Origin: a virus
Lineage: Duplodnaviria; Caudoviricetes
Length of the DNA stretch: 64,000 nucleotides
Strand: one strand, 5' to 3'
Virus record (IMG/VR): IMGVR_UViG_3300013800_000006
Coordinates: 1-64,000 of that record
The notes under the pieces were generated by a model. The model was not told the origin of the DNA and did not search any database. It saw only the letters and a list, made by a program, of their open reading frames with translations. Each line of letters opens with the position of its first letter. Positions within the stretch are counted from its first letter, which is position 1. The translations under genes and the position numbers were made by a program. This document shows positions 1 through 64,000 of the stretch, piece after piece.

Positions 1-1800
1 AACACTACGACAAATATAAAATAAACTAATAGAAAATTTAATATTTTGTAATGTTGAATCTAATTTACCATATTTTAATCTCATTTCCAATAAAAGAAGT
101 GGGTTGATAGGCTGTAAAGTTGAAATAATTAATCCATAACACGGACTGGGGACTATGGGTGTATGTAAACTAAAAGTTCCAATTAAATAATTAGGTAAAA
201 TGGCTTGTATCTTACCTGATGTAGAAATTCGGCCATACGAAAACCATCTCGTATTCGCAAGCAAAATGGCTGGAATAGTAACAGTGATATGAACAATAGT
301 AAGCATCTTTATAGCAAGTTTAGTCTCATTTGTTACAATGGCTAATTTACCAACACTAATACTTGCCTTAAAAAATACTAAAGGAAATTGATCTAAAGTA
401 GCTTTTAATTTTCCATAAATTAAAGTTCTAGCAATAATACTCCCCATACTAAACACTGGAGATAATTTAAAATTAACGACGGCTTTGATTGTAATAGGAA
501 CAATCAAAAAGATTTGACTATAAACAGCAATATTATCTACTAAACTTCCAAAAGATTTCCATTTCCCACCAATTAAAATTAAGCCTTTTGCACCACAACT
601 GACATTATCTGGCATCCAATTGACGTTATCAGCCTTAAACCATTTCCAATTTTTAATTTTAATGTTAGAAAATAATGCATCTAAATTGCAAACAAATTCT
701 CCATAAATTGAAGAAGGTACACGAATATACAATTTAGTCGTGATTGTGTTGGTAGTCCCCACAATACGCAGTTGAACATGCCCTACTCCAATTATAGAAC
801 TAATAGGAGATGCTAATATAGGAGTAAAATAGATTACAACAGGTGGACCTGTTTTCGCGTATATATTACCTGTTGTCGGTTGTAAATATTTGTTAATAAT
901 AGCAGGATAAGTGACTGCTAAAGTATGCGTACTTTTGGGCCAATCAGTAATTAACCCTAAAGTAACATTAATTCTAATTAAGAGTTTAGTGTATAAAATA
1001 ATACTCTCAGTAAATGCTTTCCATGTAATAAATATAGGAAGTGGAACAATGCCAACTCCTGAAAATGTAGTGAAAGATGGCAATGTAGCTTGGATAACAC
1101 CTCGTACATGAGTTCTTATATAAATATTTGTAATGATAGATTCAGTGCGCCATCCAATAAGAAATCTTGAGTTACTTCCTACAAAATGTCCCGTAACATA
1201 ATCAAAATTTACAGATAAACCACCTGTATTGGTAATACCACCTTCTATTTTAGGAATAATATCAAAAGTTGTTAAACTTCCATAACCTTCAATATTAATT
1301 GGAATAACGGCTGAAATATTAGTTAATATAGTAGGTGTAGTACCACTTAATACAAAACGAACTAGTGTTTTGCCTAAAAAATTACAATTTTGTATAGTAG
1401 TTAATGAGTTTATTTGCAATCTACCCCCTAAACCTGCATATCCAGTAAATACTTTACTTAAACTATCTAATGTTTTATTTAATACCATTAAAGTTAATTG
1501 AGGGATTGCTGCTTTAAATTGCCCAGTCACAATCAAATTTTTTAAAGGGATATAGCCAACGGTCTGTACTACAATTTTAATTTGTGAGGTTAGATCTACA
1601 ACATTAATAAACGTACCACTAATAAGTACACGACCTCTAATAATTGAGGAGATTGGAAAATGAGTGACTCCAGATAAAATAAATTGACGAGGTGTAGATG
1701 TCCAATTATTTTGATTAATTGCAATGTGAACGGTTTGCCATAATATTCCATCATCAGAACATTGTAATTTCCAATTACTAGGTGATGAGTTTCCAGCCAT
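1..1800 (-). CDS. Large Ile/Thr/Val-rich putative tail fibre/tail-associated protein, 3'-truncated by the window edge (>=600 aa); not in the ORF track
   Basis: Manual translation from ATG at 1800 (MAGNSSPSNWKLQCSDDGILWQTV...) is open for 600 codons to position 1; it starts with the C-terminal half of a discoidin/F5-8C-like motif and lies at the end of the tail operon. Confidence 0.75.
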   Translation of the reverse strand, partial: MAGNSSPSNWKLQCSDDGILWQTVHIAINQNNWTSTPRQFILSGVTHFPISSIIRGRVLISGTFINVVDLTSQIKIVVQTVGYIPLKNLIVTGQFKAAIPQLTLMVLNKTLDSLSKVFTGYAGLGGRLQINSLTTIQNCNFLGKTLVRFVLSGTTPTILTNISAVIPINIEGYGSLTTFDIIPKIEGGITNTGGLSVNFDYVTGHFVGSNSRFLIGWRTESIITNIYIRTHVRGVIQATLPSFTTFSGVGIVPLPIFITWKAFTESIILYTKLLIRINVTLGLITDWPKSTHTLAVTYPAIINKYLQPTTGNIYAKTGPPVVIYFTPILASPISSIIGVGHVQLRIVGTTNTITTKLYIRVPSSIYGEFVCNLDALFSNIKIKNWKWFKADNVNWMPDNVSCGAKGLILIGGKWKSFGSLVDNIAVYSQIFLIVPITIKAVVNFKLSPVFSMGSIIARTLIYGKLKATLDQFPLVFFKASISVGKLAIVTNETKLAIKMLTIVHITVTIPAILLANTRWFSYGRISTSGKIQAILPNYLIGTFSLHTPIVPSPCYGLIISTLQPINPLLLLEMRLKYGKLDSTLQNIKFSISLFYICRSV

Positions 1801-1802
1801 AA

Positions 1803-3593
1803 TCAACCTTCCATTGTATAAGCACGAATTTCGGTATCAGATGGTAACGTGTAGGTCCATAGCATACCATCTGAATCGGAATATTCACTATTTGAAGCTG
1901 AAAAATTCTCAGAAGCCGCCACTCCATCCAGTATATCTATTAATTCTCCCGAATCTGTTAATTTTAATAATCCTATTTTTTTAAATGTTGTCACCGATTG
2001 ATTTCCATTGTTTGCGAATATCTGTAACTTCCAATACTTCCCACTACGATACGGATATAATTCACCTACATTTGCGTCATAAAAATAGTTAAATTTCCAA
2101 GTAGGTCCATTAAAAGTTTTTATATCTATAGACAATAATACAGCACTTATTTGAAAACGGAAACCACTAATCAAAGAAGCTAACAACGCATTAAACACAG
2201 GTCTGTAATGCCCACGGCCAGTAATGTACATTTGCACAGTTAGTAAAGTTTTAACAAAATTACCCGAAATAGCTATAGGTACTTTTATATTAAAAATTCC
2301 AGTAAAATCAGCAGTCGTGGCTAAGATAGCAACGCCAATTAAAACTCGGATACGTATTAATGGAATTATAGATAATGTGGAAGCAACAATGTCACCACCA
2401 ATAGCCACTTTAAGACGGATAAGAGTTTTAGTAAAAGCAACTACTAAATCCATAGTGACAAAAATACGTATAGGCGTTTTTAAACTAATAGCAACTGTAG
2501 TATCAGATAAACTTCTATTAAATTGACCATGATTACTAATCTTAGCATAAAATAATGCAGTGTTCGTTAATCTAGATGATATTACACCTTCACGAGGCAT
2601 CTCATGTTTCAAATGCCAATCTAATACAATAGACTTAATAGGCCAAGTATTTGTAGAAAAAATTAATACCCAACCACGTAATGTACTAGATACTGAAACT
2701 AACGTAGATACAAATGTGACATAAATTCTAATGGGTACTTTTAATACAAGATTTGTCGTACAATTTGTTAAAGTTTTAGATAAATTTCCGGCTGGGACAA
2801 CAAAAACAGATATATTAGGAATTAAATTCCAAACATGTATATCAAGAGTTGCCTGAATTGGAATAGGTAATACACCTACTATAGAAACAGTACTATTTGC
2901 AGTTGTAGTAACAATATGTCCTGTAGGATAAACTTTACCCAGCCAGTTGGTTGCAATAATTGGCCGAGTAGTAGATGTAAAAGTAACATAAATCCAAATA
3001 GGTGTTCGTAATGTAATAACTGTAGTACAAGATAACAAAATTGGATTGAATGTTCCAATTAAAACACTACCACCATGAATATTTGCTGCAAGATTAATAA
3101 ATTGAGAAGAAAAACTACCTGTATAATAATAAAAATAAGTAGGAAATACAGTCGTAAAATTAGCAAGAGATAAATTTAAAGTAACATTAAATTGTAAAAA
3201 TAAAGCAGAAATAGTACTTGTAAAATTGGATAATGTTGCAGTTAAAGTGCCCGAAAAATAATAAAATTTCGCTGTAAAAACAGATGTGCAATTAGATAAA
3301 ATACGACTAAGATTAGCAGAACGAGGAGGGATATAATTAAGAGTTATTGTTGTAGAAAAAACATTGGTAATAAAATAGATAATACCAGTATGGGGCGGAA
3401 TAAAGTTGCCTGTAAAAATACCGGTTGTAATGTTAAATGTAGGTGTAAAATCAACATTGATATTAAGTGTATCAGAAAAATATCCAGTAACATTACTTAA
3501 AGATGATTTAAAGAATGAATCAGGATCAAATCTAATTTGCGTAGAATACGCAAAAGATCTTACAAAGACAATGACTCCACTATAAGTTGTCAT
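1803..3593 (-). CDS. Putative tail fibre/tail-associated beta-rich repeat protein (596 aa)
   Basis: ORF track; degenerate repeats such as LRTPIWIYVTF, LKVPIRIYVTF and LKTPIRIFVTM; C-terminal YWKLQIFANNG motif; tail operon context. Confidence 0.6.
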   Translation of the reverse strand: MTTYSGVIVFVRSFAYSTQIRFDPDSFFKSSLSNVTGYFSDTLNINVDFTPTFNITTGIFTGNFIPPHTGIIYFITNVFSTTITLNYIPPRSANLSRILSNCTSVFTAKFYYFSGTLTATLSNFTSTISALFLQFNVTLNLSLANFTTVFPTYFYYYTGSFSSQFINLAANIHGGSVLIGTFNPILLSCTTVITLRTPIWIYVTFTSTTRPIIATNWLGKVYPTGHIVTTTANSTVSIVGVLPIPIQATLDIHVWNLIPNISVFVVPAGNLSKTLTNCTTNLVLKVPIRIYVTFVSTLVSVSSTLRGWVLIFSTNTWPIKSIVLDWHLKHEMPREGVISSRLTNTALFYAKISNHGQFNRSLSDTTVAISLKTPIRIFVTMDLVVAFTKTLIRLKVAIGGDIVASTLSIIPLIRIRVLIGVAILATTADFTGIFNIKVPIAISGNFVKTLLTVQMYITGRGHYRPVFNALLASLISGFRFQISAVLLSIDIKTFNGPTWKFNYFYDANVGELYPYRSGKYWKLQIFANNGNQSVTTFKKIGLLKLTDSGELIDILDGVAASENFSASNSEYSDSDGMLWTYTLPSDTEIRAYTMEG

Positions 3594-3937
3594 TAACTAT
3601 CAAGTGGAACTGGGTGAGATACTGGATCAAAAAGTTGCAAATAATCATCGGACCAAACAAAATATGATTGTTCTTTTAATCTAGTAAATGTATAAACACC
3701 AGTAACAGGATCACTCCATGTTACCGCCATAAGTCTAAAATCTTTAGCTGTGAATAAACATACTCGTCTTGATGCTGGTATATTATTATATAACACATAA
3801 CCAGTAATAGAAAATACACCACCATCATAATAGTTTAAACCAGATTTTATGTTATCATCTACTAATGAACCAATAGCAACACCTGCAAACCCAGCAGGAG
3901 CAAATGTAAGACGATCATCAAGCAAACTTGTAGCCAT
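3593..3937 (-). CDS. Tail fibre-associated protein with carboxypeptidase-regulatory-like (prealbumin-like) domain
   Basis: ITGYV...PASRRVCLF...AVTWSDPVTGVYTF pattern typical of small phage tail accessory proteins; coupled to neighbours. Confidence 0.55.
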   Translation of the reverse strand: MATSLLDDRLTFAPAGFAGVAIGSLVDDNIKSGLNYYDGGVFSITGYVLYNNIPASRRVCLFTAKDFRLMAVTWSDPVTGVYTFTRLKEQSYFVWSDDYLQLFDPVSHPVPLDS

Positions 3938-3938
3938 C

Positions 3939-5054
3939 TTACCAGTCTCCTGTAATATCTAAAAAGCAAGTTCCAGGTTGGTTAGTAATGCAAGCAACTT
4001 TTATTGCCATATAAGTTTTATTATCAATTACAACCGATCTATCATTACTTGAAAGCGCGTAACCCGTCGCTTCAAGCGGAGCATATAACCCTGGCATTCT
4101 TCCTCTATAAACAGGACCGGTTGGTTCACCTATTTCAACCGGAAACAAATGAATACCATTGTCTGCTTGATTCGGATAAGCAGAGTTACCATATCCAAAT
4201 TGAAAAGACGGCGTTGCTAATTTGAAAAAGTTTATTCCACCTACCGCACCAGTTGAAGCTCTTGCGAGATATTGCCCTATGTAGTAAGTTGAAGATGTGT
4301 TAAAAGTAAGATAAGAAAAACTTTGATTAGAAGACTGTGTAGTCGGGCTTGAAATTGAATAACCAATAAGCATTGACGCATAACTATCATTTGCTTTTAC
4401 GCTGTTAATGTCTCCAAACGCATATCCCGCGTGAAGTGTTGAATAAGAGCTATGCCAAGCGGAAAATAGATAGAATGTTTTGTTGTTTCCAATCAGATAC
4501 CATTCTCTTGTTGCCGTGGAACTTGCATCTGATTTCTTCCAATAAACTGTGGCAATAAGGTTAGTTCCAGCATCTACAGTGGTCATCGATTCATATGCTG
4601 AAACTGTAGCATATTGCGCCTGAGTATCATCAATTCTGAGATAAAACTGGGTTCCAGCAGGAGCACGATAGACACTTTTATTGGTTCCTGTATATACTCT
4701 AGTCCATCCAAGCGGTGCTATCTTACAAGTGATCGTTCCGGTCGCTGAACCATCTGCTGTAGTTAAATCAATAGTAAATGTTGTAGAGGATGTGATTGCC
4801 TTTATTCTAAATTCGTTATTAAATATGCTTTCGTTTGCTCCAGAAATAACGATAATATCAGTAGCCGTTAGATTATGAGTAGTAGATGTTGTAATCGTTG
4901 CAACATTAGACAAAACTGAAATAGAACTGACAGTTTTTGAATTATATCCAGTCACTAAGCAAGCATACAAAATACTATCCAAATAACCGATTGTGCCTGC
5001 CATCGGACTTGCTGAGGCTTGCTGGTAGTTGAAATTTTTTATTGACACTGCCAT
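3939..5054 (-). CDS. Tail fibre/tail-tip protein, paralogue B (371 aa)
   Basis: LDSILYACLVTGY...GWTRVYTGTNKSVYR...FYLRIDD motif seen in phage tail proteins; paralogous to 5059..6189. Confidence 0.6.
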   Translation of the reverse strand: MAVSIKNFNYQQASASPMAGTIGYLDSILYACLVTGYNSKTVSSISVLSNVATITTSTTHNLTATDIIVISGANESIFNNEFRIKAITSSTTFTIDLTTADGSATGTITCKIAPLGWTRVYTGTNKSVYRAPAGTQFYLRIDDTQAQYATVSAYESMTTVDAGTNLIATVYWKKSDASSTATREWYLIGNNKTFYLFSAWHSSYSTLHAGYAFGDINSVKANDSYASMLIGYSISSPTTQSSNQSFSYLTFNTSSTYYIGQYLARASTGAVGGINFFKLATPSFQFGYGNSAYPNQADNGIHLFPVEIGEPTGPVYRGRMPGLYAPLEATGYALSSNDRSVVIDNKTYMAIKVACITNQPGTCFLDITGDW

Positions 5055-5058
5055 TGTT

Positions 5059-6189
5059 TTAACTCCAGTCCGATTGATCTAGGGAAAACCAGAAATTACC
5101 TAACTGATTTATTCCGGCTGATGATCCACTCCTAAAAGCAATATAAGTTTTTCCATCTACAACAATACTACGATCTTTAGATACATAAGCACCATTTGTA
5201 AACTCCATAGGTGAAAATAATCCAGGCATTTTTCCACGCCAAGCATTTACACTGTCATCAGATATACAAATAGACGCTAAATGGACAGCATTATCGGTTG
5301 GTGATGGAAAAGGTCGTACTGATGATGTCCCGAAACCCATTGTTGCTTGTCTTGAAATACAATAAAGCGAAAAAGGAACACTTCCACCAACCCAAGATGT
5401 TGAACGTGCTAATGTCATTCCAGTATTAACGCCTGTTGTGCTTAACATACCTGTGTTTGCTATAGAATTGATTGGATCAGTAGCAGAATGTCCACCCAAA
5501 GCACAACCCCACGGATCATTTGAACGAAATGGTTTAATATCACCAAAAAAATACAAAGCTAACCCAAGTGGAAAAGAAACATTTGTTTCTATCATTAAAT
5601 AAAAACATTTTGAAGTACCGACAATAAACCATTGATGAGTTACTGTATTTGCAACTGTACTTTTACACCAATAAGTATCGGGGCTCTTTCCTGTTCCAAC
5701 ATCAACAGTTGTCATTACTTCATACATATTAACCAATGCGGTTTTTGTAGGCGTATCATCTACTCTTAAATAAAGTTTAGATCCAGTTATATCAGATGGT
5801 CTATACACACTTTTATTAGTTATAGTAAACTCTCGTGACCAATTTAAAGGGGCTATTTTACAAGATAGTGAACCAGTAGCAGGAGTTGTTGTCGTAGTAA
5901 TCGCAAATGTAAAACTGGTAGATGTAGGAACAGAATCAATTGTAAACTCATCATTAAAAACAGATTCATTAGCACCTGAGATTAGAATTGTATCGTAAAC
6001 TTGATAACCATGAGGTGCTGAAGTAGCAACGGTAGCAACATTAGACGCAACTGTTATCGAACTAATTGCTTGAGTGTTAAAACCTGTAACCAAAGCCGCA
6101 TACAAAATTGCATCTAATTTACCTACCTCTCCTGTAAGTTGCGGCGCGTTGGTTTGATCGTAACTGATAACTTTAATCGGAACACCCAT
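5059..6189 (-). CDS. Tail fibre/tail-tip protein, paralogue A (376 aa)
   Basis: LDAILYAALVTGF...NWSREFTITNKSVYR...LYLRVDD; collinear with 3939..5054 over the whole length. Confidence 0.6.
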   Translation of the reverse strand: MGVPIKVISYDQTNAPQLTGEVGKLDAILYAALVTGFNTQAISSITVASNVATVATSAPHGYQVYDTILISGANESVFNDEFTIDSVPTSTSFTFAITTTTTPATGSLSCKIAPLNWSREFTITNKSVYRPSDITGSKLYLRVDDTPTKTALVNMYEVMTTVDVGTGKSPDTYWCKSTVANTVTHQWFIVGTSKCFYLMIETNVSFPLGLALYFFGDIKPFRSNDPWGCALGGHSATDPINSIANTGMLSTTGVNTGMTLARSTSWVGGSVPFSLYCISRQATMGFGTSSVRPFPSPTDNAVHLASICISDDSVNAWRGKMPGLFSPMEFTNGAYVSKDRSIVVDGKTYIAFRSGSSAGINQLGNFWFSLDQSDWS

Positions 6190-6198
6190 AATAACACC

Positions 6199-6432
6199 TT
6201 ATACAATAATATGCGGAATAGTAGATTCATCCGGCAACTTCGCAATAATGACAGTCCCCGATACCGCAACCCGATCACCCGGTTTTAATAAAGTCTGTGT
6301 TGCCATTGTACATTTTAAGCCTCCAGATTTTGTAGCAACTAATACTTGATTAGGCGATAAAATAGAACTAACTGTTCCTGCTGTAGAAGATTGTTTGGTT
6401 AAAACAGACATCAACTCTAATAATGGGTTCAT
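6199..6432 (-). CDS. Small tail-tip protein (77 aa)
   Basis: ORF track; ATGA overlap with upstream gene; tail operon context. Confidence 0.55.
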   Translation of the reverse strand: MNPLLELMSVLTKQSSTAGTVSSILSPNQVLVATKSGGLKCTMATQTLLKPGDRVAVSGTVIIAKLPDESTIPHIIV

Positions 6433-6779
6433 ATTGATACACTAAAAAATTGAGTAGGCATCATTAATTTCAATTTGGTTAGTAATGTCACACTTTCAGT
6501 ATCTTCTTGTCGGCTGCATGTGTGTTCTACCGATACAATTTTACCATATATCATCTGAGCCGCTAATGTGTCAAATAGTCTTACTAATAAACCACACCGC
6601 AATCCAGGTTGATAGATAATAATGTACTCAACCGCTTGTAGCCCAGTACCATTTTCATCAAGAACTGCGGCACCACGAGTTGCCGCAGCTTCCATACTAG
6701 AACCTAATAAAGGTTCTGTAATATCTTCATATTTGTATGGACCACAAGGATCTCGACGAACAATCACATCCAAAGGCAT
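6429..6779 (-). CDS. Tail-tip region protein (116 aa)
   Basis: ORF track; operon context. Confidence 0.55.
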   Translation of the reverse strand: MPLDVIVRRDPCGPYKYEDITEPLLGSSMEAAATRGAAVLDENGTGLQAVEYIIIYQPGLRCGLLVRLFDTLAAQMIYGKIVSVEHTCSRQEDTESVTLLTKLKLMMPTQFFSVSI

Positions 6780-6783
6780 GAGA

Positions 6784-7329
6784 TTATACCACAGTTGGAT
6801 CGTAAGTACCCACCACTAAAGTCGCAATTTCATATTCAGTATAACCCAAAGGTGCATGAACCAATTTGAAAGGATCAGCCATAGATGTATATTTCACTTT
6901 CAAAATAGCAGCCGCATACGTCACACTAGTAGGTAATTTGACTGAAACTGTTTGATTATTGAATTTAGGCGTTCCAAATGGTGAATTACCTACCCATTCA
7001 TAACTCACAATCGCATGAACAGGATATTTGAGAGTTTGTTCTAATTGATCTGGACCATAAAACGTAACCGATTCTTCTTTAGTAATTGGAATTTTGGCAC
7101 CTAAAGATACATGACTACCATACGAATGGTACTGATCATCTATCGTTACTCCCGTCCCAAGAAAGATTAAATAAGCGACTGCATCGCCTGGTGCAAACGA
7201 TGTTTTTGTATTTAATCCACCATCTGCAACTTCCCGCTCATCAACCTCAGCAATTAAAATCCCATCGCTGGAACTAGAACTAAATGTAACTGTAAAGCTT
7301 GTAGTAATCTTTTTTGTAGCCATGATCAA
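6784..7329 (-). CDS. Tail-tip region protein (181 aa)
   Basis: ORF track; ATGA overlap with 7326..8378. Confidence 0.55.
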   Translation of the reverse strand: MIMATKKITTSFTVTFSSSSSDGILIAEVDEREVADGGLNTKTSFAPGDAVAYLIFLGTGVTIDDQYHSYGSHVSLGAKIPITKEESVTFYGPDQLEQTLKYPVHAIVSYEWVGNSPFGTPKFNNQTVSVKLPTSVTYAAAILKVKYTSMADPFKLVHAPLGYTEYEIATLVVGTYDPTVV

Positions 7330-8378
7330 TCCTCTTCAACCAGGAATTGTACATCTTGTGCTATATTGCTTTCCACACGATAATCAATAGATTTAGTATG
7401 GTATGTAATATAAGCCAAACCATATTTTGCAGTAGGATGTGTACTATAAACGGTTGTTGTATACGGGTCAAAGTATAACCCCATTAAATCAATAGAATGC
7501 CAACGAATACTAACTATATCTACAATAGGATAACTAGTCGATCCTTTACCTTCAAAAATTTCAATCCGTTCTTCAGTAACTTCTGCTGTTGGATCTGGAA
7601 CTAAACGTTCCACAACTCCAATTAAAGTTAAAACTAGATCAGTAGGTCCAGTATGAATAAGATGCACACCACGCCAAGGAATTGGGTACACCCGTAAAGT
7701 TCCACGTAAATTAGAATCAGTATCCGACTCAAACTCAACTCGATCTGAAATTCCTGATTCATCTACATCCCGTATACGAACCCAATCTACATAACGAGAG
7801 TTTTGGTAAGTAAAACTGACGGTCTCAACATCAACAACTTCATCTAAAATAATATCGGGGGTTGTTTCAGAGTATTTTAATGGGGAAGTGGGAAATTTCT
7901 TTCGTACTAAAAATGAACCGTACGGATATGATTCTAATACGCCTCCAGCAGCTTCAACTATTTGCTTTGCAACTGAAATTACACTTCCATTATCTACTGA
8001 AAGTCTATTAGCTGGGATAGTCCAATTAATAAAATCCCATGTATCTAAAGTCGCACCTAAAAGTCCTACCATAATATCATGGGCTAAAAGATCAGTATCC
8101 CAAACTTGAGTAATGGCTGAAGCTCTGGGTATATCTAATTCCGCACCAATTCCAACACCTTCAACGGTTGCTGAATGCGTTACCGGTCCAGATCGAGTCA
8201 TACTGACGGATGCCACAAGAAACTCAAATAACTCTCCCATTAAATTAATAGTAAATCTATCTTTTGGTTTAAACAAAAATCCATCATGCGGGTCAGCCAA
8301 AGTGATTGTACACCGCCAGAATGGATCACCTTCATCTTGTGTAATAGTAAATTCGGTAAATTCAAATGAAATAGACAT
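7326..8378 (-). CDS. Putative tail hub/baseplate-like protein (350 aa)
   Basis: ORF track; N-terminal two-barrel-like segment followed by SVISVAKQIVEAAGGVL, reminiscent of hub proteins; position after tape measure. Confidence 0.45.
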   Translation of the reverse strand: MSISFEFTEFTITQDEGDPFWRCTITLADPHDGFLFKPKDRFTINLMGELFEFLVASVSMTRSGPVTHSATVEGVGIGAELDIPRASAITQVWDTDLLAHDIMVGLLGATLDTWDFINWTIPANRLSVDNGSVISVAKQIVEAAGGVLESYPYGSFLVRKKFPTSPLKYSETTPDIILDEVVDVETVSFTYQNSRYVDWVRIRDVDESGISDRVEFESDTDSNLRGTLRVYPIPWRGVHLIHTGPTDLVLTLIGVVERLVPDPTAEVTEERIEIFEGKGSTSYPIVDIVSIRWHSIDLMGLYFDPYTTTVYSTHPTAKYGLAYITYHTKSIDYRVESNIAQDVQFLVEED

Positions 8379-9403
8379 TAGAACTTCACCACTGTCAACA
8401 CTGTTAAACCAGTACGATTCTGAATACTAATATTATACATGACATGTAATGGTTTTTTAATTAAGGTATAGTTCAATATAGCTTGATTGCAAATAAAAGA
8501 ATTGCGAACAGTAAAGCCATGTAGACTGGTAAGTGTAATGCTAAATATACACTTGTTCAAATATGTGCTATGGCCGGTAAGTGTCTTAGCAACCCTTGCC
8601 CCATACACAACAGTAGTGGGTATTGCAATTCGGTTCGATACGTCATAAACCCCCAAAATCGGCGATTTTAGCGGCACACTGAAGCCAGCCATGCCCGACA
8701 GCCCCATAGCCACACGCACGCTATAAACGCAGTTTTGGGCCATTGTGAGACGATTTTCAATGGGGTGGACCAGCGTAATGGGATACGCTTGTTTGACCAT
8801 AAAACCCGCTGAACTATTCAATACAGAGTTTACTCGCATTGAATATGGACTCTGTAATGGTACTAAAACTCGATTCTCAATTGCACATAAACTGGTCAGT
8901 GCTTGATATAGTGTTACCGTAAAATAGCTTGAGATGGTCTGACTAATCGCCACTTTCAACGAATATTGACCCGTCCATTCTGCTTTAATCTTTTTATCAA
9001 TGGAATATACCACTTGAGTCGGGTATTTTCGGGACACCAACATGTAAGATGTTATGGAAGTGCTTTGTTTAATGGGTACATCTTGAACACTTATTAATGC
9101 TGATTTTACCGTATTTTGTATAGAATATGGTACAGTTAATGGACTTTTTAACAATTTGAATAGCGTAGATTGTCCATTTAAGCTTGCGGTCACTTTAACA
9201 GATTGAATAACTGTTAAAATGGAGGAAAGCTTAATCTGATATGGAACCGCTATTGGTGACTTAACCATAACCAAATTTGCAGCTTCAAAAGTAAAATCTA
9301 CATGAATGGACTCTGGTTCCACAAATGGAACCAAGAATAGTGGGGCATCAACATAAGTTGATGGGAGTATAGAGTTGGTGTGAATAACATCTATAATCTT
9401 CAC
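8378..9403 (-). CDS. Tail-region protein with degenerate ~11-aa repeats (341 aa)
   Basis: ORF track; recurrent V..P...PYS(I/M) units; contains an embedded GC-rich element at 8641..8752. Confidence 0.55.
   Translation of the reverse strand: MKIIDVIHTNSILPSTYVDAPLFLVPFVEPESIHVDFTFEAANLVMVKSPIAVPYQIKLSSILTVIQSVKVTASLNGQSTLFKLLKSPLTVPYSIQNTVKSALISVQDVPIKQSTSITSYMLVSRKYPTQVVYSIDKKIKAEWTGQYSLKVAISQTISSYFTVTLYQALTSLCAIENRVLVPLQSPYSMRVNSVLNSSAGFMVKQAYPITLVHPIENRLTMAQNCVYSVRVAMGLSGMAGFSVPLKSPILGVYDVSNRIAIPTTVVYGARVAKTLTGHSTYLNKCIFSITLTSLHGFTVRNSFICNQAILNYTLIKKPLHVMYNISIQNRTGLTVLTVVKF
8641..8752 (+). repeat. Dispersed palindromic element, copy inside a CDS
   Basis: Contains AAAATCG-G-CGATTTT (8655..8669); its 21-nt 3' end GTTTTGGGCCATTGTGAGACG (8732..8752) is identical to 55778..55798. 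Confidence 0.75.
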
Positions 9404-9765
9404 GGTAATACTTTGGATGCGCCATCGCTCTCAATCAATGTTGTATATTGATCTACTTTAGTTTTTACAGATTGTGGCAAACGATGAGAATATTCACTAC
9501 CACTCCCAAATGTCTCAGCAACGGGTGCTTCAATAACCGTCATTTGACCAGGATCATACGCTTTTGGCGACCGACTACTATCCATTGCAACAGGAGCAGA
9601 ACATGTGAATGTCATTAAGTTACCACTTTCGTCTGCAAATACAATAGCGTGGACGACTTCAATATCCAAATGAGGTCCAGTATAATCTCCTGGGATTTGA
9701 TTTTGATGGAATAGCCCATCTTCCGTAATACTTACAGTAGATACTTTACGTTTTACTTCCATCAT
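9400..9765 (-). CDS. Hypothetical tail-region protein (121 aa)
   Basis: ORF track; ATGA overlaps on both sides. Confidence 0.55.
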   Translation of the reverse strand: MMEVKRKVSTVSITEDGLFHQNQIPGDYTGPHLDIEVVHAIVFADESGNLMTFTCSAPVAMDSSRSPKAYDPGQMTVIEAPVAETFGSGSEYSHRLPQSVKTKVDQYTTLIESDGASKVLP

Positions 9766-11141
9766 AAGTTTGTTACCATATCTTGTATGTCTTTTTCACG
9801 GGCATCCAATGCAGGACTTGCCCCCAAAGGAGTACCAATTGTAGCTTGCCCAGTAAATACAACAGGCTTATTAGTATTTATATCTGTATAGACATAGCTT
9901 CCATAAACCGTACATAACCAATTTTTAAAAGCTTCTTCATTTAAAGTAACTGAGGACTTTAAAACTCCTACTCGTTGTGGAACTTTATAATTTGCGCGAG
10001 CCACACCTGTTGCCGGTGTCAAAACTCCCATTGCATTAACATGTGCCACTTCTGTTGGACTTAGTGTTTTTGAAAATCTTACTTTTTGTCGGACATTATA
10101 TTTTTTAGTGCTGCCAGTCGCAGGATCAGTATAAGTAGCCTCCGTATCTACCCATTCATCCACATCAACAGATTCACCAGGACCACGAAATGTAGGTATC
10201 AGTATTCTATTGTTTTTAGAATCAAAAAAAGCAGATTCCGCTGCAATTGTAAATTCTGAAAAACTCCCTACAAAATTGCCCAAATTTGCAATAGCGGAAT
10301 TACTAAAATTAATAGATTCAGATATTTCCCGCATAACAGGAAATCCACCTTGTTCCGTAAATACACACTCTACTAACTTCCCTTCTCTTCCAAAAACAAC
10401 TCTTAATTCTGGCTTACCCGTTGCATACACAGGATATAAGAATAACAATGAATATACACTACTTGGACCCATTTCTAATGTATGCATAACGGTCCAACTT
10501 ACATTCATTTTTAGATCAAGCACTAAGTTAGTGTTTTCACTTGAAGAATCATCATATTTTTTACTATTGTCTTCATTATCTTTACAATCAGCACGAGACA
10601 GTGTTAAAGAAGATTTATTACCATCACTCGCTACTGCTGCAATTAATGCTTCAACAATTGAATCATCGAAAGGCCAATTAAATTTAAACCTACTTCCTAA
10701 TGATTTATATTTTATTCTGACCACACAAAATATGTCATTTTTACCGGTCCATTTTACTTCTTCTGTTTCCATGTCAAATAACAAGTGCCCAGCACTTGTA
10801 GGAACAAGAGCACTATCTTGAAGTGTTAATACGGACCCTACCACTTTCATTGAATAAACATGCACAACACCAGGAGTACTGACGCCTACGGATTTACCAC
10901 CTGAAATAATAACGGGTTCATCAACATCTTCATAATATTTACCTAATGGATTATAACTACCTATTGTACAATCCATATTTACTTGCAAGGATTTTTTATT
11001 ATAAAGAATAAACTCAATATCATCGCATTGAGTATCTTCGACCTGCTTTAATGCAATAGTAGTAACTGCACTACCATCACTCTTGGTGTCGTCCGACTTA
11101 GTGAACGTAACATCAAAAGTAGGTCGAAGATCCTTAGACAT
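9762..11141 (-). CDS. Tail-tip region protein (459 aa)
   Basis: ORF track; operon context. Confidence 0.55.
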   Translation of the reverse strand: MSKDLRPTFDVTFTKSDDTKSDGSAVTTIALKQVEDTQCDDIEFILYNKKSLQVNMDCTIGSYNPLGKYYEDVDEPVIISGGKSVGVSTPGVVHVYSMKVVGSVLTLQDSALVPTSAGHLLFDMETEEVKWTGKNDIFCVVRIKYKSLGSRFKFNWPFDDSIVEALIAAVASDGNKSSLTLSRADCKDNEDNSKKYDDSSSENTNLVLDLKMNVSWTVMHTLEMGPSSVYSLLFLYPVYATGKPELRVVFGREGKLVECVFTEQGGFPVMREISESINFSNSAIANLGNFVGSFSEFTIAAESAFFDSKNNRILIPTFRGPGESVDVDEWVDTEATYTDPATGSTKKYNVRQKVRFSKTLSPTEVAHVNAMGVLTPATGVARANYKVPQRVGVLKSSVTLNEEAFKNWLCTVYGSYVYTDINTNKPVVFTGQATIGTPLGASPALDAREKDIQDMVTNL

Positions 11142-12145
11142 TATTCTGACTCACCTTCTACAACTAACACAAAACGATTGCCCGCCATGCTGGGCGTATT
11201 AACGGGAATCACACGTTTTAGCCAAATGCCTTTCGCACTAGGTGTTACAGTAAATGTTATCGTATCACCCGCTTGGAATGTTCCACCAAATCCAGATGCA
11301 TTAATTGTCCAATATGGAGCACCTACACTCGGATTATTAGGTGCACAATTAACACCACTAATATTACCGGACCCCAACGACCCTAATGTATCACCCAAGA
11401 TTGTAAAAGCAGTGGATGATGTAAACGTTAAGGTCACATTTTGACGAATGGACCCATTATTATCTCCCAAAATCGGGAAATTAGTATTATCATAAGTACC
11501 GCCAGCCGATGTAACAACCGGAGCACCAACAGAAGTTTGAAGTGTGGATAACGATAATAAACTACTCACCCGTGTTGCTTGACTAACTGAAGAATATGAA
11601 TTATCTAAACCAGTGTCCAAACCGATTGTAGCAACATCTCCAGCCCAAGTCACACTTGTAATCGTTCTATATTCTTCATTACCTGTCAAAGCATCAACAT
11701 TGGCTTTATCGGAAATACGGATTTTATCACCTACTTGGAAGATATGCACAGCTCCATCTTCAACAAGTACAGTAATAGAAGTAGCACCACCCGATACAGA
11801 TGCAGATAACCAACCGCAACCAAACAACCTCGGACTACTCAAATCCCCTTGAGTATCCGTCAAAGTGCCCACAGCCAAAAACACCATATCTTCCGCTGGC
11901 GTAGGATTTTCAATATAAACAAACGTATTGAACAACCCACTACCTAAAGATTCTTTATTTTTGACAAATAGCTTTCGCCATTGTCCAGAGTTTCCAGCAA
12001 TACGTTGTGCTTGAGAAACAACTGGAAATACATTAGCACTTACATTATCTACAATCTGAATGGTTCCCATCTCACCACCATTCAGATTTGTATCATTTAC
12101 CGTAACCGAACGAAGGTTTACAATATCAGTTCTTTGAACAGGCAT
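11141..12145 (-). CDS. Tail-tip structural protein (334 aa)
   Basis: N-terminal GGEMG...NVFPVVSQAQRIAG...WRKLFVKN motif typical of genes following the tape measure in long-tailed phages. Confidence 0.6.
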   Translation of the reverse strand: MPVQRTDIVNLRSVTVNDTNLNGGEMGTIQIVDNVSANVFPVVSQAQRIAGNSGQWRKLFVKNKESLGSGLFNTFVYIENPTPAEDMVFLAVGTLTDTQGDLSSPRLFGCGWLSASVSGGATSITVLVEDGAVHIFQVGDKIRISDKANVDALTGNEEYRTITSVTWAGDVATIGLDTGLDNSYSSVSQATRVSSLLSLSTLQTSVGAPVVTSAGGTYDNTNFPILGDNNGSIRQNVTLTFTSSTAFTILGDTLGSLGSGNISGVNCAPNNPSVGAPYWTINASGFGGTFQAGDTITFTVTPSAKGIWLKRVIPVNTPSMAGNRFVLVVEGESE

Positions 12146-12150
12146 TTTGA

Positions 12151-12528
12151 TTACACCGAGAAAAGTTTAATGGAACCAATGAACCAGGCGCCGTACTCAG
12201 CACCATCAATTAAAGGTCGTAAATCTAAAGCTGGAGGATCTTGATGTTTGAACATAACTTGGAAAGATTCTAAACCATGAAAATCAAAATCATACACTTC
12301 ACCAGGGACATCAGCCATTTCTTTTAATATGGGTACTAAATCGGCTGCAATCCAACCTTGATCTTCATTAGCTTGTAATGTAACAGGTCGGCCAACTAAT
12401 TTAGATTGAACAAATACTCGCTGACCACACCCTATAGTCAAAATAACAGATTGAAGAACTTGATTGGATTGATGGCGGTCAGGCCATAACAAGTCATACC
12501 CTAATGGTACTCCACCTAATTTAACCAT
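12151..12528 (-). CDS. Distal-tail-like protein (125 aa)
   Basis: Immediately downstream of tape measure; LLWPDR...GRPVTL pattern. Confidence 0.5.
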   Translation of the reverse strand: MVKLGGVPLGYDLLWPDRHQSNQVLQSVILTIGCGQRVFVQSKLVGRPVTLQANEDQGWIAADLVPILKEMADVPGEVYDFDFHGLESFQVMFKHQDPPALDLRPLIDGAEYGAWFIGSIKLFSV

Positions 12529-12529
12529 G

Positions 12530-15500
12530 TTACCGCTCCAATTGTTTTGCAGCGGCCACTAAAGTTTTTATTTCATCTCGTGGAGATTTCATATTAACAA
12601 CCTTATTTCCAATATGTAAACGAACATCCACAAGTCCACTGGAGTCCACACTACCCGTATTTAGATTAGGAGTCAAGTATTGATTCATTCCAGCTAACGC
12701 CAAATTCGGGAAACCTTCAATAGCTCCACCAAATGCTCTAAATTGCAGTAATCCAGAATTAAGTGAATTTAAAAACTGTAAGCCATATCGTTCTACCATC
12801 GATTTACGAACGACATACTCACCCGGAGTTAGCATAGCAGGAACAGTATCTTCATTACCTGAACCGGGAACGATAGAACCTCGTAGTTTGCTCAAAATGG
12901 TAGAACCACCAGTAGCAAACCGACGAATTTGTGCTAATCCGCCTCGTGCAAACGCTTGTAAAACTTCAACTAATCCACCTTTATTATAACCACCTAATTT
13001 GTTCATAGATTGATTATGATTCACTAGATTAGTAATCACATCAATATTGACAGTCTTTTTATCATAACCCACTAACTGTTTAAGATAATCAATCGTTTGA
13101 GTTACTGCGGAATCTTCAGTTTTAACGGGCACAGTAGTAGGTGTAGTACTCAATAATGATTTAAGTTCTTCAACTTTAGAATAAGCTGTATTTAATGAAC
13201 TAAAATCAAATTGAACCGGAGTGCCATCAAGACTATTAGCAAAATCCGTAATCTTCTGTTTAAACTGATCTAATACACTAGAATCAATATGAACTCCTGC
13301 TGTCGCATCTGTTTGAAATTGAGTGACTTGATCTTGTAAATCTTTAAGTTTTGTTTCTACATCCGGGTTGATATAAAAACCAAACTCTTGTTTACGTACA
13401 TCAGCAAGATGGTTTTGAAACTCTGTGAGTTTATCCGAAACAGTCGTCAGGGTTTGTTCAGCTCCAACTGAAATGACTGGTACATCCGCAGCAGATTTTT
13501 TAGTTGTATCATACTGTTTAAAAGCTTCAGTAAGCGCCATAATTCCATTAGTGGTTTTATTAAAGTTGCCAATATCGACTATATCCGTTAAAGGTCCTTT
13601 ATTACTAAGATCATCACGAGTCTTAACCAATTGATCCAATTGAGCTTGAATTTGAGATCCACCCAAACCTTTACCAAAATTGTCAAACACTTTACCAGAC
13701 TGTTGACGTACATCATTCAATGTACTAATTACATTGGAAATAGATTCTTGATTGACTTTGAGTGTCAATTGGTTGTTATTAGTGGATGCCAACAACCCAT
13801 CTATATAATTGCTTACCGTGTCCATCCGCTGTAATTGATCTGGAGTAAATAAATCAATTTTAGCGGCATTGGCTTTATCTTGTAATGCACTCAAATTCGC
13901 CAACTCTTTTTGGACATTTTGCAGTGCAGCAACATCGGTTTGTAGATTTAATGGAGCAACATCTGTTTTGACTTCAACAGTTGGTAACTCCTTACTAGAC
14001 TCCGCAATTTGTTGGACAGTTGTACCAAAATCAGGTTGTTGCACTGTAGTAGGAATCGTGACCGGTTCAATCGTATTTTGCATGGCCGATTGAATTGCCG
14101 GTCCCGCTTGTTGCACTTCTTTTACAATTGTATCTGCATTAGTTTGTAATGAAACATCAATTGTTTTAATAGGCTGCTCCGCAACTGATTTAACATCTTT
14201 AATATCGGATGTTGTTATTTGTGCGGCATCACCTGTCCGTTTCAACGCATCGGTTACTTGATCTGACGAGCCAGTAAGTTCTTTAAGAGCAGGAGCCACT
14301 TCTTCTAAAACTTTACGGGTCTCAACTAATGCTTGAGTAGGTGCTTGACCTTTAGTACCGGATACACCAATTCTCAAATCCCGTAGAGGATCTGCTTTTG
14401 CCGCAATTTCAGTCAGTTTAACTCCAACAGTGTTAAAAGAATTAACCATCCCATCAATTTTAGTCGTATCTAAATTACCTAAAATCTCTCGCATCTTAGT
14501 TAATCGATCTATATCAACCTCTAAAACGTCCCCCACGCTTTTATCAATAAGTACACCACCTTTAGAATCAATACTTAAAGAATCACGAGCTTTACGAACT
14601 TTATCTAATTCATCATAAAATTGTTTTGGAATAGAAAGATCGGCTTTGGAATAAGTATCCATCAACTCATTAAGTCCTTTTTCATAACCGGAAAGAGCTT
14701 GAGTAATTGCTTCAAGCTGCTTTTGACCGTCACTTCCATCTTTAGTCACGTCTTTTAATGTAGTACCAACAGTAACACCTTCGGGTAACTGGTTAGTACT
14801 AATTGAATTAGTAAGTTTACTTAATTCTGTATAAGCAGCTTTTAACTGATTAACAGAATCCAATTGTTTTTGTGCACTCTCAGCATCTTGCTTATTACGT
14901 GATGATTGATCTCGTGCTTTTTCAAGTCCAATTTGCTGATTTTGGATCTTTTCCATATCCGCCAATGCTTGATCTGTATTTAAACCAATTGACAAAGGCT
15001 TTTCAAACATCCGATCCAATTCTAATTTCTTTTCAGCAATTGCCGAAAGCTTGGCAATTGCGTTGCCATCATCAAATTTAAGATCAATACTTTTGGCATT
15101 ATCTTTTTGTAACTGGATTAAACTAGTTGCTAAATCTTTCAAATCTTTTTCAACATTTGAAAGATCATTTGAAAATCCAGCTAACATATCTTCAAGACCT
15201 TTAGCAGTCTTTTCTAAAGTTGTTTGTTGGGCATCACCTGCTAATTTCAGCCGGTCACTAACATTCCCCATGCCTTTTTCAACAGTATTCAAACTATCTG
15301 TTACAAACTGTTTAGATTGTTGATCCCAAGGTTCTAGTGACAAGCCTTCAATTTTAGACATAGCTTGCTCATAAAGAGCTTTTGCTTTATCTAAATTGCC
15401 AGCCGTAGACTCTAAAGACGCTTGATCCGTAAGTTGCTGAATTTGTAATTTCTGTTTGGCTAACTTTTGAGCATCATTCAATCCAGAATTTTCAAGCTCA

Positions 15501-18500
15501 TCCCGTTTAGCATTAGCACGAGAAATAAAAGATTGCTTATCTTCTTCAATCTTTTTAATTTTATCAGCATTTGATTTATAAAGTTCTTTTACCCTATCCA
15601 GTGCTGACTGAACGGATTGGATACCTTTCAAATCCAAATCACGTCGTTTTGTTGCAAATTCTTGCTCCACTTTAATTCTATCGGCTGATCCAATTTTATA
15701 TAAAGGTAGGATAGAATTGTAATGAGCAGCAATTTCAGTTTTCTCTTTATTCAGACCCGAAGTAATAATTTTAGTTTTTTCATTCTCCAATCTAACTTTC
15801 GAGTCAAATAGTTTTTGATCAAATGTAATCGAGTACTGTAAAAAGACTCCAGTCTCCTTCTTTGCATCCGCTACAAAGTACCGAATTGCATCAGACCCAT
15901 ATTTGACCGCACCATTAATAGAAGTATTAAATCCTGAGTATTCAGCTTCTAATCGGACTGGAATCGTATAAACATTTTCAGTTACACTAGATGTTGCTCT
16001 AGTCAAATCATCAATTTGCCGTTCTAAGCTATTATGATAATAACTATACATCTGACTAGCAGTATCATTAGCAATTTTCTTTTGCTCACCTTGATATGAA
16101 GCAAATGTTGTAAATACATCTTTATTGACGGCTTTAACGTTTTTACCCCAACCTATCGCAGCACCCGATAATGTAGAAAATGTAGAATCTCCCAAGGCCG
16201 CCGTTGTGCTATAAGTTGCTTTAATTTGGGTCAGTGCAAATTCAGTTTGTTGTTGAATTGCTGAAATGCCCACATCCATTTTGGCTTTAGAAGCATTTGC
16301 AATTAAATCTCGATACTTGATAAATGCATCCGCATTATCCTTATAAATCTGCATGACCTTTTTCAAATCTTCCATACGAGTGGTCAATTCACTGACTTGA
16401 GTATCAGATGTTTTTATCATCTGTGCAACAAGGCGCTGCATTGCAGAGAATTGATTACTCAGAGTTACTTCTGCGGAAACTTTATTTGCTTCCGTTTTAA
16501 CTTGCTCCATCGTAGATTGTAGCGATTCGCGTACTTTAGCCAGTAACGCCGATTTATCAGCGGAATTTAAAGTAAAAATGCCTTGCATGAAGCTAGGCAT
16601 CCAACCGCGTAACCAATAAGGTGTATTAGCTTGATCCAAATCCTTTTCAATCTGCTTCATAACCGAATCAGTATCCACTACACCATGGGCTACTTTTATA
16701 GACGCAATGGCATCCGTAATAATAGAACTAACAGTCTTGCTAAATATAGCTGCTTTTTGTTTTATCGATTCAGTTTTAGCAAAAGAATTTTGGAGTTCAC
16801 TATCTAACGTTTCAATTAAAGTTGAAAAATCAAATTTAGTAGGTACTACATTAAAAATAGAACTCTCAACTTTTTGCAAGTTTTCTCTAGCCTGTTGTAT
16901 AGCATCCTCATCATTGCTGTTCTTAGCAACATCAAGAGCTGCTTCCGCAGCAACATACATTTGTTTCAATTGAAGCAATTGAGCATAATAAGCTTGAGTG
17001 TCCGACAATTCTTTTTGACTACTAGCTCTACTTGTATAGCTAGTATCTTGAACCACTCGCAAATGTTCCCGAAGCTTATTAATAAACTTTTCTTCAGCCG
17101 CAATCGCAGCGTCTTTATTCGCATACGTTGCAACTGCATTATTTAATACGGATACTGACTGAGCTAAATCATTAGCCACAGTCTTACTAGACAACATTTC
17201 TGTAGAAAATGTTGTCAAAACTTGTCCAGTTTCCGCAGTAATAACCTTTAATCCAGTAACTTGCCCAGTTAATGTGTCAAATGTCTTTTCAAGATTTAAT
17301 CCTTTTTTAACTTGATCAGAGGATTCATTATAACGAGTAACAACCTCATCCAATAACTTTTTAAATTTAGTAGTTTGTTCTTGAACACTCGACAAATTTA
17401 AAAGTTTACTTGTATCTAATTTAACATTCTGGTTATTAATCGCTTGCAAACTTACACCAACAGTTGCAATCTTTTTACCCAAATTTTCAAATTCTTTAGT
17501 ACTATTAACCGCAATAGCTGCTTGACGATCTAATTCAGCATTTACTGTGGTCATATTTTGCACTAAATAGAAAGTAACTCCTGCTAAAGTCGTTAATGCC
17601 GTAATAAACAAACCTATTGGAGTCGTAACCAGTGCTAAAGATAAAGCACGAAGTACAGCCACAAATCCAGCCAAACCACTACCCGCTTTAACCGCAGCCG
17701 CCCACGTTTCAGCTTGAGAAATAGCTAAAGCTTGACCTGATAAAGCGGCTGCAATCTGTGCATCTCTAACAACTAATAAAGCAGATGCAGTTTTAGTCAA
17801 TACAACCCATAATGTTTGTAGAATAGCTCCAAATTTAGCAGCCGGAACGAGCATCATGGACCATGCTAATGCAACCGTACCAATACCCAGTACCAATACG
17901 GCAAAGCCTGCTACCAAATTATCAATAATAGGTGTTAATGGTCCTAAAGCTTCACGAATTACTAAGATTTTACTAACAAAAGCAGTGGCGATTTCCACAA
18001 CAGGTTTAAGGGCCATACTTAAACTATGGCCGATTGACTCCCCTAATACCCCTAAGCTGTTACTTAGAATTTGCATCCGTCCCGCAAATGTCTTTTCCAT
18101 CATTGCAGCTAAACGAGCTGTAGATCCTTCCGCACCACTTAAATCAGATTCTAATTCTTTTAATTTATCAGAACCAATTTGCAATAGCGCGGCCATACCA
18201 GGACCGGCACGCTGACCAAACAGTTCTAATACTTCATTAGTTTGAACACCAGCTTCTTCAAACTGTTGTAACAAACTCACAAAACCAACAAACTTACCTT
18301 TAGAATCAGTAATTTGTAATCCAGCACCACCAATTCGGCGACTGAGTTCTTCCATGACTCGTGATTCTTCTTTAGTGGGATTCAATAACGCCTGGAATGA
18401 ACCACGTAAGGCTGTACCCGCTAAACTACCTCTTAAACCGGCATTGTGAAGTAAAGCAACGGCTGCCGCAGTATCTGTAATATCATTTTGCATTGTACCA

Positions 18501-21500
18501 GCAATGGAACCTACGTATTTAAACGAAGTTCCCATATCTTCCAGCGTTGCCGTTGTGCGAATAGCCGCCATCGACAAAATATCAGATGCTTTTCCAACAT
18601 CTTCTACAGCTAGTCTCTGACTAGACATCAACTGTACAACAGTATTAGTCGCGGAACCTAAATTGGTTTCGGCGGCGGTTGCAAGTTGTAGTACAGTGGG
18701 TAAAGCTGTTATCTGTTGTTCAACATCATAACCAGCTAATGCAAGTTGTTTAAAGCCATCTGCTGCTTGTTCAGCACCATAACGAGTTGTACTACCAATC
18801 GTTTCTGTCGTTTTTCCAAGATTTTCAATAGAAGCTTCAGTTTCTCCTGTAGCTCCTCTAATAAACGTTAAAGTATCTTCTAATTTACTAAATGCTTCTA
18901 ATCCTTTTTGAAACGGCTCAATCATAGCTTGCCCTAACATCTGCAAGCCCATCGTCATCATTTCCATATTTCTCATGCTGCCGACTAGATCATTTTCTAG
19001 TTTACGGACAGCCGAAGCAACTAAATCAGTTTTGTTTTGAACTTCTCCCAAACTACCCGCTAGTTTGGAAGCATTCTGATTTAGCATTAAAGTAAATAAG
19101 GATCTTAACCCTTTAGATAAAAACGCGGCTTTATCATCTGCTTCATGCATAGATGAAGCAATATCACCATAACCTTTTAAAACAGTAGAGCTTGGAGAAG
19201 ATCTATTAATAGTTTCCCGAAGTGTTGCTGACGCTTCCCGTGTGCGTTCTAATTCAATCCTTAAACTTTCTGCTCGATTACGAGCAGCTTCCAAAGATGC
19301 TGTATTAATAGAAAAACCCGCTTGAGCGGCGGACTCAGCTAAGTGTATAGACTTGGTAATTTCAATATATGACCTAGATAACTCATCTGCTTTAATTCGC
19401 AAATCATCCATGAAAGATTGTAATACTTCACGAGGCTTAGTTTCAAAATTGGTTCGCATCAAACCAATCTGAGTACCCGCCTTAATCAAATCATCTACTA
19501 AGGTTCGTATTGCAAAATCAAATGAAGTTCCAAAATTAGAGGTAGCACTAGCAGTACCTTGTAATGACTTTTCAGCTTGTTGGATTGCTTCATTTAACCG
19601 AATAACAGGTGCTACTGCGGTTTCTAATTCTTTTACTTTAGTACCAAGAGTTTCAACAGTGGCCGGAATGTTTTTAACATCTTGACCTAGTAAATTAAAT
19701 GCTTCATCAGCAGCTTTAGCCGCTTGTTGAAGTTGTGTAAGATCACCACCTGTTCCAACAGTCCTAATTGCAGTTTGCATAGCCGAATCCAAACGATTCC
19801 GTGCATTAGCAACTTCCGCAATTAAAGATTGACGTTCCGCAATTAACCGACTGGTTTCCGTTTTAATTTCTTTTAGAGTATCGGAACTAACACCCGATTG
19901 ACCCAAACGAGACAAAGATTGTTCAGAACTTTGAACCGCAGCATTTAACTGTGTAAACTGGTTTTTTAATTCTTGTAATCGACCGGTTTGCTGCAACAAA
20001 ATATCAAGAGAAGCACCACCTTTTTGCAATCCAACATTAATAGCCGCAGTCTGTTCCGTAACTTGTTTGCGTACTGCCTCTAATGCTGAAAGATTTACTG
20101 GACTAGAACTCATTCTCCGTTCAGCTTCAATCACCGATTGAATAGCGTCATAAACAGATTGTAAGTTCTTTTTATAATCACTATAAACATTTTGTAGTGA
20201 AGAAAAATCAGTTGCCGCAGTCGCAGCTTGTTTAAAAGCACCTGAGATTTTTATAATCTCAGCTTCATACTGTTTGGCAGCTTCTATCCCACTGGTCGGA
20301 ATTTGAGCTGACCCAATAGATTCAGCTAATCGACGGTATTCTGTATCAACCAATTTTGCACTAGATGCAAACCCAATTAAATTATTCTTAGAATCCGATA
20401 CACTTTGCTTTAATCGATTTAATCCATCAATTAAATCTTGTAATGAATTTACTTTAATATCACTGACACTAATTCCTTTTAATTGCTTAGGTAATTCAGC
20501 GCCAGTCCGGGCTAAATCCGAAAACTTTTTAATAGCAGAATCAATAATTTTACTATTTCTATTTAATACTTCATCAAAAATATCGAACTCTTTTACAATC
20601 GTAGCAACAGATGTATTAACCGAAGATGTAGATTTAATAAAACGGTCTTGGGCATCAAGTGCTTCTTGAAATCCGGTTTGTACAGATGTTACCCAAGTTT
20701 TGTAAATAATAGATTGATTAGATACTTCTTTTCCATTACGGATAATAGTATCCGTCAAATCGTTTAGCTTAGTAACAGTCTCCTGCCAACTTTGAACAGC
20801 TTGAGTTTGAGATTTACTAACTTTTCCAGTTGCAGACGCTGCATCTAAATTTGCTTTTTCAACAGAATAGATGGTATTAACATAATCCTGAACGATTTTT
20901 ATTAAAGATGAAAAATCGCTAAATGATTCTTTTACTCCATTAATAGAAACAGTTGCAATATTCCCTTTGACTGTAGTAACAAACTTTGTATAAATTTTAG
21001 TAAGATCGTTAACTAATTTAATAGGATCTTTAAGCCCATTTAACAAATGGGATAAGCTTGTCGCGATGGGATTAGTTAATTTAGATTCGCCTAACGATAA
21101 AATACCAGATCGAACGCGAACCAGTCCATCAACCACTAATTTTTCAAATGTCTCAGTCGCTTTAGCAGTTTGTACTAACGAAGCATCGATATGATCCGTT
21201 CTAATCTTGGCAATTTCAGAGTTTAGATTTTGAAATTGTCTGGATAATTGTAATACACGAGATTGAGCAGCACTGAGTTCCAAACTCAGTTGAGAACCAA
21301 AAACTTGACTGCCATCTTCTCGTTTTGAAAGGTCATATAACCCTTTCAACTTTAATGTAAGCTGTTCTAGTGATTGTTCTAATAATTTAGCAGTGGTTTC
21401 AGTTTTAGAAAAGCCACCAAAAGTTTCAGGCTGTTTCCCAGCCGTTGCAAATACATTATTTAAACCTTGTACAGCAACAGCCAATCGATTAACTTTTGTT

Positions 21501-22624
21501 GTTTCCGATACTAACGCTGTATCAATTTCTTTAAGACTGGTCTCAGCACTTCGTAGAACTTGTAGTTCTTGCCCAAGTCTATTAACTGCTGTGATTTGAC
21601 CCGTGAGTGAATTAGTACCATCTATCAAATATTTATCAACAATTTCCAATACTTTTTGCAAAGTATATAAATTGTTTACAGATTCACGAGTTCCAGAATT
21701 AAAAAGTTTTCCAAACGACGAACTATCAGTGGTCAGTCTTTCAAAAATTGGCGCAAGATGATTTAAACCTTTTAATAATGAATCTAAAGCAGCCGTATCG
21801 CTACCAAAAGCTTGCTTTAATGAAGTTTCCCACTGTGTTGTATCATAGGTTAATAATTTAACAACTCGACCAATTGCCGCAAATGATTCTTCGATAACTC
21901 CTAATCGATCTTGTTGTAAATCTTTTAACTCTAATGGCTGTATTGTGATCTTAGCATATTGACTAGCACTTTTAAAAATATCAGTCACAATACTAGTCAA
22001 TTGGCGTTGCGCGTTTTCTGCCCTTAACTCAGTAAACGGAACAACAATTGCATCATTAATTGCATCTTTAAAAGGCTGCTTGCGACGACTGACAGCAGCC
22101 TTAGCCGCTTCCAATACCGCACCAATTTGGGCATCAATAATCGCCGGATCAAGACCATTAATAATGCTATCTTTAACATTTCGCAATGCAGCAACAAGTG
22201 TATCAAATACAGGTACTGATTTACCTCTAGAAGCAGTTGCTAGTGTTGATCCAACTTCAAGTAACGCTTTATCGATAACTTCTACATTAAGAATAGTAGT
22301 TTGAGATGCATCCGATAACGATTTAGCGTACTGCTGTGTCCAATTGCTAATACCATTTTGCAATTGGACAAAATAGTCTTTAATTTCCGGGGTAGATTTT
22401 CCAACTTGTCCAGCTAAATTGGAAATACTTTTGGCAGCAAGATTGGCTTGCTCAATCAGTTTATCACCGCCAATTCCGGCTTCTACTGATTTTCGCAAGC
22501 CATCTAAAACCTTCTGAATCGAGCTAGCAACTGCTGCGAATGCAGAACTAGTACTAGAAAGATTAGTAGCTTGAGCACTAAGATTGATTAAGACATCAAC
22601 GACTGTTTGTTTTACATCAGCCAT
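12530..22624 (-). CDS. Tail tape measure protein (3364 aa from ATG 22624)
   Basis: Alpha-helical Ala/Gln/Ser/Lys-rich; PhageMin_Tail/TP901-like core (TTRYGAEQAADGFKQLALAG...LHNAGLRGSLAGTALRG); C-terminal FATGG...DTVPAMLTPGEYVV; follows tail chaperone; GGAG 5 nt before ATG. Confidence 0.93.
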   Translation of the reverse strand: MADVKQTVVDVLINLSAQATNLSSTSSAFAAVASSIQKVLDGLRKSVEAGIGGDKLIEQANLAAKSISNLAGQVGKSTPEIKDYFVQLQNGISNWTQQYAKSLSDASQTTILNVEVIDKALLEVGSTLATASRGKSVPVFDTLVAALRNVKDSIINGLDPAIIDAQIGAVLEAAKAAVSRRKQPFKDAINDAIVVPFTELRAENAQRQLTSIVTDIFKSASQYAKITIQPLELKDLQQDRLGVIEESFAAIGRVVKLLTYDTTQWETSLKQAFGSDTAALDSLLKGLNHLAPIFERLTTDSSSFGKLFNSGTRESVNNLYTLQKVLEIVDKYLIDGTNSLTGQITAVNRLGQELQVLRSAETSLKEIDTALVSETTKVNRLAVAVQGLNNVFATAGKQPETFGGFSKTETTAKLLEQSLEQLTLKLKGLYDLSKREDGSQVFGSQLSLELSAAQSRVLQLSRQFQNLNSEIAKIRTDHIDASLVQTAKATETFEKLVVDGLVRVRSGILSLGESKLTNPIATSLSHLLNGLKDPIKLVNDLTKIYTKFVTTVKGNIATVSINGVKESFSDFSSLIKIVQDYVNTIYSVEKANLDAASATGKVSKSQTQAVQSWQETVTKLNDLTDTIIRNGKEVSNQSIIYKTWVTSVQTGFQEALDAQDRFIKSTSSVNTSVATIVKEFDIFDEVLNRNSKIIDSAIKKFSDLARTGAELPKQLKGISVSDIKVNSLQDLIDGLNRLKQSVSDSKNNLIGFASSAKLVDTEYRRLAESIGSAQIPTSGIEAAKQYEAEIIKISGAFKQAATAATDFSSLQNVYSDYKKNLQSVYDAIQSVIEAERRMSSSPVNLSALEAVRKQVTEQTAAINVGLQKGGASLDILLQQTGRLQELKNQFTQLNAAVQSSEQSLSRLGQSGVSSDTLKEIKTETSRLIAERQSLIAEVANARNRLDSAMQTAIRTVGTGGDLTQLQQAAKAADEAFNLLGQDVKNIPATVETLGTKVKELETAVAPVIRLNEAIQQAEKSLQGTASATSNFGTSFDFAIRTLVDDLIKAGTQIGLMRTNFETKPREVLQSFMDDLRIKADELSRSYIEITKSIHLAESAAQAGFSINTASLEAARNRAESLRIELERTREASATLRETINRSSPSSTVLKGYGDIASSMHEADDKAAFLSKGLRSLFTLMLNQNASKLAGSLGEVQNKTDLVASAVRKLENDLVGSMRNMEMMTMGLQMLGQAMIEPFQKGLEAFSKLEDTLTFIRGATGETEASIENLGKTTETIGSTTRYGAEQAADGFKQLALAGYDVEQQITALPTVLQLATAAETNLGSATNTVVQLMSSQRLAVEDVGKASDILSMAAIRTTATLEDMGTSFKYVGSIAGTMQNDITDTAAAVALLHNAGLRGSLAGTALRGSFQALLNPTKEESRVMEELSRRIGGAGLQITDSKGKFVGFVSLLQQFEEAGVQTNEVLELFGQRAGPGMAALLQIGSDKLKELESDLSGAEGSTARLAAMMEKTFAGRMQILSNSLGVLGESIGHSLSMALKPVVEIATAFVSKILVIREALGPLTPIIDNLVAGFAVLVLGIGTVALAWSMMLVPAAKFGAILQTLWVVLTKTASALLVVRDAQIAAALSGQALAISQAETWAAAVKAGSGLAGFVAVLRALSLALVTTPIGLFITALTTLAGVTFYLVQNMTTVNAELDRQAAIAVNSTKEFENLGKKIATVGVSLQAINNQNVKLDTSKLLNLSSVQEQTTKFKKLLDEVVTRYNESSDQVKKGLNLEKTFDTLTGQVTGLKVITAETGQVLTTFSTEMLSSKTVANDLAQSVSVLNNAVATYANKDAAIAAEEKFINKLREHLRVVQDTSYTSRASSQKELSDTQAYYAQLLQLKQMYVAAEAALDVAKNSNDEDAIQQARENLQKVESSIFNVVPTKFDFSTLIETLDSELQNSFAKTESIKQKAAIFSKTVSSIITDAIASIKVAHGVVDTDSVMKQIEKDLDQANTPYWLRGWMPSFMQGIFTLNSADKSALLAKVRESLQSTMEQVKTEANKVSAEVTLSNQFSAMQRLVAQMIKTSDTQVSELTTRMEDLKKVMQIYKDNADAFIKYRDLIANASKAKMDVGISAIQQQTEFALTQIKATYSTTAALGDSTFSTLSGAAIGWGKNVKAVNKDVFTTFASYQGEQKKIANDTASQMYSYYHNSLERQIDDLTRATSSVTENVYTIPVRLEAEYSGFNTSINGAVKYGSDAIRYFVADAKKETGVFLQYSITFDQKLFDSKVRLENEKTKIITSGLNKEKTEIAAHYNSILPLYKIGSADRIKVEQEFATKRRDLDLKGIQSVQSALDRVKELYKSNADKIKKIEEDKQSFISRANAKRDELENSGLNDAQKLAKQKLQIQQLTDQASLESTAGNLDKAKALYEQAMSKIEGLSLEPWDQQSKQFVTDSLNTVEKGMGNVSDRLKLAGDAQQTTLEKTAKGLEDMLAGFSNDLSNVEKDLKDLATSLIQLQKDNAKSIDLKFDDGNAIAKLSAIAEKKLELDRMFEKPLSIGLNTDQALADMEKIQNQQIGLEKARDQSSRNKQDAESAQKQLDSVNQLKAAYTELSKLTNSISTNQLPEGVTVGTTLKDVTKDGSDGQKQLEAITQALSGYEKGLNELMDTYSKADLSIPKQFYDELDKVRKARDSLSIDSKGGVLIDKSVGDVLEVDIDRLTKMREILGNLDTTKIDGMVNSFNTVGVKLTEIAAKADPLRDLRIGVSGTKGQAPTQALVETRKVLEEVAPALKELTGSSDQVTDALKRTGDAAQITTSDIKDVKSVAEQPIKTIDVSLQTNADTIVKEVQQAGPAIQSAMQNTIEPVTIPTTVQQPDFGTTVQQIAESSKELPTVEVKTDVAPLNLQTDVAALQNVQKELANLSALQDKANAAKIDLFTPDQLQRMDTVSNYIDGLLASTNNNQLTLKVNQESISNVISTLNDVRQQSGKVFDNFGKGLGGSQIQAQLDQLVKTRDDLSNKGPLTDIVDIGNFNKTTNGIMALTEAFKQYDTTKKSAADVPVISVGAEQTLTTVSDKLTEFQNHLADVRKQEFGFYINPDVETKLKDLQDQVTQFQTDATAGVHIDSSVLDQFKQKITDFANSLDGTPVQFDFSSLNTAYSKVEELKSLLSTTPTTVPVKTEDSAVTQTIDYLKQLVGYDKKTVNIDVITNLVNHNQSMNKLGGYNKGGLVEVLQAFARGGLAQIRRFATGGSTILSKLRGSIVPGSGNEDTVPAMLTPGEYVVRKSMVERYGLQFLNSLNSGLLQFRAFGGAIEGFPNLALAGMNQYLTPNLNTGSVDSSGLVDVRLHIGNKVVNMKSPRDEIKTLVAAAKQLER

Positions 22625-23333
22625 TATCTCCAACCCCGTAAGTCTTTAGCCAATCGTAACCACTCTTTACCAACTTCTTTACCCGATGCTTTAGGTTTCG
22701 GTTGAGTCTCTTTAAGCAATCGATCAACCGTTTTCTTATCAGCATGAGTCCCAACCCATACTGTATATAAATTATCGGCTCTAGCCAACTGCTTTCTTTT
22801 TGAGCCTTCCCTAACAAACACACCAATTTGGTTGAGGGTGTAGTTTTGAACATCCGACCAAGTATGCCCGCATTCGATTAAGAATGCAAGGGTACTCGCT
22901 ATAGTCGCTGGTTCGTCCCTGCCAGAGCTACTATTTTCTCCCCCAACCTGTTGAAGTTTTTTACTAAACCCTCTTGACTTGCTAAATTTAAGTCAAGACA
23001 AGCAATAAATAAATCAACAGCAACATTTAATGGCAACCGTTGTACATCAAATTCATCTAAACCAGACATTTCCGATAAAATACCAGGAGCTTGAGCCATA
23101 ATAACCGAAACTAAAGTAATAATGGCAGGCACATTATCTCTTGATAAATCTTTTAAAGTTAAACCTTCCTCAACAAGCAAACTACTAATCCCACTCAATT
23201 GTTTCAACACTCTCGCAACCGTTGAAACAGTTAAAGGCATAAGCCTTAATGTTGTTGTACCAATTTTAAAATTGGTTTCTGGAAACAACGCCAGCCAATC
23301 TTCACTATTTAGGGTTACTTTGTTACCGGCCAT
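22624..23333 (-). CDS. Tail assembly chaperone long form (G-T) via -1 ribosomal frameshift
   Basis: Slippery A-AAA-AAC at 22956..22962; the -1 frame reads ...LAFLIECGHTWSDVQNYTLNQIGVFVREG... and joins track ORF 22624..22821. Confidence 0.85.
22899..23333 (-). CDS. Tail assembly chaperone short form (G, 144 aa)
   Basis: Between tail tube and tape measure; slippery site near its 3' end. Confidence 0.85.
   Translation of the reverse strand: MAGNKVTLNSEDWLALFPETNFKIGTTTLRLMPLTVSTVARVLKQLSGISSLLVEEGLTLKDLSRDNVPAIITLVSVIMAQAPGILSEMSGLDEFDVQRLPLNVAVDLFIACLDLNLASQEGLVKNFNRLGEKIVALAGTNQRL
22956..22962 (-). other. -1 programmed frameshift slippery heptamer AAAAAAC
   Basis: Reads GTA AAA AAC in the G frame; X XXY YYZ phase is correct. 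Confidence 0.85.
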
Positions 23334-23348
23334 ACATCACCTCATTAG

Positions 23349-23372
23349 AAAGAGGGCCGGTTTCCCGGCCCA
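23349..23372 (-). terminator. Intrinsic terminator after the major tail protein gene
   Basis: Minus strand GGGCCGG-GAAA-CCGGCCC followed by TCTTTT. Confidence 0.7.
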
Positions 23373-23391
23373 AACTAATACAATAATACAA

Positions 23392-24372
23392 TCAAGCATC
23401 AAACACTTTCAAATCCAGATACGGGCTATCTGGATGAGCTGTAGCATCGCGAAGAATATCCGCTTGGAACTTCATATTGGCCCAGTCATCGCTAATCAGG
23501 CCCGTATCACCATTGGGAGCGACCTGACATTTCCACGCTTCCAATTCATAGTTTCCACCTTCCGGGTTGTCCGATACAAATCGCAGTTTACCAGACACGC
23601 TCAAAGCAGTCAAACCTTTAATACGTGTGTAAGTAGTTGCTGCACAACCAAAAGTGACAGTCAAGCTGCCCGTAATGGTGGACGCGTCCGTAATATAAAA
23701 ACGGCCCGTCCGTGCATCTACGATGTAATCTGTAGTTGCTGTGTAGGTCGTAGATCCTGACTTCGCAATTACCAAACCCGAAACAGCAGTGGGCAAGTTG
23801 GTTAAAGGAGCCGATGCCGTACTTGTCCCACCGGTAATAGTTTCTGCAGCGGTGAAAGTTCCCGATAGAACAGAAACTAACAAGTAACCAGTCCCAACCG
23901 CCAAAACTTTAGCAGTTGCGGTACTCGTGCCACCTGTAATCGTTTCATTAGCTTGGAATGGACCACCGGTTACTGTTCCAATAGTAACACGCTTCGTTTG
24001 AATAGATAGTTTACCCAACTCATAATACCGACCTACTTCTGGAGAAGCGATTGTCACTGACACTTCATCAGCAGCAGCCTGAGCCACATCTTCAGATGTA
24101 CCATAGACCAGCATTTTCCAGTTTTCAGACTCAAATTCTTCCAAAGTGAAACTTAACTGAGGAGCAATTTGCGATACCGCTGACTTATCTTTAGACTTCA
24201 AACCAGACATTGAACTAAAATGATCCAAGCGGGTCACGTTAGCTGTAAGCGAAACTTCAGTCGCATTTCCAAGATGACGCTCACCTTTATAAGAACTAGT
24301 TAGTTCATCAAAAGGCGCCCAGTACAAGCTACCACGACCCAAGACATAGTTTTCAACATTTGGAGTAGACAT
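23392..24372 (-). CDS. Major tail tube protein (326 aa)
   Basis: NYVLGRGSLYW...ERHLGN...LRFVSDNPEG pattern of siphovirus-type tail tubes; position before chaperone and tape measure. Confidence 0.8.
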   Translation of the reverse strand: MSTPNVENYVLGRGSLYWAPFDELTSSYKGERHLGNATEVSLTANVTRLDHFSSMSGLKSKDKSAVSQIAPQLSFTLEEFESENWKMLVYGTSEDVAQAAADEVSVTIASPEVGRYYELGKLSIQTKRVTIGTVTGGPFQANETITGGTSTATAKVLAVGTGYLLVSVLSGTFTAAETITGGTSTASAPLTNLPTAVSGLVIAKSGSTTYTATTDYIVDARTGRFYITDASTITGSLTVTFGCAATTYTRIKGLTALSVSGKLRFVSDNPEGGNYELEAWKCQVAPNGDTGLISDDWANMKFQADILRDATAHPDSPYLDLKVFDA

Positions 24373-24384
24373 AAGTGTACCTCA

Positions 24385-24864
24385 TTAACGGTTATAACCA
24401 AAAAATCGTTCGGTGTATTGAATTTCGTATTGCACAGCACAATCAACAGTATTAGGTATAACTTCCACTGTTTCATCAAACTTCATAGAGTATGCAATTA
24501 ATAAATCTTGTCCCTCTAATCCATCAACTCCTTTATTTTGCACGAAACGTTCGTCCAACTCAAGTGCTTTCTGTATACGCAGCTTTTTACTTCTACCTTC
24601 TGTATACATATTAACACGATCCACTAACTTTGACACATACTCAATTTGAATAGGTTGAGTAACAAGATAAATACCTTTATTACGAGTTGGAGATGATTGT
24701 CGGACGGTCATTAATTCAAAAATATGTAAACATGGGAGATTTTGATTCCAAATACCCCAAACACCACCAGATCCTTCATAAATTGGAATGTTTGTAAATT
24801 CTGCCCATAAACGACGTTTAAACTCTTTAATAATTAAATCAATTTTCAATTCAGGATCTAACAT
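24385..24864 (-). CDS. Putative tail terminator/completion protein
   Basis: Position between neck genes and tail tube; GAGGT before ATG 24864. Confidence 0.55.
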   Translation of the reverse strand: MLDPELKIDLIIKEFKRRLWAEFTNIPIYEGSGGVWGIWNQNLPCLHIFELMTVRQSSPTRNKGIYLVTQPIQIEYVSKLVDRVNMYTEGRSKKLRIQKALELDERFVQNKGVDGLEGQDLLIAYSMKFDETVEVIPNTVDCAVQYEIQYTERFFGYNR

Positions 24865-25651
24865 TTGCAACCTCACTAACAAAAGACTTAACCATTTTTT
24901 TAGCCTCTTGTTGTGCTGCTTCTGTTAATAAAGGAATAGCTTGCTGAGTGATAAAGGTTTCAGTTCCATCACGTAACCAATATGACGGTTTTACTGACAC
25001 TTGATGAATCAACGCATATAACCCTACTTGCTTAAATTTTACAGTCTGACCTGGACCAGAAACTTTGAACTTACCTACAATGAGTTTACCTGAAAAACTT
25101 TGTAAGCTTCCGGTTTGAGCATCATACTCACCTGGACTGCCCAACTGATAATCATTAGCAATACCACGTCTATTTAAAGGTATTGTAGTTGTTTTAACAC
25201 CAGAAGATTGAAGTAATATAAGAACTTCCCGTGGTAACTTCCCTTTTATATTCAATGATAAATTACGAAGTGAATATAAAGGTATTGCTAAATATTGATT
25301 GCCTGCTTTTGGACTAATAATTCCACCTACATCATAAATTCTAGCAAATTTTGAAGCTTCTCCAGCAACTTTAACTTGAAACGCACTAATACCACGACCA
25401 CCACCACCAGTTGTAACATATAAACTATTTCTAATTTTTTTATGGCCTAATGGCCGCATCACTGCACCTTTTTCATTACAACTTAATTTAAGAGTAGTTA
25501 AAAATTTTCCCATCAAAGTGGGCTTATACTGTTGATTAAGTGCTCTAAACCTAAATGTTGCATCTTGTTCAGTATTAGCTAACATCTTGGATAATTTAAC
25601 AAGACCATTAACTCCAACTGCACGCAATTTAAGATCAACAATACGAGCCAT
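24851..25651 (-). CDS. Putative neck/tail completion protein (266 aa)
   Basis: ARIYDVGGIISPK...YLAIPL motif; basic; head-tail gene position. Confidence 0.5.
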   Translation of the reverse strand: MARIVDLKLRAVGVNGLVKLSKMLANTEQDATFRFRALNQQYKPTLMGKFLTTLKLSCNEKGAVMRPLGHKKIRNSLYVTTGGGGRGISAFQVKVAGEASKFARIYDVGGIISPKAGNQYLAIPLYSLRNLSLNIKGKLPREVLILLQSSGVKTTTIPLNRRGIANDYQLGSPGEYDAQTGSLQSFSGKLIVGKFKVSGPGQTVKFKQVGLYALIHQVSVKPSYWLRDGTETFITQQAIPLLTEAAQQEAKKMVKSFVSEVANVRS

Positions 25652-26325
25652 TATACACTCTCAGCCGCACCAAAATATATATACGGAGATAAAATGGTTT
25701 GCACTGATTCTAACAAATCTCCAGCATCAGGTGAAGAAGCAACAGTCATTTGACCCGATGCTCCACGACTTGTCGATTCATTTCCTTGTAAAGATGATAA
25801 ACCTAAACCAGGTAAACGGTTATAAATCGCGATAGTTTGCATAACCAATGCAGAATGAATAGCAGCGTCATCAGTACTAAAGATATAACCACCTACATAG
25901 TCCAATTCAAAATGAATACGTGAGGCATCACCAATACTCAGATTAGCCACATCGGGATTAATTTTAATGAGTTTATTTCGTACAATCCAAAAATCAGTAT
26001 TCTCTACTAATGGTGCACTTTCTGTAATATCTGTCAATGAATCAGAATATGGATTATCAATTAAAACAATAGAATTGACTGTATCAATAGGTGTAGTTTT
26101 TACTCTAACACGAGTATCCTGTTCATAATAACGCTCTACATAATTATCTTGCACAAGTTCCCTATTCAGATAAGTCACCACCATTCCATACGCAACACGA
26201 GAACATGATATAACTCTCGGATCGGTTGTTACAAGCGAATCAGACCCATAAGCTCGTAATTGCAAAGTAGCACAAGCTTCTTTAACAACCGGAGTTAAAT
26301 AAAGACTGATCGCTTGCACATCCAT
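25651..26325 (-). CDS. Head-tail adaptor (HK97 gp6/phiE125 gp8-like)
   Basis: YLNRELVQDNYVERY...TPIDTVNSI...LDYVGGY pattern; follows capsid genes. Confidence 0.7.
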   Translation of the reverse strand: MDVQAISLYLTPVVKEACATLQLRAYGSDSLVTTDPRVISCSRVAYGMVVTYLNRELVQDNYVERYYEQDTRVRVKTTPIDTVNSIVLIDNPYSDSLTDITESAPLVENTDFWIVRNKLIKINPDVANLSIGDASRIHFELDYVGGYIFSTDDAAIHSALVMQTIAIYNRLPGLGLSSLQGNESTSRGASGQMTVASSPDAGDLLESVQTILSPYIYFGAAESV

Positions 26326-26327
26326 AA

Positions 26328-26642
26328 TTAAGCCTTACGAGTAACTTTACGTGACACAAAGGGCTGGTCAGCCACAACTTCAGGGGGCTGGTCAGCAACC
26401 AGTGGATCTTCAACACTGGATGTGGATGAAAGCTCTACAGAAACTTCTAGTGCTTCCTCTTTTAACCCAGTGAGTGTGCGGACTACATAACCACCACTGG
26501 TAGGTACGGCGTCTACTTGTTGCAAGTCGAGTCCAAACCGCTGCACCCATCTTTGACACTCCGTAATGACGAAACTGCCAGTCACAAGATGCAAGTTATT
26601 CTCTGAATCAAACAACTGGCGTCGGCATCTGTATATAGCCAT
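26328..26642 (-). CDS. Hypothetical protein after the capsid gene (104 aa)
   Basis: ORF track; operon context; short VADQP repeat. Confidence 0.55.
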   Translation of the reverse strand: MAIYRCRRQLFDSENNLHLVTGSFVITECQRWVQRFGLDLQQVDAVPTSGGYVVRTLTGLKEEALEVSVELSSTSSVEDPLVADQPPEVVADQPFVSRKVTRKA

Positions 26643-26660
26643 AAAACACCTTTACAGTAA

Positions 26661-26688
26661 TTGGATGCGGTTATCCAACCGCATCCAA
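26661..26688. terminator. Stem-loop downstream of the major capsid gene (terminator or stabiliser)
   Basis: TTGGATGCGGTT-ATCC-AACCGCATCCAA, 12-bp stem; only a weak U tract. Confidence 0.45.
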
Positions 26689-26705
26689 GCCGCAACTACA
26701 AAGAA

Positions 26706-27851
26706 TCAACTGGCCGAGGTTTTAATCACAACACCAGTTTCAGGTAAAGCATACGCCATACCTTCACGTTGTAACACACGCAAGAAAATTTTATCTTGCG
26801 TAAAACCAACATGCTCAGAGCGAGCAATAGTCATCTGCTGACGGTCGCCAATATAAAAATGCTGCAAATTGCCAAAAAACATGAATGGCTTGCCAGCACC
26901 AGAGGCCGTAATAGATGGCATTAACTCGCACAAAGTATATGGGAAACCCCAAATCATACCGGGCTGACCATCAGAGGTAGGCTGTGCCCAAATATAATTA
27001 CCAGTACTGTCTTTCAACTTGCGGAGCACATTCAGCACTGTACGATGCAGATAAAACTTAGCACCACTCGACAGCGCAGCCGGTAATAAAGATGTTACAT
27101 CCGCTAAATTATCGGCAGTCACATCAGAAAATGCAGTCTTAGTAGACGGTAAAGTGAACGCTGTCACATCCGAATTATGCAACACGCCATTGAACGGGTC
27201 TCCGGCAGTTACATCGCCAGTAAACACAACCCGATCTTCTTCTTTAGCAATGGCCTGTCCAAACAACATGCTTAATAAATTAGCAATAGGAATGGACGAA
27301 TCCGCCAACAGCTCACTGGTCATTGGCACCAACGCCGCCAGCTTCTTGATGGTCATACGGAACTCACCAAAACTCGGCTGAGTTTGGGGAATAGTTTGAC
27401 CTTCACCAATCCAGTAAGTCTGAACGCCGCCCGTCAACTTAGGCATAACCAATTCAGTGGACTGCATCGGGATAATTGTACAATCTTGACGAGCCAGACC
27501 ATACTTTTCAATAATCGAAATCAGTGTGTTTCGATATTCAGGTCGAACAAAGTAACCACCTTCGGAATCACGCCCTTCAGTCATATCTTTGACAATGGCA
27601 TCATCACGAACAAAAATCCCGCGAACCATGCTGACGAAATCTTTAGCCAGCTTTTCATTCGTGAAGCCAAAATGACCAGAAAAGTCAGTGGTTGAACCGG
27701 CCTGTGCAGCCAGTTCAACACAACGAGTTTCTAGATCCATAACGCGAGCTTCAAGAGCTTTTACCACAGCATCTTGAGCATTAAACATGCTAAGAGCTTT
27801 ACCAACAGATGTGGTGAACTCACTCAATTGTTTTTGCACATCAACGGACAT
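26706..27851 (-). CDS. Major capsid protein, HK97 fold
   Basis: EGGYFVRPEY, FGEFRMTIKKLAALVPMTSELLADS, AIAKEEDRVVFTGD, FGNLQHFYIGDR; start moved to ATG 27851 after GGTGA. Confidence 0.95.
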   Translation of the reverse strand: MSVDVQKQLSEFTTSVGKALSMFNAQDAVVKALEARVMDLETRCVELAAQAGSTTDFSGHFGFTNEKLAKDFVSMVRGIFVRDDAIVKDMTEGRDSEGGYFVRPEYRNTLISIIEKYGLARQDCTIIPMQSTELVMPKLTGGVQTYWIGEGQTIPQTQPSFGEFRMTIKKLAALVPMTSELLADSSIPIANLLSMLFGQAIAKEEDRVVFTGDVTAGDPFNGVLHNSDVTAFTLPSTKTAFSDVTADNLADVTSLLPAALSSGAKFYLHRTVLNVLRKLKDSTGNYIWAQPTSDGQPGMIWGFPYTLCELMPSITASGAGKPFMFFGNLQHFYIGDRQQMTIARSEHVGFTQDKIFLRVLQREGMAYALPETGVVIKTSAS

Positions 27852-27885
27852 AGTATCACCTTTAATTAGAACTAATGAATTGTTG

Positions 27886-29313
27886 TCAAACTTCAAGATT
27901 TGTTTTAAACAAATCTTGAAGTTGTCCTAAAGTTGCACTCAAATCAAATTCGGGCGTCTTGGAGTCTGGAGTTGGTGGATCAACAGAATCCGAGCTTTTA
28001 GCCGGAGATTGCAAAGCCAACACAATCGCTGATAATTCTTCCAGCATCCGCACCACAACAGTCATCCTAATCTTAAAGCTGGTATTCAGTTCTTTTAGCT
28101 CCAAACTGAAACTATCCATAGCTTCTTTTACCAATGCTTTAATATCAGACTCAACTGCTGAATCAGACTTTATTTCAGGAGCTGGATCTTGAATAGACTC
28201 AACTTCTGGATCTTTACCATCACCAATCAAAGCCAATTGATCAGCCGTATAAGCATCATCACCGTCTTTAAACTCCGGTGGTGTCCATCCTAAATCTTTA
28301 TAGTGCTTGGCTAAGTGATCATAAACAGATTTCTTGTCAGCACATGTACTTGCAAGCACATCTTTCATAGCTGAACGAAGCCCAGATTCGGACAGCATTA
28401 AAAATGTGTCTTTATAAACATGATGCTGAAATTTATACGCAGTAAAACTATCTGCATGTTTCAGGTCAATCCAGCCAAACGCACGAGAAAACTCAGCCCA
28501 GTTCATCTGCTCACTATCACCACTACCATCTGCACTACATGCTATGGCAATAGAGGTAAGAGCATCGATACCTACCAGTTCAGTATCTTTAGCCTCACAA
28601 GGCTCATACTCAACGACACTACTTAAAATCAAGGGGTTGTCCGTTTGTTTCAAAAAGCTATCTAGTTGAGCTGTCAAATCGGCAAGCTGCTTACCCACTT
28701 TAGACTCAACCAACTGAGATACAGCTTTGGATTGGAAACCACTAAAAGTTAAACTCTTACGTACCAACTCATCAGCACTGCGCTGAAGCAAAGCATCAGG
28801 ATTAGAAGGTACAGGAACTGGACTGATTTCTAACAGTTCCCATTGCGGGATAATACCCCACGGTTTAGGATCGTATTGAGTCAAATCAACAGTACGAGTC
28901 GTACCATCAGGTAATTCAACTGCAATTGATGTAATCCCGTCATCTAAATTCCAAGTCGGTATATAAGCTTTAGGCAAAAAACCAACCGAAAATGCATTCA
29001 TGAATCCAGTCTGATACATACGTTCTATAGCAACACTGGGTTCATCATCATAAAACTCAAAATCAAACGTAATCATCTCCTCTGTGACCTGAATGGAAAC
29101 GACACGCCCAACCGGCACTTGTTTCATCTGGTGGATATTAAGCATGACCGGATTCTTCATAAAGGAGTCAATAATAACACCTTTAGGAATCAAAATTTCC
29201 CGATCACGATCCATCGTCGCAGTAGAAGCAACAGCACTGTACAAATTCCGACCACCAACACCTTTTCGATATACCGGTGCTTGCTTAAAAGCAAAAGTTA
29301 CGTTATGAGACAT
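27886..29313 (-). CDS. Prohead protease (HK97 family) with long C-terminal scaffold-like extension
   Basis: DRDREI...NPVMLNIH...PVGRV...NAFSVGF...LLEISPVPVPSNPDAL. Confidence 0.88.
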   Translation of the reverse strand: MSHNVTFAFKQAPVYRKGVGGRNLYSAVASTATMDRDREILIPKGVIIDSFMKNPVMLNIHQMKQVPVGRVVSIQVTEEMITFDFEFYDDEPSVAIERMYQTGFMNAFSVGFLPKAYIPTWNLDDGITSIAVELPDGTTRTVDLTQYDPKPWGIIPQWELLEISPVPVPSNPDALLQRSADELVRKSLTFSGFQSKAVSQLVESKVGKQLADLTAQLDSFLKQTDNPLILSSVVEYEPCEAKDTELVGIDALTSIAIACSADGSGDSEQMNWAEFSRAFGWIDLKHADSFTAYKFQHHVYKDTFLMLSESGLRSAMKDVLASTCADKKSVYDHLAKHYKDLGWTPPEFKDGDDAYTADQLALIGDGKDPEVESIQDPAPEIKSDSAVESDIKALVKEAMDSFSLELKELNTSFKIRMTVVVRMLEELSAIVLALQSPAKSSDSVDPPTPDSKTPEFDLSATLGQLQDLFKTNLEV

Positions 29314-29340
29314 GATAACCTCCGACTAATTCAATAAAAT

Positions 29341-30897
29341 TTAATTTCTTTCAGGAGTATTGTAAATACCAAGGACCAAAATTTTTGCAATATCGTTAGC
29401 TCGATCCGTTAATATTTTGGAATCGGCATTGCTAAATGGCTGGACCAAAGGCATTAGTTTCTCCATAAACCCATAACCACATTGAGCTAAAGCCAACCCA
29501 CGAATATAGTCGGCAACAATCAAATCCCATAATTCTAAATGGTAACTTGTATCATACAGATCACGTTCTTGTACATATAAAAGTAACTTACTAACAATCA
29601 ATCTTTCAATCAATTCTTTTTTTGGTTTGTCTTGATTGCTTTGTTGATTATTAGTTTGATTATTATTTTGATTGGTATTACTAATATCTTGAAGTTGTTG
29701 CTGATAAGCCAATTGTTGATTCTGACGTTCTATTTTAAGCTTATCAAATGTCTTATCAGGAACTAATACGGGGAAGTCCAAAATACGAGCAATCTGTGTT
29801 GGATGATAACCCATATCCAAATATGTTTTTGCCGGGGTGGCAAGAGCTATAGGATCAGGTTTAAGACCAGCAACTTTAGCTGTATCCCATTTAGCATAAA
29901 CACCAGGAAAATCAACATCTAAGATGTTGATTTGAATCAAATCTAATAATGCGGATAATCGAGGTAAAAGAGTTTGTTCCCAAAAAGTTTGCGTTTGTTC
30001 TCGTGCGTTGGCGTAAGAGGCATATTCAAACAAACCCACCATCGAAGGTGGCACACCAAATACAGCTAAAATTTCTTCTCTAGTTAGTTTCTTCCCTTGA
30101 ACAAAATCAATATCTTTAGTCCCAACCGTTAATGGTGTAACCGTAACACCTCCTTGTAAAATTAATGCACCATGACCACCATCAATACCACTATAATAGT
30201 TAATAACTTCTTTACGGATTTCATCTTTTTGATCTTGAGTCAGCTTTCCTTTAGCTTGCAGTAACAACGGAGTTTTCATTCCAGTTTTGAAAAAACTAGA
30301 GTTCCATCCATTAATTTGAAAATCAGACTCTAAACTCGCCCGTGCTGGACGTAATGGAGATAATCCATCTAATGAAGCTCCCGATGTTAAATCGGGTTTA
30401 TATTCTTGGATAAGTAAAACATCTTGTAAACGATAAGTCTTATTAATAGAAGTTTCCACCCAACCCACAACATCACGCTGGGTAGCTAAATCTTTAAATA
30501 CGGGAGTCAGCTCGTCCTTTCCACGTAAATCAATATTAACTGGAAGTTTACCTTTCCTTTCAATAATCCAAAACAACTTACCATCAATACTTAGATGCAA
30601 AAAAGTACGATAAAGCAATTCCCGCAACGAAGGTATTAACGGGTATTTAGGAGGATTAAACAGTTTAAGAACTGGATGATTTTTATCCGTAATAAGTTGT
30701 TTGGGTTCAAATGTAGGTAATTCGTTTGGTTTCCCTTCAAAAAACAATAATGGCGCGCTGGATGCGGTTAAAGCAATTCGATTAATTGCCGCATAGACCC
30801 AATTATTACCACTATAAGCACCTAAAGATGCAACATATCCACTTAATGTGTTAGACCCGCCCGATGCAAGCCAATCCGTAAATGAAAAAACCTTCAT
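29341..30897 (-). CDS. Portal protein (HK97-type)
   Basis: WVYAAINRIA...GLSPL...FFKTG...EEILAVFGVPPSMVG...FWEQTLLP; after terminase. Confidence 0.92.
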   Translation of the reverse strand: MKVFSFTDWLASGGSNTLSGYVASLGAYSGNNWVYAAINRIALTASSAPLLFFEGKPNELPTFEPKQLITDKNHPVLKLFNPPKYPLIPSLRELLYRTFLHLSIDGKLFWIIERKGKLPVNIDLRGKDELTPVFKDLATQRDVVGWVETSINKTYRLQDVLLIQEYKPDLTSGASLDGLSPLRPARASLESDFQINGWNSSFFKTGMKTPLLLQAKGKLTQDQKDEIRKEVINYYSGIDGGHGALILQGGVTVTPLTVGTKDIDFVQGKKLTREEILAVFGVPPSMVGLFEYASYANAREQTQTFWEQTLLPRLSALLDLIQINILDVDFPGVYAKWDTAKVAGLKPDPIALATPAKTYLDMGYHPTQIARILDFPVLVPDKTFDKLKIERQNQQLAYQQQLQDISNTNQNNNQTNNQQSNQDKPKKELIERLIVSKLLLYVQERDLYDTSYHLELWDLIVADYIRGLALAQCGYGFMEKLMPLVQPFSNADSKILTDRANDIAKILVLGIYNTPERN

Positions 30898-30977
30898 TAG
30901 TTATGTACCTTTTTCATACTAGGCTCAGTTTAACAGGATCAACATGATAGCGCAATACTCCACCATAATAAAACATG

Positions 30978-32978
30978 TCATCTGAACGATTTATGATCTA
31001 AAGGAACTCGTATCCCTAATAAAACTTCCCATTCTTCTTGAGTTAAATTTACCGTAAATCCAGCTTCTTGTCTAGCAATAGTAGGCAAAGTATTAATAGC
31101 TTCAACTGATACTAAGCCGCCCGGAGTGCAATACGCTAAAACACACGAATCAAAGTAGTCCGGTGAACGGCCTAAAATTAATTTTAAATCTTCTTTTGAC
31201 CAAATCTGTATTTTTCCAGAAGATTGAGATATTTTATACCGCATAATATTAATATCTTGCTTTAGATACTCCATAATATCCAAATCATTGACGACTACAT
31301 CGGCCAATCCAACAGCTCCAGTTTCCATTAATCGTCTAAAATTCCAACATTGCTCTGCCCGTAAATTCAAATATCGGTCTGGATCAACAACAGCTTTTTC
31401 AGCATTATTAACGGCAATAACCGGTAAATCAATTTCTTCCAATTCCACACACCGGTCATACACACCTGCACCAATACCAATCACGTCAATTTTTATTGCA
31501 GTAACCGGCATACCATAAAATTCTTCAACTTCCCGCACAAATTCCACCAAAGCACCTACCACTTCCATCGTATCATGACCAGTCAACCGATGGATTCGCA
31601 ATGCTTTTGTTCCAGAACGCGCAAAAAATACGGTACTGTCCAACCCAGAACGTGCTACGTCTACACCAATCTCAATTGTACCATCAACTTCACCCGCATT
31701 TTCAAAAGCAGGTTGAACAAATTGATATGGAACAACCGTCATTTGTGAAGATTCAACAAACTCGGCATCAATAAAAATCTTATATAATGGATCATCTTTA
31801 CCCCAAGCTTCTGTTCGTCTTTTTACCCAATCAAACGATACTAAACCAGGATAAATATCACGACCTTCTACTACATTAGGACTTTCCGATGCACGAATCT
31901 TAATAATATTCCATTTACCAAACCTTGTTTTACGACCTGGGATGCAAATATTAGCCATTTCACTATCTGAAATAGCCGTATTTGAAATAACCAACCATTT
32001 ACAATTCGCTGAAGTCATTAAACCTTCAGCCGATTCCCATAAAGCCGTTGGAATACCCGCAGCCTGATCAAAAATAACCATCTGATTAGGTGAGTGATAA
32101 CCCGTAAACTTATCAGTATTATCCTCATCCGTACTAAAACCCACTGCAAAGTGGTCTGTGCTGAGTGTTAAAGATAGCTGTAATGGTTTACCACCTAACG
32201 GAACTTTAGCTTTTTTATGAGCAGTTCTTAACTCAGCCCATAATAAGTCACGCACCTGACGCGAAGTAGGTGCTGTAGAGATTACTTTAGCAGGTCTAAA
32301 ACAATACAAAAACCATAATGCAATACGAGCAGCCAAGAAAGTATTGTGCTCTACAAAAGTTGTAAGATATGTACTATAACCAGGTACACAAACCCCTACT
32401 GTCGGCTGACTACCCCTGTATCGAAGATACTCAACACGCTGCCAGCTATAACCCGGTGGAAGATACTCATTTTGTACAAATAATCCTCCAACTGAAGTTT
32501 TAGCTGCAACCCACATTCCACTTCTTAAATTTTCAACACTTACCCAATCAGCTAATTTTCTAGTTATATCTAATTTAGAACTAGAAACCCACAATGGGTG
32601 ATTACCAGTTCTAATAATACTTAATCCAGCATCAGTCATTACTTCATAAACAGGTTTAAGTCCATTATCTTCAGCAAATGCATTTGAAACATGCACGGTA
32701 TTTGTAACCGAGTCCCATGCTAACACTTCAAATGATTTTCCAATTAATGATTCAATTAGTACAACATTTCCATTAGCGAGTACCATTTGCTCGCCATAAG
32801 CCATACATTTCCCAACGCCATACGAGGCGGGGCACGCTGTCCGCTCATTCTCCACAATTGAATAACAAATATCTTCCTGTTTTGACCAAAGGCGGTCCCC
32901 CAAAACTTCGGAAATCCACCAAACAGGGTCTCTTTGACCACGTAAAATAAGCGATTGTTGCCAAGATTTACTATTCAT
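30978..32978 (-). CDS. terL: Terminase large subunit interrupted by a mini-intein (mature ~511 aa)
   Basis: Walker A SYGVGK|T after intein removal, Walker B-like VIFDQAAGI, nuclease IGVDVARSGLD and SPDYFDS; start 32978 overlaps the small-subunit stop. Confidence 0.92.
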   Translation of the reverse strand: MNSKSWQQSLILRGQRDPVWWISEVLGDRLWSKQEDICYSIVENERTACPASYGVGKCMAYGEQMVLANGNVVLIESLIGKSFEVLAWDSVTNTVHVSNAFAEDNGLKPVYEVMTDAGLSIIRTGNHPLWVSSSKLDITRKLADWVSVENLRSGMWVAAKTSVGGLFVQNEYLPPGYSWQRVEYLRYRGSQPTVGVCVPGYSTYLTTFVEHNTFLAARIALWFLYCFRPAKVISTAPTSRQVRDLLWAELRTAHKKAKVPLGGKPLQLSLTLSTDHFAVGFSTDEDNTDKFTGYHSPNQMVIFDQAAGIPTALWESAEGLMTSANCKWLVISNTAISDSEMANICIPGRKTRFGKWNIIKIRASESPNVVEGRDIYPGLVSFDWVKRRTEAWGKDDPLYKIFIDAEFVESSQMTVVPYQFVQPAFENAGEVDGTIEIGVDVARSGLDSTVFFARSGTKALRIHRLTGHDTMEVVGALVEFVREVEEFYGMPVTAIKIDVIGIGAGVYDRCVELEEIDLPVIAVNNAEKAVVDPDRYLNLRAEQCWNFRRLMETGAVGLADVVVNDLDIMEYLKQDINIMRYKISQSSGKIQIWSKEDLKLILGRSPDYFDSCVLAYCTPGGLVSVEAINTLPTIARQEAGFTVNLTQEEWEVLLGIRVPLDHKSFR
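32343..32807 (-). mobile_element. Mini-intein (155 aa) in the terminase P-loop
   Basis: Begins CMAYGEQMVLANG, block B RTGNHPLW, ends TFVEHN before Thr+1; no LAGLIDADG motif. Confidence 0.9.
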
Positions 32979-33453
32979 GACGATCATCCAAAATAGAATC
33001 ATCGATTTCGGACTGACCTAACAAATCACTCCATGTTTTCGGTGTATTATCCGATGATTCATCTTCAATTTGCGAATTAGCTGTCGTTGTTGCTGCCACA
33101 AGATGTTGATATGCTTGAGCTAAAGCCCGCATATCGGCTGGCGATTTTACTTCAAATGGTAAACCCAAAGACTTATTACTCATATTATCTACTAATCGAG
33201 CAATCTGATTAGTCAATTGATCTCTAATCTTAGAGGTTTTACGCTTATAAAGGCGTAAACGCAAACGTTCTTCATCAGCATCTCGTGCATCAGCTAATTG
33301 TTCCCAACCATTCGCCGCTGCTAATGCATTTAATTCCATAAAGTCAATACCCGTAGTCTGTGACAACTTGTTAAGACTACGGGTAACACCTAAAGAATAA
33401 TATTTTTCAAAAAGCTCTTTGACTTTGGCCGGTCCTAAATGAAAGCTCATCAC
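32971..33453 (-). CDS. Terminase small subunit (putative)
   Basis: Directly upstream of and coupled to terL; N-terminal HTH-like YYSLGVTRSLNKLS...W pattern. Confidence 0.7.
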   Translation of the reverse strand: MMSFHLGPAKVKELFEKYYSLGVTRSLNKLSQTTGIDFMELNALAAANGWEQLADARDADEERLRLRLYKRKTSKIRDQLTNQIARLVDNMSNKSLGLPFEVKSPADMRALAQAYQHLVAATTTANSQIEDESSDNTPKTWSDLLGQSEIDDSILDDRHE

Positions 33454-33459
33454 AGTAAC

Positions 33460-33792
33460 TCAATAGTTGGTAGAATAAAGACTAGAACGCCTACTCATAG
33501 ATGGCCCAACCAAACTCCTTACATTAGGAATAGTTACTAAGCCTCTAGATAACGCTTTGTACAAAGAAGTCAAAGCTTTTACATCTAATTTATGTAAATT
33601 TTGGTCAAATAATTGTTGTAATTGATTACAAACATCAACACCAAGTTGATCTACACATGACAAATACCTAACCAATGTGCCCGATTTAATAAGATTAATA
33701 ACAACGCATTCATCAGGATTAGCTAACAACTTATGAATGTTAGCCACAACAGCTTTACTCAATTTCATAATTAAAATCGTCTCCATCATCAT
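33460..33792 (-). CDS. Hypothetical protein (110 aa)
   Basis: ORF track; operon context. Confidence 0.5.
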   Translation of the reverse strand: MMMETILIMKLSKAVVANIHKLLANPDECVVINLIKSGTLVRYLSCVDQLGVDVCNQLQQLFDQNLHKLDVKALTSLYKALSRGLVTIPNVRSLVGPSMSRRSSLYSTNY

Positions 33793-34186
33793 GTTCTAAT
33801 AAACGACCGGCTACTTGCAAATCTTCTTGATTGCTATGTACAGATTGTCCAGCCGCATCTAACAATCCATCATGTGTAGAAACTAAAGCACGGACATGCC
33901 TTAGCATCGTTCCAAACCCCATAACATTACGAATGGCTGTCTGCTGATTGCGAGTTAAGATTTCCAACAAAGTAACTTGTTGGTTAGTATCCATATTTTG
34001 AATCACATCAGGATTCAAAAGATGATCTTCCAGAATACGCATTGCACCATTAATGCGCTGGAGTCTATCTACTTCTTCATCAGCTTGGCGGAATACAGCT
34101 CGGAAGGTGCGATCATAGCTTTGTACAGCTAAAGTCGCAAAATTAGGCGTTAATGCTTGACGTTTCACCGGTATACCCCATCTCAT
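33755..34186 (-). CDS. Hypothetical protein (143 aa)
   Basis: ORF track; acidic C-terminus; operon context. Confidence 0.55.
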   Translation of the reverse strand: MRWGIPVKRQALTPNFATLAVQSYDRTFRAVFRQADEEVDRLQRINGAMRILEDHLLNPDVIQNMDTNQQVTLLEILTRNQQTAIRNVMGFGTMLRHVRALVSTHDGLLDAAGQSVHSNQEDLQVAGRLLEHDDGDDFNYEIE

Positions 34187-34237
34187 CTTTAGACATGGAG
34201 TATACCGGATATGGATTTAAAAAATCAATACTTCATC

Positions 34238-37200
34238 CTAACGAATAGGGCACATACCACCGGCACACTCAGCCGATTCAACATCAAAATCATCTAAAAC
34301 TTTTTCCATATCAATAGGTTGAAGTGTGTTTGCATACGCTTCAAATACTTCTTGAGTTACAACTTCTTGCGGTAAATAAGGATACCCCAAATCTTCCGCA
34401 GTTTTAGTAGGGTCATTTCGTAACATAAATGTTGCCGAAACATAACAATCCCAGTTTTTGTGTATCCAATCTACAATTGAACCAATCTCTCCAGGGCTGT
34501 ATGACACAGTGCTTGAAACATTATGATCTATATAATGTTCCATGACCATTTTGTATCGTTCCAATTGTGCAACTGCCGATTCCAAATTAAGAAACCGACT
34601 ACCAACTTCTGAAAATTCCACATTCGCAAACTGAACAGGGAATGTAACCAAGATACCGGTAGCATCATACGGATTAATGAAAGTCCGATAACCAGCATCT
34701 TGCAACAGTTTAACCACCGGGTCATGAATAGAATAATTAATATTATTCAAAATATAACGACCCAGTGGCTTATGTATACCTTCTGTACAATCCGCCAACT
34801 TAGACAAAGTACCAGAAGGTTTTGTAGTTGTTACCGCAGCCGGGTGTTCCATATCCAATCCATCGGCCATACTATTGGCACCATTCCTAGCACATTGATG
34901 TAAAACATCAAATGCAGCAGGCTCATTGGCAAACTCCCATTGTACAATCCCTGTCAAACCTACTCCACATAAATGTAAATACTCATTCAATTCATGCCAT
35001 GTTCTTTGTAAAAGACCATCATCCAAATTGACACAAGACTGACGATAATTTGCACGCGCAATAAGGTATACTGCCCGTTTTAATCCTTCCATATTTCCAT
35101 TAAATCTCGGTAACACAACCTCACACAAATTGCACTGATAAGTCAGCATATTATTAAATACTGCTTTATGCTGAATAGGCTCTTCAAAACAATAAGAAGT
35201 ATATTCACCTTCCAATGGATAAATACGTTTAATGTTTTGATATTTTCCTTTACCAATAGGTGCATGACCCAACTTGGTATTCAATCGTTGGCAAGGTAAT
35301 TCCGATACATCAGTAATAGAAACGTACCAAGATGCTTTAGTACGCTTAAAATTAGATGATTGTCCAACATCCGCCATCAAACATACCGAAGATCGTATGC
35401 CATTTTTAGATAACAGTAATTGCAGCTTACGGATAAAAACTTCATCCGATTGGTAAATACGAATCCCACCAGATTCCGTATTAGAACCGTCACTATCAGC
35501 TAAACCGGCTATAAATGCCAGGCAAGAAGTACGGTCCCATAAAAACACTTCATCAATTGTGGGTAATTTTGTATCTTTTAGCACTACTTTTCGTTGGGGA
35601 ACATCAGGGTTTTGTCTGTATTGACCTTGATATTGAACTCCCCGTAAAGACAGTCCAACTTTTCGTCCATACAATAAGATCACCACATCATCCTTTTCTT
35701 CATAACCGTCACCATAACCAAACCCTAACTCATAAGCCAATTCGACATAAACTCCAGAGTCATTCACCATTTTAAAAGGTTCTGAATGAACCGCATACTT
35801 ACCAGGATGCTCCATAACAGTCTTAGCCATTACTTCATGATAATGGTCACTAAATCGTGTTGTAACAGATAATCGATGGTAAGGAGTGCAATCTAAATAA
35901 CTACCATCAGATAATTCTATTCTCAACATTTGCTGATGGTAGCCTGTAATTTGTGGAACAACAACGGCCCACTGCTGCCCATTCCAAACTTCTACTTCCT
36001 CACCAACAACATCCGAAATCTTAACCAATGCTTCACGAGTAATAAGCCATGTATCACCATGTACACAGAAACCTTTATCACCCAACAAGATTTCACCACA
36101 ATTTCCAGACACAACCGAACCTAATAAAAATGATTGCGTAGTCGGTACACCAGCACAAAACACTGGTTCTATACGATCAGTCAGTTCAACCCGAACAACT
36201 CGTAACACTTCCATTTTGTTATACGGTTGTCTTTTCAATAACTGTGGTTCAAGATACTGCAACAATTTATTGGGGTTGGATATAGTAAATCGATACACAT
36301 CTTTAGTAGGATATGCTTTATACCCACCCTTACCATCCGGCATTTCCTTTTCTCCTGCTGGATGGGTCAAACTGATTTTCCCACGAACACCAATAAGCCT
36401 GCATAACTGAGCAAACTCATTCAAAAATGTCCGATGAATAGATGTAAACTGAATGAGATAACCACGTTCAGCATCTCCACTAAAATGACCATCAGATTCA
36501 AGATAGCCACGAATAAATGCTAAAATGGTTGGCAAAGTACCACCTAATACGTAATCAGGCACTTTGGACTTATCGGGAACAGCATGACCTAAAATTCTAC
36601 CAACTACCAGATTTTCTGACCGTTGGGAAAACTTTAAACCAACTCTTGTAAGTTCTTCAATACATTCCCGTTTCTTAGTATTCAAATTAATTCCAATTTT
36701 GGAATTCTCTTTTGAATTATACCAAGTACCATCTGCAATCAACCATGCATCCAGATAAGCATTATCTGGATCATGAACACTACCAAAACACCCTTCAATG
36801 AAAGATGGAGCTAATTGATCATCAAGTTGCAATTCACCAACTGTAATAAACGATCCATCAATCTTTACAAATCGATGGTACTTAGTTGCATACTCAACCA
36901 TACCATTACTAAACTCCACTTCATATAATGCCTCAGCATCTCCAGTTTTTTCAAACTTGGCTAAAACAACATCACCAGAACCATCTATCACGTCTGCCCA
37001 TGTACCACTCAATGAGCCGATTCGTACAAGACCTTTATCTGGAATACACACCAATGAATCTTTCGCTAAACATGGGTTCATACCATAGAAGTATGGCGCT
37101 CTACGCAATGCAGCATCACCGTTCACAATTCCGGGTTCACTGCCCCCACCATCTAACATCAAATCGAACACTTCAAATAATTGACTTTTTGAAGGTTTAT

Positions 37201-37867
37201 CATAAAACACCAAAGAATTATTAGATTGACCTCGTTGTGGGTTTAATTGTTGATGATCACGTTTAGCTAATGCAAATTCCCGCCAGTACTTATTAGAATT
37301 AGGCATTAGTGCCAATTCAGCAGATCGACGAGATGATAAAATAGTCCCCATCCAATTGACAATATCTAAAATGTCCAATTCAGATAACAAACGACCTGCT
37401 GCTCTGTTCATGATAGTGCAAATCCCTTGCAAAGCAATATATAATTGATGATCTCCGCTACTAATCCAACCATAACCTCGTAATCGCTCACCGGCTGGAC
37501 GTATTTGAGATAAATCAATAATTAGCTTTTCAGCAGGATGCTTACCCGAAATAAGCTTACCCACTGCTTTCGCCCAAGCTTCAGCACTATCGCCTACTTG
37601 CAAAATCCAAGTTTTACTCGCTGACAACCATGTTTCCGTATTACGTTCTGCACCACCTTTCTGTGTTCTAGTAGAACGTATAATTTCTATATGAGGGATA
37701 TGTCGCATAAAGCCATTCAATATCCCTATAATAGGTCGAAATCCAACTCCACAGTTATGAACAACGACTTTAGATTCACCAACAGTATAAGTATGAGTCT
37801 TTTCTACAGACAAATCATATAAAGACTCAGAACTTTGTGGTAAACGCTCAACACTTTTTACTTTCAC
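34238..37867 (-). CDS. nrdJ: Class II (B12-dependent) ribonucleotide reductase, C-terminal gene: IntC + extein + two cis inteins
   Basis: After removing inteins: CGVGF...RRSAELAL...GSEPG...GMNP|CGEILLGDKGF|CNLCEV...KPSGTLS...ECAGGMCPIR; GTG start with GAGGA upstream. Confidence 0.93.
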   Translation of the reverse strand: MKVKSVERLPQSSESLYDLSVEKTHTYTVGESKVVVHNCGVGFRPIIGILNGFMRHIPHIEIIRSTRTQKGGAERNTETWLSASKTWILQVGDSAEAWAKAVGKLISGKHPAEKLIIDLSQIRPAGERLRGYGWISSGDHQLYIALQGICTIMNRAAGRLLSELDILDIVNWMGTILSSRRSAELALMPNSNKYWREFALAKRDHQQLNPQRGQSNNSLVFYDKPSKSQLFEVFDLMLDGGGSEPGIVNGDAALRRAPYFYGMNPCLAKDSLVCIPDKGLVRIGSLSGTWADVIDGSGDVVLAKFEKTGDAEALYEVEFSNGMVEYATKYHRFVKIDGSFITVGELQLDDQLAPSFIEGCFGSVHDPDNAYLDAWLIADGTWYNSKENSKIGINLNTKKRECIEELTRVGLKFSQRSENLVVGRILGHAVPDKSKVPDYVLGGTLPTILAFIRGYLESDGHFSGDAERGYLIQFTSIHRTFLNEFAQLCRLIGVRGKISLTHPAGEKEMPDGKGGYKAYPTKDVYRFTISNPNKLLQYLEPQLLKRQPYNKMEVLRVVRVELTDRIEPVFCAGVPTTQSFLLGSVVSGNCGEILLGDKGFCVHGDTWLITREALVKISDVVGEEVEVWNGQQWAVVVPQITGYHQQMLRIELSDGSYLDCTPYHRLSVTTRFSDHYHEVMAKTVMEHPGKYAVHSEPFKMVNDSGVYVELAYELGFGYGDGYEEKDDVVILLYGRKVGLSLRGVQYQGQYRQNPDVPQRKVVLKDTKLPTIDEVFLWDRTSCLAFIAGLADSDGSNTESGGIRIYQSDEVFIRKLQLLLSKNGIRSSVCLMADVGQSSNFKRTKASWYVSITDVSELPCQRLNTKLGHAPIGKGKYQNIKRIYPLEGEYTSYCFEEPIQHKAVFNNMLTYQCNLCEVVLPRFNGNMEGLKRAVYLIARANYRQSCVNLDDGLLQRTWHELNEYLHLCGVGLTGIVQWEFANEPAAFDVLHQCARNGANSMADGLDMEHPAAVTTTKPSGTLSKLADCTEGIHKPLGRYILNNINYSIHDPVVKLLQDAGYRTFINPYDATGILVTFPVQFANVEFSEVGSRFLNLESAVAQLERYKMVMEHYIDHNVSSTVSYSPGEIGSIVDWIHKNWDCYVSATFMLRNDPTKTAEDLGYPYLPQEVVTQEVFEAYANTLQPIDMEKVLDDFDVESAECAGGMCPIR
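35135..36067 (-). mobile_element. Intein with LAGLIDADG endonuclease, Gln-terminated (311 aa)
   Basis: Starts CVHGDTWLIT, block B CTPYHRL, motifs ELGFGYGDG and FIAGLADSDGS, ends NNMLTYQ before Cys+1. Confidence 0.88.
36101..37072 (-). mobile_element. Intein with LAGLIDADG endonuclease at the NP|C active-site position (324 aa)
   Basis: Starts CLAKDSLVCIP, block B ATKYHRF, motifs LDAWLIADG and FIRGYLESDGH, ends SVVSGN before Cys+1. Confidence 0.9.
37754..37867 (-). mobile_element. C-terminal half (IntC, 38 aa) of a naturally split intein
   Basis: MKVKSVERL...LYDLSVEKTHTYTVG...VVHN then Cys+1 of RNR. Confidence 0.88.
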
Positions 37868-38296
37868 GATAAATCCTCACAGCTAGTTCTCTAAAAGAAT
37901 CTTGGGTAATATCACATTCCCAAACTCGATAACCTAATGAGACTAAACGTTTTAATCGTCCATCATCTTCTCGCCACTTGGATTTGGCTAACCACCTTGT
38001 TACTGGATATTTATATGATTCTTCATAAAATTTTGGATTCATGTGCCAAAAATCACCAAAAATCTCAATAACAACATTTAACTCTTTAATAAAACCATCT
38101 ACTATAAAACTATGTAACATAGTTTTTTTACGTTTTTCTTTTGTTTCAGAACGTAAAGCAGATAACCTACATGCTTGTTTATGGACATCAGTTTTGGCTT
38201 CCGCATGGCATCTTTATGAGCTTGCGATTGAAAAGTAAGAAAAAATCGCAAGCTCATCAATAGCTTATGTTCCGCAGTGCGAACATAACTACCCAT
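37848..38296 (-). pseudogene. Degenerate free-standing homing endonuclease (NUMOD3-like repeats + Vsr/DUF559-like nuclease)
   Basis: Two frames: MGSYVRTAEHK...HKDAMRKPK and ...ETKEKRKKTML...VDGF...VIEIFGDFWHMNP...DDGR...LGYRVWECD; frame break at the A4 run 38192..38195. Confidence 0.75.
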
Positions 38297-38924
38297 CCAC
38301 TAATTCCTTATCATCCAAAAATTGTGCTTCACACCAACCTTCAGTGGTTAAAAACAAATGATCTTCAGTACAAATAATTGTTTCCCCGTTTTCCAGAGTA
38401 ATTTTAACTAAAGATTTTGGTGGATTAACTATAACAGCTTGTACCTCCGAATGAATAAAACTTTTAGTGAGTTCATCAAAAGATACAACTAAATCACCTG
38501 CTTCTAGTAACTCAATAGGCTTAAAAGAACCATCTGCCATCCCAACTAACGTGCCTTTTACAAAACATCCTTGTAGCAAGAGCCAGAGTGCATCCACAGC
38601 ATCAAATACTGTTTTAACCGATGTAAAGCTGCAATTAAAATTGCAGCTTTCTCGTGTTCGGGCTACTTCAGTACCCCCCAACCACAAAGAACGACCTGAA
38701 GGAAATGCAGCTCGATTTAAAATTAATTCTCGTAACTCAGCTAGTTCGGCTAGTTCTTCATTACTCAAATTCATCCCTTTAGCCCGTTCCCATAACCAAG
38801 CTTGGTGCCTGAGCACCCGTGCAACTGTTTGAGGCCATGTTTCAAACTCAGTCGCCATTTCATTTAAAGGACGACTGTAACTACGCCGATAAACCAATTG
38901 TGAGCGTGTAGACCATTCATTCAT
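38289..38924 (-). CDS. nrdJ: Class II ribonucleotide reductase, N-terminal gene: 119-aa extein + IntN
   Basis: VYRRSYSRP...ETWPQTVARV...PSGRSLWLGG...NFNCSF...WLLLQG| then intein N-block. Confidence 0.92.
   Translation of the reverse strand: MNEWSTRSQLVYRRSYSRPLNEMATEFETWPQTVARVLRHQAWLWERAKGMNLSNEELAELAELRELILNRAAFPSGRSLWLGGTEVARTRESCNFNCSFTSVKTVFDAVDALWLLLQGCFVKGTLVGMADGSFKPIELLEAGDLVVSFDELTKSFIHSEVQAVIVNPPKSLVKITLENGETIICTEDHLFLTTEGWCEAQFLDDKELVDG
38292..38567 (-). mobile_element. N-terminal half (IntN, 92 aa) of a naturally split intein
   Basis: CFVKGTLVGMADGSFKPIE...block B CTEDHLFLT...GW, then stop. Confidence 0.88.
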
Positions 38925-38949
38925 TTTTTCTTCTCCAATTTATAAATTA

Positions 38950-39414
38950 TCAATTAAAACCGTTGGAACCCCAACCCCCAATACGATCTACATCACGAGT
39001 CAATTCATCCACAACAGACCAGACAACTCGTAACACTGGAACCAATACGGCTTGGCATACAAAATCACCTCTACGAAATGTTAAAGGTACTTCAGATGTA
39101 TTCCACCCACTTACACCTACCTCTTGTTGATAATCACTATCAATAAGTCCTACCAAATTGCCCAATACAAAGCCTTTTTTATGCCCCAAACCGCTTTTTG
39201 GAATTAAAAGCCAGGCTAGATTTGAATCATTAATGTCAATACACAAACCCGTGGGAATTAATACTCGACTTTGTGGCTCAATTATGATAGAATCAGGAAT
39301 ACACGCCCGGAGGTCCATACCGGCTGATTCTTCAGTCGCATATTTGGGCAAACCATATTGCTTAAAAAATTCTTCATCCAATAACTTTACATTAACTTCT
39401 TTTGAACGTGGCAT
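38950..39414 (-). CDS. dut: dUTPase (trimeric type)
   Basis: SAGMDLRA, PKSGLG, GLIDSDY, GGWGSNG motifs. Confidence 0.92.
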   Translation of the reverse strand: MPRSKEVNVKLLDEEFFKQYGLPKYATEESAGMDLRACIPDSIIIEPQSRVLIPTGLCIDINDSNLAWLLIPKSGLGHKKGFVLGNLVGLIDSDYQQEVGVSGWNTSEVPLTFRRGDFVCQAVLVPVLRVVWSVVDELTRDVDRIGGWGSNGFN

Positions 39415-39444
39415 ACTTCTTAATCTCCAAAAAAGCAAAAAAAA

Positions 39445-41301
39445 TTAGTGAGTGAGTAATTTAACTGATTTTGGCTCTCTCACTACCGTATATTGACCCG
39501 AAAATTGAGATGTGTCTAAGTTTCGATGGTCAATTAAAAAAATCAAGCGGCCTGTAGTTAAAGCCCTATCTCTTAATGAAGATACTAAATCAGACACCCC
39601 ACGTTGACTCAAAAATTGAGAAGGTTCATCAAATATTTCCATACCAGGAGACATGCCAAAACATGTCAAAATTAAATCTGCCATACCCAAAGCACCCGCT
39701 AATCGTAATCTTTGAGTTTCTCCACCGCTCCAAGCTTCCCATGGCACTGGAGATGTTACTGTGGGTGCATGAATCATAACCGTAAAACTTTTTTTAGTTT
39801 TTCCAGTCTTAGTAGTAGCTTCACTTGCAAATTCTATCTTCCAACCATGCAATCCAAACTGGTATAGATAGTTATTCACTTCTAATTCCAATTGAGCCAG
39901 CACATCATTAATCAACATCAATTTTACTTCTTTAAAACCGGCAATCCAAAACCGTGTATGTTCTACTTGACTTTGCAATTCCACTATTTTTCCTTGGAAT
40001 TGGATAATTTTCTTACTTAATTCCTTTTTATCTAACTCTAACTTCGCTTTTTGGTCAATAAATGGATTCGGTTTCGTTTGCCACTGAGTCAAATCACGAT
40101 TAAATCGACTAATTTGGTCTTTATTAGACAACAAACTATGTTTGATCACCGAAATATCACGAGTAACTACTGAAAGTTCACTTTTTATACCTTCAACTAC
40201 ATTTTGAGTCTCTATAACATCATTTGCTCTTATATCCGCTTCCGCTTTAACATGCTGATATTGTAATTTTAATCCATCTAATGCCTTTGAAATATCACCT
40301 AAGCGTGTCGTATGTCGTTGTTGTTCCGTTTTTAAGTGCAGTCCATCAATAACCTGCTTACAAACGGTACAAATATCACCTAATTTACTCAAACGAGTCA
40401 GCTCTTGTTGAATGGAAGCTGCTTCAGATGATAAAGATGTTGATTGACTACTCAACTTCACCATTTCAGCCGCAATTTCCGCTTGTAAATTCTTAAACTC
40501 ACTAAAAATGGCAGAAGCTTCAGTTAAAGATGCTTGTAATTCAGCCTCTTTAGTGACTAGTTTTCGTCCTTTAAGCTGAAATTCGGCTTTTTTGTTGTCT
40601 AAATCCCTAAGATTTAGCTTAATTAAGTCAATTTCATCTTGTCTGGATTGTTCCCACTCATCAATTTTAAGCTCTGTTTGCTCAATCACACCCATAATAG
40701 CCGAAACTCGACCTTTAATTTCAGCCGACTGCTGCAATTTTTTATTAATTTCTTGTTCAATAGCCTCTACTTTACGTTTAGCAGCACCACTCGCTTGATC
40801 CCACACTTCCAATGGGAGAACACTTTCCATTATCTCAGCTTTTTCTGATGGTTTTAAATCAAAAAACATCGAAGTAAATTGTGCAAAGACGACAGAAAAG
40901 CAAAAAGCATCATAATCTAAGCCCAACTGTTGATTAATCTCAGTTTGGACAGTCACTTGGAATGGCTTTTGATCAATCGAAAGTTGTAAAGAGTTAGGAT
41001 TTTGAGTTCGGCGGATGCAATAGGTTTTATCTTTAACCCGAAATGTAAATTCGACTTTACAAGATTTAGCAGACCAATTAACAATGTCACTAGCTTTCAA
41101 CCCGCGTGGGGTTTTTCCATACAAACACCATACCGGAGCATCACAAAACAATGTAGATTTACCACACGCATTCCCTTCTAATTCTGGATGAGCATCATTC
41201 CGACCTGCAACAAAATACAACCCTTGTTCTTTTGGAAACTCAAATTCAAAGTAAGGAAACGTTTTAAAGTTTTCTACTCGTAACGAAATAGGCTGTAACA
41301 T
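39445..41301 (-). CDS. SbcC/Rad50/T4 gp46-like recombination ATPase
   Basis: Walker A NACGKST, long coiled coil with CTVC zinc hook, signature SGGE, Walker B IFDEP, LIDH. Confidence 0.9.
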   Translation of the reverse strand: MLQPISLRVENFKTFPYFEFEFPKEQGLYFVAGRNDAHPELEGNACGKSTLFCDAPVWCLYGKTPRGLKASDIVNWSAKSCKVEFTFRVKDKTYCIRRTQNPNSLQLSIDQKPFQVTVQTEINQQLGLDYDAFCFSVVFAQFTSMFFDLKPSEKAEIMESVLPLEVWDQASGAAKRKVEAIEQEINKKLQQSAEIKGRVSAIMGVIEQTELKIDEWEQSRQDEIDLIKLNLRDLDNKKAEFQLKGRKLVTKEAELQASLTEASAIFSEFKNLQAEIAAEMVKLSSQSTSLSSEAASIQQELTRLSKLGDICTVCKQVIDGLHLKTEQQRHTTRLGDISKALDGLKLQYQHVKAEADIRANDVIETQNVVEGIKSELSVVTRDISVIKHSLLSNKDQISRFNRDLTQWQTKPNPFIDQKAKLELDKKELSKKIIQFQGKIVELQSQVEHTRFWIAGFKEVKLMLINDVLAQLELEVNNYLYQFGLHGWKIEFASEATTKTGKTKKSFTVMIHAPTVTSPVPWEAWSGGETQRLRLAGALGMADLILTCFGMSPGMEIFDEPSQFLSQRGVSDLVSSLRDRALTTGRLIFLIDHRNLDTSQFSGQYTVVREPKSVKLLTH

Positions 41302-41616
41302 TTACCATTTCCCTTCTGGGCAGTTAGAAGCACGTAGCTTGAGTTTACTGGCTAAAGGACAACCGCATTGACTGCATTTACGGAATTTAATACTCAAAGG
41401 ATACATTGACCCTTCAACATTAAATTCACAAGCATCACAAATTTCTCGCCGCTGCTTGACCAACTCATCATGAGGCATAGCGAGTCTAGCCAAACGCAAA
41501 GGTGGTTCTGGTTTTACAACAGGTGACGGAGGTGACTCAGCAACTTGAATTGGTAATTGAGCTTGTGCTGCTTGAAACCTGGATAAAATTTTAAAATTCA
41601 CGGCAGTACTCCACAC
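41302..41616 (-). CDS. Small Cys-rich (zinc-binding) phage protein
   Basis: RREICDAC...CSQCGC...CPEGKW pattern. Confidence 0.65.
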   Translation of the reverse strand: MWSTAVNFKILSRFQAAQAQLPIQVAESPPSPVVKPEPPLRLARLAMPHDELVKQRREICDACEFNVEGSMYPLSIKFRKCSQCGCPLASKLKLRASNCPEGKW

Positions 41617-42620
41617 AATTGAGTCAACATAGAATTACATAGTCCTTTAACATCATCCCCACTTAAATCACCAGGGTCCGATACATGAGATGGACAGTTC
41701 CAATCGACAACTGAATCCAGCCCAGTCCAATCCATTTGAGATACAAAAGAACACTGATCTACAAATTCATCACGATCAAACATGACAACAATTCGATCAA
41801 ATAAATTCGTGAGTTCACCTAAACAACCTAATTGATTATGAGTTGCTTTCTTATTAAATAAACATGTAGCTCTTATACCTAACGAAGCTCCATAAAAATC
41901 CATTTTCATAGCATCAAATGGACCTTCATTCACAACAAGTAATCGACCTCCTTTAAATAACTGGGGTTCATTAAACAAACACTCTTTAATACTCATTAAC
42001 GCTCCACGAGTATGATCTAAACTCAAATAGCGTAAATGGGTATCTTTATGAATACTCCTACCCGTCCAATTCACTAATCGATTGGCAACATAGTTAGGAA
42101 TCACAATACGATCTTTAAATTGACCACTAATCGCATAATGAAGATTATAACGATAAGCTAATCGACTCACACTTCGCTGACTATAACCACGTTCCATTAA
42201 GTATTGAACGAATCGAAAACTCCTGCGTAATTCAACATCTAATGGAATAATATCATCAGGAAATTCCAGTAATGGTGTAGTAGGAGCTGTGTCATTGGCT
42301 TGAAATGAAACAGCATCAAATGCCGTTTCTTCTATCCAAATGGGCTTCTGACCCAACAGTTGACACGCTTCATAATAATTACACTGCGCTAACACCATAA
42401 TCAATTTATGGAGTGTCTTACCCGAATGATGTCGTTTATTACGCCAACAACTAAATCGCATGTTATCTTCATCAATACCTAAATGGTAGCTAGGATCTGG
42501 AGAACTCGTTTTTGCACAAAAAGGACAGTTAATATTAATCTCACCCCGTTTTACATTCACACCTTTTGTAATATAAGGAATATGATGAGAATGTAAAAAA
42601 GATAAAACATTAAATTTCAT
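41598..42620 (-). CDS. DNA primase-like protein (Zn finger + TOPRIM)
   Basis: INCPFC...HLG...FSCW zinc finger; RIVIP...GRS; VVNEGPFDA and FDRD TOPRIM motifs. Confidence 0.8.
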   Translation of the reverse strand: MKFNVLSFLHSHHIPYITKGVNVKRGEININCPFCAKTSSPDPSYHLGIDEDNMRFSCWRNKRHHSGKTLHKLIMVLAQCNYYEACQLLGQKPIWIEETAFDAVSFQANDTAPTTPLLEFPDDIIPLDVELRRSFRFVQYLMERGYSQRSVSRLAYRYNLHYAISGQFKDRIVIPNYVANRLVNWTGRSIHKDTHLRYLSLDHTRGALMSIKECLFNEPQLFKGGRLLVVNEGPFDAMKMDFYGASLGIRATCLFNKKATHNQLGCLGELTNLFDRIVVMFDRDEFVDQCSFVSQMDWTGLDSVVDWNCPSHVSDPGDLSGDDVKGLCNSMLTQLCGVLP

Positions 42621-43122
42621 CTTCGTCACTATCCTCTTCATTATTTTTAAAGCCATTCCGCAATGCAACAATGACTTCAATAAACAATCCTGATGGAATA
42701 TACCCTGGGAATGCTTGATCCACCAATCCCGGCACCGACTTCGCTTGCCGAATGAAAGAACCTAAGGATATGGGGATTTGACGCAACTGGAGAAATTGGA
42801 TTAATAACTGACCAAACAAATTAAACAGTAATGAGATGTCATTCCGTTGTAATACTGGACTGAAACCACGACACCAATCGAGCAAATAATCCAAAGCACG
42901 GATAATATCTCGTTGTGTTTCAGGTTGCAAAGCCCCTAAATGGGGAGGGACTTTCACATGGAGAGATAAACAATAAATAAAACTTTTGTAAGCGAGTTCA
43001 AGATCAACTGGAAACCGTTTAAGTGACTGTCGATCCATCAATGCCAATGTAAGTCGGTGTAATTCCAAAAGTTGTTCAGGACTGAGTAACCCAACATGAT
43101 ATTTAATGTTCTCAAAATCCAT
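42610..43122 (-). CDS. Hypothetical protein (170 aa)
   Basis: ORF track; stop overlaps primase start. Confidence 0.55.
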   Translation of the reverse strand: MDFENIKYHVGLLSPEQLLELHRLTLALMDRQSLKRFPVDLELAYKSFIYCLSLHVKVPPHLGALQPETQRDIIRALDYLLDWCRGFSPVLQRNDISLLFNLFGQLLIQFLQLRQIPISLGSFIRQAKSVPGLVDQAFPGYIPSGLFIEVIVALRNGFKNNEEDSDEDEI

Positions 43123-43156
43123 TGTATCGTCCTAATGATGTGCTAACTACTTATAC

Positions 43157-43636
43157 CTACTTTTTGAGCACATAAAAGTCCACGGGTTCCATGTTTTTGG
43201 TAACAGGGTATAAATATTGGATAGGATTACAATGATATTTGATTTTAATGGAGATTAAACAAGCACCCGGAAACGCTTGATCCGGCACAATAAACTGTAA
43301 ATCTGATTGAGTTTGATGGCCTAAAAGCCGATTAAAACCACCTAAAAACACATGAACCGTATGCTTCCCGCATTCACCAGTCAACTTCCCTACAGCTTCC
43401 ATAGGACAAGTTCGATATTGATAATAGCGAACTTGAATACTCGCCGTCTCTCCTGGTGCATACCCTGTTTGCGTCATCGCAACATCCGCAAACTCGAATG
43501 GTGAATCTCGATCTAATAACCACAATGTGACCCGCACCAATCCATAAATGGCGAGTATCCCATAAATAGAGTAAAAAAACAAAAGGGTTGGGTACTGCAC
43601 TTTCTTCCAAAGTGTTTTGAGCATAGATGATTTCAC
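43157..43636 (-). CDS. Membrane-anchored protein with Cys-containing soluble domain
   Basis: Hydrophobic LLFFYSIYGILAIYGLVRVTLWLL; four downstream Cys. Confidence 0.6.
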   Translation of the reverse strand: MKSSMLKTLWKKVQYPTLLFFYSIYGILAIYGLVRVTLWLLDRDSPFEFADVAMTQTGYAPGETASIQVRYYQYRTCPMEAVGKLTGECGKHTVHVFLGGFNRLLGHQTQSDLQFIVPDQAFPGACLISIKIKYHCNPIQYLYPVTKNMEPVDFYVLKK

Positions 43637-44055
43637 TTAAAGAAAGCACTCAGCAATTCAGTGGCTCCAATGATCGTGCCAATGGCCGTAAACAACCCAG
43701 CAACGGCCACCAACAATCGTTTTAAGAAACTACTGGCTGCAAAAAAGTTCTTAATTGATTCCAGAGTAGGCTGAAACTGTTTATGATCTTTACTCAGAGC
43801 TTGTACAGTCTGATTCAAATCATACATCGCCATCGTCATCTCATGATTCATCTTCCCTAAATCCATAGCCACCCCACGAAGTTCGGATGACATCTCCTTC
43901 ATCTCACCTTCAGTCTTATGTTCTAATTCTTGCATCCGCTGCTCTAACAGAAACAACCGATCTGCAAAAATTCCATCAATTTGACGAACGGAGTGAGTCA
44001 AATCTACTCTGGGTTCTACCTTCCGTAAACTCCGAGGCTCTTCTGATTCAGCCAT
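43633..44055 (-). CDS. Coiled-coil protein with C-terminal transmembrane helix (holin-like topology, function uncertain)
   Basis: C-terminal LLVAVAGLFTAIGTIIGA. Confidence 0.5.
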   Translation of the reverse strand: MAESEEPRSLRKVEPRVDLTHSVRQIDGIFADRLFLLEQRMQELEHKTEGEMKEMSSELRGVAMDLGKMNHEMTMAMYDLNQTVQALSKDHKQFQPTLESIKNFFAASSFLKRLLVAVAGLFTAIGTIIGATELLSAFFK

Positions 44056-44155
44056 TTTCGCCTCACGCTATACAAGGAATCATTAAAACTCATGATTCCT
44101 GGTATAGGAATCATGAGTTTACTCCTGATATTTTGCCATAAAATCAATCCTAATG

Positions 44156-44626
44156 TCAACGATAATCCAAATAATCTGGGTTGACCACGCTTTTCCCAAC
44201 AGCCTTCCCCCACGCCAACAATTGACCTTCATCGTATCGCACCGGGGGGTTGCGACCTCCACCCAATACCTGTTTAGGTAATCCTAACTTCCTCACCCAG
44301 TGATAGACGGTCATCGTGGTAATATCAAACATTCGACACACTTGCCGAATCGTTAAAAGTGTCCCGTTATGACAGTCTCGCCATTGACTATCATCTACCT
44401 CCATAAACTCAACCCGGTTATGAACCGTTTTCTTCACCTTAGTAGCGAGCACTGCCGCAAGGGGAGGTGCCTTTTCAAAATCCTGATCCTCTAATATCCT
44501 CTGCTCCACCCGGATCGGAGCGGCTGGCTTCTGATTCAAAATCTGTCTCAAATCACGTCTAATCATCATGGCACCTGAATATATTTGTGTACTTGAATAT
44601 TGAGTCGGTATCCAAACGTCTGACAA
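44156..44626 (-). CDS. Helix-turn-helix (excisionase/MerR-like) DNA-binding protein
   Basis: LLTIRQVCRMFDITTMTVYHWVRKLGLP...VRYD. Confidence 0.7.
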   Translation of the reverse strand: MSDVWIPTQYSSTQIYSGAMMIRRDLRQILNQKPAAPIRVEQRILEDQDFEKAPPLAAVLATKVKKTVHNRVEFMEVDDSQWRDCHNGTLLTIRQVCRMFDITTMTVYHWVRKLGLPKQVLGGGRNPPVRYDEGQLLAWGKAVGKSVVNPDYLDYR

Positions 44627-45192
44627 CTATGAATAGCCGCTTTTAAGTTTTCTGCGTAATGATCATCCCAGCAAGGTCCTACCCAAATGTTAGAGTTACG
44701 TGGCTTCGCCACACCTACGGGCAACCCATCGGTATCGACCTTATCTGCTTCTAATACATATTTCCAACAAAAAGCCTTCTCCGAAATAATGGGTTGGACT
44801 TTCCCCGTTTTAGGTGAACATACAATCATACACCGTTCTAAGAATGGAATAATTTGAGGATGACACACGGCACCACTGGTTTCTATCTGAATCTTCCAAT
44901 TAAATCCAAGAGTGTTGATCAACTGACCCACTTGTCCTTGACGTAACGGTTCCCCTCCCGTAATGACCAATAACCGATGACTCAACGCTTGTAAGTGTTC
45001 CACCAATTCGTCACAGTCAACCCGGTCCCCCGATGCGTACTCCGTATCACAAAATCCACAACGCAGTACACAACCGCTCAATCGAAGAAATACAGCCGGG
45101 TATCCGGTTAGTGGACCTTCTCCCTGAATGGTCTCAAATAAAGAATTGACAATCAGACCGTCTTCCATCCCCACAATCGGTTGATTATTCAT
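44566..45192 (-). CDS. queE: 7-carboxy-7-deazaguanine synthase (radical SAM)
   Basis: SLFETIQGEG, AVFLRLSGCVLRCGFCDT (CX3CX2C), VITGGEPL, IETSG, IVCSPK, QVHKY. Confidence 0.9.
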   Translation of the reverse strand: MNNQPIVGMEDGLIVNSLFETIQGEGPLTGYPAVFLRLSGCVLRCGFCDTEYASGDRVDCDELVEHLQALSHRLLVITGGEPLRQGQVGQLINTLGFNWKIQIETSGAVCHPQIIPFLERCMIVCSPKTGKVQPIISEKAFCWKYVLEADKVDTDGLPVGVAKPRNSNIWVGPCWDDHYAENLKAAIHSCQTFGYRLNIQVHKYIQVP

Positions 45193-45677
45193 ATTGAGAC
45201 CTCTGCAGAACTACTCTCAGTTTCTTCCCAGCGTACAGCCACACAAAATAGCCCACTCGGCAACCAGCCGTTCAGCCAAGTCATTAGGCAGATGCTCAAG
45301 TTTTCAGAGGTCGGTTCATTGTCCATCAATACGAGTCCATCTATCACTTCAGCGAATGCTCCGTCTTGTTCAGTTTCAAATAGTTCAAATGGTCCCACCA
45401 GTTTTGATGTGTATGGGGCTTGTTTGAGGAGTAAAGGCACTAATGGATCATGCCGGTCTAAGATCATTTTATGATCTAGTAATTCCAAGCAGGTTTTAAA
45501 GCGTTTGAGATGATTAAAATCTAATACCATTCCATTGACAAGTGACCCGGAACAGCCTACAGAAATGGCAATACGCCCACTGTGTCCGTGTAAATGCCGA
45601 CACTGGCACGGGGGCACTTGCTGATTCCACAAGCGATGCCCGTATACTAGATTAAATACTTTGGTGATAGATAACAT
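45189..45677 (-). CDS. queD: 6-carboxy-5,6,7,8-tetrahydropterin synthase
   Basis: YGHRL, CRHLHGHS, GMVLDF, LDH, PTSENL, EET motifs; GGAG before ATG 45677. Confidence 0.88.
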   Translation of the reverse strand: MLSITKVFNLVYGHRLWNQQVPPCQCRHLHGHSGRIAISVGCSGSLVNGMVLDFNHLKRFKTCLELLDHKMILDRHDPLVPLLLKQAPYTSKLVGPFELFETEQDGAFAEVIDGLVLMDNEPTSENLSICLMTWLNGWLPSGLFCVAVRWEETESSSAEVSI

Positions 45678-45706
45678 CAATGAAAACTCCATGGGTGGAA
45701 GTCGTT

Positions 45707-45735
45707 AGTTTATAATATGTAAAATGGGGTGTCAA
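45707..45735 (-). promoter_or_regulatory. Sigma70-type promoter for the leftward arm
   Basis: Minus strand TTGACA-17 nt-TAAACT, about 30 nt upstream of queD. Confidence 0.7.
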
Positions 45736-45856
45736 GCAAGGCGTTAGTAGAAATATTATAAAAATCTTGGAAATGGAAATGGTGAAATAAAAGAGGCCAT
45801 GACGCCTGCGGCGTCATTCTACCACTCGGTTTAACGGTTGAAGCGAGTACCCCGTG

Positions 45857-46058
45857 TTTGATTTTATGAGAAGTATAGTGATTATAAAGTTAAAGTTATG
45901 GAAGGCGTAGTAGGTGGAAATGAAAATGAAAATGGCACCATTTATTTTAAATCAAACTCAAAATCGAAATCAAACTCAAAATGGAATCCGGCTCTAGTAT
46001 TAAGTATTTGATTTTATGGGAATTATAGTGATTATAAAGTTATGGTTATGGAAGGCGT
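45857..46058 (+). repeat. 52-bp direct repeat x2 (45857..45908, 46007..46058) around hexamer microrepeats
   Basis: 48/52 identity, offset 150 bp; GAAAAT and AAATCG/AAACTC hexamers between the copies. Confidence 0.85.
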
Positions 46059-46484
46059 GGTGAGTTGAGATTGGGAGGAGGGTTTGCAGTATTACTAACC
46101 GTTAGTGTCAGCGATGTTTGAAAAACGTCACCCAGCCGTACCCATACAGTGCATTATTCGATGATCATCGAAGCATGTGATTGATTTTTAAAGTAAATTA
46201 ATCAAACAACATGTGACAATCTTTGTCACTGTAACAATAACGATACATAAAATATTATTCATTAGTACAATCAATCACTTATGTCATTACATAAATATCC
46301 GTGTTATGTAATTACACTATTTAATACGATATGAATTAATGAATTAAAAAACTTTTTAAATTAATTACTCAATAACAACAAACACTTAGCTTAATATTGT
46401 GGTTGCTTAGGTTAAGCAATGGTAAGCTTGGCACTAACACTGCATTATCATACGCAACGCAACACAAGTTAAACTGAAAAGGGG

Positions 46485-46619
46485 ATGGCATTGAAAGCTG
46501 CAATCGTGTTCTGTATTTTAGTTATTACAAGCGTATATGCGATGGATTGTTTTAAAGATATGATGGTTGGCATTGTTGACCACCATCATCAACAAATTGA
46601 ACTGGCAAGCAACCAGTAA
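46485..46619 (+). CDS. Small hydrophobic peptide (44 aa), not in the ORF track
   Basis: MALKAAIVFCILVITSVYAMDCFKDMMVGIVDHHHQQIELASNQ; AAGGGG before ATG; stop abuts the RBS of the next gene. Confidence 0.45.
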   Translation: MALKAAIVFCILVITSVYAMDCFKDMMVGIVDHHHQQIELASNQ

Positions 46620-46630
46620 AGGTGACGACA

Positions 46631-46945
46631 ATGAAACTTAACATAGTGAGTATCTCAAGGCAGTATAATCAGGCGATAACCTTACCGGCTAAAGAGGTTC
46701 GTTATGTCCGAGGGTTGCTTCCGTTAGGGAAAATAGTAGCTTCCCGGCAGGGCTATATCGGTAATACCATGAATGGCTGGAGTGCGTTTGAGGTTATTGT
46801 TAAAGATAAAAACGGGTTGTGGGTTTGTTACCCACAACCAACACAAATAGGTGATTATGCATCATATCGCCTGTTGAGTGACTCACCAGAATTTGTCAAG
46901 AAAACAGCAAGTAATTTGCTTACAATAAGTAAGCAAATTAGATAG
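46631..46945 (+). CDS. Hypothetical early protein
   Basis: AGGTG RBS before ATG 46631; followed by repeat copy 1. Confidence 0.65.
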   Translation: MKLNIVSISRQYNQAITLPAKEVRYVRGLLPLGKIVASRQGYIGNTMNGWSAFEVIVKDKNGLWVCYPQPTQIGDYASYRLLSDSPEFVKKTASNLLTISKQIR

Positions 46946-46951
46946 TAGACA

Positions 46952-47028
46952 AGCCATGGGTGGCTTACCCTATTAGTGCTTATTCTAAGCACTAATAGGA
47001 GCGTACTAGAGTCCGCTTAGTAGACTCT
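46952..47028 (+). repeat. Three-hairpin intergenic element, copy 1
   Basis: AGCC-ATGGGT-GGCT; CCTATTAGTGCTTA-TTC-TAAGCACTAATAGG; AGAGTC-CGCTTAGTA-GACTCT. Confidence 0.95.
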
Positions 47029-47051
47029 AAACAAACTGGGAGTTGAAGAAC

Positions 47052-47468
47052 ATGAGCATGAAACTATACGCATTGTGTCAAAATTCTTACACATTCGGAC
47101 AGACTGGTGTTGGTTGCCATGTGGCGACCAGCGACGAGGAAATCGTGGCATCGGCGACGCTGTGGGATAACAATAGGATATGGGAGGTTTACGAGGAAAA
47201 AGAGAAGTTCATGCGTGTGCTTCAACCCACCCTGCACGTACTGGCTGGTACTCAATGGGTTGCCATGCCCATTGAGCCTACCGTCCATGGGTTCGACGGG
47301 ATGGTAAAAATCCTACGGGATAGGACGCCATCGCAGGCATACATTCAAGCCGGTGAAGGCGTGCGGTTTGTGTTCAGTGATACCGTACCAGTGTTGGCAA
47401 AGGGTCATACTGACTATGACCCGGCAAACCTTAACCACCAGCGCGCCCTATTAGGAGGTAAGGCTTGA
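47052..47468 (+). CDS. Hypothetical early protein (cassette 1)
   Basis: GGGAG RBS; bounded by repeat copies 1 and 2. Confidence 0.65.
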   Translation: MSMKLYALCQNSYTFGQTGVGCHVATSDEEIVASATLWDNNRIWEVYEEKEKFMRVLQPTLHVLAGTQWVAMPIEPTVHGFDGMVKILRDRTPSQAYIQAGEGVRFVFSDTVPVLAKGHTDYDPANLNHQRALLGGKA

Positions 47469-47473
47469 TCTAC

Positions 47474-47553
47474 AGCCATGGATGGCTTACCCTATTAGTG
47501 CTTATTCTAAGCACTAATAGGAGCGTATCGAGTACCCGCTTAGTAGGTACTCT
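47474..47553 (+). repeat. Three-hairpin intergenic element, copy 2
   Basis: AGCC-ATGGAT-GGCT; same 14-bp stem as copy 1; GAGTACC-CGCTTAGTA-GGTACTC. Confidence 0.95.
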
Positions 47554-47574
47554 CAATAAAGTGGAGTGAATACG

Positions 47575-48339
47575 ATGAATGCTAATCAAAAAGCCGCTGT
47601 TACTATGATGCTTTCCATCATGGCGGAAGGGACTTGCCAAGAGTTTGGCAAATATAGTAAGGATAGTGTCGAGTACTTCACCGCCAAGCTAGAACAAGTG
47701 CAATCAGGCAGGATAGGACATGGTGGAAACCCCCACGGGTATTTCATCATCGGGTTGTCCCCTAGTAGCAAGCGTGGACAGGAAAATGCCGCCCGTCAAT
47801 TCCGCTTTGCCTTGAGCAAGGGAATGACTAACAAAGCGCACCTTGCTTGCCGTGGCTTGGGTGACACCGGCACCGAGTCAGCAATCAATGCTGGTGCGTT
47901 CTTCAGCTATCCAAAACAGAATAGCCGTCTTGGCGACACGGCCATGCGCCGAGTCGCGCATGGCATCGCATCCGATGCCCGGAAGGGAGAAGATGTAGGA
48001 CGGAAAACCAGTGCACTATTTCTCGCGCTAACAGACGCGGACGCTGCGGAAGCGGCACTAGCTTTTATCCGTAAGGGTGCGGAAAAAATCCGCACGGCGC
48101 TAAATATTGAGCATGACACGTGGTTGGATCAACTCATAGAGTCCATCCCCCAAATGGGGGAACAGGAAACACAAGACGAAAACTTGAATCACTGGATCAA
48201 TGGTATCTTAGCAGAGCTGCCAGACATCAAACCCGATGATGAACGGATGCTCGTCGAATCCGTTAAGCGGGTATCTGCTAAAAAGAACCCCAAACCCGTC
48301 AAAAGTAAGCTAACCTTGGAGAAAACTAAGGCAGCATAA
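47575..48339 (+). CDS. Hypothetical early protein (cassette 2, ~254 aa)
   Basis: GGAG RBS; visibly GC-richer than neighbours; basic C-terminus. Confidence 0.7.
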   Translation: MNANQKAAVTMMLSIMAEGTCQEFGKYSKDSVEYFTAKLEQVQSGRIGHGGNPHGYFIIGLSPSSKRGQENAARQFRFALSKGMTNKAHLACRGLGDTGTESAINAGAFFSYPKQNSRLGDTAMRRVAHGIASDARKGEDVGRKTSALFLALTDADAAEAALAFIRKGAEKIRTALNIEHDTWLDQLIESIPQMGEQETQDENLNHWINGILAELPDIKPDDERMLVESVKRVSAKKNPKPVKSKLTLEKTKAA

Positions 48340-48346
48340 TAGAACA

Positions 48347-48425
48347 AGCCATGGATGGCTTACCTATTAATGCTTAACATAAGCACTAATAGGAGCGTAT
48401 CGAGTACCCGCTTAGTAGGTACTCT
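48347..48425 (+). repeat. Three-hairpin intergenic element, copy 3
   Basis: AGCC-ATGGAT-GGCT; CCTATTAATGCTTA-ACA-TAAGCACTAATAGG; GAGTACC-CGCTTAGTA-GGTACTC. Confidence 0.95.
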
Positions 48426-48446
48426 CATGGTTAGGAGTTTAAGATT

Positions 48447-48725
48447 ATGTTTTACTATTTTTATGTAGAACAAGAAGACAAACGTATTGCCTTTTGCGTA
48501 TCTGAGACGGAACTTGATGTTGGTTATATAGTACCACTGGACAAAGAAATAATAATTGCCCAAGGGAATCTACCTGATTCTAATGAATACCTCATTAAGT
48601 CAAAATGCTTTAAAAAAACATTAGAGCTAGCATGTCAGCTAGCGGGTTACTCACTAGAGCCTTATAATATAACCCCATTAGAGTATGTGAGCACAGAAGA
48701 ATTTGTCTATTGGTTTAACTCTTAA
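48447..48725 (+). CDS. Hypothetical early protein (cassette 3)
   Basis: AGGAG RBS; AT-rich; bounded by copies 3 and 4. Confidence 0.65.
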   Translation: MFYYFYVEQEDKRIAFCVSETELDVGYIVPLDKEIIIAQGNLPDSNEYLIKSKCFKKTLELACQLAGYSLEPYNITPLEYVSTEEFVYWFNS

Positions 48726-48732
48726 TAGAATT

Positions 48733-48809
48733 AGCCATGGACGGCTTACCCTATAATTGCTTAGATTAAGCAATTATAGGAGCGTACTAGAGTCCGCTTA
48801 GTAGACTCT
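48733..48809 (+). repeat. Three-hairpin intergenic element, copy 4
   Basis: AGCC-ATGGAC-GGCT; CCTATAATTGCTTA-GAT-TAAGCAATTATAGG (compensatory changes); AGAGTC-CGCTTAGTA-GACTCT. Confidence 0.95.
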
Positions 48810-48833
48810 TACCAAAAACGGGAGTTTAAAAAC

Positions 48834-49028
48834 ATGTTACAAATTGATCCAACTCGCCATTATCCTACATTTTTAGTGATCGTAAAGGATTATTTTGACC
48901 ACATTCAAGTCAAAGAGTCTAATAAGTATTTTACAAACGAGAAGCAGGCTAGAAACTATGCACAAAATAATACGCGGTTCCTGCGTGCTGGTACATACTC
49001 AAAGGGACAAGTGCATGTATTAGGTTAA
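48834..49028 (+). CDS. Hypothetical early protein (cassette 4, 64 aa)
   Basis: GGGAG RBS; bounded by copies 4 and 5. Confidence 0.6.
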   Translation: MLQIDPTRHYPTFLVIVKDYFDHIQVKESNKYFTNEKQARNYAQNNTRFLRAGTYSKGQVHVLG

Positions 49029-49035
49029 TCTACCA

Positions 49036-49114
49036 AGCCAAGGATGGCGTACCTATAATCGCTTAATCTAAGCGCTTATAGGAGCGTATCGAGTACCCGC
49101 TTAGTAGGTACTCT
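49036..49114 (+). repeat. Three-hairpin intergenic element, copy 5
   Basis: GCC-AAGGAT-GGC; CCTATAATCGCTTA-ATC-TAAGCGCTTATAGG; GAGTACC-CGCTTAGTA-GGTACTC. Confidence 0.95.
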
Positions 49115-49134
49115 CATGGTTAGGAAATAATACT

Positions 49135-49473
49135 ATGAACAATCAATATTATTTGTGTGGTAAAGTCTATTTTGAAGCCATCAAACCGATGTTTAAACAG
49201 ATGTTGATTTATATCCCAAGTCATTGGGACGATTTTTGTAACACCTTTTATATCTCTATCCCTGATGATGAACCAACACAAAACTATTTAGAAGGATGGC
49301 AAGGATTAAGAGAGGAAATCCTTACTAAATTGTTTAGATTGAATATCCTCGTGTACCAGAATGAAATCTATGAAATCTTCCGTAGATTAGGCGAACAATC
49401 ATTACTTTTAATGTTAATCCATCAACACCATGCTTATTGTAAGCAGGTAGGTGACACCATTTTAGAATTATAA
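49135..49473 (+). CDS. Hypothetical early protein (112 aa)
   Basis: AGGA RBS after copy 5. Confidence 0.65.
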   Translation: MNNQYYLCGKVYFEAIKPMFKQMLIYIPSHWDDFCNTFYISIPDDEPTQNYLEGWQGLREEILTKLFRLNILVYQNEIYEIFRRLGEQSLLLMLIHQHHAYCKQVGDTILEL

Positions 49474-49507
49474 AACTGTATCATTTATGATACTATGATA
49501 CATAGTA

Positions 49508-49640
49508 GTGACATCGCTTTAAACGCCCCAAATCGGCGATTTTAGCCACCCATCCCATAACCCACTACCCAACCATGGGTAGTGGGTTTAAATGTCACCA
49601 CGGCCCGTTTTGGTGGCTTAAAACGCAACCGGGATGGGCA
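49508..49640. repeat. GC-rich structured intergenic element related to 55684..55798
   Basis: AAATCG-G-CGATTT (49530..49542) followed by TAGCCACCC; 12-bp hairpin AACCCACTACCC/GGGTAGTGGGTT. Confidence 0.7.
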
Positions 49641-49723
49641 ACGCACACTCAAAATGTGGCGGCATCCCTCTGCCCCGCGTACAGACCGGAATTTGGGTAA
49701 AAACCCGATTCAAATCTCAGTCT

Positions 49724-50017
49724 TTAATCTCCCAACTTTTTATAATTCAACATCTCATCAGAGTTCCGCCACTTCGCCATAAACTCATCAAAATTCTGGA
49801 GCATTTTTGCCAACCAGCCATACAGAGTCAGATGGAATTGCATTAAATCCACTTGATGCGCTTCCCACACCGGCATCAAATTCGTAACCAACTGACTCAC
49901 CATCTCCACTTCAGTCCCTTCCAGACTAAACACGTATGCATCTTCTTTATAGTCAGTTGGCTGGATCGTCGTAAAACGAATAGAACAGACTCGCCACACA
50001 TTCACATACACTTTCAT
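49724..50017 (-). CDS. Hypothetical protein
   Basis: AGGTGAG RBS before ATG 50017. Confidence 0.6.
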   Translation of the reverse strand: MKVYVNVWRVCSIRFTTIQPTDYKEDAYVFSLEGTEVEMVSQLVTNLMPVWEAHQVDLMQFHLTLYGWLAKMLQNFDEFMAKWRNSDEMLNYKKLGD

Positions 50018-50021
50018 AATC

Positions 50022-50468
50022 TCACCTTTCAAGAGTATGATTGGAAGCCACCATAAAATAATGGTAATCTCCCGATATTAATCGATTCCAACCACCCAAT
50101 ACCTCCCCAGTTGCAGAGTCCAATACTCGTAAGAACTCTAACTCACCCGGAACCAGTCGTATCTCAGTCTTATAACCCCACACTTGATCGAGTTGAGTTC
50201 TAAAAGTATGAGAATTAATCCGTACACAACGCCAATACCAAGGGAGATTTACACCCCAAACTCTCTGATCTTCTTCATCAAGAAAGATCGTCGTAACACT
50301 AGTCACCACTTCTGGACCCAGGCCGCATTGTTGAAAAAATAAATTAAGTTCTTCAAACAACAAAGCTGTAGTGGATGAAGTCATAAACTTAGTTCTAATA
50401 GCCTCAAACTGAGCAGAATCAACCATCTGCTTAATTCGGTCCAATAATCTGACATCCGTTAAATACAT
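50022..50468 (-). CDS. Hypothetical protein
   Basis: AGGTGAGG RBS before ATG 50468. Confidence 0.6.
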   Translation of the reverse strand: MYLTDVRLLDRIKQMVDSAQFEAIRTKFMTSSTTALLFEELNLFFQQCGLGPEVVTSVTTIFLDEEDQRVWGVNLPWYWRCVRINSHTFRTQLDQVWGYKTEIRLVPGELEFLRVLDSATGEVLGGWNRLISGDYHYFMVASNHTLER

Positions 50469-50561
50469 AACCTCACCTTTCAATAAAAAGCCGGGAAGAT
50501 TCCCGGCGATCACCCATATTTAACATATCAAATCCAAAAGGGTTTACAACTTAATCTTCAC

Positions 50562-50891
50562 TCACAATTGACTGATCTTTCGGATGTAATGGTGAACTTT
50601 CTCCACCGAACAAAAGCCACAAACGGTATCCTCTCCATCTTCCTCATCCCATAAATGAGCCAACATTTGATCTTGACTGTCCATAATGGCAATTTCAAAC
50701 AAGCCTAGCTCTGCACCATACGTAAATGGACCTCGAATGATGCTTAATTGGTAGCCATTCTTAAACACAACTCGTGCTCTAGCACAATAAGAATCACTAC
50801 AATCTTCCACACGTTCAATCTGATCTTTGATTTCCGATTCCAAATTAAACTGTGGAACCGACAAGGACGGAGACATCATACGCATTTCCAT
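50562..50891 (-). CDS. Hypothetical phage protein (109 aa)
   Basis: GAGGT RBS; FKNGYQLSIIRG...YG...GLFEIAI motif recurrent in phage small proteins. Confidence 0.65.
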   Translation of the reverse strand: MEMRMMSPSLSVPQFNLESEIKDQIERVEDCSDSYCARARVVFKNGYQLSIIRGPFTYGAELGLFEIAIMDSQDQMLAHLWDEEDGEDTVCGFCSVEKVHHYIRKISQL

Positions 50892-50916
50892 AACACCTCA
50901 CTGAACAGGGTTGAGT

Positions 50917-51360
50917 TTACTGGTCATTGACTTCATCTAACCAAGATAATTCATTCGGATCAGATACCTCATCCACAACCCCACGAGCAATAAAAACATG
51001 CTGAAATTCTGATGATGCTGCATTGAGATACCGTAAAGATATTGAAACATCAGGATGCTTTTCAGATAACATCCGAAACAGTGGAATCGGTGGAAACTCT
51101 ACGGACTGAAATGAAATACTGTGCTCAATGGGTCTCATCCAAACGTCATAAGACTTATTAAACTCAGTCAAATCCCACAACGTCCCCCAATTCTCAAGTC
51201 TCCACTCTGCCCAATCATCCGATGGTAGATCGGGTGGAAGTGGACAGCTTTTAACTGCTGAGATGAGATACCGTTGACTTCGACATACAGCCCCCTTGAA
51301 CGCTTGAATCGCCTCTACAGGCCCTAACACAACCAAATCATTGTAACACCAACTTGACAT
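50917..51360 (-). CDS. DUF1281/YubB ferredoxin-like family protein
   Basis: MSSWCYNDLVVLG...WAEWRLENWGTLWD...PPIPLFRMLSEKHP matches the MPNWC.N...WR..NWGTKW...PP pattern. Confidence 0.7.
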   Translation of the reverse strand: MSSWCYNDLVVLGPVEAIQAFKGAVCRSQRYLISAVKSCPLPPDLPSDDWAEWRLENWGTLWDLTEFNKSYDVWMRPIEHSISFQSVEFPPIPLFRMLSEKHPDVSISLRYLNAASSEFQHVFIARGVVDEVSDPNELSWLDEVNDQ

Positions 51361-51393
51361 GATCCATCCTCATCATCGCGTTGACATGAATAC

Positions 51394-51421
51394 AGTATAG
51401 CAAACTCATCAGAGTTTGCAA
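51394..51421 (-). promoter_or_regulatory. Sigma70-type promoter with internal inverted repeat
   Basis: Minus strand TTGCAA-16-TATACT with extended TG; GCAAACTC-ATCA-GAGTTTGC palindrome in the spacer. Confidence 0.55.
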
Positions 51422-51448
51422 CATAACCTTTTGATTTTAAAGATGTAT

Positions 51449-51477
51449 TTGTAAAATCTACTATATTGCACTATACT
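51449..51477 (+). promoter_or_regulatory. Sigma70-type promoter
   Basis: TTGTAA-17-TATACT upstream of 51539. Confidence 0.6.
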
Positions 51478-51538
51478 GATTTCATTAACCCATACGTGCA
51501 TTGATGTGTAGTCCTTAGAAACACTCAACCACAAGGAA

Positions 51539-51964
51539 ATGCCCATGCAGACTTTATTCCACTTCAATCCTGAGATCCACCTTTTCACACTGGATACTGA
51601 AACTGGGGTTCTGACTATCCCGCCCCATGAAATCACCGACCCATTTCTCGCATTACTACTATTTGCTGATCCAAAATTCCGTTCCCCTTACCAATTCTGG
51701 TATGAAAGTCAGGGATTAGTCGGACAAGAAGGCTCACAAATTAATCTGGCAATCATCAAACCTTTTAAAACCAGAAGTAAACAGTATAATTTAGGTGAGG
51801 TGATCTCCGCAACGCTGGGCGAATTACTCCGACTCCCGTGCGGAAATATGCACTTTACTGGATTTTATCTACCCACCCTGTACTTCGTGGACACTCCTAC
51901 CGAAGCCGTGACTCATTTTACGTTAGCCGAATACAATACAAATGAGTTTCAACAAATCTGTTGA
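51539..51964 (+). CDS. Hypothetical protein (141 aa)
   Basis: AAGGA RBS; upstream promoter. Confidence 0.6.
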   Translation: MPMQTLFHFNPEIHLFTLDTETGVLTIPPHEITDPFLALLLFADPKFRSPYQFWYESQGLVGQEGSQINLAIIKPFKTRSKQYNLGEVISATLGELLRLPCGNMHFTGFYLPTLYFVDTPTEAVTHFTLAEYNTNEFQQIC

Positions 51965-51989
51965 CAAGCTCCAATAAAGGGATTATAAT
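51961..51989 (+). promoter_or_regulatory. Perfect-consensus sigma70 promoter
   Basis: TTGACA (51961..66)-17 nt-TATAAT (51984..89). Confidence 0.8.
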
Positions 51990-51996
51990 CCATATA

Positions 51997-52025
51997 CCCG
52001 CTGGCGGGGGTTTCTCGCCAGCGGG
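51997..52025. terminator. GC-rich stem-loop between convergent genes
   Basis: CCCGCTGGCG-9 nt-CGCCAGCGGG; no clear U tract on either strand. Confidence 0.5.
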
Positions 52026-52032
52026 ATTCCGT

Positions 52033-52296
52033 TCAAGTCACTGGGTAACTCAGCATGGACGGAAATTCACAATGCCAAACCCAACCCTCTTTTTGATGTT
52101 CCAAAGCATGAATCTGAATAAAACCCCCTCCCTCCGATAACAAGTCATTCACTCGAACAATCATACGGGTAATGGATTGGACTTCACCATCCAACATTCT
52201 TAAAAACTGCTCACAGGTCCCTGTTGGATACCACTGATTAATTTCATTTAACAATTGCTCTTGAGTCAACACCAAAAGATTTTTGACATCCCACAT
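52033..52296 (-). CDS. Hypothetical protein (87 aa)
   Basis: GGAG RBS. Confidence 0.55.
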   Translation of the reverse strand: MWDVKNLLVLTQEQLLNEINQWYPTGTCEQFLRMLDGEVQSITRMIVRVNDLLSEGGGFIQIHALEHQKEGWVWHCEFPSMLSYPVT

Positions 52297-52315
52297 AAAT
52301 ACTCCAAAGATATGT

Positions 52316-52344
52316 TTGTCAACATGACCGGACCATTATATACT
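52316..52344 (+). promoter_or_regulatory. Sigma70-type promoter
   Basis: TTGTCA-17-TATACT upstream of 52376. Confidence 0.6.
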
Positions 52345-52375
52345 ATATAAACATGCTCAACAACGGAAACCCATT

Positions 52376-52825
52376 ATGCAAATTGCCTGTCATTTCTTTT
52401 CAGCAACACTAAACCTGTACATGGATATAACCGGAACCACGACCCAAATCCGAATCAATCCAACTTGTCATTATCGACTGGGAAATAGAATTTTACTACT
52501 ACCTACATGTAACTCTTTAAGTCCTTGGCAATTACAATACAAACCAGAGGATCTCATTATTACATTAACCAATGGAAATACTTTCTTTGGATCTTTAAAC
52601 TATCAATATCAATTCGACTTTTGGTTGGATTGTATCCAACGACAACAAAAAATTGATGTTTTTGTGGCAACCCATACCAATACAGAATGGGAAATCATCA
52701 GTATTAAAATACCCTCTGAAGAATTAATACCGGATTCTAATATTAATATCAATAATTTGCCAGTAATAGGAAAAAGTTCTTCATACGAAATAACCCAATA
52801 CACTCCATTTTCTAGGAAAATCTAA
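52376..52825 (+). CDS. Hypothetical protein (149 aa)
   Basis: ORF track; TAATG coupling to next gene. Confidence 0.55.
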   Translation: MQIACHFFSATLNLYMDITGTTTQIRINPTCHYRLGNRILLLPTCNSLSPWQLQYKPEDLIITLTNGNTFFGSLNYQYQFDFWLDCIQRQQKIDVFVATHTNTEWEIISIKIPSEELIPDSNININNLPVIGKSSSYEITQYTPFSRKI

Positions 52826-53139
52826 TGATACTATCCAATCAACGACGCCGAGGAACAAGCTATTTACCCGCTTCTTGGGTCAGTTTACATCAAGATTGGA
52901 TCAAACGAGTCATCAAAGCACTAGATGGTGTCATTGTTAAAGCCGAGCTGAATGAAGTGTCTTTAGAATACACTGCAATTTCACCTCATTTTTCGGAACA
53001 ACCGGACCTTTTTGAACCCACTTCACGCCACTCCTTTTGTATTATGCTCCGGTATACTACGTTTTATTTGGCCCCAACCCAATCAAATTTGTATTCAAGC
53101 ATAAAATTCCAAAACCCAACAGCTCCAAAAACTTACTGA
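52825..53139 (+). CDS. Hypothetical protein (104 aa)
   Basis: ORF track; coupled start. Confidence 0.5.
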   Translation: MILSNQRRRGTSYLPASWVSLHQDWIKRVIKALDGVIVKAELNEVSLEYTAISPHFSEQPDLFEPTSRHSFCIMLRYTTFYLAPTQSNLYSSIKFQNPTAPKTY

Positions 53140-53150
53140 GGATTCTCCAC

Positions 53151-53585
53151 ATGACGACCCAATCTACAGAATCATCTAATTTAGACACCATCATCAACAT
53201 CAGCCCAAAATGTGCCGATACCATTAAAACGGCATGGCAAAACGAGATAGATGTCGATGGTCCTGACACCCATTATGAACGAGGTCATAGAATCTGGCAA
53301 ACTCAAGACTGTTATGCCAAACTGTATTTCGGTACGAATCATTGGTATCTACGATATGTCGGACCTATCAATCGCATCGATAGCATCCCCCATATCGAAT
53401 TAATCGCCGAAGCAAATCCACAAATGGATGGACTCACACTAGAAGCATTAACCCCATCGTTATTTCATGAATGTTTAATTAAAGTCACTGTACCCGGCAG
53501 TACAGTGGGCTATGAGCAATTTTTCAAAGCTAATCTAATTAAGATTCATTTGAACTATGAATCTAATGTAGATGAGTTGCTATAA
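53151..53585 (+). CDS. Hypothetical protein
   Basis: GAGGA RBS before ATG 53151. Confidence 0.6.
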   Translation: MTTQSTESSNLDTIINISPKCADTIKTAWQNEIDVDGPDTHYERGHRIWQTQDCYAKLYFGTNHWYLRYVGPINRIDSIPHIELIAEANPQMDGLTLEALTPSLFHECLIKVTVPGSTVGYEQFFKANLIKIHLNYESNVDELL

Positions 53586-54100
53586 TGACCCTAACCGAAT
53601 CCAAAGGCATTGCAATGTATCCTACAATTCTTTCTCAACTCATCTCGTATCAACACTCCGATATTCAATGGATTTCAATCAAATTCCATATATCTAAAAA
53701 CTGCCATAATACATTGCTTGCGCGTTTGACAAACAAAGAACCTTTATTAAAAGATCTACCAACAACTTACATTCATTTAGAACGAACACATGATGATTGC
53801 TTTCTGCTTCTACACACCACTCAATTAACCACACAATCTATACCAGAAGTCACAATCTGTTTTGATGACCAAGGAATCTACTTTTCAATCTCACATCCAC
53901 TTGAAGGTCATGAATACTTCCAAGTGTATTTACAGACTATTTATATTCATTATGAAGATCGAGTGGCTGAAGAACCAAAACCTCCCCCCTCCAAAGACTG
54001 TAACAACTCAAACAACTCTGTGTACGCATTAGTACACAATCTCATCAATCGACTTAAAGCCACTCCATTCGCCAAACTCTGTCAAAAACTCTTTAATTGA
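53585..54100 (+). CDS. Hypothetical protein (171 aa)
   Basis: ORF track; TAATG coupling. Confidence 0.55.
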   Translation: MTLTESKGIAMYPTILSQLISYQHSDIQWISIKFHISKNCHNTLLARLTNKEPLLKDLPTTYIHLERTHDDCFLLLHTTQLTTQSIPEVTICFDDQGIYFSISHPLEGHEYFQVYLQTIYIHYEDRVAEEPKPPPSKDCNNSNNSVYALVHNLINRLKATPFAKLCQKLFN

Positions 54101-54265
54101 CCCAAAATCCCCCGGTGATTTTCACTCCGGCAGATCGATTTCACTCAATATCTGCCGGAGTTTTCGTTTTTAACAATGTGACACTTTTACCCCATTTGAA
54201 AGATGTTATCGCAATATCTACTCAATTTGATATACTAATCACATCATCAAACGGGAGCACAACTC

Positions 54266-54682
54266 ATGGCACGCAAGCGCAAACCCAAAACCCAAGTCAA
54301 AGTCTTTTCATATCACCCCATCGGCACTCTTTACAGCACGCCATCGGTTTGGGTCAGTGCAGTCACGGATGGAGATGATGTGATGACCATTGAGAGTCCA
54401 TCTCTCGATTCCGCTTGCTATCCCACAGCCCCATGGCGGCATCGGTATACGCAAGAGCAGTTCTTCAACTTTGCCTTTCACAAATCGTGGGCGGTTCGAT
54501 TAACCCGACCCGAATTGGAACTAGCTCTTATGGGTCAACTGTATAATCGTTCAGAGTTTGAATGGCCGGAAACATATACTCTCCGCTTCAACTACAAACG
54601 GAACCATGCATCAACCCAAAATCTGAACGATTTGCGTCGGGTTCCGACATACGATTCCATCGGCCACCACATTATCATATAA
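54266..54682 (+). CDS. Hypothetical protein (138 aa)
   Basis: GGGAG RBS; basic N-terminus MARKRKPK. Confidence 0.6.
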   Translation: MARKRKPKTQVKVFSYHPIGTLYSTPSVWVSAVTDGDDVMTIESPSLDSACYPTAPWRHRYTQEQFFNFAFHKSWAVRLTRPELELALMGQLYNRSEFEWPETYTLRFNYKRNHASTQNLNDLRRVPTYDSIGHHIII

Positions 54683-54693
54683 GGTATTGTACC

Positions 54694-54963
54694 ATGTACA
54701 TTGAACACACAGAAACCCAATTCAACATCTATGATCTGCCATTTAATCAAACGTGGCCGGTCCTCCATGACTCGCAACTGGGTCAACAAATTATCAAACT
54801 ACTCAATCAAGAGTGTACAGCCAAAGAGTTGGAAACCACAATCTTACATCATTACTGTAAAAATTTAACCCCGGAACAGATCATAAAAGGTACTCAACGC
54901 ATTCGCATCCAAGCTTTTGCTGAAGGCTTAGCCGCCCGTCAAAATTTTGACGCATCACATTAA
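54694..54963 (+). CDS. Hypothetical protein
   Basis: AAGGT RBS before ATG 54694. Confidence 0.55.
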   Translation: MYIEHTETQFNIYDLPFNQTWPVLHDSQLGQQIIKLLNQECTAKELETTILHHYCKNLTPEQIIKGTQRIRIQAFAEGLAARQNFDASH

Positions 54964-55010
54964 TCCCATATACTACGTATATGGGATGATCACTACTGGA
55001 GATTCAGCAC

Positions 55011-55448
55011 ATGTCCCTCACTTTCAAGAGTGTTAAAATCAATTTTAAGCTCACCGAAGAAACTCTCAACTTTTGTGCAACGATGTACTGGAACCATGTT
55101 CGAGTCGGCACTGTCAAGAACTTTGGAAAAGGTGCCCATGTTTATGACTGGAAACAATCTCCACAAGCCACTGAAGCTCAAGACTGGTTAATCCACCATC
55201 CCGATACATTTCGATTAAAATCTTGTGATGTGGTAGACTATGATCATGTCATTACCAATCTGGTATTGCAGCATCAACGGAATAAACAACTCAAAACCTG
55301 GTGTAAAACTCAAACGGTTTTCCGTTGTACCGACACACCAAATCACTCTTGGATTAAACTCAACATCCAATATACGAAAGAAATGGATGGTCTTTTAGCT
55401 AAAAAGTACCCAAATCTGGTTGAAATTGCGAATCATCGCTTTGCTTAA
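55011..55448 (+). CDS. Hypothetical phage protein (145 aa)
   Basis: GGAG RBS; LTEETLNFCATMY...VGTVKNFGKG motif. Confidence 0.6.
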   Translation: MSLTFKSVKINFKLTEETLNFCATMYWNHVRVGTVKNFGKGAHVYDWKQSPQATEAQDWLIHHPDTFRLKSCDVVDYDHVITNLVLQHQRNKQLKTWCKTQTVFRCTDTPNHSWIKLNIQYTKEMDGLLAKKYPNLVEIANHRFA

Positions 55449-55485
55449 CGATTGCTTATTGATTCCACCACCCAAGAGGTCTGCT

Positions 55486-55677
55486 ATGCTCACTGATGTA
55501 CAGCAAGATGAAGTACGAGATGTCATGCTTCTCAATCTCAATTCTGTCACCAATGCCACTCAACTTGCAGAGTTGGCAGCGAGTCTACTCGACTTGGAAG
55601 ACGAATTGGATGATCCTGATTCGGAACTTTGGGAATTGGCAGCGGACTACTTTGAAGATTCCCAAAACTCCATTTAA
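55486..55677 (+). CDS. Small highly acidic protein (63 aa)
   Basis: GAGGT RBS; 17 Asp/Glu versus 1 Arg and no Lys. Confidence 0.65.
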   Translation: MLTDVQQDEVRDVMLLNLNSVTNATQLAELAASLLDLEDELDDPDSELWELAADYFEDSQNSI

Positions 55678-55683
55678 CCCATC

Positions 55684-55798
55684 CGTCTCATAACCCCCCA
55701 AATCGTCGATTTTAGCCACCCGACCCACTACCCGCTACCCATGCCGCCCCTTGCCCCATCCATGGCCCAAAACAAGCGTTTTGGGCCATTGTGAGACG
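55684..55798 (+). repeat. MITE/REP-like palindromic element with imperfect terminal inverted repeats
   Basis: Ends CGTCTCATAA...TTGTGAGACG; AAATCG-T-CGATTT; 12-bp hairpin ATGGCCCAAAAC-AAGC-GTTTTGGGCCAT. Confidence 0.7.
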
Positions 55799-56287
55799 GC
55801 TTATGGACCCCCATTCACCCACCCACCCCTCAAAAAGTCATTTCACCCATGAACTCACCAGAATCAATCCAATCTTTAATCATCTCTCATCCCACCAAAA
55901 AGATTTTAATTCCCTTCTCCTTATCTCTCAAATCTTTTCAACTCTTATGGAAGAACTGGTCCACCCAAGAACCCGATTTCCGAATCATTATCTCACCATC
56001 CATGTCTGCAATCTCCGTCCTCGATTCTTCTTGGCTCCTCTCATCTCACCAATCCTCACACCTTCTCTACTTCGCCGGACCTTCTTCTCAAATTCTTCTT
56101 CCCTCAAAATCTCACCAACTCTTTCTCTCCCCTACTCTCCATCTTCTCACCCCCTACCTTTCCCTTCCCCTCTCATTATATACTTTATAAACTGTAAAAG
56201 CCCTCTCTAAAATCACCAGTCCCCTTACCGTTATTAGGGTAAAATCTATAAAAATTGGGGGCTATTGGGAGCTATTTAAAGAGTTTA

Positions 56288-56316
56288 TTGTATAATGATG
56301 CAGTACATTATATAAT
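56288..56316 (+). promoter_or_regulatory. Sigma70-type promoter
   Basis: TTGTAT-17-TATAAT. Confidence 0.6.
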
Positions 56317-56406
56317 ATATAAACTGAATAACACGACAACACGAGAGCATACACAACAATCTTAATGTTGACAATCCACTGCCTTGACCAACGGGAAGCA
56401 CAGTCC

Positions 56407-56763
56407 ATGACATCGATCTACATCCATAATGTTGACAATCCCACCAGGCTCGTCGAATGGAAACAAGATTCCATGGGTGGCGTATACAGTCTCACCACCA
56501 TCCATACTCCAGAAGCGGACATCCACATGTTCTCCACTTCCAAACCCGTCACTCCGGGTACTGAGATAACGGATCTTAAATCTTTTTGGCATGGACATAC
56601 CATGGAAAGCGGTCACTTTTGGGTACTGGTCACTGAAGGGGTACGGCGATTTTACAACTCTATTGACGGGGTGAAGAATGGATTTAAAACATTCGGTGGA
56701 GACATTTACGAATTTGACTTTGAATCTTCATTTTTGGTGAATATGGAGAACTACGATGGCTAA
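56407..56763 (+). CDS. Hypothetical protein
   Basis: ORF track (start uncertain, 56365 or 56407); overlaps next start. Confidence 0.55.
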   Translation: MTSIYIHNVDNPTRLVEWKQDSMGGVYSLTTIHTPEADIHMFSTSKPVTPGTEITDLKSFWHGHTMESGHFWVLVTEGVRRFYNSIDGVKNGFKTFGGDIYEFDFESSFLVNMENYDG

Positions 56764-57112
56764 ACGGGTAACATGGGTAGATTCGGTTAAAATCAATCCA
56801 CTAGTCGATTCCGTATTTAAAAATCTTCATGGATTTCGTTTGGTGGATGAAGCGTGGATTGCTCAGAACACGGGTACGTATAGTCCGGTACTCATGGATC
56901 ATCGAACGATTGATGGTCGGAATTGGACATTATTCTTTTTGCAGGATGGGACTGGTTGGGGGTTATGTCAATCTTATTGGGAGAAGCGGATCCTTTGGTG
57001 TGCATTCGGTTGTGATCATGATATGGTCTTTGTAAAGAACTTAGGCCGGTGCTATAACCAATATCGTTGTTCGAGGTGTGGATATGAAGAATCAATTGAC
57101 AGTTCCGATTGA
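56756..57112 (+). CDS. Hypothetical protein with C-terminal zinc-ribbon-like Cys pattern
   Basis: GGAG RBS; CDH...CSRC. Confidence 0.6.
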   Translation: MAKRVTWVDSVKINPLVDSVFKNLHGFRLVDEAWIAQNTGTYSPVLMDHRTIDGRNWTLFFLQDGTGWGLCQSYWEKRILWCAFGCDHDMVFVKNLGRCYNQYRCSRCGYEESIDSSD

Positions 57113-57542
57113 AAGAGTGGGAACGGGTTGTTTTAGATTGGTACAAGATATTGCTCATGGGGTTCTTTCGGTATTAAATCTTTGGGAGTTTTCATACTCT
57201 TGGAAAATTCCCATCAGTCCCGATATGAACGATGATACTCTGGTTAAATGTTTCATCTCAGGATCTCAATTGAGTAGCATTCGATTAGATGGAGGTCGAA
57301 TTACACTACCGTTGCGTGGTAAAGATTTGAGAATTGCTTTGGCGGCATTTCCCTTTCTGGAGAGTTTTCGCTTGAGTCGATTGAAAACTCTTAATGCGCT
57401 GCCATTGGATTCAATCTTCGATCGAGATGTTTTAGATCAGAAGGTCCAATTGGTAGGGAATGGTTTTTCACCCCATTTCCGAACAATTGCTCTCAATCAT
57501 CGAATGGGTTTTGAGATGAAGATGGGGATTCTGACTGTTTAA
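57078..57542 (+). CDS. Hypothetical protein (154 aa)
   Basis: ORF track. Confidence 0.5.
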   Translation: MDMKNQLTVPIERVGTGCFRLVQDIAHGVLSVLNLWEFSYSWKIPISPDMNDDTLVKCFISGSQLSSIRLDGGRITLPLRGKDLRIALAAFPFLESFRLSRLKTLNALPLDSIFDRDVLDQKVQLVGNGFSPHFRTIALNHRMGFEMKMGILTV

Positions 57543-57551
57543 GATGGGACT

Positions 57552-57818
57552 TTGATGTTGGAATTAGGTCCGTATCATTTGATCGTTCATGAATCAATTG
57601 AGATCGGTAGATGGATCAATAGGGAATGGGATGTGCTGGTACCCTACTCGGATAATTCTCCACGCGTCTTAGTTTCGGCTGTATGTCATCTCACTTGGCT
57701 GGCGATGAAACGTGCTCTATTTTCATTTGAGATTGAGCCGGATTGGTGGACATTAGAGTTTGATGAGTTTCAGATGAAATACGGAAAATTCTGTGGTGAG
57801 AAGTGGGAAGTACAATGA
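57552..57818 (+). CDS. Hypothetical protein (88 aa)
   Basis: ORF track; ATGA overlap with next gene. Confidence 0.55.
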   Translation: MMLELGPYHLIVHESIEIGRWINREWDVLVPYSDNSPRVLVSAVCHLTWLAMKRALFSFEIEPDWWTLEFDEFQMKYGKFCGEKWEVQ

Positions 57819-58618
57819 ACGAACTACAACGATTCTGTCAATGGTATGATGAAGCTCTATTGATGGCTTTGTTAGGGCATCGATTGACGGTCGATGCGGA
57901 AATTAAAATATCAGCCGATACAAAAGTCTTAAAAAAGATTTTTGTGAATCCGGCTAAACACCAGAGTTATCCAGATGAATTACAAACTCTGATGTCTTCG
58001 ACCTGTATTTGGGATGGTCAAGAAGTGAGAATTTCATACTCAAAAAGTGAAGGGTGGACAGGAAGGCATCAACTTGAACACTTATTCATCATGCCATTTC
58101 TCAACAGCCACTTTCTCGCCGTTCACTGGGCGTTGGCGCGCTGGATGGAGGCGAAAATCAGTCAAGATTTTGGTAGTGGTTTAGATCAAAACATCATATT
58201 TAAACCCAATTGGCCTCAGCAAGATACACCCGATGTCCGCTGGAACTGTATGCTCAATTACTTAATCTTTAACGTAGGGAAAGATTTATCGGAAATAGAG
58301 CTGGTTTCTGCTGACGACTTTGAGTATCTCAATTGTCAACCTTTACCCAACATGAGGTATTTTTGTTACATCAACGAACACATAATCCAATTCAATTATT
58401 CTTCGGGTCATTTAGGTCGGTATGATACCGATCAACAATGGCATTCTGTTCAAGAGTTTGAACTCACCGATCAACACTCCATCTTAATGTTGCTCGCTCA
58501 ATTGAAAGAAGTGGCAATGTCGAATTTGTTATGGGATTACATTTCCAAACCAGGAGACGATTGGTTGAGTAGCTCCACCTTCTTTGATGAATATCGAGTA
58601 TGGTCCGGGACCAACTGA
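57815..58618 (+). CDS. Unknown paralogue family, member 1
   Basis: CIWDGQEV; MLNYL; HIIQFNYSSGHLG...W. Confidence 0.7.
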   Translation: MNELQRFCQWYDEALLMALLGHRLTVDAEIKISADTKVLKKIFVNPAKHQSYPDELQTLMSSTCIWDGQEVRISYSKSEGWTGRHQLEHLFIMPFLNSHFLAVHWALARWMEAKISQDFGSGLDQNIIFKPNWPQQDTPDVRWNCMLNYLIFNVGKDLSEIELVSADDFEYLNCQPLPNMRYFCYINEHIIQFNYSSGHLGRYDTDQQWHSVQEFELTDQHSILMLLAQLKEVAMSNLLWDYISKPGDDWLSSSTFFDEYRVWSGTN

Positions 58619-58658
58619 TCTATCCTTTCAACTCCACCCACCATATAGGCTGAAACTC

Positions 58659-59480
58659 ATGAACGTAGAGTCTTACATTCAATGGTTTGATATTGAAGCT
58701 GCCAAAATCTTAAACTGCTGGGAAGTAAAAGAGGCGAACGGTCTCGTTGGCTTTCGACTCAATACTGACCGGTATCGTGCACTGCTAGATTCCATTAGCG
58801 ATACCCGATTTCGAGAACCTATCACCAATATGAAAGCGACATGTGACTGGGACGGAAAACAAGTCTGTACTCAATATCCAAACGCTAAACCTTATTATGA
58901 AGATGACCCCGCATATTTATTCTTCCTCCCTTATACCAGTGTAGCCATGGCGGCATTCCATTTGACTTTAGACAAAATTATACAAGCAGTCAAAGCTCCA
59001 GAGCAATTGGCACTGTATGAAAAACAAGAAACTCATGTCATGCTGCAAAAAGAATACATTCCTGACGACAGTAAAGCGGTGCGGGTGCTTTGTGCGTTCA
59101 ACTGGCTACGAACGACTCACAGTCAGCAACTGAATCAAGTCAATCACACCATCGTTCCTGATAGTGAAAAAGACTTTGTTCTACCTAATGTTCAATATAT
59201 CTACACCATCGGTCATCATATCCTTCAAGTGGCACCAAATACTCTCCATTTAGGATACCTCAGGGACAGCGATTGGAGTGAAGAACAACAACTGCCTCAT
59301 CAAAACCAAACCCATTTAATCATAGGGTTGTTAGAACTAAAACGTTCAGCAGTTTGTTCGTTATTAGGTGAAATTTTGCATGAATTGCCCGAAAACTGGC
59401 TCACCTGTCCTCAATTCTTAGATCAGATGGGTAAATGGTATGGACATGAATGGTCTATTATGACCATTAACAACCCGTAA
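58659..59480 (+). CDS. Unknown paralogue family, member 2
   Basis: CDWDGKQV; AFNWL; HILQVAPNTLHLG...W; start uncertain (58584 or 58659). Confidence 0.7.
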   Translation: MNVESYIQWFDIEAAKILNCWEVKEANGLVGFRLNTDRYRALLDSISDTRFREPITNMKATCDWDGKQVCTQYPNAKPYYEDDPAYLFFLPYTSVAMAAFHLTLDKIIQAVKAPEQLALYEKQETHVMLQKEYIPDDSKAVRVLCAFNWLRTTHSQQLNQVNHTIVPDSEKDFVLPNVQYIYTIGHHILQVAPNTLHLGYLRDSDWSEEQQLPHQNQTHLIIGLLELKRSAVCSLLGEILHELPENWLTCPQFLDQMGKWYGHEWSIMTINNP

Positions 59481-59489
59481 AAGAGTTAC

Positions 59490-59524
59490 TTTACAACGAT
59501 TATAATCATTATATAATCGTTGTA
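59490..59524 (+). promoter_or_regulatory. Sigma70-type promoter overlapped by a 13-bp inverted repeat
   Basis: TTTACA-16-TATAAT; TACAACGATTATA-7-TATAATCGTTGTA. Confidence 0.7.
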
Positions 59525-59552
59525 TTCCACCGGAAAAACAAAAAGGTCTTAT

Positions 59553-60446
59553 ATGAAACAGTTTGAAAAAGCCAGTGCAAATGTCCTAAAAACTCTCCGC
59601 CACATCATGCTTAATTCTATTGCACTCACTTCCGTCACCGCTGATGATGAGACTCCTGTTGTCATTCAAATCCACTGGGATGAGATCATTAAAATGATCA
59701 ATGATCGTATTCCTGATTGTTCACCATTCTTTACAAGCTTTATCAAAACCAAAACATATCATAACCAATGGTTATTAGATGGGACGTGTTCACTAGTAAC
59801 ATCAGAATGGCTAAAAGATCAACAATCGACCACTGAAATGCCCAGTTTTCAGACCGGAGTGAAAACTGCATTATCCCAAGTATTGAAGGAATTAAGTCTT
59901 AATGCCATTACAGCATGTTATGCCCTCATTACTCAACAACCGATTGAAGATCTAATAAATATGCAATTCGATAAGATCAAACTTAAACGGGGGACTAAAT
60001 GGAAAGGTGCTGATGATTATGAATTACGAATTGTGGGTTTGTTAAATCTACTGAGTGGAGTATCCAATGACTTTTTACTTGAATCTTTAGTCAAGATTAA
60101 TCCTAACAAAAACACCTCATTCCAACTACAACCCGGTTGCACCAAACTGTATAGCTATCATTACTGGTTTCTTCAACTAGGTGAATATAATCACCATGTT
60201 GGGCGATACCGTAAAATGCCCGATAACTCAGCACAATGGGAAGAGTTTGGAGCACTCACCACGATGGGTAATTCTAATCCATTACCATTGCTAACTCTTT
60301 TACTGACTAAAGAACTCGTTAGTTTACATGATACATATTTAGATCAGTTAGATGAAGGTCTCTCCACATGGTACAACGAGCCTTTAGCTGAATTGAAAAA
60401 ACAATTTAGTTCTGAGTTTTTAACAACCCGTTGGATTATTAAATAG
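59553..60446 (+). CDS. Unknown paralogue family, member 3
   Basis: WLLDG; LLNLL; WFLQLGEYNHHVG...W; AAAGGT RBS. Confidence 0.65.
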   Translation: MKQFEKASANVLKTLRHIMLNSIALTSVTADDETPVVIQIHWDEIIKMINDRIPDCSPFFTSFIKTKTYHNQWLLDGTCSLVTSEWLKDQQSTTEMPSFQTGVKTALSQVLKELSLNAITACYALITQQPIEDLINMQFDKIKLKRGTKWKGADDYELRIVGLLNLLSGVSNDFLLESLVKINPNKNTSFQLQPGCTKLYSYHYWFLQLGEYNHHVGRYRKMPDNSAQWEEFGALTTMGNSNPLPLLTLLLTKELVSLHDTYLDQLDEGLSTWYNEPLAELKKQFSSEFLTTRWIIK

Positions 60447-60461
60447 TTTAAGGTGAATACT

Positions 60462-60917
60462 ATGAGCAAAAGCTTTCCGTTATTCAGATTTACCACCCAA
60501 TTTCAAGGCTTAGAAAGTTTAAGTCTTTGGAAACATAAAAATGGAGGTGTATATTCCATATTAGTATTCACCGATATTGAATCTCCACAAACTGCAAATA
60601 TCTTATACATGCGGATTAAAGATACTTCCATTTGGCTACGACCATATCTTCGATGGCATACGTCATTTACATTATTACCCGATTCTAGTCTACAAGAAAC
60701 CGTTTTGTACATGGAAAATTCAGCCGAAGGTATAAAACTGGGATCAACTTGGTTAGATTACAATCAAACCCAAAACATCGTGGTTGGCTTTGCTAATCTT
60801 TTAACTGAAAACCCCACGGAATATCCTATCACCATTCTTTATCATCAACGCTTCGCCAATGAACTCAGAAGCTGTAACTGGGGAACTTGGAAAGCTTCTA
60901 TGCTCAAACTAAAGTGA
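60462..60917 (+). CDS. Protein with two DUF1653-like (SH3-like) modules
   Basis: WKHKNGGVYSIL...ILY...IWLRP...W and WLDYNQTQNIVV...YPITILY...W. Confidence 0.5.
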   Translation: MSKSFPLFRFTTQFQGLESLSLWKHKNGGVYSILVFTDIESPQTANILYMRIKDTSIWLRPYLRWHTSFTLLPDSSLQETVLYMENSAEGIKLGSTWLDYNQTQNIVVGFANLLTENPTEYPITILYHQRFANELRSCNWGTWKASMLKLK

Positions 60918-60925
60918 GATAGTCA

Positions 60926-61786
60926 ATGAATAATCAAGAAATGATCTTAAAAGGTGTCGCACGGTTACATGCACATCAAGTCTCTACAGTCATGTCCAAA
61001 GTCGTTTTTTCTCAACTAGACTCCAAAACGGTCAAGTGCAATTACCACAAACATGCGTTAGCTAACTATCTAAAACAGTATATCCCATTAAATAAACAAA
61101 TTCCCAACATGCCCATTTTAGATCAAATGGTTGTACAATGGAAAGATGGGGATATATTTGTACATAAAGACAAAAAACCCATCAAATTTGACACAGATGT
61201 TGTTACATCTGAACTGGCTTTTGCAATTACTCTCATACCACACATTCTATCCATCGCAATTCTTACTATCCCATCTATTGTATTTTCTTTAATAAAACCA
61301 GATGGTGATTTTGAACTACTCCAAACACTACACACGTATGCACTTATTTCCACTTTGAACCTAACAAAGTCCTTCGACAATGAAGATTGTTTTGCTCATC
61401 GCTGCCAAACCATATTCAACTATGTATGCAAAGAAATATTAGAACAACTTTCTACATTACACACTTGGAATAACATTGACACACTCACTTGGGCTTTACC
61501 TAATACACAACTCATATTCTATAGTGGTCATACTATCGCCCAACTGAGTGAATCAGATTGTCATGTAGGAACCGTCTCCCATCATGAAGAAGCAATCTGG
61601 CATGAAGCTTATCATTTTCCAATTGCGAATACAATTGACCTAATCAAAACACTACTTAAAGTCCGTATGGTCAGTTTGTCAGACCTTACCACTACAGCAC
61701 TCTTAAACATACCAAAAGATTGGACTACCATGAAATTTACTGACTTTAAAGAATACTACCGCCCATATTGGGGCCGCAGCCAATAA
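60926..61786 (+). CDS. Unknown paralogue family, member 4
   Basis: QWKDGDIFV; IFNYV; HTIAQLSESDCHVG...W. Confidence 0.7.
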   Translation: MNNQEMILKGVARLHAHQVSTVMSKVVFSQLDSKTVKCNYHKHALANYLKQYIPLNKQIPNMPILDQMVVQWKDGDIFVHKDKKPIKFDTDVVTSELAFAITLIPHILSIAILTIPSIVFSLIKPDGDFELLQTLHTYALISTLNLTKSFDNEDCFAHRCQTIFNYVCKEILEQLSTLHTWNNIDTLTWALPNTQLIFYSGHTIAQLSESDCHVGTVSHHEEAIWHEAYHFPIANTIDLIKTLLKVRMVSLSDLTTTALLNIPKDWTTMKFTDFKEYYRPYWGRSQ

Positions 61787-61802
61787 AATTTAAAAGAGCT
61801 TA

Positions 61803-61843
61803 TTGACAACGATTATACAGTATACATATACTATAATCGTTGT
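61803..61843 (+). promoter_or_regulatory. Sigma70-type promoter overlapped by the same inverted repeat as 59492..59524
   Basis: TTGACA-18-TATACT; ACAACGATTATA-14-TATAATCGTTGT. Confidence 0.7.
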
Positions 61844-61877
61844 AAAATCACAATTCAAACTGGAGAACACATACGCC

Positions 61878-62615
61878 ATGAGCGCGAATCTTGAAATGCA
61901 GGTGGCTATTCAAACCAAATTTACTCAAATGGGTAAAGCCGGTTTTCGCTTTACTCCACAAGGGATGCACTATCTCGCATGTCGGCTTAATGGGCATCAG
62001 TATAGAATCCCTATTGTCATTGGACTGGATCTCATGCTAGCCGACAAACTGCTATCCATTGCAAGCCCAGAGTTAATCAATAAAACTCTAAAATTATTAG
62101 GGATGACAACTCTTGAACCGGAAGCAGTCTTGATTTTAGCAACAGGGCGTAAGCCAATCTTTTCCCCCAGCAAACGTGGTTGGCAAGAAGAACAAGCTAG
62201 CTTACTCAAACCCAAAGCGCCACAACCCGAAGTGTTGGCAACATTGTCCGACGCTGTACGGAATCGCCTCATGGAAGCATACAAAATCAAGCTAGAGCAA
62301 AGTAAATTATGTGCGGAGTGGTTAGGATTGTTAAATCAACAATTCGATCCTCATAACCCGCCAACATCTTTGCGATCACTCATTCCTAAACCTACCATTG
62401 AAAAAGTAGTTAAACTCAACCCGCCCAAAACAATCAAAACAGTTACCACTGAAACACCACCAGCGGAAACTGTAACAGCCGAGGTGGTTACACCAACGGA
62501 AACTGTAACAGCCGAGGTGGTTACACCAAAACATTCCCCCCAAAAAAGTAAAACTAAAAAGCGGGAAGAAGTAAAACCCGAAATTGGTACAACAGAAGCA
62601 ACGACACTTAACTAA
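61878..62615 (+). CDS. Hypothetical protein with Pro/Thr/Lys-rich C-terminal tail
   Basis: GGAGA RBS before ATG 61878; the track TTG start lies inside the promoter. Confidence 0.65.
   Translation: MSANLEMQVAIQTKFTQMGKAGFRFTPQGMHYLACRLNGHQYRIPIVIGLDLMLADKLLSIASPELINKTLKLLGMTTLEPEAVLILATGRKPIFSPSKRGWQEEQASLLKPKAPQPEVLATLSDAVRNRLMEAYKIKLEQSKLCAEWLGLLNQQFDPHNPPTSLRSLIPKPTIEKVVKLNPPKTIKTVTTETPPAETVTAEVVTPTETVTAEVVTPKHSPQKSKTKKREEVKPEIGTTEATTLN
62464..62529 (+). repeat. Perfect 33-bp tandem duplication (ETVTAEVVTP x2)
   Basis: CGGAAACTGTAACAGCCGAGGTGGTTACACCAA twice. Confidence 0.95.
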
Positions 62616-62620
62616 GACTA

Positions 62621-62652
62621 CATACCACTAGTGTTATAACACTAGTGGTATG
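62621..62652. repeat. Perfect 32-bp palindrome without loop
   Basis: CATACCACTAGTGTTA|TAACACTAGTGGTATG. Confidence 0.95.
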
Positions 62653-62664
62653 CTGGAGATTAGT

Positions 62665-63036
62665 ATGCGACATCGTTTTGAAAATTTCATTTGTCATCTC
62701 ATCACATCAACCATACCAAGACCTTTAAATTATACCGAAATTTATAATAACCCACGGGGAAAAACGGGTACTAGAACCATAAAAATTTCTGACTTGGAAC
62801 TCACACCAGAAGAATTACAAATACTCGATAATGCCTTCCGAGTGATATTTGCTTCTGATTTTCTCAAAATCAGGTGCATGACATTTAAAACACTCTGCAC
62901 TAAAATAGAACCACCCCAATTTATAGATGGAATTAAAACAGTAGTAACTCTAAAAAATAATGCCATTTACAACCGCCATTATATCCAATGGAACCGATGC
63001 CAAAAGGCTAAACACGAAAAACTTTGCTCAACTTAG
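62665..63036 (+). CDS. Hypothetical protein
   Basis: GGAG RBS before ATG 62665. Confidence 0.55.
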   Translation: MRHRFENFICHLITSTIPRPLNYTEIYNNPRGKTGTRTIKISDLELTPEELQILDNAFRVIFASDFLKIRCMTFKTLCTKIEPPQFIDGIKTVVTLKNNAIYNRHYIQWNRCQKAKHEKLCST

Positions 63037-63487
63037 AACCATAATTCGTTCGCTTATTCTTATTCTGTAAACTTGCTGTAGCCCATCGGCAATTATCTTT
63101 ACAATAAGGACCATCACGGTTGATACGATCCAAAGTACAACCTGTTGGTCTTTCTCCTACATCTTCTATAAAGTTCTCAAAACTCTGTAACCATCGATCA
63201 CAAACCACAATACCACGTCCACCATAATTATTCCAATCTTTGTGCTTAGTATTAGTACATCGCTGCACCATTCCTTGATAAGTTTGAAATAATGGATGTT
63301 GATAGTGTTCTGGCTGGTATTTACGCACAGCAGGTTTACATTTAGGACAGATTGGATTCTTTTTCAATCGTGACATCACAAGAAAAGCAATCCTTTGGCA
63401 AGTGGTACATTGAACTTTCCAGTAAGTATGCCCATTATCATCTTGATGAGCACGTTCTAACACTTGATATGAACCATAAATTTCCAT
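63008..63487 (-). CDS. HNH-family homing endonuclease
   Basis: YGGRGIVVCDRWLQSFENF..DVGERP...TLDRINRDGPYCKDNCRWAT...Q..N.R. Confidence 0.85.
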   Translation of the reverse strand: MEIYGSYQVLERAHQDDNGHTYWKVQCTTCQRIAFLVMSRLKKNPICPKCKPAVRKYQPEHYQHPLFQTYQGMVQRCTNTKHKDWNNYGGRGIVVCDRWLQSFENFIEDVGERPTGCTLDRINRDGPYCKDNCRWATASLQNKNKRTNYGSKLSKVFRV

Positions 63488-63536
63488 TTGTACACCAGAT
63501 TAATTAAAACAATACTATAACTCATACAAGATCAAA

Positions 63537-63564
63537 TTGCAATACCTCAACAATTTGATATACT
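63537..63564 (+). promoter_or_regulatory. Sigma70-type promoter
   Basis: TTGCAA-16-TATACT with extended TG. Confidence 0.55.
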
Positions 63565-63595
63565 ATATACATAGTCAACCAATGGAGTACACGCA

Positions 63596-64000
63596 ATGAA
63601 TAAGCACGAAATCTACACTCGTGGTTTCAATCACGGTCAGTCTTTAGTCGATGCAAACATTAATTCATTCGACTCAGACAATATGGAATCATGGGAAGAT
63701 TTCAGAGAAGTTATCATGCAACTAATCTGGGAAGCCGATGATTGTTCTCGTCAATACAGCCCATTCGAGTTTTTAGCCAAAGAACTCAATGACTCCGATG
63801 ATCCAGATGGAGACTGGGAACTGTATGAATCGGGCATCAGTAACGGAGCACTCCAACAGAGTATGTTATTTTTTGGGCAACGTTGTCCTGATCTTGAACA
63901 GCCAAACCCAAACATGTGGTTAAACACAGATGGCGTTTATTCGGATGCCGACATTATGGACTACTTACATGAACAGTTTGGTGAAGATGCTGCAAACGCA
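63596..64000 (+). CDS. Acidic hypothetical protein, truncated by the window edge; not in the ORF track
   Basis: GGAG RBS; MNKHEIYTRGFNHG...RQYSPFEFLAKELNDSDDPDGDWELYESG... open to 64000. Confidence 0.7.
   Translation, partial: MNKHEIYTRGFNHGQSLVDANINSFDSDNMESWEDFREVIMQLIWEADDCSRQYSPFEFLAKELNDSDDPDGDWELYESGISNGALQQSMLFFGQRCPDLEQPNPNMWLNTDGVYSDADIMDYLHEQFGEDAANA

Follow-up and report, generated by a model that had tools for sequence, protein, structure and literature searches.

Organization of the fractured nrdJ locus

The window, a 64-kb stretch out of a 75.9-kb IMG/VR phage contig, carries all genes of its nrdJ region on the minus strand. Gene 1 (38924..38289, minus strand) encodes a 211-aa product that joins the amino-terminal part of a ribonucleotide reductase (RNR) to the amino-terminal half of an intein. 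The extein portion (38568..38924, minus strand; residues 1–119) ends in LLQG and matches Pfam RNR_Alpha (4.8e-10), and its FNC motif (C98) aligns with C119 of L. leichmannii RTPR. The intein half that follows (IntN, 92 aa, gene 1 residues 120–211; 38292..38567, minus strand) opens with Cys1 in CFVKGT, has block B as TEDH (T67 and H70) and matches HINT/intein profiles over their N-terminal half (Pfam Hint, 1.6e-9; Intein_splicing, 4.6e-7). The TAG stop codon of gene 1 (38291-38289, minus strand) lies in an RNA hairpin (38256..38296, minus strand; dG -14 kcal/mol, z -3.2) that also covers the start of an endonuclease remnant; in the near-identical phage L013 the equivalent hairpin forms a perfect 15-bp stem that includes compensatory changes.

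Gene 2 (37867..34238, minus strand; 1,209 aa) is read in a different frame from gene 1. It starts at GTG 37867, the earliest possible start downstream of an in-frame stop codon, and this GTG aligns with the ATG of a relative, L002. A GAGGA ribosome-binding site (37874..37878, minus strand) sits 6 nt 5' of the GTG and is kept in all relatives, including those devoid of the endonuclease. The gene begins with the carboxy-terminal intein half (IntC, 38 aa; 37754..37867, minus strand), with block F LYDLSVEKTHTY and block G VVVHN leading directly into CGVGF; IntC matches positions 122–155 of the Intein_splicing profile, its C-terminal end. Between the genes lie 420 nt with two short open reading frames (ORFs) in different frames: a NUMOD3-like part (38102..38296, minus strand) enclosing a perfect 14-bp hairpin (38216-38257), and a 90-aa ORF for a Vsr-like nuclease core (37848..38120, minus strand) with the motifs VIEIFGDFWH, WRED and WECD, whose 3' end IntC overlaps by ~7 codons. 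The coordinates that a sequence-only reading had given all hold on re-reading, and the elements that it described (gene 1, gene 2, IntN, IntC, the GAGGA site and the endonuclease remnant) are all present.

The remainder of gene 2 is interrupted twice more. The first C-extein segment (37073..37753, minus strand; gene 2 residues 39–265, CGVGF to GMNP) includes the RNR-II insertion domain and is followed by a contiguous LAGLIDADG intein of 324 aa (intein 2; 36101..37072, minus strand) at NP|CGE, where the +1 Cys aligns with RTPR C408. An 11-aa extein segment, CGEILLGDKGF (36068..36100, minus strand), separates it from a second contiguous LAGLIDADG intein, of 311 aa and ending in Gln (intein 3; 35135..36067, minus strand), at KGF|CNL, where the +1 Cys aligns with RTPR C419. 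The last extein segment and stop codon (34238..35134, minus strand; gene 2 residues 912–1209) end the protein in a C-terminal Cys pair motif. The residues aligned to RTPR C119, C408 and C419 and the C-terminal Cys pair, whose catalytic roles we take to be established for RTPR, are all kept. By its RNR_Alpha and RNR-II insertion domains and these cysteines, the protein is a monomeric class II RNR of the L. leichmannii RTPR type; fully spliced it would measure ~655 aa, and intein-free homologues measure 665–680 aa. Intein occupancy varies among relatives: intein 3 is precisely missing in a 98%-identical allele (P0124), L013 and P0126 carry a different, Ser1-type intein at NP|C, and L012 and P0128 carry a fourth intein at NFN|C, the equivalent of RTPR C119. 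With three inteins in one gene, failure of any single one would inactivate the enzyme.

The endonuclease between the halves and its decay

A relative whose gene 1 is 82% identical to that of the window (L002) shows what the spacer once held. Its spacer is a 266-aa ORF that overlaps the stop of gene 1 as well as the start of gene 2, and that comprises two N-terminal NUMOD3-like repeats and a C-terminal core, VIEFFGDFWH...WRED...WESD, with conserved E, D, H and D/E residues (E192, D196, H199, D225 and E244). A viral scan with this protein returned a single locus, a fractured helicase, and with so few relatives its AlphaFold model rests on a shallow, 5-row alignment. The nuclease domain is nevertheless modelled with block-mean pLDDT of 77–94, mostly at least 83, and Foldseek matches it best to E. 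coli Vsr (1VSR at E 5.7e-4, and 1CW0) and to the catalytic domain of I-Bth0305I (3R3P). PHROGs annotates the protein as a homing endonuclease, and we find in this orthologue the combination of a predicted Vsr fold, the E, D, H and D residues and NUMOD repeats.

The two window ORFs correspond to the N-terminal and C-terminal ends of the same endonuclease, which bears out the earlier proposal of a Vsr-like remnant between the intein halves. The first ~35 codons are kept up to an A-run that has 4 A where L002 has 5, producing a -1 frameshift; ~115 codons are deleted between the ends, and the last 90 codons keep the nuclease motifs. Intact 266-aa copies are also found in L014 and the P0006 locus, and a 389-aa version in L015. 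At the other extreme, nested deletions shorten the spacer from 420–426 nt in the window clade to ~100 nt in L013, which lacks another 321 nt, to 77 nt in L016 and to 57 nt in L012, where the remainder consists of the first and last endonuclease codons joined in frame. The loci at LLQG|C form a graded series of contiguous mini-inteins, split inteins with the intact 266-aa endonuclease, a decayed copy, scars of ~57–100 nt and, in other phages, a group I intron; the split arrangement outlasts the loss of the endonuclease.

An intein family at LLQG|C

Six distinct split pairs occupy this site (the window, L002, L012, L014, L015 and L016), the other five being 29–62% identical to the window pair. 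IntN measures 91–105 aa and IntC 36–38 aa across the family, and the split falls throughout in the same loop, the one that normally houses endonuclease domains. Joined by script, the halves can be aligned over their full length with natural contiguous mini-inteins that occupy this site: P0363, from a NrdJ of the same type, and P0247 and P0279, from another NrdJ subfamily in which the junction reads FYLLLNG|C. These contiguous versions were recovered solely by exhaustive HMMER search; among the longer proteins of the word-indexed database none was found, the one related entry being P0123, which is split and has an extra upstream intein. The window locus is one member of a family of split and contiguous inteins in many uncultured phages.

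Across the family the invariant positions are C1, block B T67 and H70, block F D110 and H117, and block G H129 and N130. The invariance of C1, T67, H70 and N130 was counted in 9 aligned inteins, and every member of the aligned family has Cys at +1. With these residues the window pair carries a complete class 1 catalytic set. Comparison of the window with L002 gives dN/dS of 0.19 for IntN, 0.42 for IntC and 0.03–0.06 for the exteins, rough values since dS is saturated (>1), which indicate purifying selection on both intein halves. The constraint on IntC could also stem from its ~7-codon overlap with the 3' end of the endonuclease. A charge-driven association of IntN and IntC, suggested from the window alone, fares poorly: the net charge is -11 for IntN and 0 for IntC, and the pattern is not maintained across the family.

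The insertion site lies in the N-terminal fifth of the reductase, not at NP|C. In an alignment to 1L1L, RTPR C119 falls at the FNC motif, 21–22 residues upstream of the junction. Among the intein-free NrdJ proteins in the collection, LLQG is mostly followed by Cys (165 proteins); the nearest intein-free relatives have Ala or Val at +1, and others have Ser or Thr. We considered, and rejected, the identification of the +1 Cys with catalytic C119. The +1 Cys is not catalytic for the RNR, because C119 aligns upstream at FNC and intein-free relatives vary at +1 (C, A, V, S or T).

The same codon boundary, GGT|TGT, is occupied in L011 by a group I intron with a LAGLIDADG ORF; its Rfam matches do not reach the gathering threshold, and its borders are a terminal U in the 5' exon and a terminal G in the intron. 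The many 121–131-aa exon-1 products show that introns at this site are common, and intron and intein occupy exactly one and the same codon boundary. P0279 links this insertion point with that of NrdJ-1: a contiguous mini-intein with 43% identity to the window pair occupies its LLxG|C site, and its C-terminus is a NrdJ-1-like IntN (E 5.8e-14). For a wider survey we used a degenerate DNA pattern of the occupied site (D.VD..WLLL[QNHK]G-C-hydrophobic), which matches every locus in hand. It was found in one further IMG/VR contig and in none of the genomes of 185,579 bacterial and archaeal species, which so far confines the element to phage metagenomes. No cultured phage genome matched the locus by blastn, and the portal protein is at most 26% identical to that of any cultured phage.

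Probable origin and trans-splicing, and relation to known systems

Taken together, these data make it very probable that the window holds a fractured nrdJ, in which two same-strand genes carry the halves (92 + 38 aa) of a split class 1 mini-intein, the split having been caused by insertion of an endonuclease that has decayed since and the products being joined by trans-splicing. The ancestral state would have been a contiguous mini-intein at LLQG|C. A free-standing NUMOD3/Vsr-like (EDxHD-type) endonuclease gene would then have inserted in the endonuclease-insertion loop of this intein and so split it, and would have decayed here through the ~115-codon deletion, the -1 frameshift and polymorphic stop codons. 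The two halves are presumably translated separately, gene 2 from its own GAGGA-GTG start, whereupon IntN and IntC would associate and splice in trans, ligating ...LLQG to CGVGF..., and the two downstream LAGLIDADG inteins would splice in cis to give the mature reductase. Trans-splicing is what we infer from the conserved residues and the purifying selection on the window pair.

A sceptic might hold that the true gene has a single contiguous intein that includes an endonuclease domain in frame, and that its interruption is an artefact. Beyond the general possibility of such errors in metagenomic contigs nothing speaks for this, and we regard it as effectively refuted. The identical 211-aa gene 1 product and layout occur on 15 contigs, and the eight loci that we read, from eight different sequencing runs, are independent assemblies with the identical arrangement, which excludes sequencing or assembly error. 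The IntN stop and IntC start are at the same positions in divergent relatives, and the endonuclease, being of the free-standing type, has its own start, which overlaps the stop of gene 1. In five aligned copies the intein halves are invariant and the spacer shows a stop-creating T/G polymorphism and a 6-nt indel, the pattern expected for a decaying gene flanked by two constrained genes. The stop and frames on which the sequence-only reading depended are thus real, with no contiguous in-frame intein, and its central proposal, that nrdJ is fractured and its intein naturally split, is supported by the anatomy of the locus, the 15 contigs and the conserved catalytic residues.

The two polypeptides might instead assemble non-covalently through their intein halves and function without splicing, for which the split NrdA of Aeromonas phage Aeh1 is a reported precedent (PMC3045599). 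We judge this improbable. Neither the five splicing residues nor the Asp and His of block F vary in pairs that differ as widely as those described above, and association alone would not preserve splicing residues; moreover, the junction falls within the conserved motif LLQG/CGVGF, where 130 added residues would probably disturb the fold. Slightly less probable still is a reductase gene that is itself non-functional, riddled with mobile elements and decaying. Three inteins and an endonuclease remnant in one gene, the endonuclease clearly in decay, would suit such a history, but the low dN/dS of the exteins, the retention of all catalytic cysteines, intact frames across the 15 contigs and the persistence of the split state and its ribosome site after endonuclease loss all argue against it.

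Naturally split inteins are key protein-ligation tools, and few orthogonal pairs are in routine use. The window pair is a compact candidate whose native junction is small (Gly at -1 and Cys-Gly-Val at positions +1 to +3), and it may be orthogonal to NrdJ-1 and gp41-1. In the literature searched we found no mention of the LLQG|C site or of the pair's motif strings. We are evenly divided on the broader proposition that this is an apparently uncatalogued split-intein family, a distant kin of gp41-1 at a non-catalytic, N-proximal NrdJ site (junction G / CGV), with all stages of the fracture cycle in close relatives and a pair possibly orthogonal to both known inteins.

Among solved structures the closest relative of IntN is gp41-1 (PDB 6QAZ and 6RIZ; E 7e-6 over one 63-residue stretch), and IntC has no significant match among PDB structures. 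The gp41-1 intein is of comparable size (the fused chain in 6QAZ has 128 aa, against 92 + 38 here) and its block B region is very similar, but its host is a helicase and its junction differs. The match of IntN to NrdJ-1 (PDB 8UBS) is not significant (E 0.48), and with gp41-1 as the best PDB match the pair is distinct from the solved split inteins, as had been anticipated. The expectation that the site, too, would differ from that of NrdJ-1 is upheld: NrdJ-1 and NrdJ-2 are inserted one residue C-terminal of NP|C (Dassa et al. 2009, PMC2677866), in the NPC thiyl-radical loop, unlike the window pair at LLQG|CGVGF. At the NP|C site of the window, where the NrdJ-1-type insertion point adjoins, there is instead the contiguous LAGLIDADG intein.

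The L002 endonuclease resembles I-Bth0305I and the EDxHD endonucleases (PMC3239194) in combining NUMOD-type N-terminal repeats with a C-terminal Vsr fold, and shows no significant match to 3R3P by sequence. Its location between intein halves differs from that of I-Bth0305I, which resides in a group I intron, and the window copy is frameshifted and has lost its middle third. In Aeromonas phage Aeh1 (nrdA/mobE), a reductase large-subunit gene is likewise broken by a free-standing homing endonuclease; the Aeh1 fragments are reported to join through interaction domains derived from a mobile element (PMC3045599), whereas the window has complete splicing residues.

The nearest parallel is with the fractured genes of Dassa et al. 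(2009, PMC2677866), defined by split inteins and free-standing homing endonucleases, and above all with their NrdJ-1 and NrdJ-2 loci. Shared with these are the same-strand order of host N-part with IntN, endonuclease, and IntC with host C-part; a Vsr-like endonuclease with NUMOD3 motifs, here a remnant; a phage nucleotide-metabolism gene as host; and the five catalytic residues Cys1, block B Thr and His, terminal Asn and +1 Cys. Both window halves fall inside the published length ranges (IntN 88–105 aa, IntC 33–54 aa; PMC2677866), and, as for gp41-7, endonuclease-free derivatives exist in which the hairpin is kept. Apart from the insertion site, the dissimilarity of IntN to NrdJ-1 and the decay of the endonuclease, the locus departs from them in that the start of the endonuclease overlaps the end of gene 1, where theirs follows a spacer of 27–51 nt. 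The window therefore holds a genuine fractured gene of this class at an apparently new insertion site, and not a new principle. Its history matches steps I–III of the model of Dassa et al. (mini-intein, endonuclease invasion, then decay and loss; PMC2677866), of which its close relatives offer an unusually complete natural record, from the origin of the split intein to the loss of the endonuclease.

Divergence and mobile elements at the splice point

Comparison of the window with L002, a phage contig whose split-intein halves flank an intact 266-aa endonuclease, reveals a mosaic: across gene 1 (window 38292-38924 against L002:6001-6630) the N-extein is 97% identical (dS 0.57) and the IntN merely 62% (dS 1.66), while the C-extein of gene 2 is 89% identical (dS 1.41). 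This unevenness in identity and dS suggests that a recombination boundary may lie at the splice point. The Gly/Cys boundary of LLQG|CGVGF, occupied by the split intein in the window, is taken in phage contig L011 by a group I intron with a LAGLIDADG_2 ORF (L011:5352-6314), placed exactly between the two codons. Many further phages encode exon-1 products of 121-131 aa that end in LLQG plus K(P/Q/R)xH, fitting an intron at this position.

Contiguous inteins in nrdJ

Gene 2 of the window also carries a 311-aa LAGLIDADG intein at KGF|CNL (35135-36067), whose last residue is Gln, not Asn. The intein is precisely absent from P0124, a 98%-identical allele; a single phage population is therefore polymorphic for its presence. 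In the window, the occupant of NP|C (36101-37072) is a LAGLIDADG intein of the Cys1 type, whereas the near-identical phage L013 (9141-9629) and the NrdJ protein P0126 have a different, Ser1-type intein (SLRAGTLV...) there; two unrelated inteins thus compete for one site. A fourth, contiguous intein is found in a related phage (L012:4592-6130; protein P0123) at NFN|C, directly ahead of the equivalent of C119 in the Lactobacillus leichmannii reductase RTPR; the gene 1 that carries it is also the one ending in IntN. At NFN|C, P0128 contains a mini-intein, and this is probably also the site of the 300-380-aa insertions seen upstream of LLQG in several further NrdJ proteins.

Related split inteins in other host genes

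A DnaB-like helicase in phage contig L017 (783-3856) is fractured by a split intein at GVGK|C; the endonuclease found there is Vsr-like, spans 423 aa and shares the VVIEFFGDFWHM core. Split IntN halves of related type are present as well at EK(I/L)HG|C; this motif resembles motif I of Rnl2-type ligases.

Hairpins at the endonuclease remnant

Within the endonuclease remnant, window 38216-38257 forms a hairpin with a perfect 14-bp stem and 14-nt loop (dG -21.5 kcal/mol, z -4.5). In the assembled orientation, the loop translates as FFLTFQ, agreeing with LRGKPK of L002 at 0/6 residues; flipped, it encodes LKSKKK (3/6), and this better agreement supports a putative micro-inversion or template switch. 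Another hairpin runs from the gene 1 stop onward (window 38256-38296; L013:8243-8293), with compensatory changes between the two phages. In L013, where the endonuclease has been lost, its stem pairs perfectly over 15 bp (dG -21.8 kcal/mol, z -6.6); no gene 1 stop hairpin is present in L002, where the endonuclease is intact. At the endonuclease-free gp41-7 locus, a hairpin is likewise retained (Dassa et al., PMC2677866).

Follow-up and report, generated by a model that had tools for sequence, protein, structure and literature searches.

A repeated hairpin and pseudoknot module at the gene junctions of an operon in an uncultured siphovirus-like phage

In phages, host-takeover and anti-defence genes turn over fastest in the accessory regions, and to our knowledge the way in which a new gene is plugged in and expressed at once is understood for only a few systems (T4 PeSLs, integrons). 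An operon of seven small genes of unknown function, at about 46.4 to 49.6 kb of the 64,000-nt window analysed here (positions 1 to 64,000 of IMG/VR record IMGVR_UViG_3300013800_000006), raises the question of what sits at the junctions between such genes. A preliminary description of the sequence had proposed a conserved three-hairpin element, an undescribed structured RNA or ssDNA module that processes or regulates each early gene, serves as a recombination handle, or both; the ‘early’ expression is assumed. Here we ask what this element is, in which nucleic acid its structure is likely to form, and what it may do for the genes that it separates.

Repeats at the junctions of a small-gene operon

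All five of the ~78-nt copies described were recovered, each on the + strand and co-oriented with the genes, and a core pattern of the element was found five times in forward and not once in reverse orientation in the whole 75.9-kb record (Table 1). The copies are direct repeats of ~80 nt with 85-100% identity. Each starts 5-7 nt past a stop codon (linkers TAGACA, TCTAC, TAGAACA, TAGAATT and TCTACCA) and leaves 21-24 nt up to the next ATG; this interval holds a GGAG-type ribosome site, 8-12 nt beyond the 3’ end of the folded part. The enclosed genes are indeed unrelated and unlike in GC: they fall into separate blastp families, and B and C are GC-rich compared with D, E and F (window mean 38.6%). 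None of the six cassette genes has a Pfam or PHROG match, and an AlphaFold model of gene C (pLDDT 69) found no Foldseek match in the PDB.

The operon may be transcribed from a sigma54-like motif that is the sole exact match in the 64 kb; all relatives, even those of the most distant clade, keep the motif, with a spacer that varies. Ten nucleotides upstream of it, again in every clade, sits a solitary copy of the apex of the second hairpin, which changes in step with the junction copies. A stem-loop read directly from the sequence likely marks the operon end; it is missing from the terminator scan, having only 3 T after the stem. In the surroundings lie a sigma70-like promoter at 46231-46258, an HTH_17/MerR-like gene at 44156-44626(-) and adjoining QueD/QueE genes.

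Table 1. Features of the operon and its junction elements (window coordinates; S1, S2 and L3, helices and third loop of the pseudoknot)
Feature	Position	Strand	Remarks
Apex-only copy	46403-46419	+	TTGCTTA-GGT-TAAGCAA; upstream of the operon’s first gene; in all relatives, in each clade’s own apex version
Sigma54-like motif	46429-46444	+	TGGCAC-N5-CTGCAT (GG-N10-GC); possible operon promoter; context, outside the repeat
Gene F2	46485-46619	+	44-aa hydrophobic peptide; first gene; in all relatives
Cassette gene A	46631-46945	+	104 aa, family F5; in L011/L022, absent from G001, L014, L029, L030
Junction element copy 1 (c1)	46952-47028	+	H1, H2, pseudoknot; S2 type AGAGUC/GACUCU
Cassette gene B	47052-47468	+	138 aa, F6; GC 51.6%; absent from L011/L022
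Junction element copy 2 (c2)	47474-47552	+	H1 47474-47487 (GCC-AUGGAU-GGC); H2 47491-47521 (14 bp, loop UUC)
Copy 2 pseudoknot	S1 47522-47525 with 47537-47540; S2 47530-47536 with 47546-47552
Copy 2 pseudoknot L3	47541-47545		UAGUA
Gene C	47575-48339	+	254 aa, F0; anchor gene, in every relative; all-helical; GC 50.6%
Junction element copy 3 (c3)	48347-48424	+	H2 chimeric: TTAAT-type 5’ arm, ACTAA-type 3’ arm, giving an A.C mismatch
Cassette gene D	48447-48725	+	92 aa, F23; GC 34.4%
Junction element copy 4 (c4)	48733-48809	+	S2 type AGAGUC/GACUCU; H2 variant TAATT/AATTA
Cassette gene E	48834-49028	+	64 aa, F1; GC 36.4%; in most relatives
Junction element copy 5 (c5)	49036-49113	+	
Cassette gene F	49135-49473	+	112 aa, F4; GC 32.7%; last gene
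Apex motif	49432-49444	+	GCTTATTGTAAGC; within the 3’ end of gene F
Stem-loop	49560-49589	+	CCCACTACCCA/TGGGTAGTGGG then TTT; likely operon end

Two hairpins and a pseudoknot

The second hairpin (H2) has the 14-bp stem and free 3-nt loop first ascribed to it, the loops being TTC, TTC, ACA, GAT and ATC in the five copies, with one internal mismatch each in the stems of c3 and c5. Its outer 9 bp covary, while the five apical pairs GCUUA/UAAGC are fixed. The compensatory changes noticed in the window (TTAGT/ACTAA versus TAATT/AATTA) hold in a larger alignment with 20 distinct copies from relatives, and those of the third hairpin do likewise. In an alignment of 16 copies drawn from 5 genomes, 95.9% of the cells were paired, compared with 89.1% in shuffles and 26-44% with slid partners. 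Seven pairs were changed on both sides (four in H2 and three in hairpin 3, while hairpin 1 had no such pair), although covariation among mutually recombining copies does not amount to a set of independent events. The RNA fold z-scores of the copies range from -3.7 to -5.4.

The universal core of the element is the H2 apex, GCTTA-NNN-TAAGC, which is also found beyond the five copies: all eight of its occurrences in the window, against 1.7 expected, fall within 46405-49444. Over about 40 copies the half-sites of the apex are invariant and its 3-nt centre is free, one clade (L019) having its own version, GTTTA/TAAAC. H2 is only 6-11 bp long in distant clades. The first hairpin (H1) is short, with an A-N-G-G-A-N hexaloop on a 3-5 bp stem. 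Its consensus, (A/G)GCC-A-N-GGA-N-GGC(U/C), is kept in all clades, including as GGCC-AUGGAU-GGCC and GGGC-AUGGAC-GCCC, and 19 of the 20 copies carry GCC-ANGGAN-GGC, the exception being c1 with AUGGGU.

The third part had been described as a hairpin with an invariant 9-nt loop, CGCTTAGTA, on two different stems, and both stems were found again (AGAGTC/GACTCT in c1 and c4, GAGTACC/GGTACTC in c2, c3 and c5). The three-part fold thus stands, but its last member is not a plain hairpin; it is an H-type pseudoknot that directly abuts H2, with an S1 of 4 bp, an L1 of 3-4 nt, an L2 of 0 nt, an S2 of 5-7 bp and an L3 of 5 nt. It has the ABab order of an H-type RNA pseudoknot, compensatory change in both helices and loops able to span them. 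All pairs form in the 10 sequences compared (100%, against 29-46% of cells in slid controls), with double changes in two of four S1 pairs and four of seven S2 pairs. Three versions of S1 occur across three clades (AGCG/CGCU, CGCC/GGCG and GGUG/CACC), the last of them with three further versions of S2 (L019, L026 and L027), and S2 has at least seven versions. A strict 4-bp match like S1 was found in none of about 50 other hairpins with 9-nt loops that were scanned. A pairing of the hairpin 3 loop with the 3’ arm of H2 was considered and dropped, as distant clades do not keep it. Conservation is seen in the H1 loop, the H2 apex and L3, whereas the stems around them vary.

Both strands of the element fold equally well, and H2 alone gives no strand signal, because it has A.C mismatches in three copies versus one G.U. 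In the pseudoknot, S2 read on the + strand includes three G.U pairs, and A.C pairs do not occur in it. The covariation of the pseudoknot’s second helix (here S1) across three clades points to sense-strand RNA, and the pseudoknot together with the sense-strand G.U pairs favours RNA over ssDNA, the two options left open in the preliminary description.

The proposal of an undescribed structured module is supported by the lack of an Rfam match and by the covariation that holds in the larger alignment. A search of Rfam 15, whose families include preQ1 riboswitches and pistol, twister and HDV-like ribozymes, gave no match at the gathering threshold over the window and, over 46300-49700, none that fell on the elements even at E<=10, and no intrinsic-terminator shape is present in the copies. 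A preQ1-type riboswitch, prompted by QueD/QueE, was set aside for want of an Rfam match, for its other helix proportions and because the ribosome site is not sequestered. A self-cleaving ribozyme was also rejected (no Rfam match, no loop nucleotides conserved in all clades).

Gene turnover among relatives

An invariant gene order among relatives would have spoken against a recombination handle. Instead, the order varies by whole gene-plus-element units. With E for the element and E64 for gene E, it reads F2-A-E-B-E-C-E-D-E-E64-E-F in the window, F2-E-B-E-C-E-E64-E-G-E-F in G001 and F2-A-E-C-E-E64-E-F in L011, and cassettes are present or absent by such units in G001, L011/L022, L014, L029 and L030. 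A 92-aa gene in the slot of gene D was found only in L030 (matched by slot and length). Chimeric element arms occur in w3, L029_1672 and L030_2305, with the reciprocal combination in r4, and also in L023 and L016. Because relatives differ by gene-plus-element units and carry chimeric arms, recombination at the elements is shown by comparison, which supports the proposed handle: as judged from these genomes, related phages have gained, lost and swapped whole genes exactly at the junction modules.

In distant clades, H2, a mid hairpin and a pseudoknot precede gene C, and H1 and H2 follow it. The three modules, which occur apart in these more distant relatives, are older than the composite element. 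The composite H1-H2-pseudoknot probably arose by exchange at the shared H2 apex, its parents being an older gene C leader (H2 and pseudoknot) and an older gene C trailer (H1 and H2). Pattern scans of IMG/VR for the element found only one other contig, G001; a match in L006 lies inside a gene and is due to chance. Relatives of gene C were found only in G001 within IMG/VR and at only two loci in JGI metagenomes.

The phage itself is uncultured, ~148 kb, long-tailed and siphovirus-like, and comes from sewage or sludge. A blastn search with the array and a tblastn search with the capsid against ‘phages’ found nothing closer than 30%, and a terminase search of a protein atlas gave no host clue. CRISPR spacers in one Candidatus Competibacter MAG match gene C, and on these matches we provisionally regard Candidatus Competibacter as the host of the lineage. 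We know of no isolated phages of this organism, and a full-text literature search turned up no description of one.

What the modules may do

We give about an even chance to the reading that the repeat is a transcribed junction RNA, which controls or insulates each cistron post-transcriptionally and is also a substrate for homologous recombination; the biochemical role is a proposal. The repeat would act in cis as a structured RNA on the sense strand of a polycistronic mRNA, where it would supply each cassette with an identical, self-contained 3’ end and 5’ leader and so insulate its ribosome site. The H1 loop, the H2 apex and the pseudoknot could be fixed recognition surfaces for one or more RNA-binding factors that would set the translation or stability of each cistron; no candidate for such a trans-acting factor was found among the cassette genes (no matches) or in gene C (no fold match). 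As the comparison of relatives shows, the modules, being direct repeats of ~80 nt, let homologous recombination between copies delete, insert and swap single genes. The pseudoknot resembles the operators of T4 gene 32 mRNA and of ribosomal-protein mRNAs, which are small, H-type and shortly upstream of a ribosome site, and its ancestral position here is the leader of one conserved gene (gene C). However, it has no sequence similarity to them and, in this clade, has been copied before six unrelated genes.

One component of this junction RNA has a possible partner. H1 would be a CsrA/RsmA-binding hairpin, and five or six copies together with GGA ribosome sites would bring the cassette genes under host CsrA control or make the abundant transcript a CsrB/RsmZ-like sponge. 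This is compatible with the junction-RNA reading, as its H1 component, but we consider it unlikely. In all clades H1 is a short stem with GGA in its six-nucleotide loop, in the CA..G context of CsrA/RsmA sites, whose short-hairpin loops are mostly 6 nt, and like the hairpins of CsrB, RsmZ and mRNA leaders it would recur several times per transcript. It also matches the CsrB CAGGA(U/A/C)G repeats and the SELEX consensus RUACARGGAUGU, which features hexaloops on stems no longer than 4 bp (PMC7652899). CsrA is encoded in the candidate host MAG; the host assignment, however, comes from CRISPR spacers of a single MAG, whose GC is 65% while that of the phage is 39%. In the close clade H1 does not covary, the common ancestry of all copies makes the match a single event, and H1, a putative site, is only one of three modules here. 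CsrA, sigma54, bEBP, integrase and Y1 transposase genes were not found in the parts of the phage genome that were searched (~51%). We know of no phage transcript that acts as a CsrA sponge. A signal at the DNA level, which we regard as rather unlikely, would make the H2 apex TGCTTA-NNN-TAAGCA an operator or roadblock for a dimeric regulator, or a hairpin or cruciform for a polymerase or activator, placed at the promoter and at every junction in the manner of mycobacteriophage stoperators or N4 hairpin promoters. The signature of H2 does count against RNA, since fixed paired bases around a free loop or spacer are the trace expected of a dimeric DNA-binding protein. The solitary apex copy sits just upstream of the sigma54-like motif, the one conserved motif that resembles a promoter, and may thus not be transcribed at all, and an HTH_17/MerR-like gene lies nearby. 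Yet a duplex-DNA site has no need of the covarying outer 9 bp, a DNA signal gives no reason for the neighbouring pseudoknot, the element is oriented and spaced in step with the translation signals, and the sigma70-like promoter could put the first apex copy inside a 5’ UTR. N4-type promoters serve a virion RNA polymerase through a hairpin of 5-7 bp whose 3-nt purine loop is specific; the H2 loop is unconstrained, and no N4-type polymerase is present. An N4-like phage with hairpin promoters, suggested by a 3367-aa ORF, was rejected because that ORF encodes a tape measure protein.

Processing sites of the T7 RNase III type, at which cleavage would free monocistronic mRNAs with a protective 3’ hairpin (H1-H2) and a 5’ pseudoknot, seem quite unlikely to us. 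The layout is that of the T7/T3 early sites, which place one structured RNA at each junction between co-transcribed small genes, and since H2 abuts S1 without a linker, H2, S1 and S2 could form one stacked helix of ~25 bp. However, the element lacks the irregular ~20-bp helix and the internal loop or bulge that mark T7 R-sites, and it has conserved, sequence-specific loops and a pseudoknot; the short H2 of distant clades also speaks against cleavage, which would leave the fixed apex and the conserved H1 loop unexplained. The same genomic logic is found in PeSLs, the sigma70 early promoters with stem-loop terminators of T4-type phages (Arbiol et al., 2010, PMC2839356; Comeau et al., 2014, PMC4122927). 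These are short conserved intergenic motifs between the stop codon and the ribosome site of ORFans in a plastic region; they flank indels in close relatives (PMC2839356), and recombination between copies explains insertions, deletions and replacements (PMC2839356; PMC4122927). The copies described here flank gene-plus-element indels in the same way, and stable stem-loops are present, but a PeSL-type composite, with a promoter and a terminator or attenuator before each ORFan, is very unlikely. As claimed beforehand, there is no built-in -35/-10: a promoter scan found no sigma70 pair in any of the five copies, none was seen by eye at 16-18 nt spacing, and no T-run follows any hairpin. The hexaloop hairpin, fixed-apex hairpin and pseudoknot set the element apart, the pseudoknot and H1 loop having no PeSL counterpart, and the phage is siphovirus-like, not a T4-like myovirus. 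A T4 MotA-box reading of TGCTTA was also rejected, with no -10 by eye at the required spacing. The least probable of all is a site for site-specific recombination or transposition (integron attC-like or REP/RAYT-like) that keeps the cassettes actively mobile. The layout is cassette-like, with a folded site at each boundary and crossover points within a hairpin apex or loop, and integron attC sites are likewise imperfect palindromes, set at the borders of single genes that lack promoters and all point the same way. The RYYYAAC/GTTRRRY core sites (R’’/R’) are nevertheless missing from the five copies and their flanks, as the preliminary description had noted; the nearest sequence, GTTAGGA in c3 and c5, departs from the core at its final position and falls within the ribosome-site region. 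In the 75.9-kb and 20.4-kb records (about half of the genome) neither a tyrosine recombinase nor a Y1 transposase was found, with the IntI-type recombinase PF00589 absent from G000 and G001 (~51% of the genome); for REP/BIME, PF01797 is absent and there is no conserved GTAG/CTAC flank. The conserved features lie on the coding-sense strand, the pseudoknot included, and the repeats are long and alike enough for ordinary homologous recombination.

A more elaborate form of the junction-RNA reading is tentative and in our view unlikely: a three-part protein-recognition platform, made up of a CsrA-type hexaloop, a fixed-apex hairpin and a pseudoknot, that would define a new class of ‘cassette linker’, place inserted genes under a shared post-transcriptional programme and offer its apex and loops as preferred crossover points. 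If true, it would in effect be a counterpart of integron cassettes at the level of RNA, with no need for an integrase.

New here are the pseudoknot with its covarying second helix, the H2-apex core, recombination by comparison and the link to a candidate host. The locus represents a second, structurally distinct solution to the problem of plugging in genes: a compact, covariation-supported RNA motif, absent from Rfam, at every cassette boundary. The motif is small enough for direct tests, and the relatives supply natural ‘before and after’ pairs for gene gain and loss. It also gives a handle on an uncultured wastewater phage lineage that is linked by CRISPR to the process-relevant Candidatus Competibacter.

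Junction elements of a small-gene operon

The junction elements lie in an operon on the plus strand that comprises seven small ORFs, begins at about 46.4 kb and ends at a stem-loop with a short T-run. Its last six genes are separated by five repeats of ~78 nt. These are co-oriented and stand at fixed distances from the translation signals: each begins 5–7 nt after a stop codon and lies 21–24 nt before an ATG, with a GGAG-type ribosome site within that gap, and the core pattern occurred five times in the forward and never in the reverse orientation in the whole 75.9-kb IMG/VR record, which has an estimated completeness of about 51% and whose first 64 kb form the window. The GC content of the operon genes spans 32.7% to 51.6%, and none of them matched Pfam or PHROG. 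Since repeats, spacing, GC range and the absence of Pfam and PHROG matches were all verified, the preliminary description of five junctions, placed between stop codon and ribosome site and enclosing genes that differ in GC, is confirmed. It had also called the element undescribed, lacking attC ends and a built-in promoter; these points hold, as no Rfam family matched at gathering threshold or E ≤ 10 and neither attC core sites nor a promoter were found in the copies. An integron attC identity was rejected for the missing core sites, and N4 promoters and REP elements because their features are missing.

One copy of the H2 apex, the five fixed apical pairs around a free 3-nt loop, is always present ahead of the operon's first gene and precedes by 10 nt a conserved TGGCA(C/T)-N5-(C/G)TGCAT. 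This sigma54-type motif is kept, with a varying 5-nt spacer, in all relatives down to the most divergent clade, and has a single exact match in the 64 kb. Neither a bEBP nor rpoN was found in the phage sequence examined, from a record about 51% complete. Inverted TTACATAA/TTATGTAA motifs (ATTACGTAAT in relatives) are also conserved upstream of the operon and look like an operator.

From position 1 up to 45.7 kb, the minus strand encodes a major capsid protein, portal and large terminase, tail genes including a tape measure protein, and intein-rich NrdJ, SbcC, primase and dUTPase. The phage is large and siphovirus-like, and on this gene content, with the 3367-aa ORF as tape measure protein, an N4-like virus was discarded. 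A usual value of ~0.15 nm per residue would make the tail ~500 nm long. A QueE/QueD-like pair suggests 7-deazaguanine modification of phage DNA. Tandem 68-nt repeats, present in three copies in the relative L011, each terminate in ATGGAAGGCGT, with which a tiny ORF starts, and may represent duplicated units of a promoter or a leaderless gene. Another repeat family, which is GC-rich and shares CCAAATCG(G/T)CGATTTTAGCCACCC, is placed where two plus-strand gene blocks end; its 55.7-kb copy also has an H1-like GCCATGGATGGG.

Positions of features in the window and in related loci
Feature	Sequence	Positions (strand)	Remarks
Tape measure protein	window	12530-22633 (-)	3367 aa
Radical-SAM + PTPS pair (QueE/QueD-like)	window	44566-45692 (-)	directly beside operon
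68-nt tandem repeats	window	45854-45921, 46004-46071	85% identical; divergent non-coding region
Inverted motifs	window	46290-46340	
H2 apex copies	window	all within 46405-49444	eight, ≤1 mismatch
Sigma54-type motif	window	46429-46444	TGGCAC-TAACA-CTGCAT (GG-N10-GC)
UACUA/UAGUA hairpin	window	47004-47022, 48785-48803	type-A copies c1, c4
GC-rich repeats	window	49527-49552, 55690-55716	
Stem-loop with T-run	window	49560-49589	
H1-like sequence	window	55755-55766 (-)	
Truncated element	L014	6772-6825	
Assembly break	L013	end (7188)	
Assembly break	L012	start	
CRISPR array	L024 (JBAOHI010000026.1, Candidatus Competibacter sp.)	5009-5548	8 repeats, 7 spacers, 2 matching gene C

Relatives and a covarying, three-module element

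Within IMG/VR, only one other contig, G001, carries the junction element, also in five copies. Further relatives were collected from ENA and Logan assemblies as homologues of gene C (254 aa). They form four groups: 83–88% identity (L011–L013, L022, L023, L029, L030, including three ~148-kb contigs), 66% (L014), a 63–65% clade (L015–L018, L021) and a 53–55% clade (L019, L020, L026–L028). One of the samples came from the global sewage survey.

The element is real, conserved and covarying. Twenty distinct copies are known; in a MAFFT alignment of 16, H1/H2/H3 pairing held in 95.9% of cells, versus 89.1% in shuffles and 26–44% in slid controls, with double changes at four H2 and three H3 pairs. 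Single-sequence folds gave z-scores of −3.7 to −5.4, and the antisense strand folds equally well.

Hairpin 3 is an H-type pseudoknot. AGCG directly 3' of H2 complements the first four bases of the hairpin-3 loop, CGCU, to form helix S1, whose two strands are CGCC and GGCG in the 63–65% clade and GGUG and CACC in the 53–55% clade. The hairpin-3 stem, S2, takes at least eight forms (GAGUACC, GAGUAUC, AGAGUC, AGAAUC, GAGUGCU, CUAGG, ACUGG, GCGCGG), while loop lengths stay steady (L1 3–4 nt, L2 0 nt, L3 5 nt). Both helices were paired in every cell of a 10-sequence alignment (slid controls had at most one double change), and a strict 4-bp loop match of the S1 kind occurred in none of about 50 unrelated 9-nt-loop hairpins from the same loci. 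On the plus strand S2 contains three independent G·U pairs and no A·C pairs. Of the three hairpins first proposed, H2 and H3 do covary, and the third is more than a hairpin. In the type-A copies, UACUA (L1 and one further base) can pair along its whole length with L3 (UAGUA), giving an alternative 5-bp hairpin, mutually exclusive with the pseudoknot, that type-B copies do not have.

Gene turnover and a probable composite origin of the element

Gene order is not invariant among relatives but varies by whole gene-plus-element units, with E for the element and E64 for the 64-aa gene: F2-A-E-B-E-C-E-D-E-E64-E-F in the window, F2-E-B-E-C-E-E64-E-G-E-F in G001, F2-A-E-C-E-E64-E-F in L011 and L022, F2-B-E-C-(truncated E)-new gene in L014, and F2-E-B-E-C-E-(92-aa ORF in the slot of D)-E-E64-E-F in L030. 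One event cannot account for the presence pattern of A and B. Chimeric copies, whose two arms derive from different variants, accompany this cassette-wise turnover: in H2 of w3 (window copy 3), L029_1672 and L030_2305, with the reciprocal form in r4; in the S2 arms of both L023 copies; and in one L016 hairpin. In L014 the truncated element, a natural deletion derivative, retains H1 and the H2 5' arm, followed directly by a ribosome site. One 148-kb assembly stops directly after an element. For a close relative there are two independent ~147.9-kb assemblies that both break within or beside the cassette array, as would be expected if assembly is misled by the repeats or by differences in cassette content within the population.

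Distant relatives carry the modules separately. Upstream of gene C stand an apex and a middle hairpin plus the pseudoknot; downstream, H1 (GGCC-AUGGAU-GGCC or GGGC-AUGGAC-GCCC) and then an apex hairpin; other gaps hold an apex hairpin alone, with a GC-rich lower stem. The H2 apex, (T)GCTTA-NNN-TAAGC(A), is the universal core; allowing one mismatch, the window has eight copies where 1.7 are expected. All apex copies of the 53–55% clade read GTTTA-N3-4-TAAAC, a C-G to U-A swap. Because the modules occur separately and share the apex, the H1-H2-pseudoknot of the window clade is most plausibly a composite in which a trailer (H1 + H2) was joined to a leader (H2 + pseudoknot) at the shared apex and which, once formed, would have spread to all junctions.

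A host lead and the reading of the element

Among bacterial genomes, the sole match lay in a Candidatus Competibacter MAG, in a CRISPR array two of whose spacers match gene C (32/35 to G001, 23/23 to L019 and 28/29 to L014). We take this array as a first host lead. The local GC of the MAG, 65% versus 39% in the phage, is an odd fit; three other genomes of the same family gave weak 32–45-nt matches. The MAG encodes CsrA and RpoN, which leaves room for both proposals, CsrA binding and a sigma54 promoter.

We consider a transcribed junction RNA the best reading and give it about half of our belief. The main tension comes from the H2 apex, whose fixed pairs around a free centre, together with the copy near the promoter, would also suit a DNA-binding dimer; the sense-strand wobble pairs of the pseudoknot argue for RNA rather than DNA, and we regard a DNA-level signal as rather unlikely. 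RNase III processing, PeSL-like and site-specific models share the remaining weight. PeSLs are defined by a sigma70 promoter plus a terminator (PMC2839356); the copies contain neither promoter nor T-run and do not fit this definition, yet the evolutionary behaviour of the two is the same. As for site-specific exchange, integrase and Y1 transposase are absent from the phage sequence examined (record about 51% complete), and ordinary homologous recombination between the 80-nt repeats is enough to explain gene-order differences and chimeric copies. Compatible with a junction RNA is CsrA binding, which we hold to be doubtful; H1 agrees with the published description of a CsrA site (PMC7652899). 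As a junction RNA, the element would act on the translation or stability of each cistron of an operon that would be expressed early, with factors that would read the H1 loop, the H2 apex and the pseudoknot.

Follow-up and report, generated by a model that had tools for sequence, protein, structure and literature searches.

What is the role of a three-hairpin spacer that is repeated before five consecutive genes of a phage early operon, and what might recognize the loop of its first hairpin? The window, which is the whole stretch of 64,000 nucleotides that was analysed, comes from an uncultured, siphovirus-like phage of about 148 kb, and the record that was read spans 75.9 kb. None of the seven genes of its early operon matched a PHROG or Pfam family. 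The five spacer copies, each about 83 nt in length and composed of three hairpins, front five consecutive early genes on the + strand, always in gene orientation, downstream of a stop codon and ahead of the ribosome site that follows. With a covariance model of the element, these five copies and none elsewhere in the window were identified, and a strict pattern search of the 75.9-kb record returned the same five.

46485-49473, + strand: early operon of seven small genes (44, 107, 138, 254, 92, 64 and 112 aa)
46403-46419, + strand: solitary apex of the hairpin 2 type, TTGCTTA-GGT-TAAGCAA, in the leader of the 44-aa gene, first in the operon
46485-46619, + strand: first early gene, 44 aa
46912-46940, + strand: variant hairpin TAATTTGCTTAC-AATAA-GTAAGCAAATTA, within the 107-aa gene at its 3' end, directly before copy 1
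46950-47031, + strand: spacer copy 1, before the 138-aa gene (ATG 47052); covariance-model match 98.2 bits; hairpin 1 at 46952-46965, hairpin 2 at 46969-46999, linker GGAGCGTA, hairpin 3 at 47008-47028, Shine-Dalgarno GGGAG at 47038-47042
46952-46965, + strand: hairpin 1 of copy 1, AGCC-ATGGGT-GGCT, the sole copy with GGG and not GGA; P(formed) 1.0
47472-47554, + strand: spacer copy 2, before the 254-aa gene (ATG 47575); hairpin 2 at 47491-47521, hairpin 3 at 47530-47552; 105.9 bits
47474-47487, + strand: hairpin 1 of copy 2, AGCC-ATGGAT-GGCT; P(formed) 0.97
48345-48426, + strand: spacer copy 3, before the 92-aa gene (ATG 48447); hairpin 2 at 48363-48393, hairpin 3 at 48402-48424; 98.9 bits
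48347-48360, + strand: hairpin 1 of copy 3, AGCC-ATGGAT-GGCT; P(formed) about 0 in context
48731-48812, + strand: spacer copy 4, before the 64-aa gene (ATG 48834); hairpin 2 at 48750-48780, hairpin 3 at 48789-48809; 96.1 bits
48733-48746, + strand: hairpin 1 of copy 4, AGCC-ATGGAC-GGCT; P(formed) near 0
49034-49115, + strand: spacer copy 5, before the 112-aa gene (ATG 49135); hairpin 2 at 49052-49082, hairpin 3 at 49091-49113; 94.2 bits
49036-49049, + strand: hairpin 1 of copy 5, AGCC-AAGGAT-GGCG
49431-49445, + strand: apex of the hairpin 2 type, TGCTTA-TTG-TAAGCA, within the 3' end of the 112-aa gene, last in the operon

The genes queD and queE adjoin the spacer region. The 254-aa protein belongs to no Pfam or PHROG family and gave no PDB fold match at E ≤ 0.001; its AlphaFold model is all-helical (pLDDT = 66). 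Within the assembly collection, 44 blocks index one variant of this protein, P0005; of the contigs that carry it, 24 were read. A metagenome pattern scan produced 53 single matches, which were taken as chance, and the multi-match relatives were only L021, L024 and L065. The phage lineage that carries the cassette is uncultured but widespread. The sample label of one relative, HEND19, presumably refers to a sewage survey.

As listed in the original prediction, the five loops closed by GCC and GGC are ATGGGT (46953-46964), ATGGAT (47475-47486 and 48348-48359), ATGGAC (48734-48745) and AAGGAT (49037-49048), and C-ANGGAN-G can be read directly from the sequence in four of them. The comparison was extended to 29 hairpin 1 copies from 12 contigs, of which those from one genome are not independent and three (L78orf, L84orf and L85b) were chosen by a motif search that demanded pairing. 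The core C-A-N-G-G-A-N-G of a CsrA site recurs in this set, with A1 and G3G4 present in 29/29 copies, A5 in 28/29 and the closing C-G pair invariant. Position N2 is U in 21 copies, A in five, G in two and C in one, and N6 is U in 20, C in seven and A in two; apart from one copy, these are the only loop positions that vary. The original prediction had proposed that the GGA be looked for in additional copies, and 28 of the 29 keep it, including those of relatives in which no other part of the spacer can be aligned. Compensatory changes occur at three of the four stem pairs (AGCC/GGCU, GGCC/GGCC, GGGC/GCCC), with a covariation score of 0.365 compared to 0.109 in shuffles, none of 500 shuffles reaching 0.365.

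Synteny was used to align the spacer 3' of the 254-aa gene in 10 contigs from three diverged groups, the relatives having 52-88% protein identity. The mean identity of this spacer is 48%, with invariance confined to hairpin 1 (C-A-n-GGA-n-G-C), the hairpin 2 apex and the start codon. Since hairpin 1 is invariant in an otherwise diverged spacer, it is a selected hairpin with a sequence-specific loop. From its loop conservation, its stem covariation and the consensus fit described below, hairpin 1 is a real, selected hairpin. In a partition function calculation, P(formed) exceeded 0.9 in 11 of the 19 correctly scored copies, and for copies 3 and 4 of the window it was near 0; the 5' arm in copy 3 has an alternative partner, CAUGGUU, adjoining the ribosome site. 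The predicted stability of hairpin 1 is only marginal. It starts 5-7 nt past the upstream stop codon, or 10-11 nt in the diverged relatives.

The full consensus for CsrA and RsmE is (A/U)CANGGANG(U/A). The hairpin 1 loop fits CANGGANG, including the preferences at the variable positions (U at N2; U over C, and never G, at N6), and the original prediction was right on this point as well as in its remark that the outer A/U flanks are not matched, each copy having C or G at both flanks (GCC...GGC, GGGC...GCCC). CLIP of Salmonella CsrA in vivo identified the motif AUGGA in apical loops, in the general form [A/C]UGGA (PMC5207318), with which an N2 that is mostly U agrees. An N6 that is never G (0/29) suits the GGAU preference of CsrA better than it suits a Shine-Dalgarno mimic, for which GGAG would be expected. 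The GGA lies in the loop of a short hairpin in 4/5 copies of the window and 28/29 overall, and is predicted to be unpaired in most copies.

The favoured, though tentative, reading of hairpin 1 is a docking site for a protein of the CsrA/RsmA family, provided by the host or by the half of the phage genome that lies outside the record. We infer that hairpin 1 acts as an RNA and that CsrA is its ligand, and likewise the downstream effects that would follow. A G+C stem of 3-4 bp, closed by C-G, displays the ANGGAN hexaloop as the first module of an intercistronic cassette of about 83 nt. In the proposed mechanism, the folded hairpins 2 and 3 would bring the GGA of the following ribosome site within reach of a CsrA dimer on this loop, and the early genes would each be translated according to the level of free CsrA. 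Five strong sites on each abundant early transcript would also draw CsrA off its host targets. Hairpins 2 and 3 would serve as punctuation of a long transcript, in processing, stability and insulation from Rho and neighbouring cistrons, and at the DNA level they may supply homology for the exchange of single-gene cassettes. It is doubtful whether, beyond this, a virulent phage wires its host-takeover operon into the Csr/Rsm system of the host through a high-affinity CsrA hairpin before each early cistron, such that early translation would read the metabolic state and early mRNA would sponge CsrA and reprogram host control, including defences of the CRISPR-Cas type. In Serratia, Rsm regulates CRISPR-Cas (PMC8450108).

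The geometry of a second GGA site was also considered. At the 3' base of hairpin 2, TAGGAGCGT is invariant in the five window copies and in all 18 copies of the near-identical family. As originally described, the AGGAG has no start codon at ribosome-site distance and a further GGA is found inside every true ribosome site of the five window copies (GGGAG, TGGAG, AGGAG, GGGAG and AGGAA). A TTG after the AGGAG in one relative's copy is the sole exception. The suggestion that AGGAG provides the second GGA site holds with respect to conservation but is weakened by its burial in the base of the 14-bp helix of hairpin 2. The E. coli CsrA dimer bridges two GGA sites that are 10-63 nt apart. From hairpin 1, the AGGAG is 39 nt downstream, with its GG paired in hairpin 2, and the GGA of the ribosome site is about 83 nt away in sequence, which is outside of the bridging range, though folding of hairpins 2 and 3 would bring it closer in space. 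Since hairpin 1 is only 5-7 nt past the stop codon, terminating ribosomes would melt it and displace a bound protein. Also counting against the CsrA reading are the GGG of copy 1 and the prediction that hairpin 1 of copies 3 and 4 is out-competed by other pairings, and three other invariant motifs of the cassette, in hairpins 2 and 3 and the linker, lie beyond what CsrA explains.

CsrA is not known from several large bacterial phyla, and the host of the window phage may be without it. Searches for the host found no match at the DNA level among cultured phages, only matches below 33% identity to phages of many phyla with the capsid, terminase and SbcC proteins, no tRNAs, and nothing with a tail protein against a protein atlas. 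The 254-aa family searched against species genomes gave one 36-residue match, to a Competibacter MAG (65% GC), that was judged to be chance. A csrA gene (PF02599) was matched neither in the 75.9-kb record nor in a 20-kb relative. Alleles of csrA occur in about 1.2% of phage genomes, including those of phages whose hosts are without a chromosomal csrA (PMC7366521), which makes a phage-borne ligand possible.

Hairpin 2 is a 14-bp helix with a triloop (31 nt) and an invariant apex, GCUUA-NNN-UAAGC, with 98% of cells paired. In hairpin 3, a helix of 6-7 bp carries the loop CGCUUAGUA, which does not vary and is possibly knotted to the invariant linker GAGCG in a proposed GAGCG:CGCUU pseudoknot. Taken together, hairpins 2 and 3 present seven double-change pairs, and 97% of cells are paired as compared to 27-46% when the alignment is slid. 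The pattern GCTTA-N3-TAAGC occurs seven times in 75.9 kb against 0.1 expected, each time within 46.4-49.5 kb. The helices contain six G.U and seven A.C mismatches, a count that is uninformative as to whether + strand RNA or DNA is the folded species. A promoter scan found no sigma-70 -35/-10 common to the aligned spacer copies, and no U-tract or T-run follows any of the three hairpins in window-family copies. As a result, a sigma-70 promoter or intrinsic terminator inside the repeat was discarded, neither being conserved, and a role at the RNA level within one long transcript is favoured. Two other candidates were also set aside. A PreQ1-type riboswitch, formed by hairpin 3 and an A-rich tail near queD/queE, had no Rfam match, its tail is unconserved and unrelated genes follow; Rfam covariance models run over 44-64 kb at E ≤ 1 gave no match, PreQ1 riboswitches included, except a chance snoRNA elsewhere. 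Promoter hairpins for an N4-like virion RNA polymerase were prompted by a 3367-aa ORF, which proved to be a tape-measure protein in a phage with head and tail genes of the siphovirus type.

Among phages of greater than 80% identity, gene content differs exactly at the spacers, with genes of 107, 138, 92 and about 123 aa present or absent; such differences were seen among the window, L007, L021/L074, L024 and L065. Two spacer copies, G1a and L24a, are mosaics with mismatched hairpin 3 arms. The cassette marks points at which single genes are swapped. In relatives at 63-67% identity (L077, L083 and the readable part of L080), a hairpin of the hairpin 2 type is found in all but one spacer and hairpin 1 is kept in only one. 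From these spacers, mostly without hairpin 1, it is clear that CsrA cannot explain the whole cassette and that the family-wide function of the spacer needs no hairpin 1. Canonical terminators in the relatives are present only where arrays end, and promoter-plus-hairpin spacers only in the most distant relatives (L078, L084 and L085).

Other explanations of hairpin 1 must be weighed against a CsrA site. An unlikely one is a ribosome decoy or standby site, in which the anti-Shine-Dalgarno of 16S rRNA would pair with the GGA loop and with the AGGAG of hairpin 2. Ribosomes that terminate, or 30S subunits, would be held close to the next cistron, and translation along the operon would be raised or coupled without a regulator protein. 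The Shine-Dalgarno core AAGGAGG differs by one mismatch from the loop and 3' arm, which read AAGGAUGG or AUGGAUGG, and every hairpin 1 copy starts 5-11 nt past the upstream stop codon. A truncated copy in relative L076 uses the TAGGAG of the hairpin 2 base as its working ribosome site, 8 nt before the ATG, and ATAGGAGC is also present in the SAS of Cluster K mycobacteriophages, which is thought to be active in translation initiation (PMC3203893). However, GGAG would pair better with 16S rRNA and yet loop position 6 is never G in 29 copies, the invariant A1 has no obvious role in such pairing, pairing within hairpin 2 occupies the GG of AGGAG, and about 85 nt and two stable helices, one of 14 bp, separate the loop from the real start. 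Hairpin 1 could also be a functionless passenger in a recombination cassette, homogenised by gene conversion as homology for shuffling, or a DNA-level element (cruciform or protein-binding) as in PeSLs. The exact coincidence of gene differences with spacers, the mosaic copies, the PeSL precedent (PMC2839356) and the missing strand signal in the mismatch counts all suit this proposal. It is nevertheless improbable, since hairpin 1 persists amid unalignable spacer with a compensating stem and a fixed loop that varies, one copy apart, at N2 and N6 alone, a pattern that gene conversion or hitch-hiking does not yield; the window-family spacers also have no conserved promoter or U-tract terminator.

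A protein other than CsrA might bind hairpin 1, be it a phage RNA-binding protein, an endoribonuclease or a host factor, the CsrA likeness then being fortuitous. In this case the early transcript would be cut into stable monocistronic mRNAs, in the manner of T7 and RNase III, at a processing signal composed of hairpin 1, the apex of hairpin 2, the GGAGCGU linker and the loop of hairpin 3. Such a protein would account for the three invariant motifs that CsrA leaves aside, and all seven GCTTA-N3-TAAGC occurrences are at gene boundaries of one operon, the 5' leader and the 3' end among them, which is the layout of the T7 RNase III sites. The minimal E. coli RNase III substrate is 34 nt and needs 11 bp between loop and cut (PMC1540722); hairpin 2, at 31 nt and 14 bp, is close to this size, has the helix of at least 11 bp and may be considered a putative site. 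Hairpin 1 is always 3' of the 254-aa gene in all three groups and so could be tied to its product, but this protein has no family or fold match. RegB-like and RNase III family matches are absent from the 75.9-kb record, RNase III itself does not require conserved sequence, and it is improbable that four fixed loop positions, the closing pair and the N preferences would match the CsrA consensus by chance. This explanation is given a low probability, and a CsrA site remains the tentative choice for hairpin 1.

CsrA/Rsm ranks among the main bacterial post-transcriptional switches, governing carbon flow, motility, biofilm and virulence. A literature search turned up no phage transcript described as designed for CsrA binding. 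Should CsrA bind hairpin 1, the operon would be the first of any phage for which sensing or draining of this regulator is demonstrated, and C-ANGGAN-G hairpins at early-gene boundaries would be a simple signature to seek in other phages. Even without CsrA, the cassette provides a clean case of a conserved, covarying and modular RNA punctuation element.

Compared to known CsrA, RsmA and RsmE hairpins (the hcnA leader and the repeats of CsrB, RsmY and RsmZ), hairpin 1 shares a short, C-G-closed ANGGAN hairpin with several sites per RNA. AUGGA is its commonest loop form, as in the Salmonella CLIP sites (PMC5207318), and a further GGA is present in the ribosome site, as in CsrA/RsmA-regulated genes. 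The phage hairpins differ in the absence of outer A/U flanks, in being placed directly 3' of a stop codon, and in being 0.3-0.9 kb apart along an mRNA instead of packed in an sRNA of 100-400 nt of the CsrB type. The setting here is the early operon of a lytic phage, for which a literature search found no report of CsrA sites.

The claim that no such repeated phage leader had been described was too strong, given PeSL (PMC2839356) and SAS/ESAS (PMC3203893); neither has a CsrA-type loop, and to that extent the claim stands. Repeated phage gene leaders are already known and a CsrA-type one is not described. The PeSLs of T4-like phages (PMC2839356, PMC4122927) are also repeated intergenic cassettes of about 50-100 bp beside small ORFan early genes, at which single-gene indels between close relatives fall, and some copies are mosaic. 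Unlike the window spacers, which have three hairpins with conserved loops and no conserved -35/-10 or U-tract, a PeSL combines a sigma-70 early promoter with a terminator stem-loop. The SAS/ESAS of Cluster K mycobacteriophages are repeats in one orientation directly upstream of the start codons of unrelated genes, and are suspected to function in translation (PMC3203893). ESAS presents an inverted repeat with a variable spacer followed by the conserved purine-rich 13-mer GGGATAGGAGCCC, which has ATAGGAGC in common with the invariant hairpin 2 base and linker of the window spacers. SAS is a working ribosome site, whereas here, the truncated L076 copy aside, the AGGAG precedes the real site by about 45 nt. 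Phage and host are unrelated, and SAS/ESAS has no counterparts of hairpins 1 and 3.

In the early region of T7, the RNase III sites R0.3-R1.3 at gene boundaries split the transcript. Like the window spacers, these are structured and mutually similar elements in the leader and at each gene boundary of an early transcript, in that case one made by the host polymerase. The T7 sites are irregular hairpins of about 20 bp with an internal loop, whereas the phage cassette places a perfect 14-bp hairpin between two smaller ones.

The window covers the opening 64 kb of an IMG/VR virus record of 75.9 kb that is rated about 51% complete. Two near-identical contigs measure 147.9 and 148.0 kb, so the genome is about 148 kb long. 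The coding strand changes at about 46.4 kb.

Gene content of the window
Window, − strand: large terminase, portal and major head protein
Window, − strand: 3367-aa tape-measure protein
Window, − strand: SbcC-like nuclease and primase
Window, − strand: class II ribonucleotide reductase, intein-laden
46485–49473, + strand: early operon, seven small genes lacking any Pfam or PHROG family

By its − strand gene set, the phage is large and siphovirus-like. An N4-like phage, first suggested by the giant ORF, was rejected since this ORF is the tape-measure protein. No close relatives were found among the cultured phages compared, and a search for tRNA genes identified none. A queD (PTPS) gene and a queE-like radical-SAM gene (44566–45692, − strand), labelled from precomputed Pfam matches of identical genes in relatives, adjoin the operon, pointing to a possible 7-deazaguanine chemistry. 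Two 68-nt direct repeats (45854–45921 and 46004–46071; 85% identity, 150 nt apart), promoter-like on both strands and both also present in the relative contig L007, lie in the divergent intergenic region that precedes the operon. Within the 75.9-kb record, GAATTC occurs 2 times (24.6 expected), GGATCC once (9.5) and CTGCAG 2 times (9.5), and CTAG and ACGT are also strongly under-represented; this scarcity is probably due to restriction avoidance. HIP1 (GCGATCGC) is absent from the record.

An element of about 83 nt occurs five times in the operon, each time lying past one gene's stop codon and ahead of the following gene's ribosome site, and is predicted to fold into three hairpins in every copy. 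A covariance model trained on 19 copies identified exactly these five in the window, as did a strict pattern search of the entire 75.9-kb record. The original prediction had described hairpin 1 loops of CsrA/RsmA type, and the loops inside GCC/GGC (ATGGGT, ATGGAT, ATGGAT, ATGGAC and AAGGAT) match its list exactly. The conserved AGGAG it reported corresponds to an invariant TAGGAGCGT at the base of hairpin 2, and the GGA it placed in the true ribosome site is present in each copy. The observation is correct and is stronger than could be known at that time.

Further copies were obtained from a pattern scan of viral contigs, a protein-anchored search, a pattern scan of metagenome contigs, and contigs with homologues of the 254-aa operon protein (window 47575–48339). 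This protein has 19 homologues with identities down to 52%, has neither a known family nor a fold match, and is predicted to be all-helical by a low-confidence model. The relatives were split into three groups according to its identity, and in every group the 254-aa gene is followed by hairpin 1.

Relative contigs grouped by identity of the 254-aa protein
79–88%: L007, L021/L074/L075, L024, L065
60–67%: L076, L077, L080, L081, L083
52–55%: L078, L079, L084, L085

Among 18 close copies, hairpins 2 (14 bp) and 3 (7 bp) have seven pairs in which both partners changed; 97% of cells are paired versus 27–46% when the partner is slid, and covariation exceeds that of 500 of 500 shuffles. Hairpin 1 shows no variation within the close family and thus the distant groups were needed for its test. 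There, the stem is GGCC/GGCC or GGGC/GCCC while the loop is still AUGGAU or AUGGAC. Over 29 hairpins, three of the four stem pairs have double changes, the closing C-G is invariant, and A1 (29/29), GG (29/29) and A5 (28/29) are maintained with freedom at N2 (U21/A5/G2/C1) and N6 (U20/C7/A2/G0). Shuffle counts for hairpin 1 overstate independence, since 3 of the 29 came from a motif search with pairing as a requirement and copies from the same genome are related. A cleaner test uses the spacer that follows the 254-aa gene, in a synteny-based alignment of ten contigs with a mean identity of 48%. Apart from the start codon, columns without any change are concentrated in hairpin 1 (C, A, GGA, G, C) and in the hairpin 2 apex. 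This clustering is taken to be a phylogenetic footprint: hairpin 1 is under selection both for its fold and for the sequence of its loop.

Judged from these alignments, hairpin 1 is both conserved and covarying, and its loop is a textbook CsrA site. The RsmE/CsrA consensus has C-ANGGAN-G as its core. The commonest loop, AUGGAU, equals the in vivo CLIP motif of AUGGA in apical loops (PMC5207318). A CsrA-family protein is a plausible candidate ligand, at somewhat below even chances; with such a ligand, hairpin 1 might serve either to control each gene or as a sponge. The outer A/U flanks of the consensus are unmatched and copy 1 has GGG. Hairpin 1 is also of marginal thermodynamic stability: it is predicted to form at P > 0.9 in 11 of the 19 copies scored correctly, whereas competing pairings are predicted to displace it in window copies 3 and 4. 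That hairpin 1 is the site of another protein or a nuclease is unlikely. A ribosome-directed decoy is equally doubtful; loop position 6 is never G, which counts mildly against a plain Shine-Dalgarno mimic, for which GGAG would be an advantage. A hairpin 1 with no separate function is the least probable of these alternatives. No csrA homologue was found in the available 76 kb or in a 20-kb relative. Canonical -35/-10 elements, strong Shine-Dalgarno sequences and the array-end intrinsic terminators of relatives argue against a Bacteroidota host and decide little else.

In L084 (945–975), L085 (630–660) and L078 (~4905–4935), a sigma-70-like promoter (TTGACA, 16 nt, TAGAAT or TAAAAT) is embedded in the palindrome GCTTGACA-A[T/A/C]GGAA-TGTCAAGC. 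This palindrome is again centred on ANGGAA and varies at the second position; it might serve as an operator or form a read-through hairpin. L077 (8173–8200), L083 (4853–4880), L080 (~6525) and L081 (~7000) have a bidirectional terminator, AAAAAGCCGG-ATGGGT-CCGGCTTTT, with a loop identical to that of hairpin 1 in window copy 1, a likeness that may be coincidence.

CsrA does not explain three other invariant features of the cassette, namely the hairpin 2 apex GCTTA-NNN-TAAGC, the linker GGAGCGT and the hairpin 3 loop CGCTTAGTA. The apex occurs 7 times in 75.9 kb (0.1 expected), always within the early operon, and we know of nothing that recognises it.

Positions of the GCTTA-N3-TAAGC apex
46403–46419: 5' leader of the operon
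Five repeats: gene boundaries
49431–49445: inside the 3' end of the last operon gene
46912–46940: apex variant, inside the 3' end of the 107-aa gene and additional to the 7

In L077 and L083 (63–67%), all but one spacer consists of a single hairpin with the identical apex and a covarying lower stem, and a single hairpin 1 is retained after the 254-aa gene; L080 agrees as far as its error-prone sequence was readable. L076, of the same identity group, has one full cassette and one truncated copy. Members of the 52–55% group have GTTTA-N4-6-TAAAC as their apex, and sigma-70-like promoters in some of their spacers. Judged by these spacers, hairpin 2 is the family-wide punctuation element, and the window lineage has fused hairpins 1, 2 and 3 into a single cassette that then spread. 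The truncated L076 copy (5779–5828) comprises hairpin 1 (GGCC-AGGGAT-GGCT) and a 5-bp remnant of hairpin 2, and its TAGGAG is the real ribosome site, 8 nt before ATG, which suggests that the AGGAG now "orphan" in the full cassette was originally a ribosome site. Linker GAGCG (46998–47007) and hairpin 3 loop CGCUU (47014–47018) could form an H-type pseudoknot of 4–5 bp with sterically feasible loops; the same columns are involved in all copies, and both partners are invariant. Two features of the layout bear on function. Placement in the leader and at every gene boundary of an early operon transcribed by host polymerase is how the RNase III sites of the T7 early region are arranged. Hairpin 2 equals the minimal E. 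coli RNase III substrate in size (PMC1540722). No RegB-like or RNase III gene was found in the 76 kb.

Gene content among relatives more than 80% identical differs exactly at the spacers (window versus L007, L021/L074, L024 and L065), with single-gene cassettes of 107, 138, 92 and ~123 aa present or absent. Mosaic copies have mismatched, hybrid hairpin 3 arms (L007 5392–5472, L024 216–298). Together, these features point to recombination between repeats. This matches what has been described for the PeSLs of T4-like phages, where cassettes are shuffled (PMC2839356); however, the window spacers have neither the promoter nor the terminator by which PeSLs are defined. The SAS/ESAS of Cluster K mycobacteriophages (PMC3203893) are also a repeated gene leader and have ATAGGAGC in common with the hairpin 2 base. 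Phages that carry csrA genes exist (PMC7366521), and a literature search found no description of a phage transcript as a CsrA target or sponge. The element joins known things, CsrA-type hairpins and repeated phage leader cassettes, in a new form.
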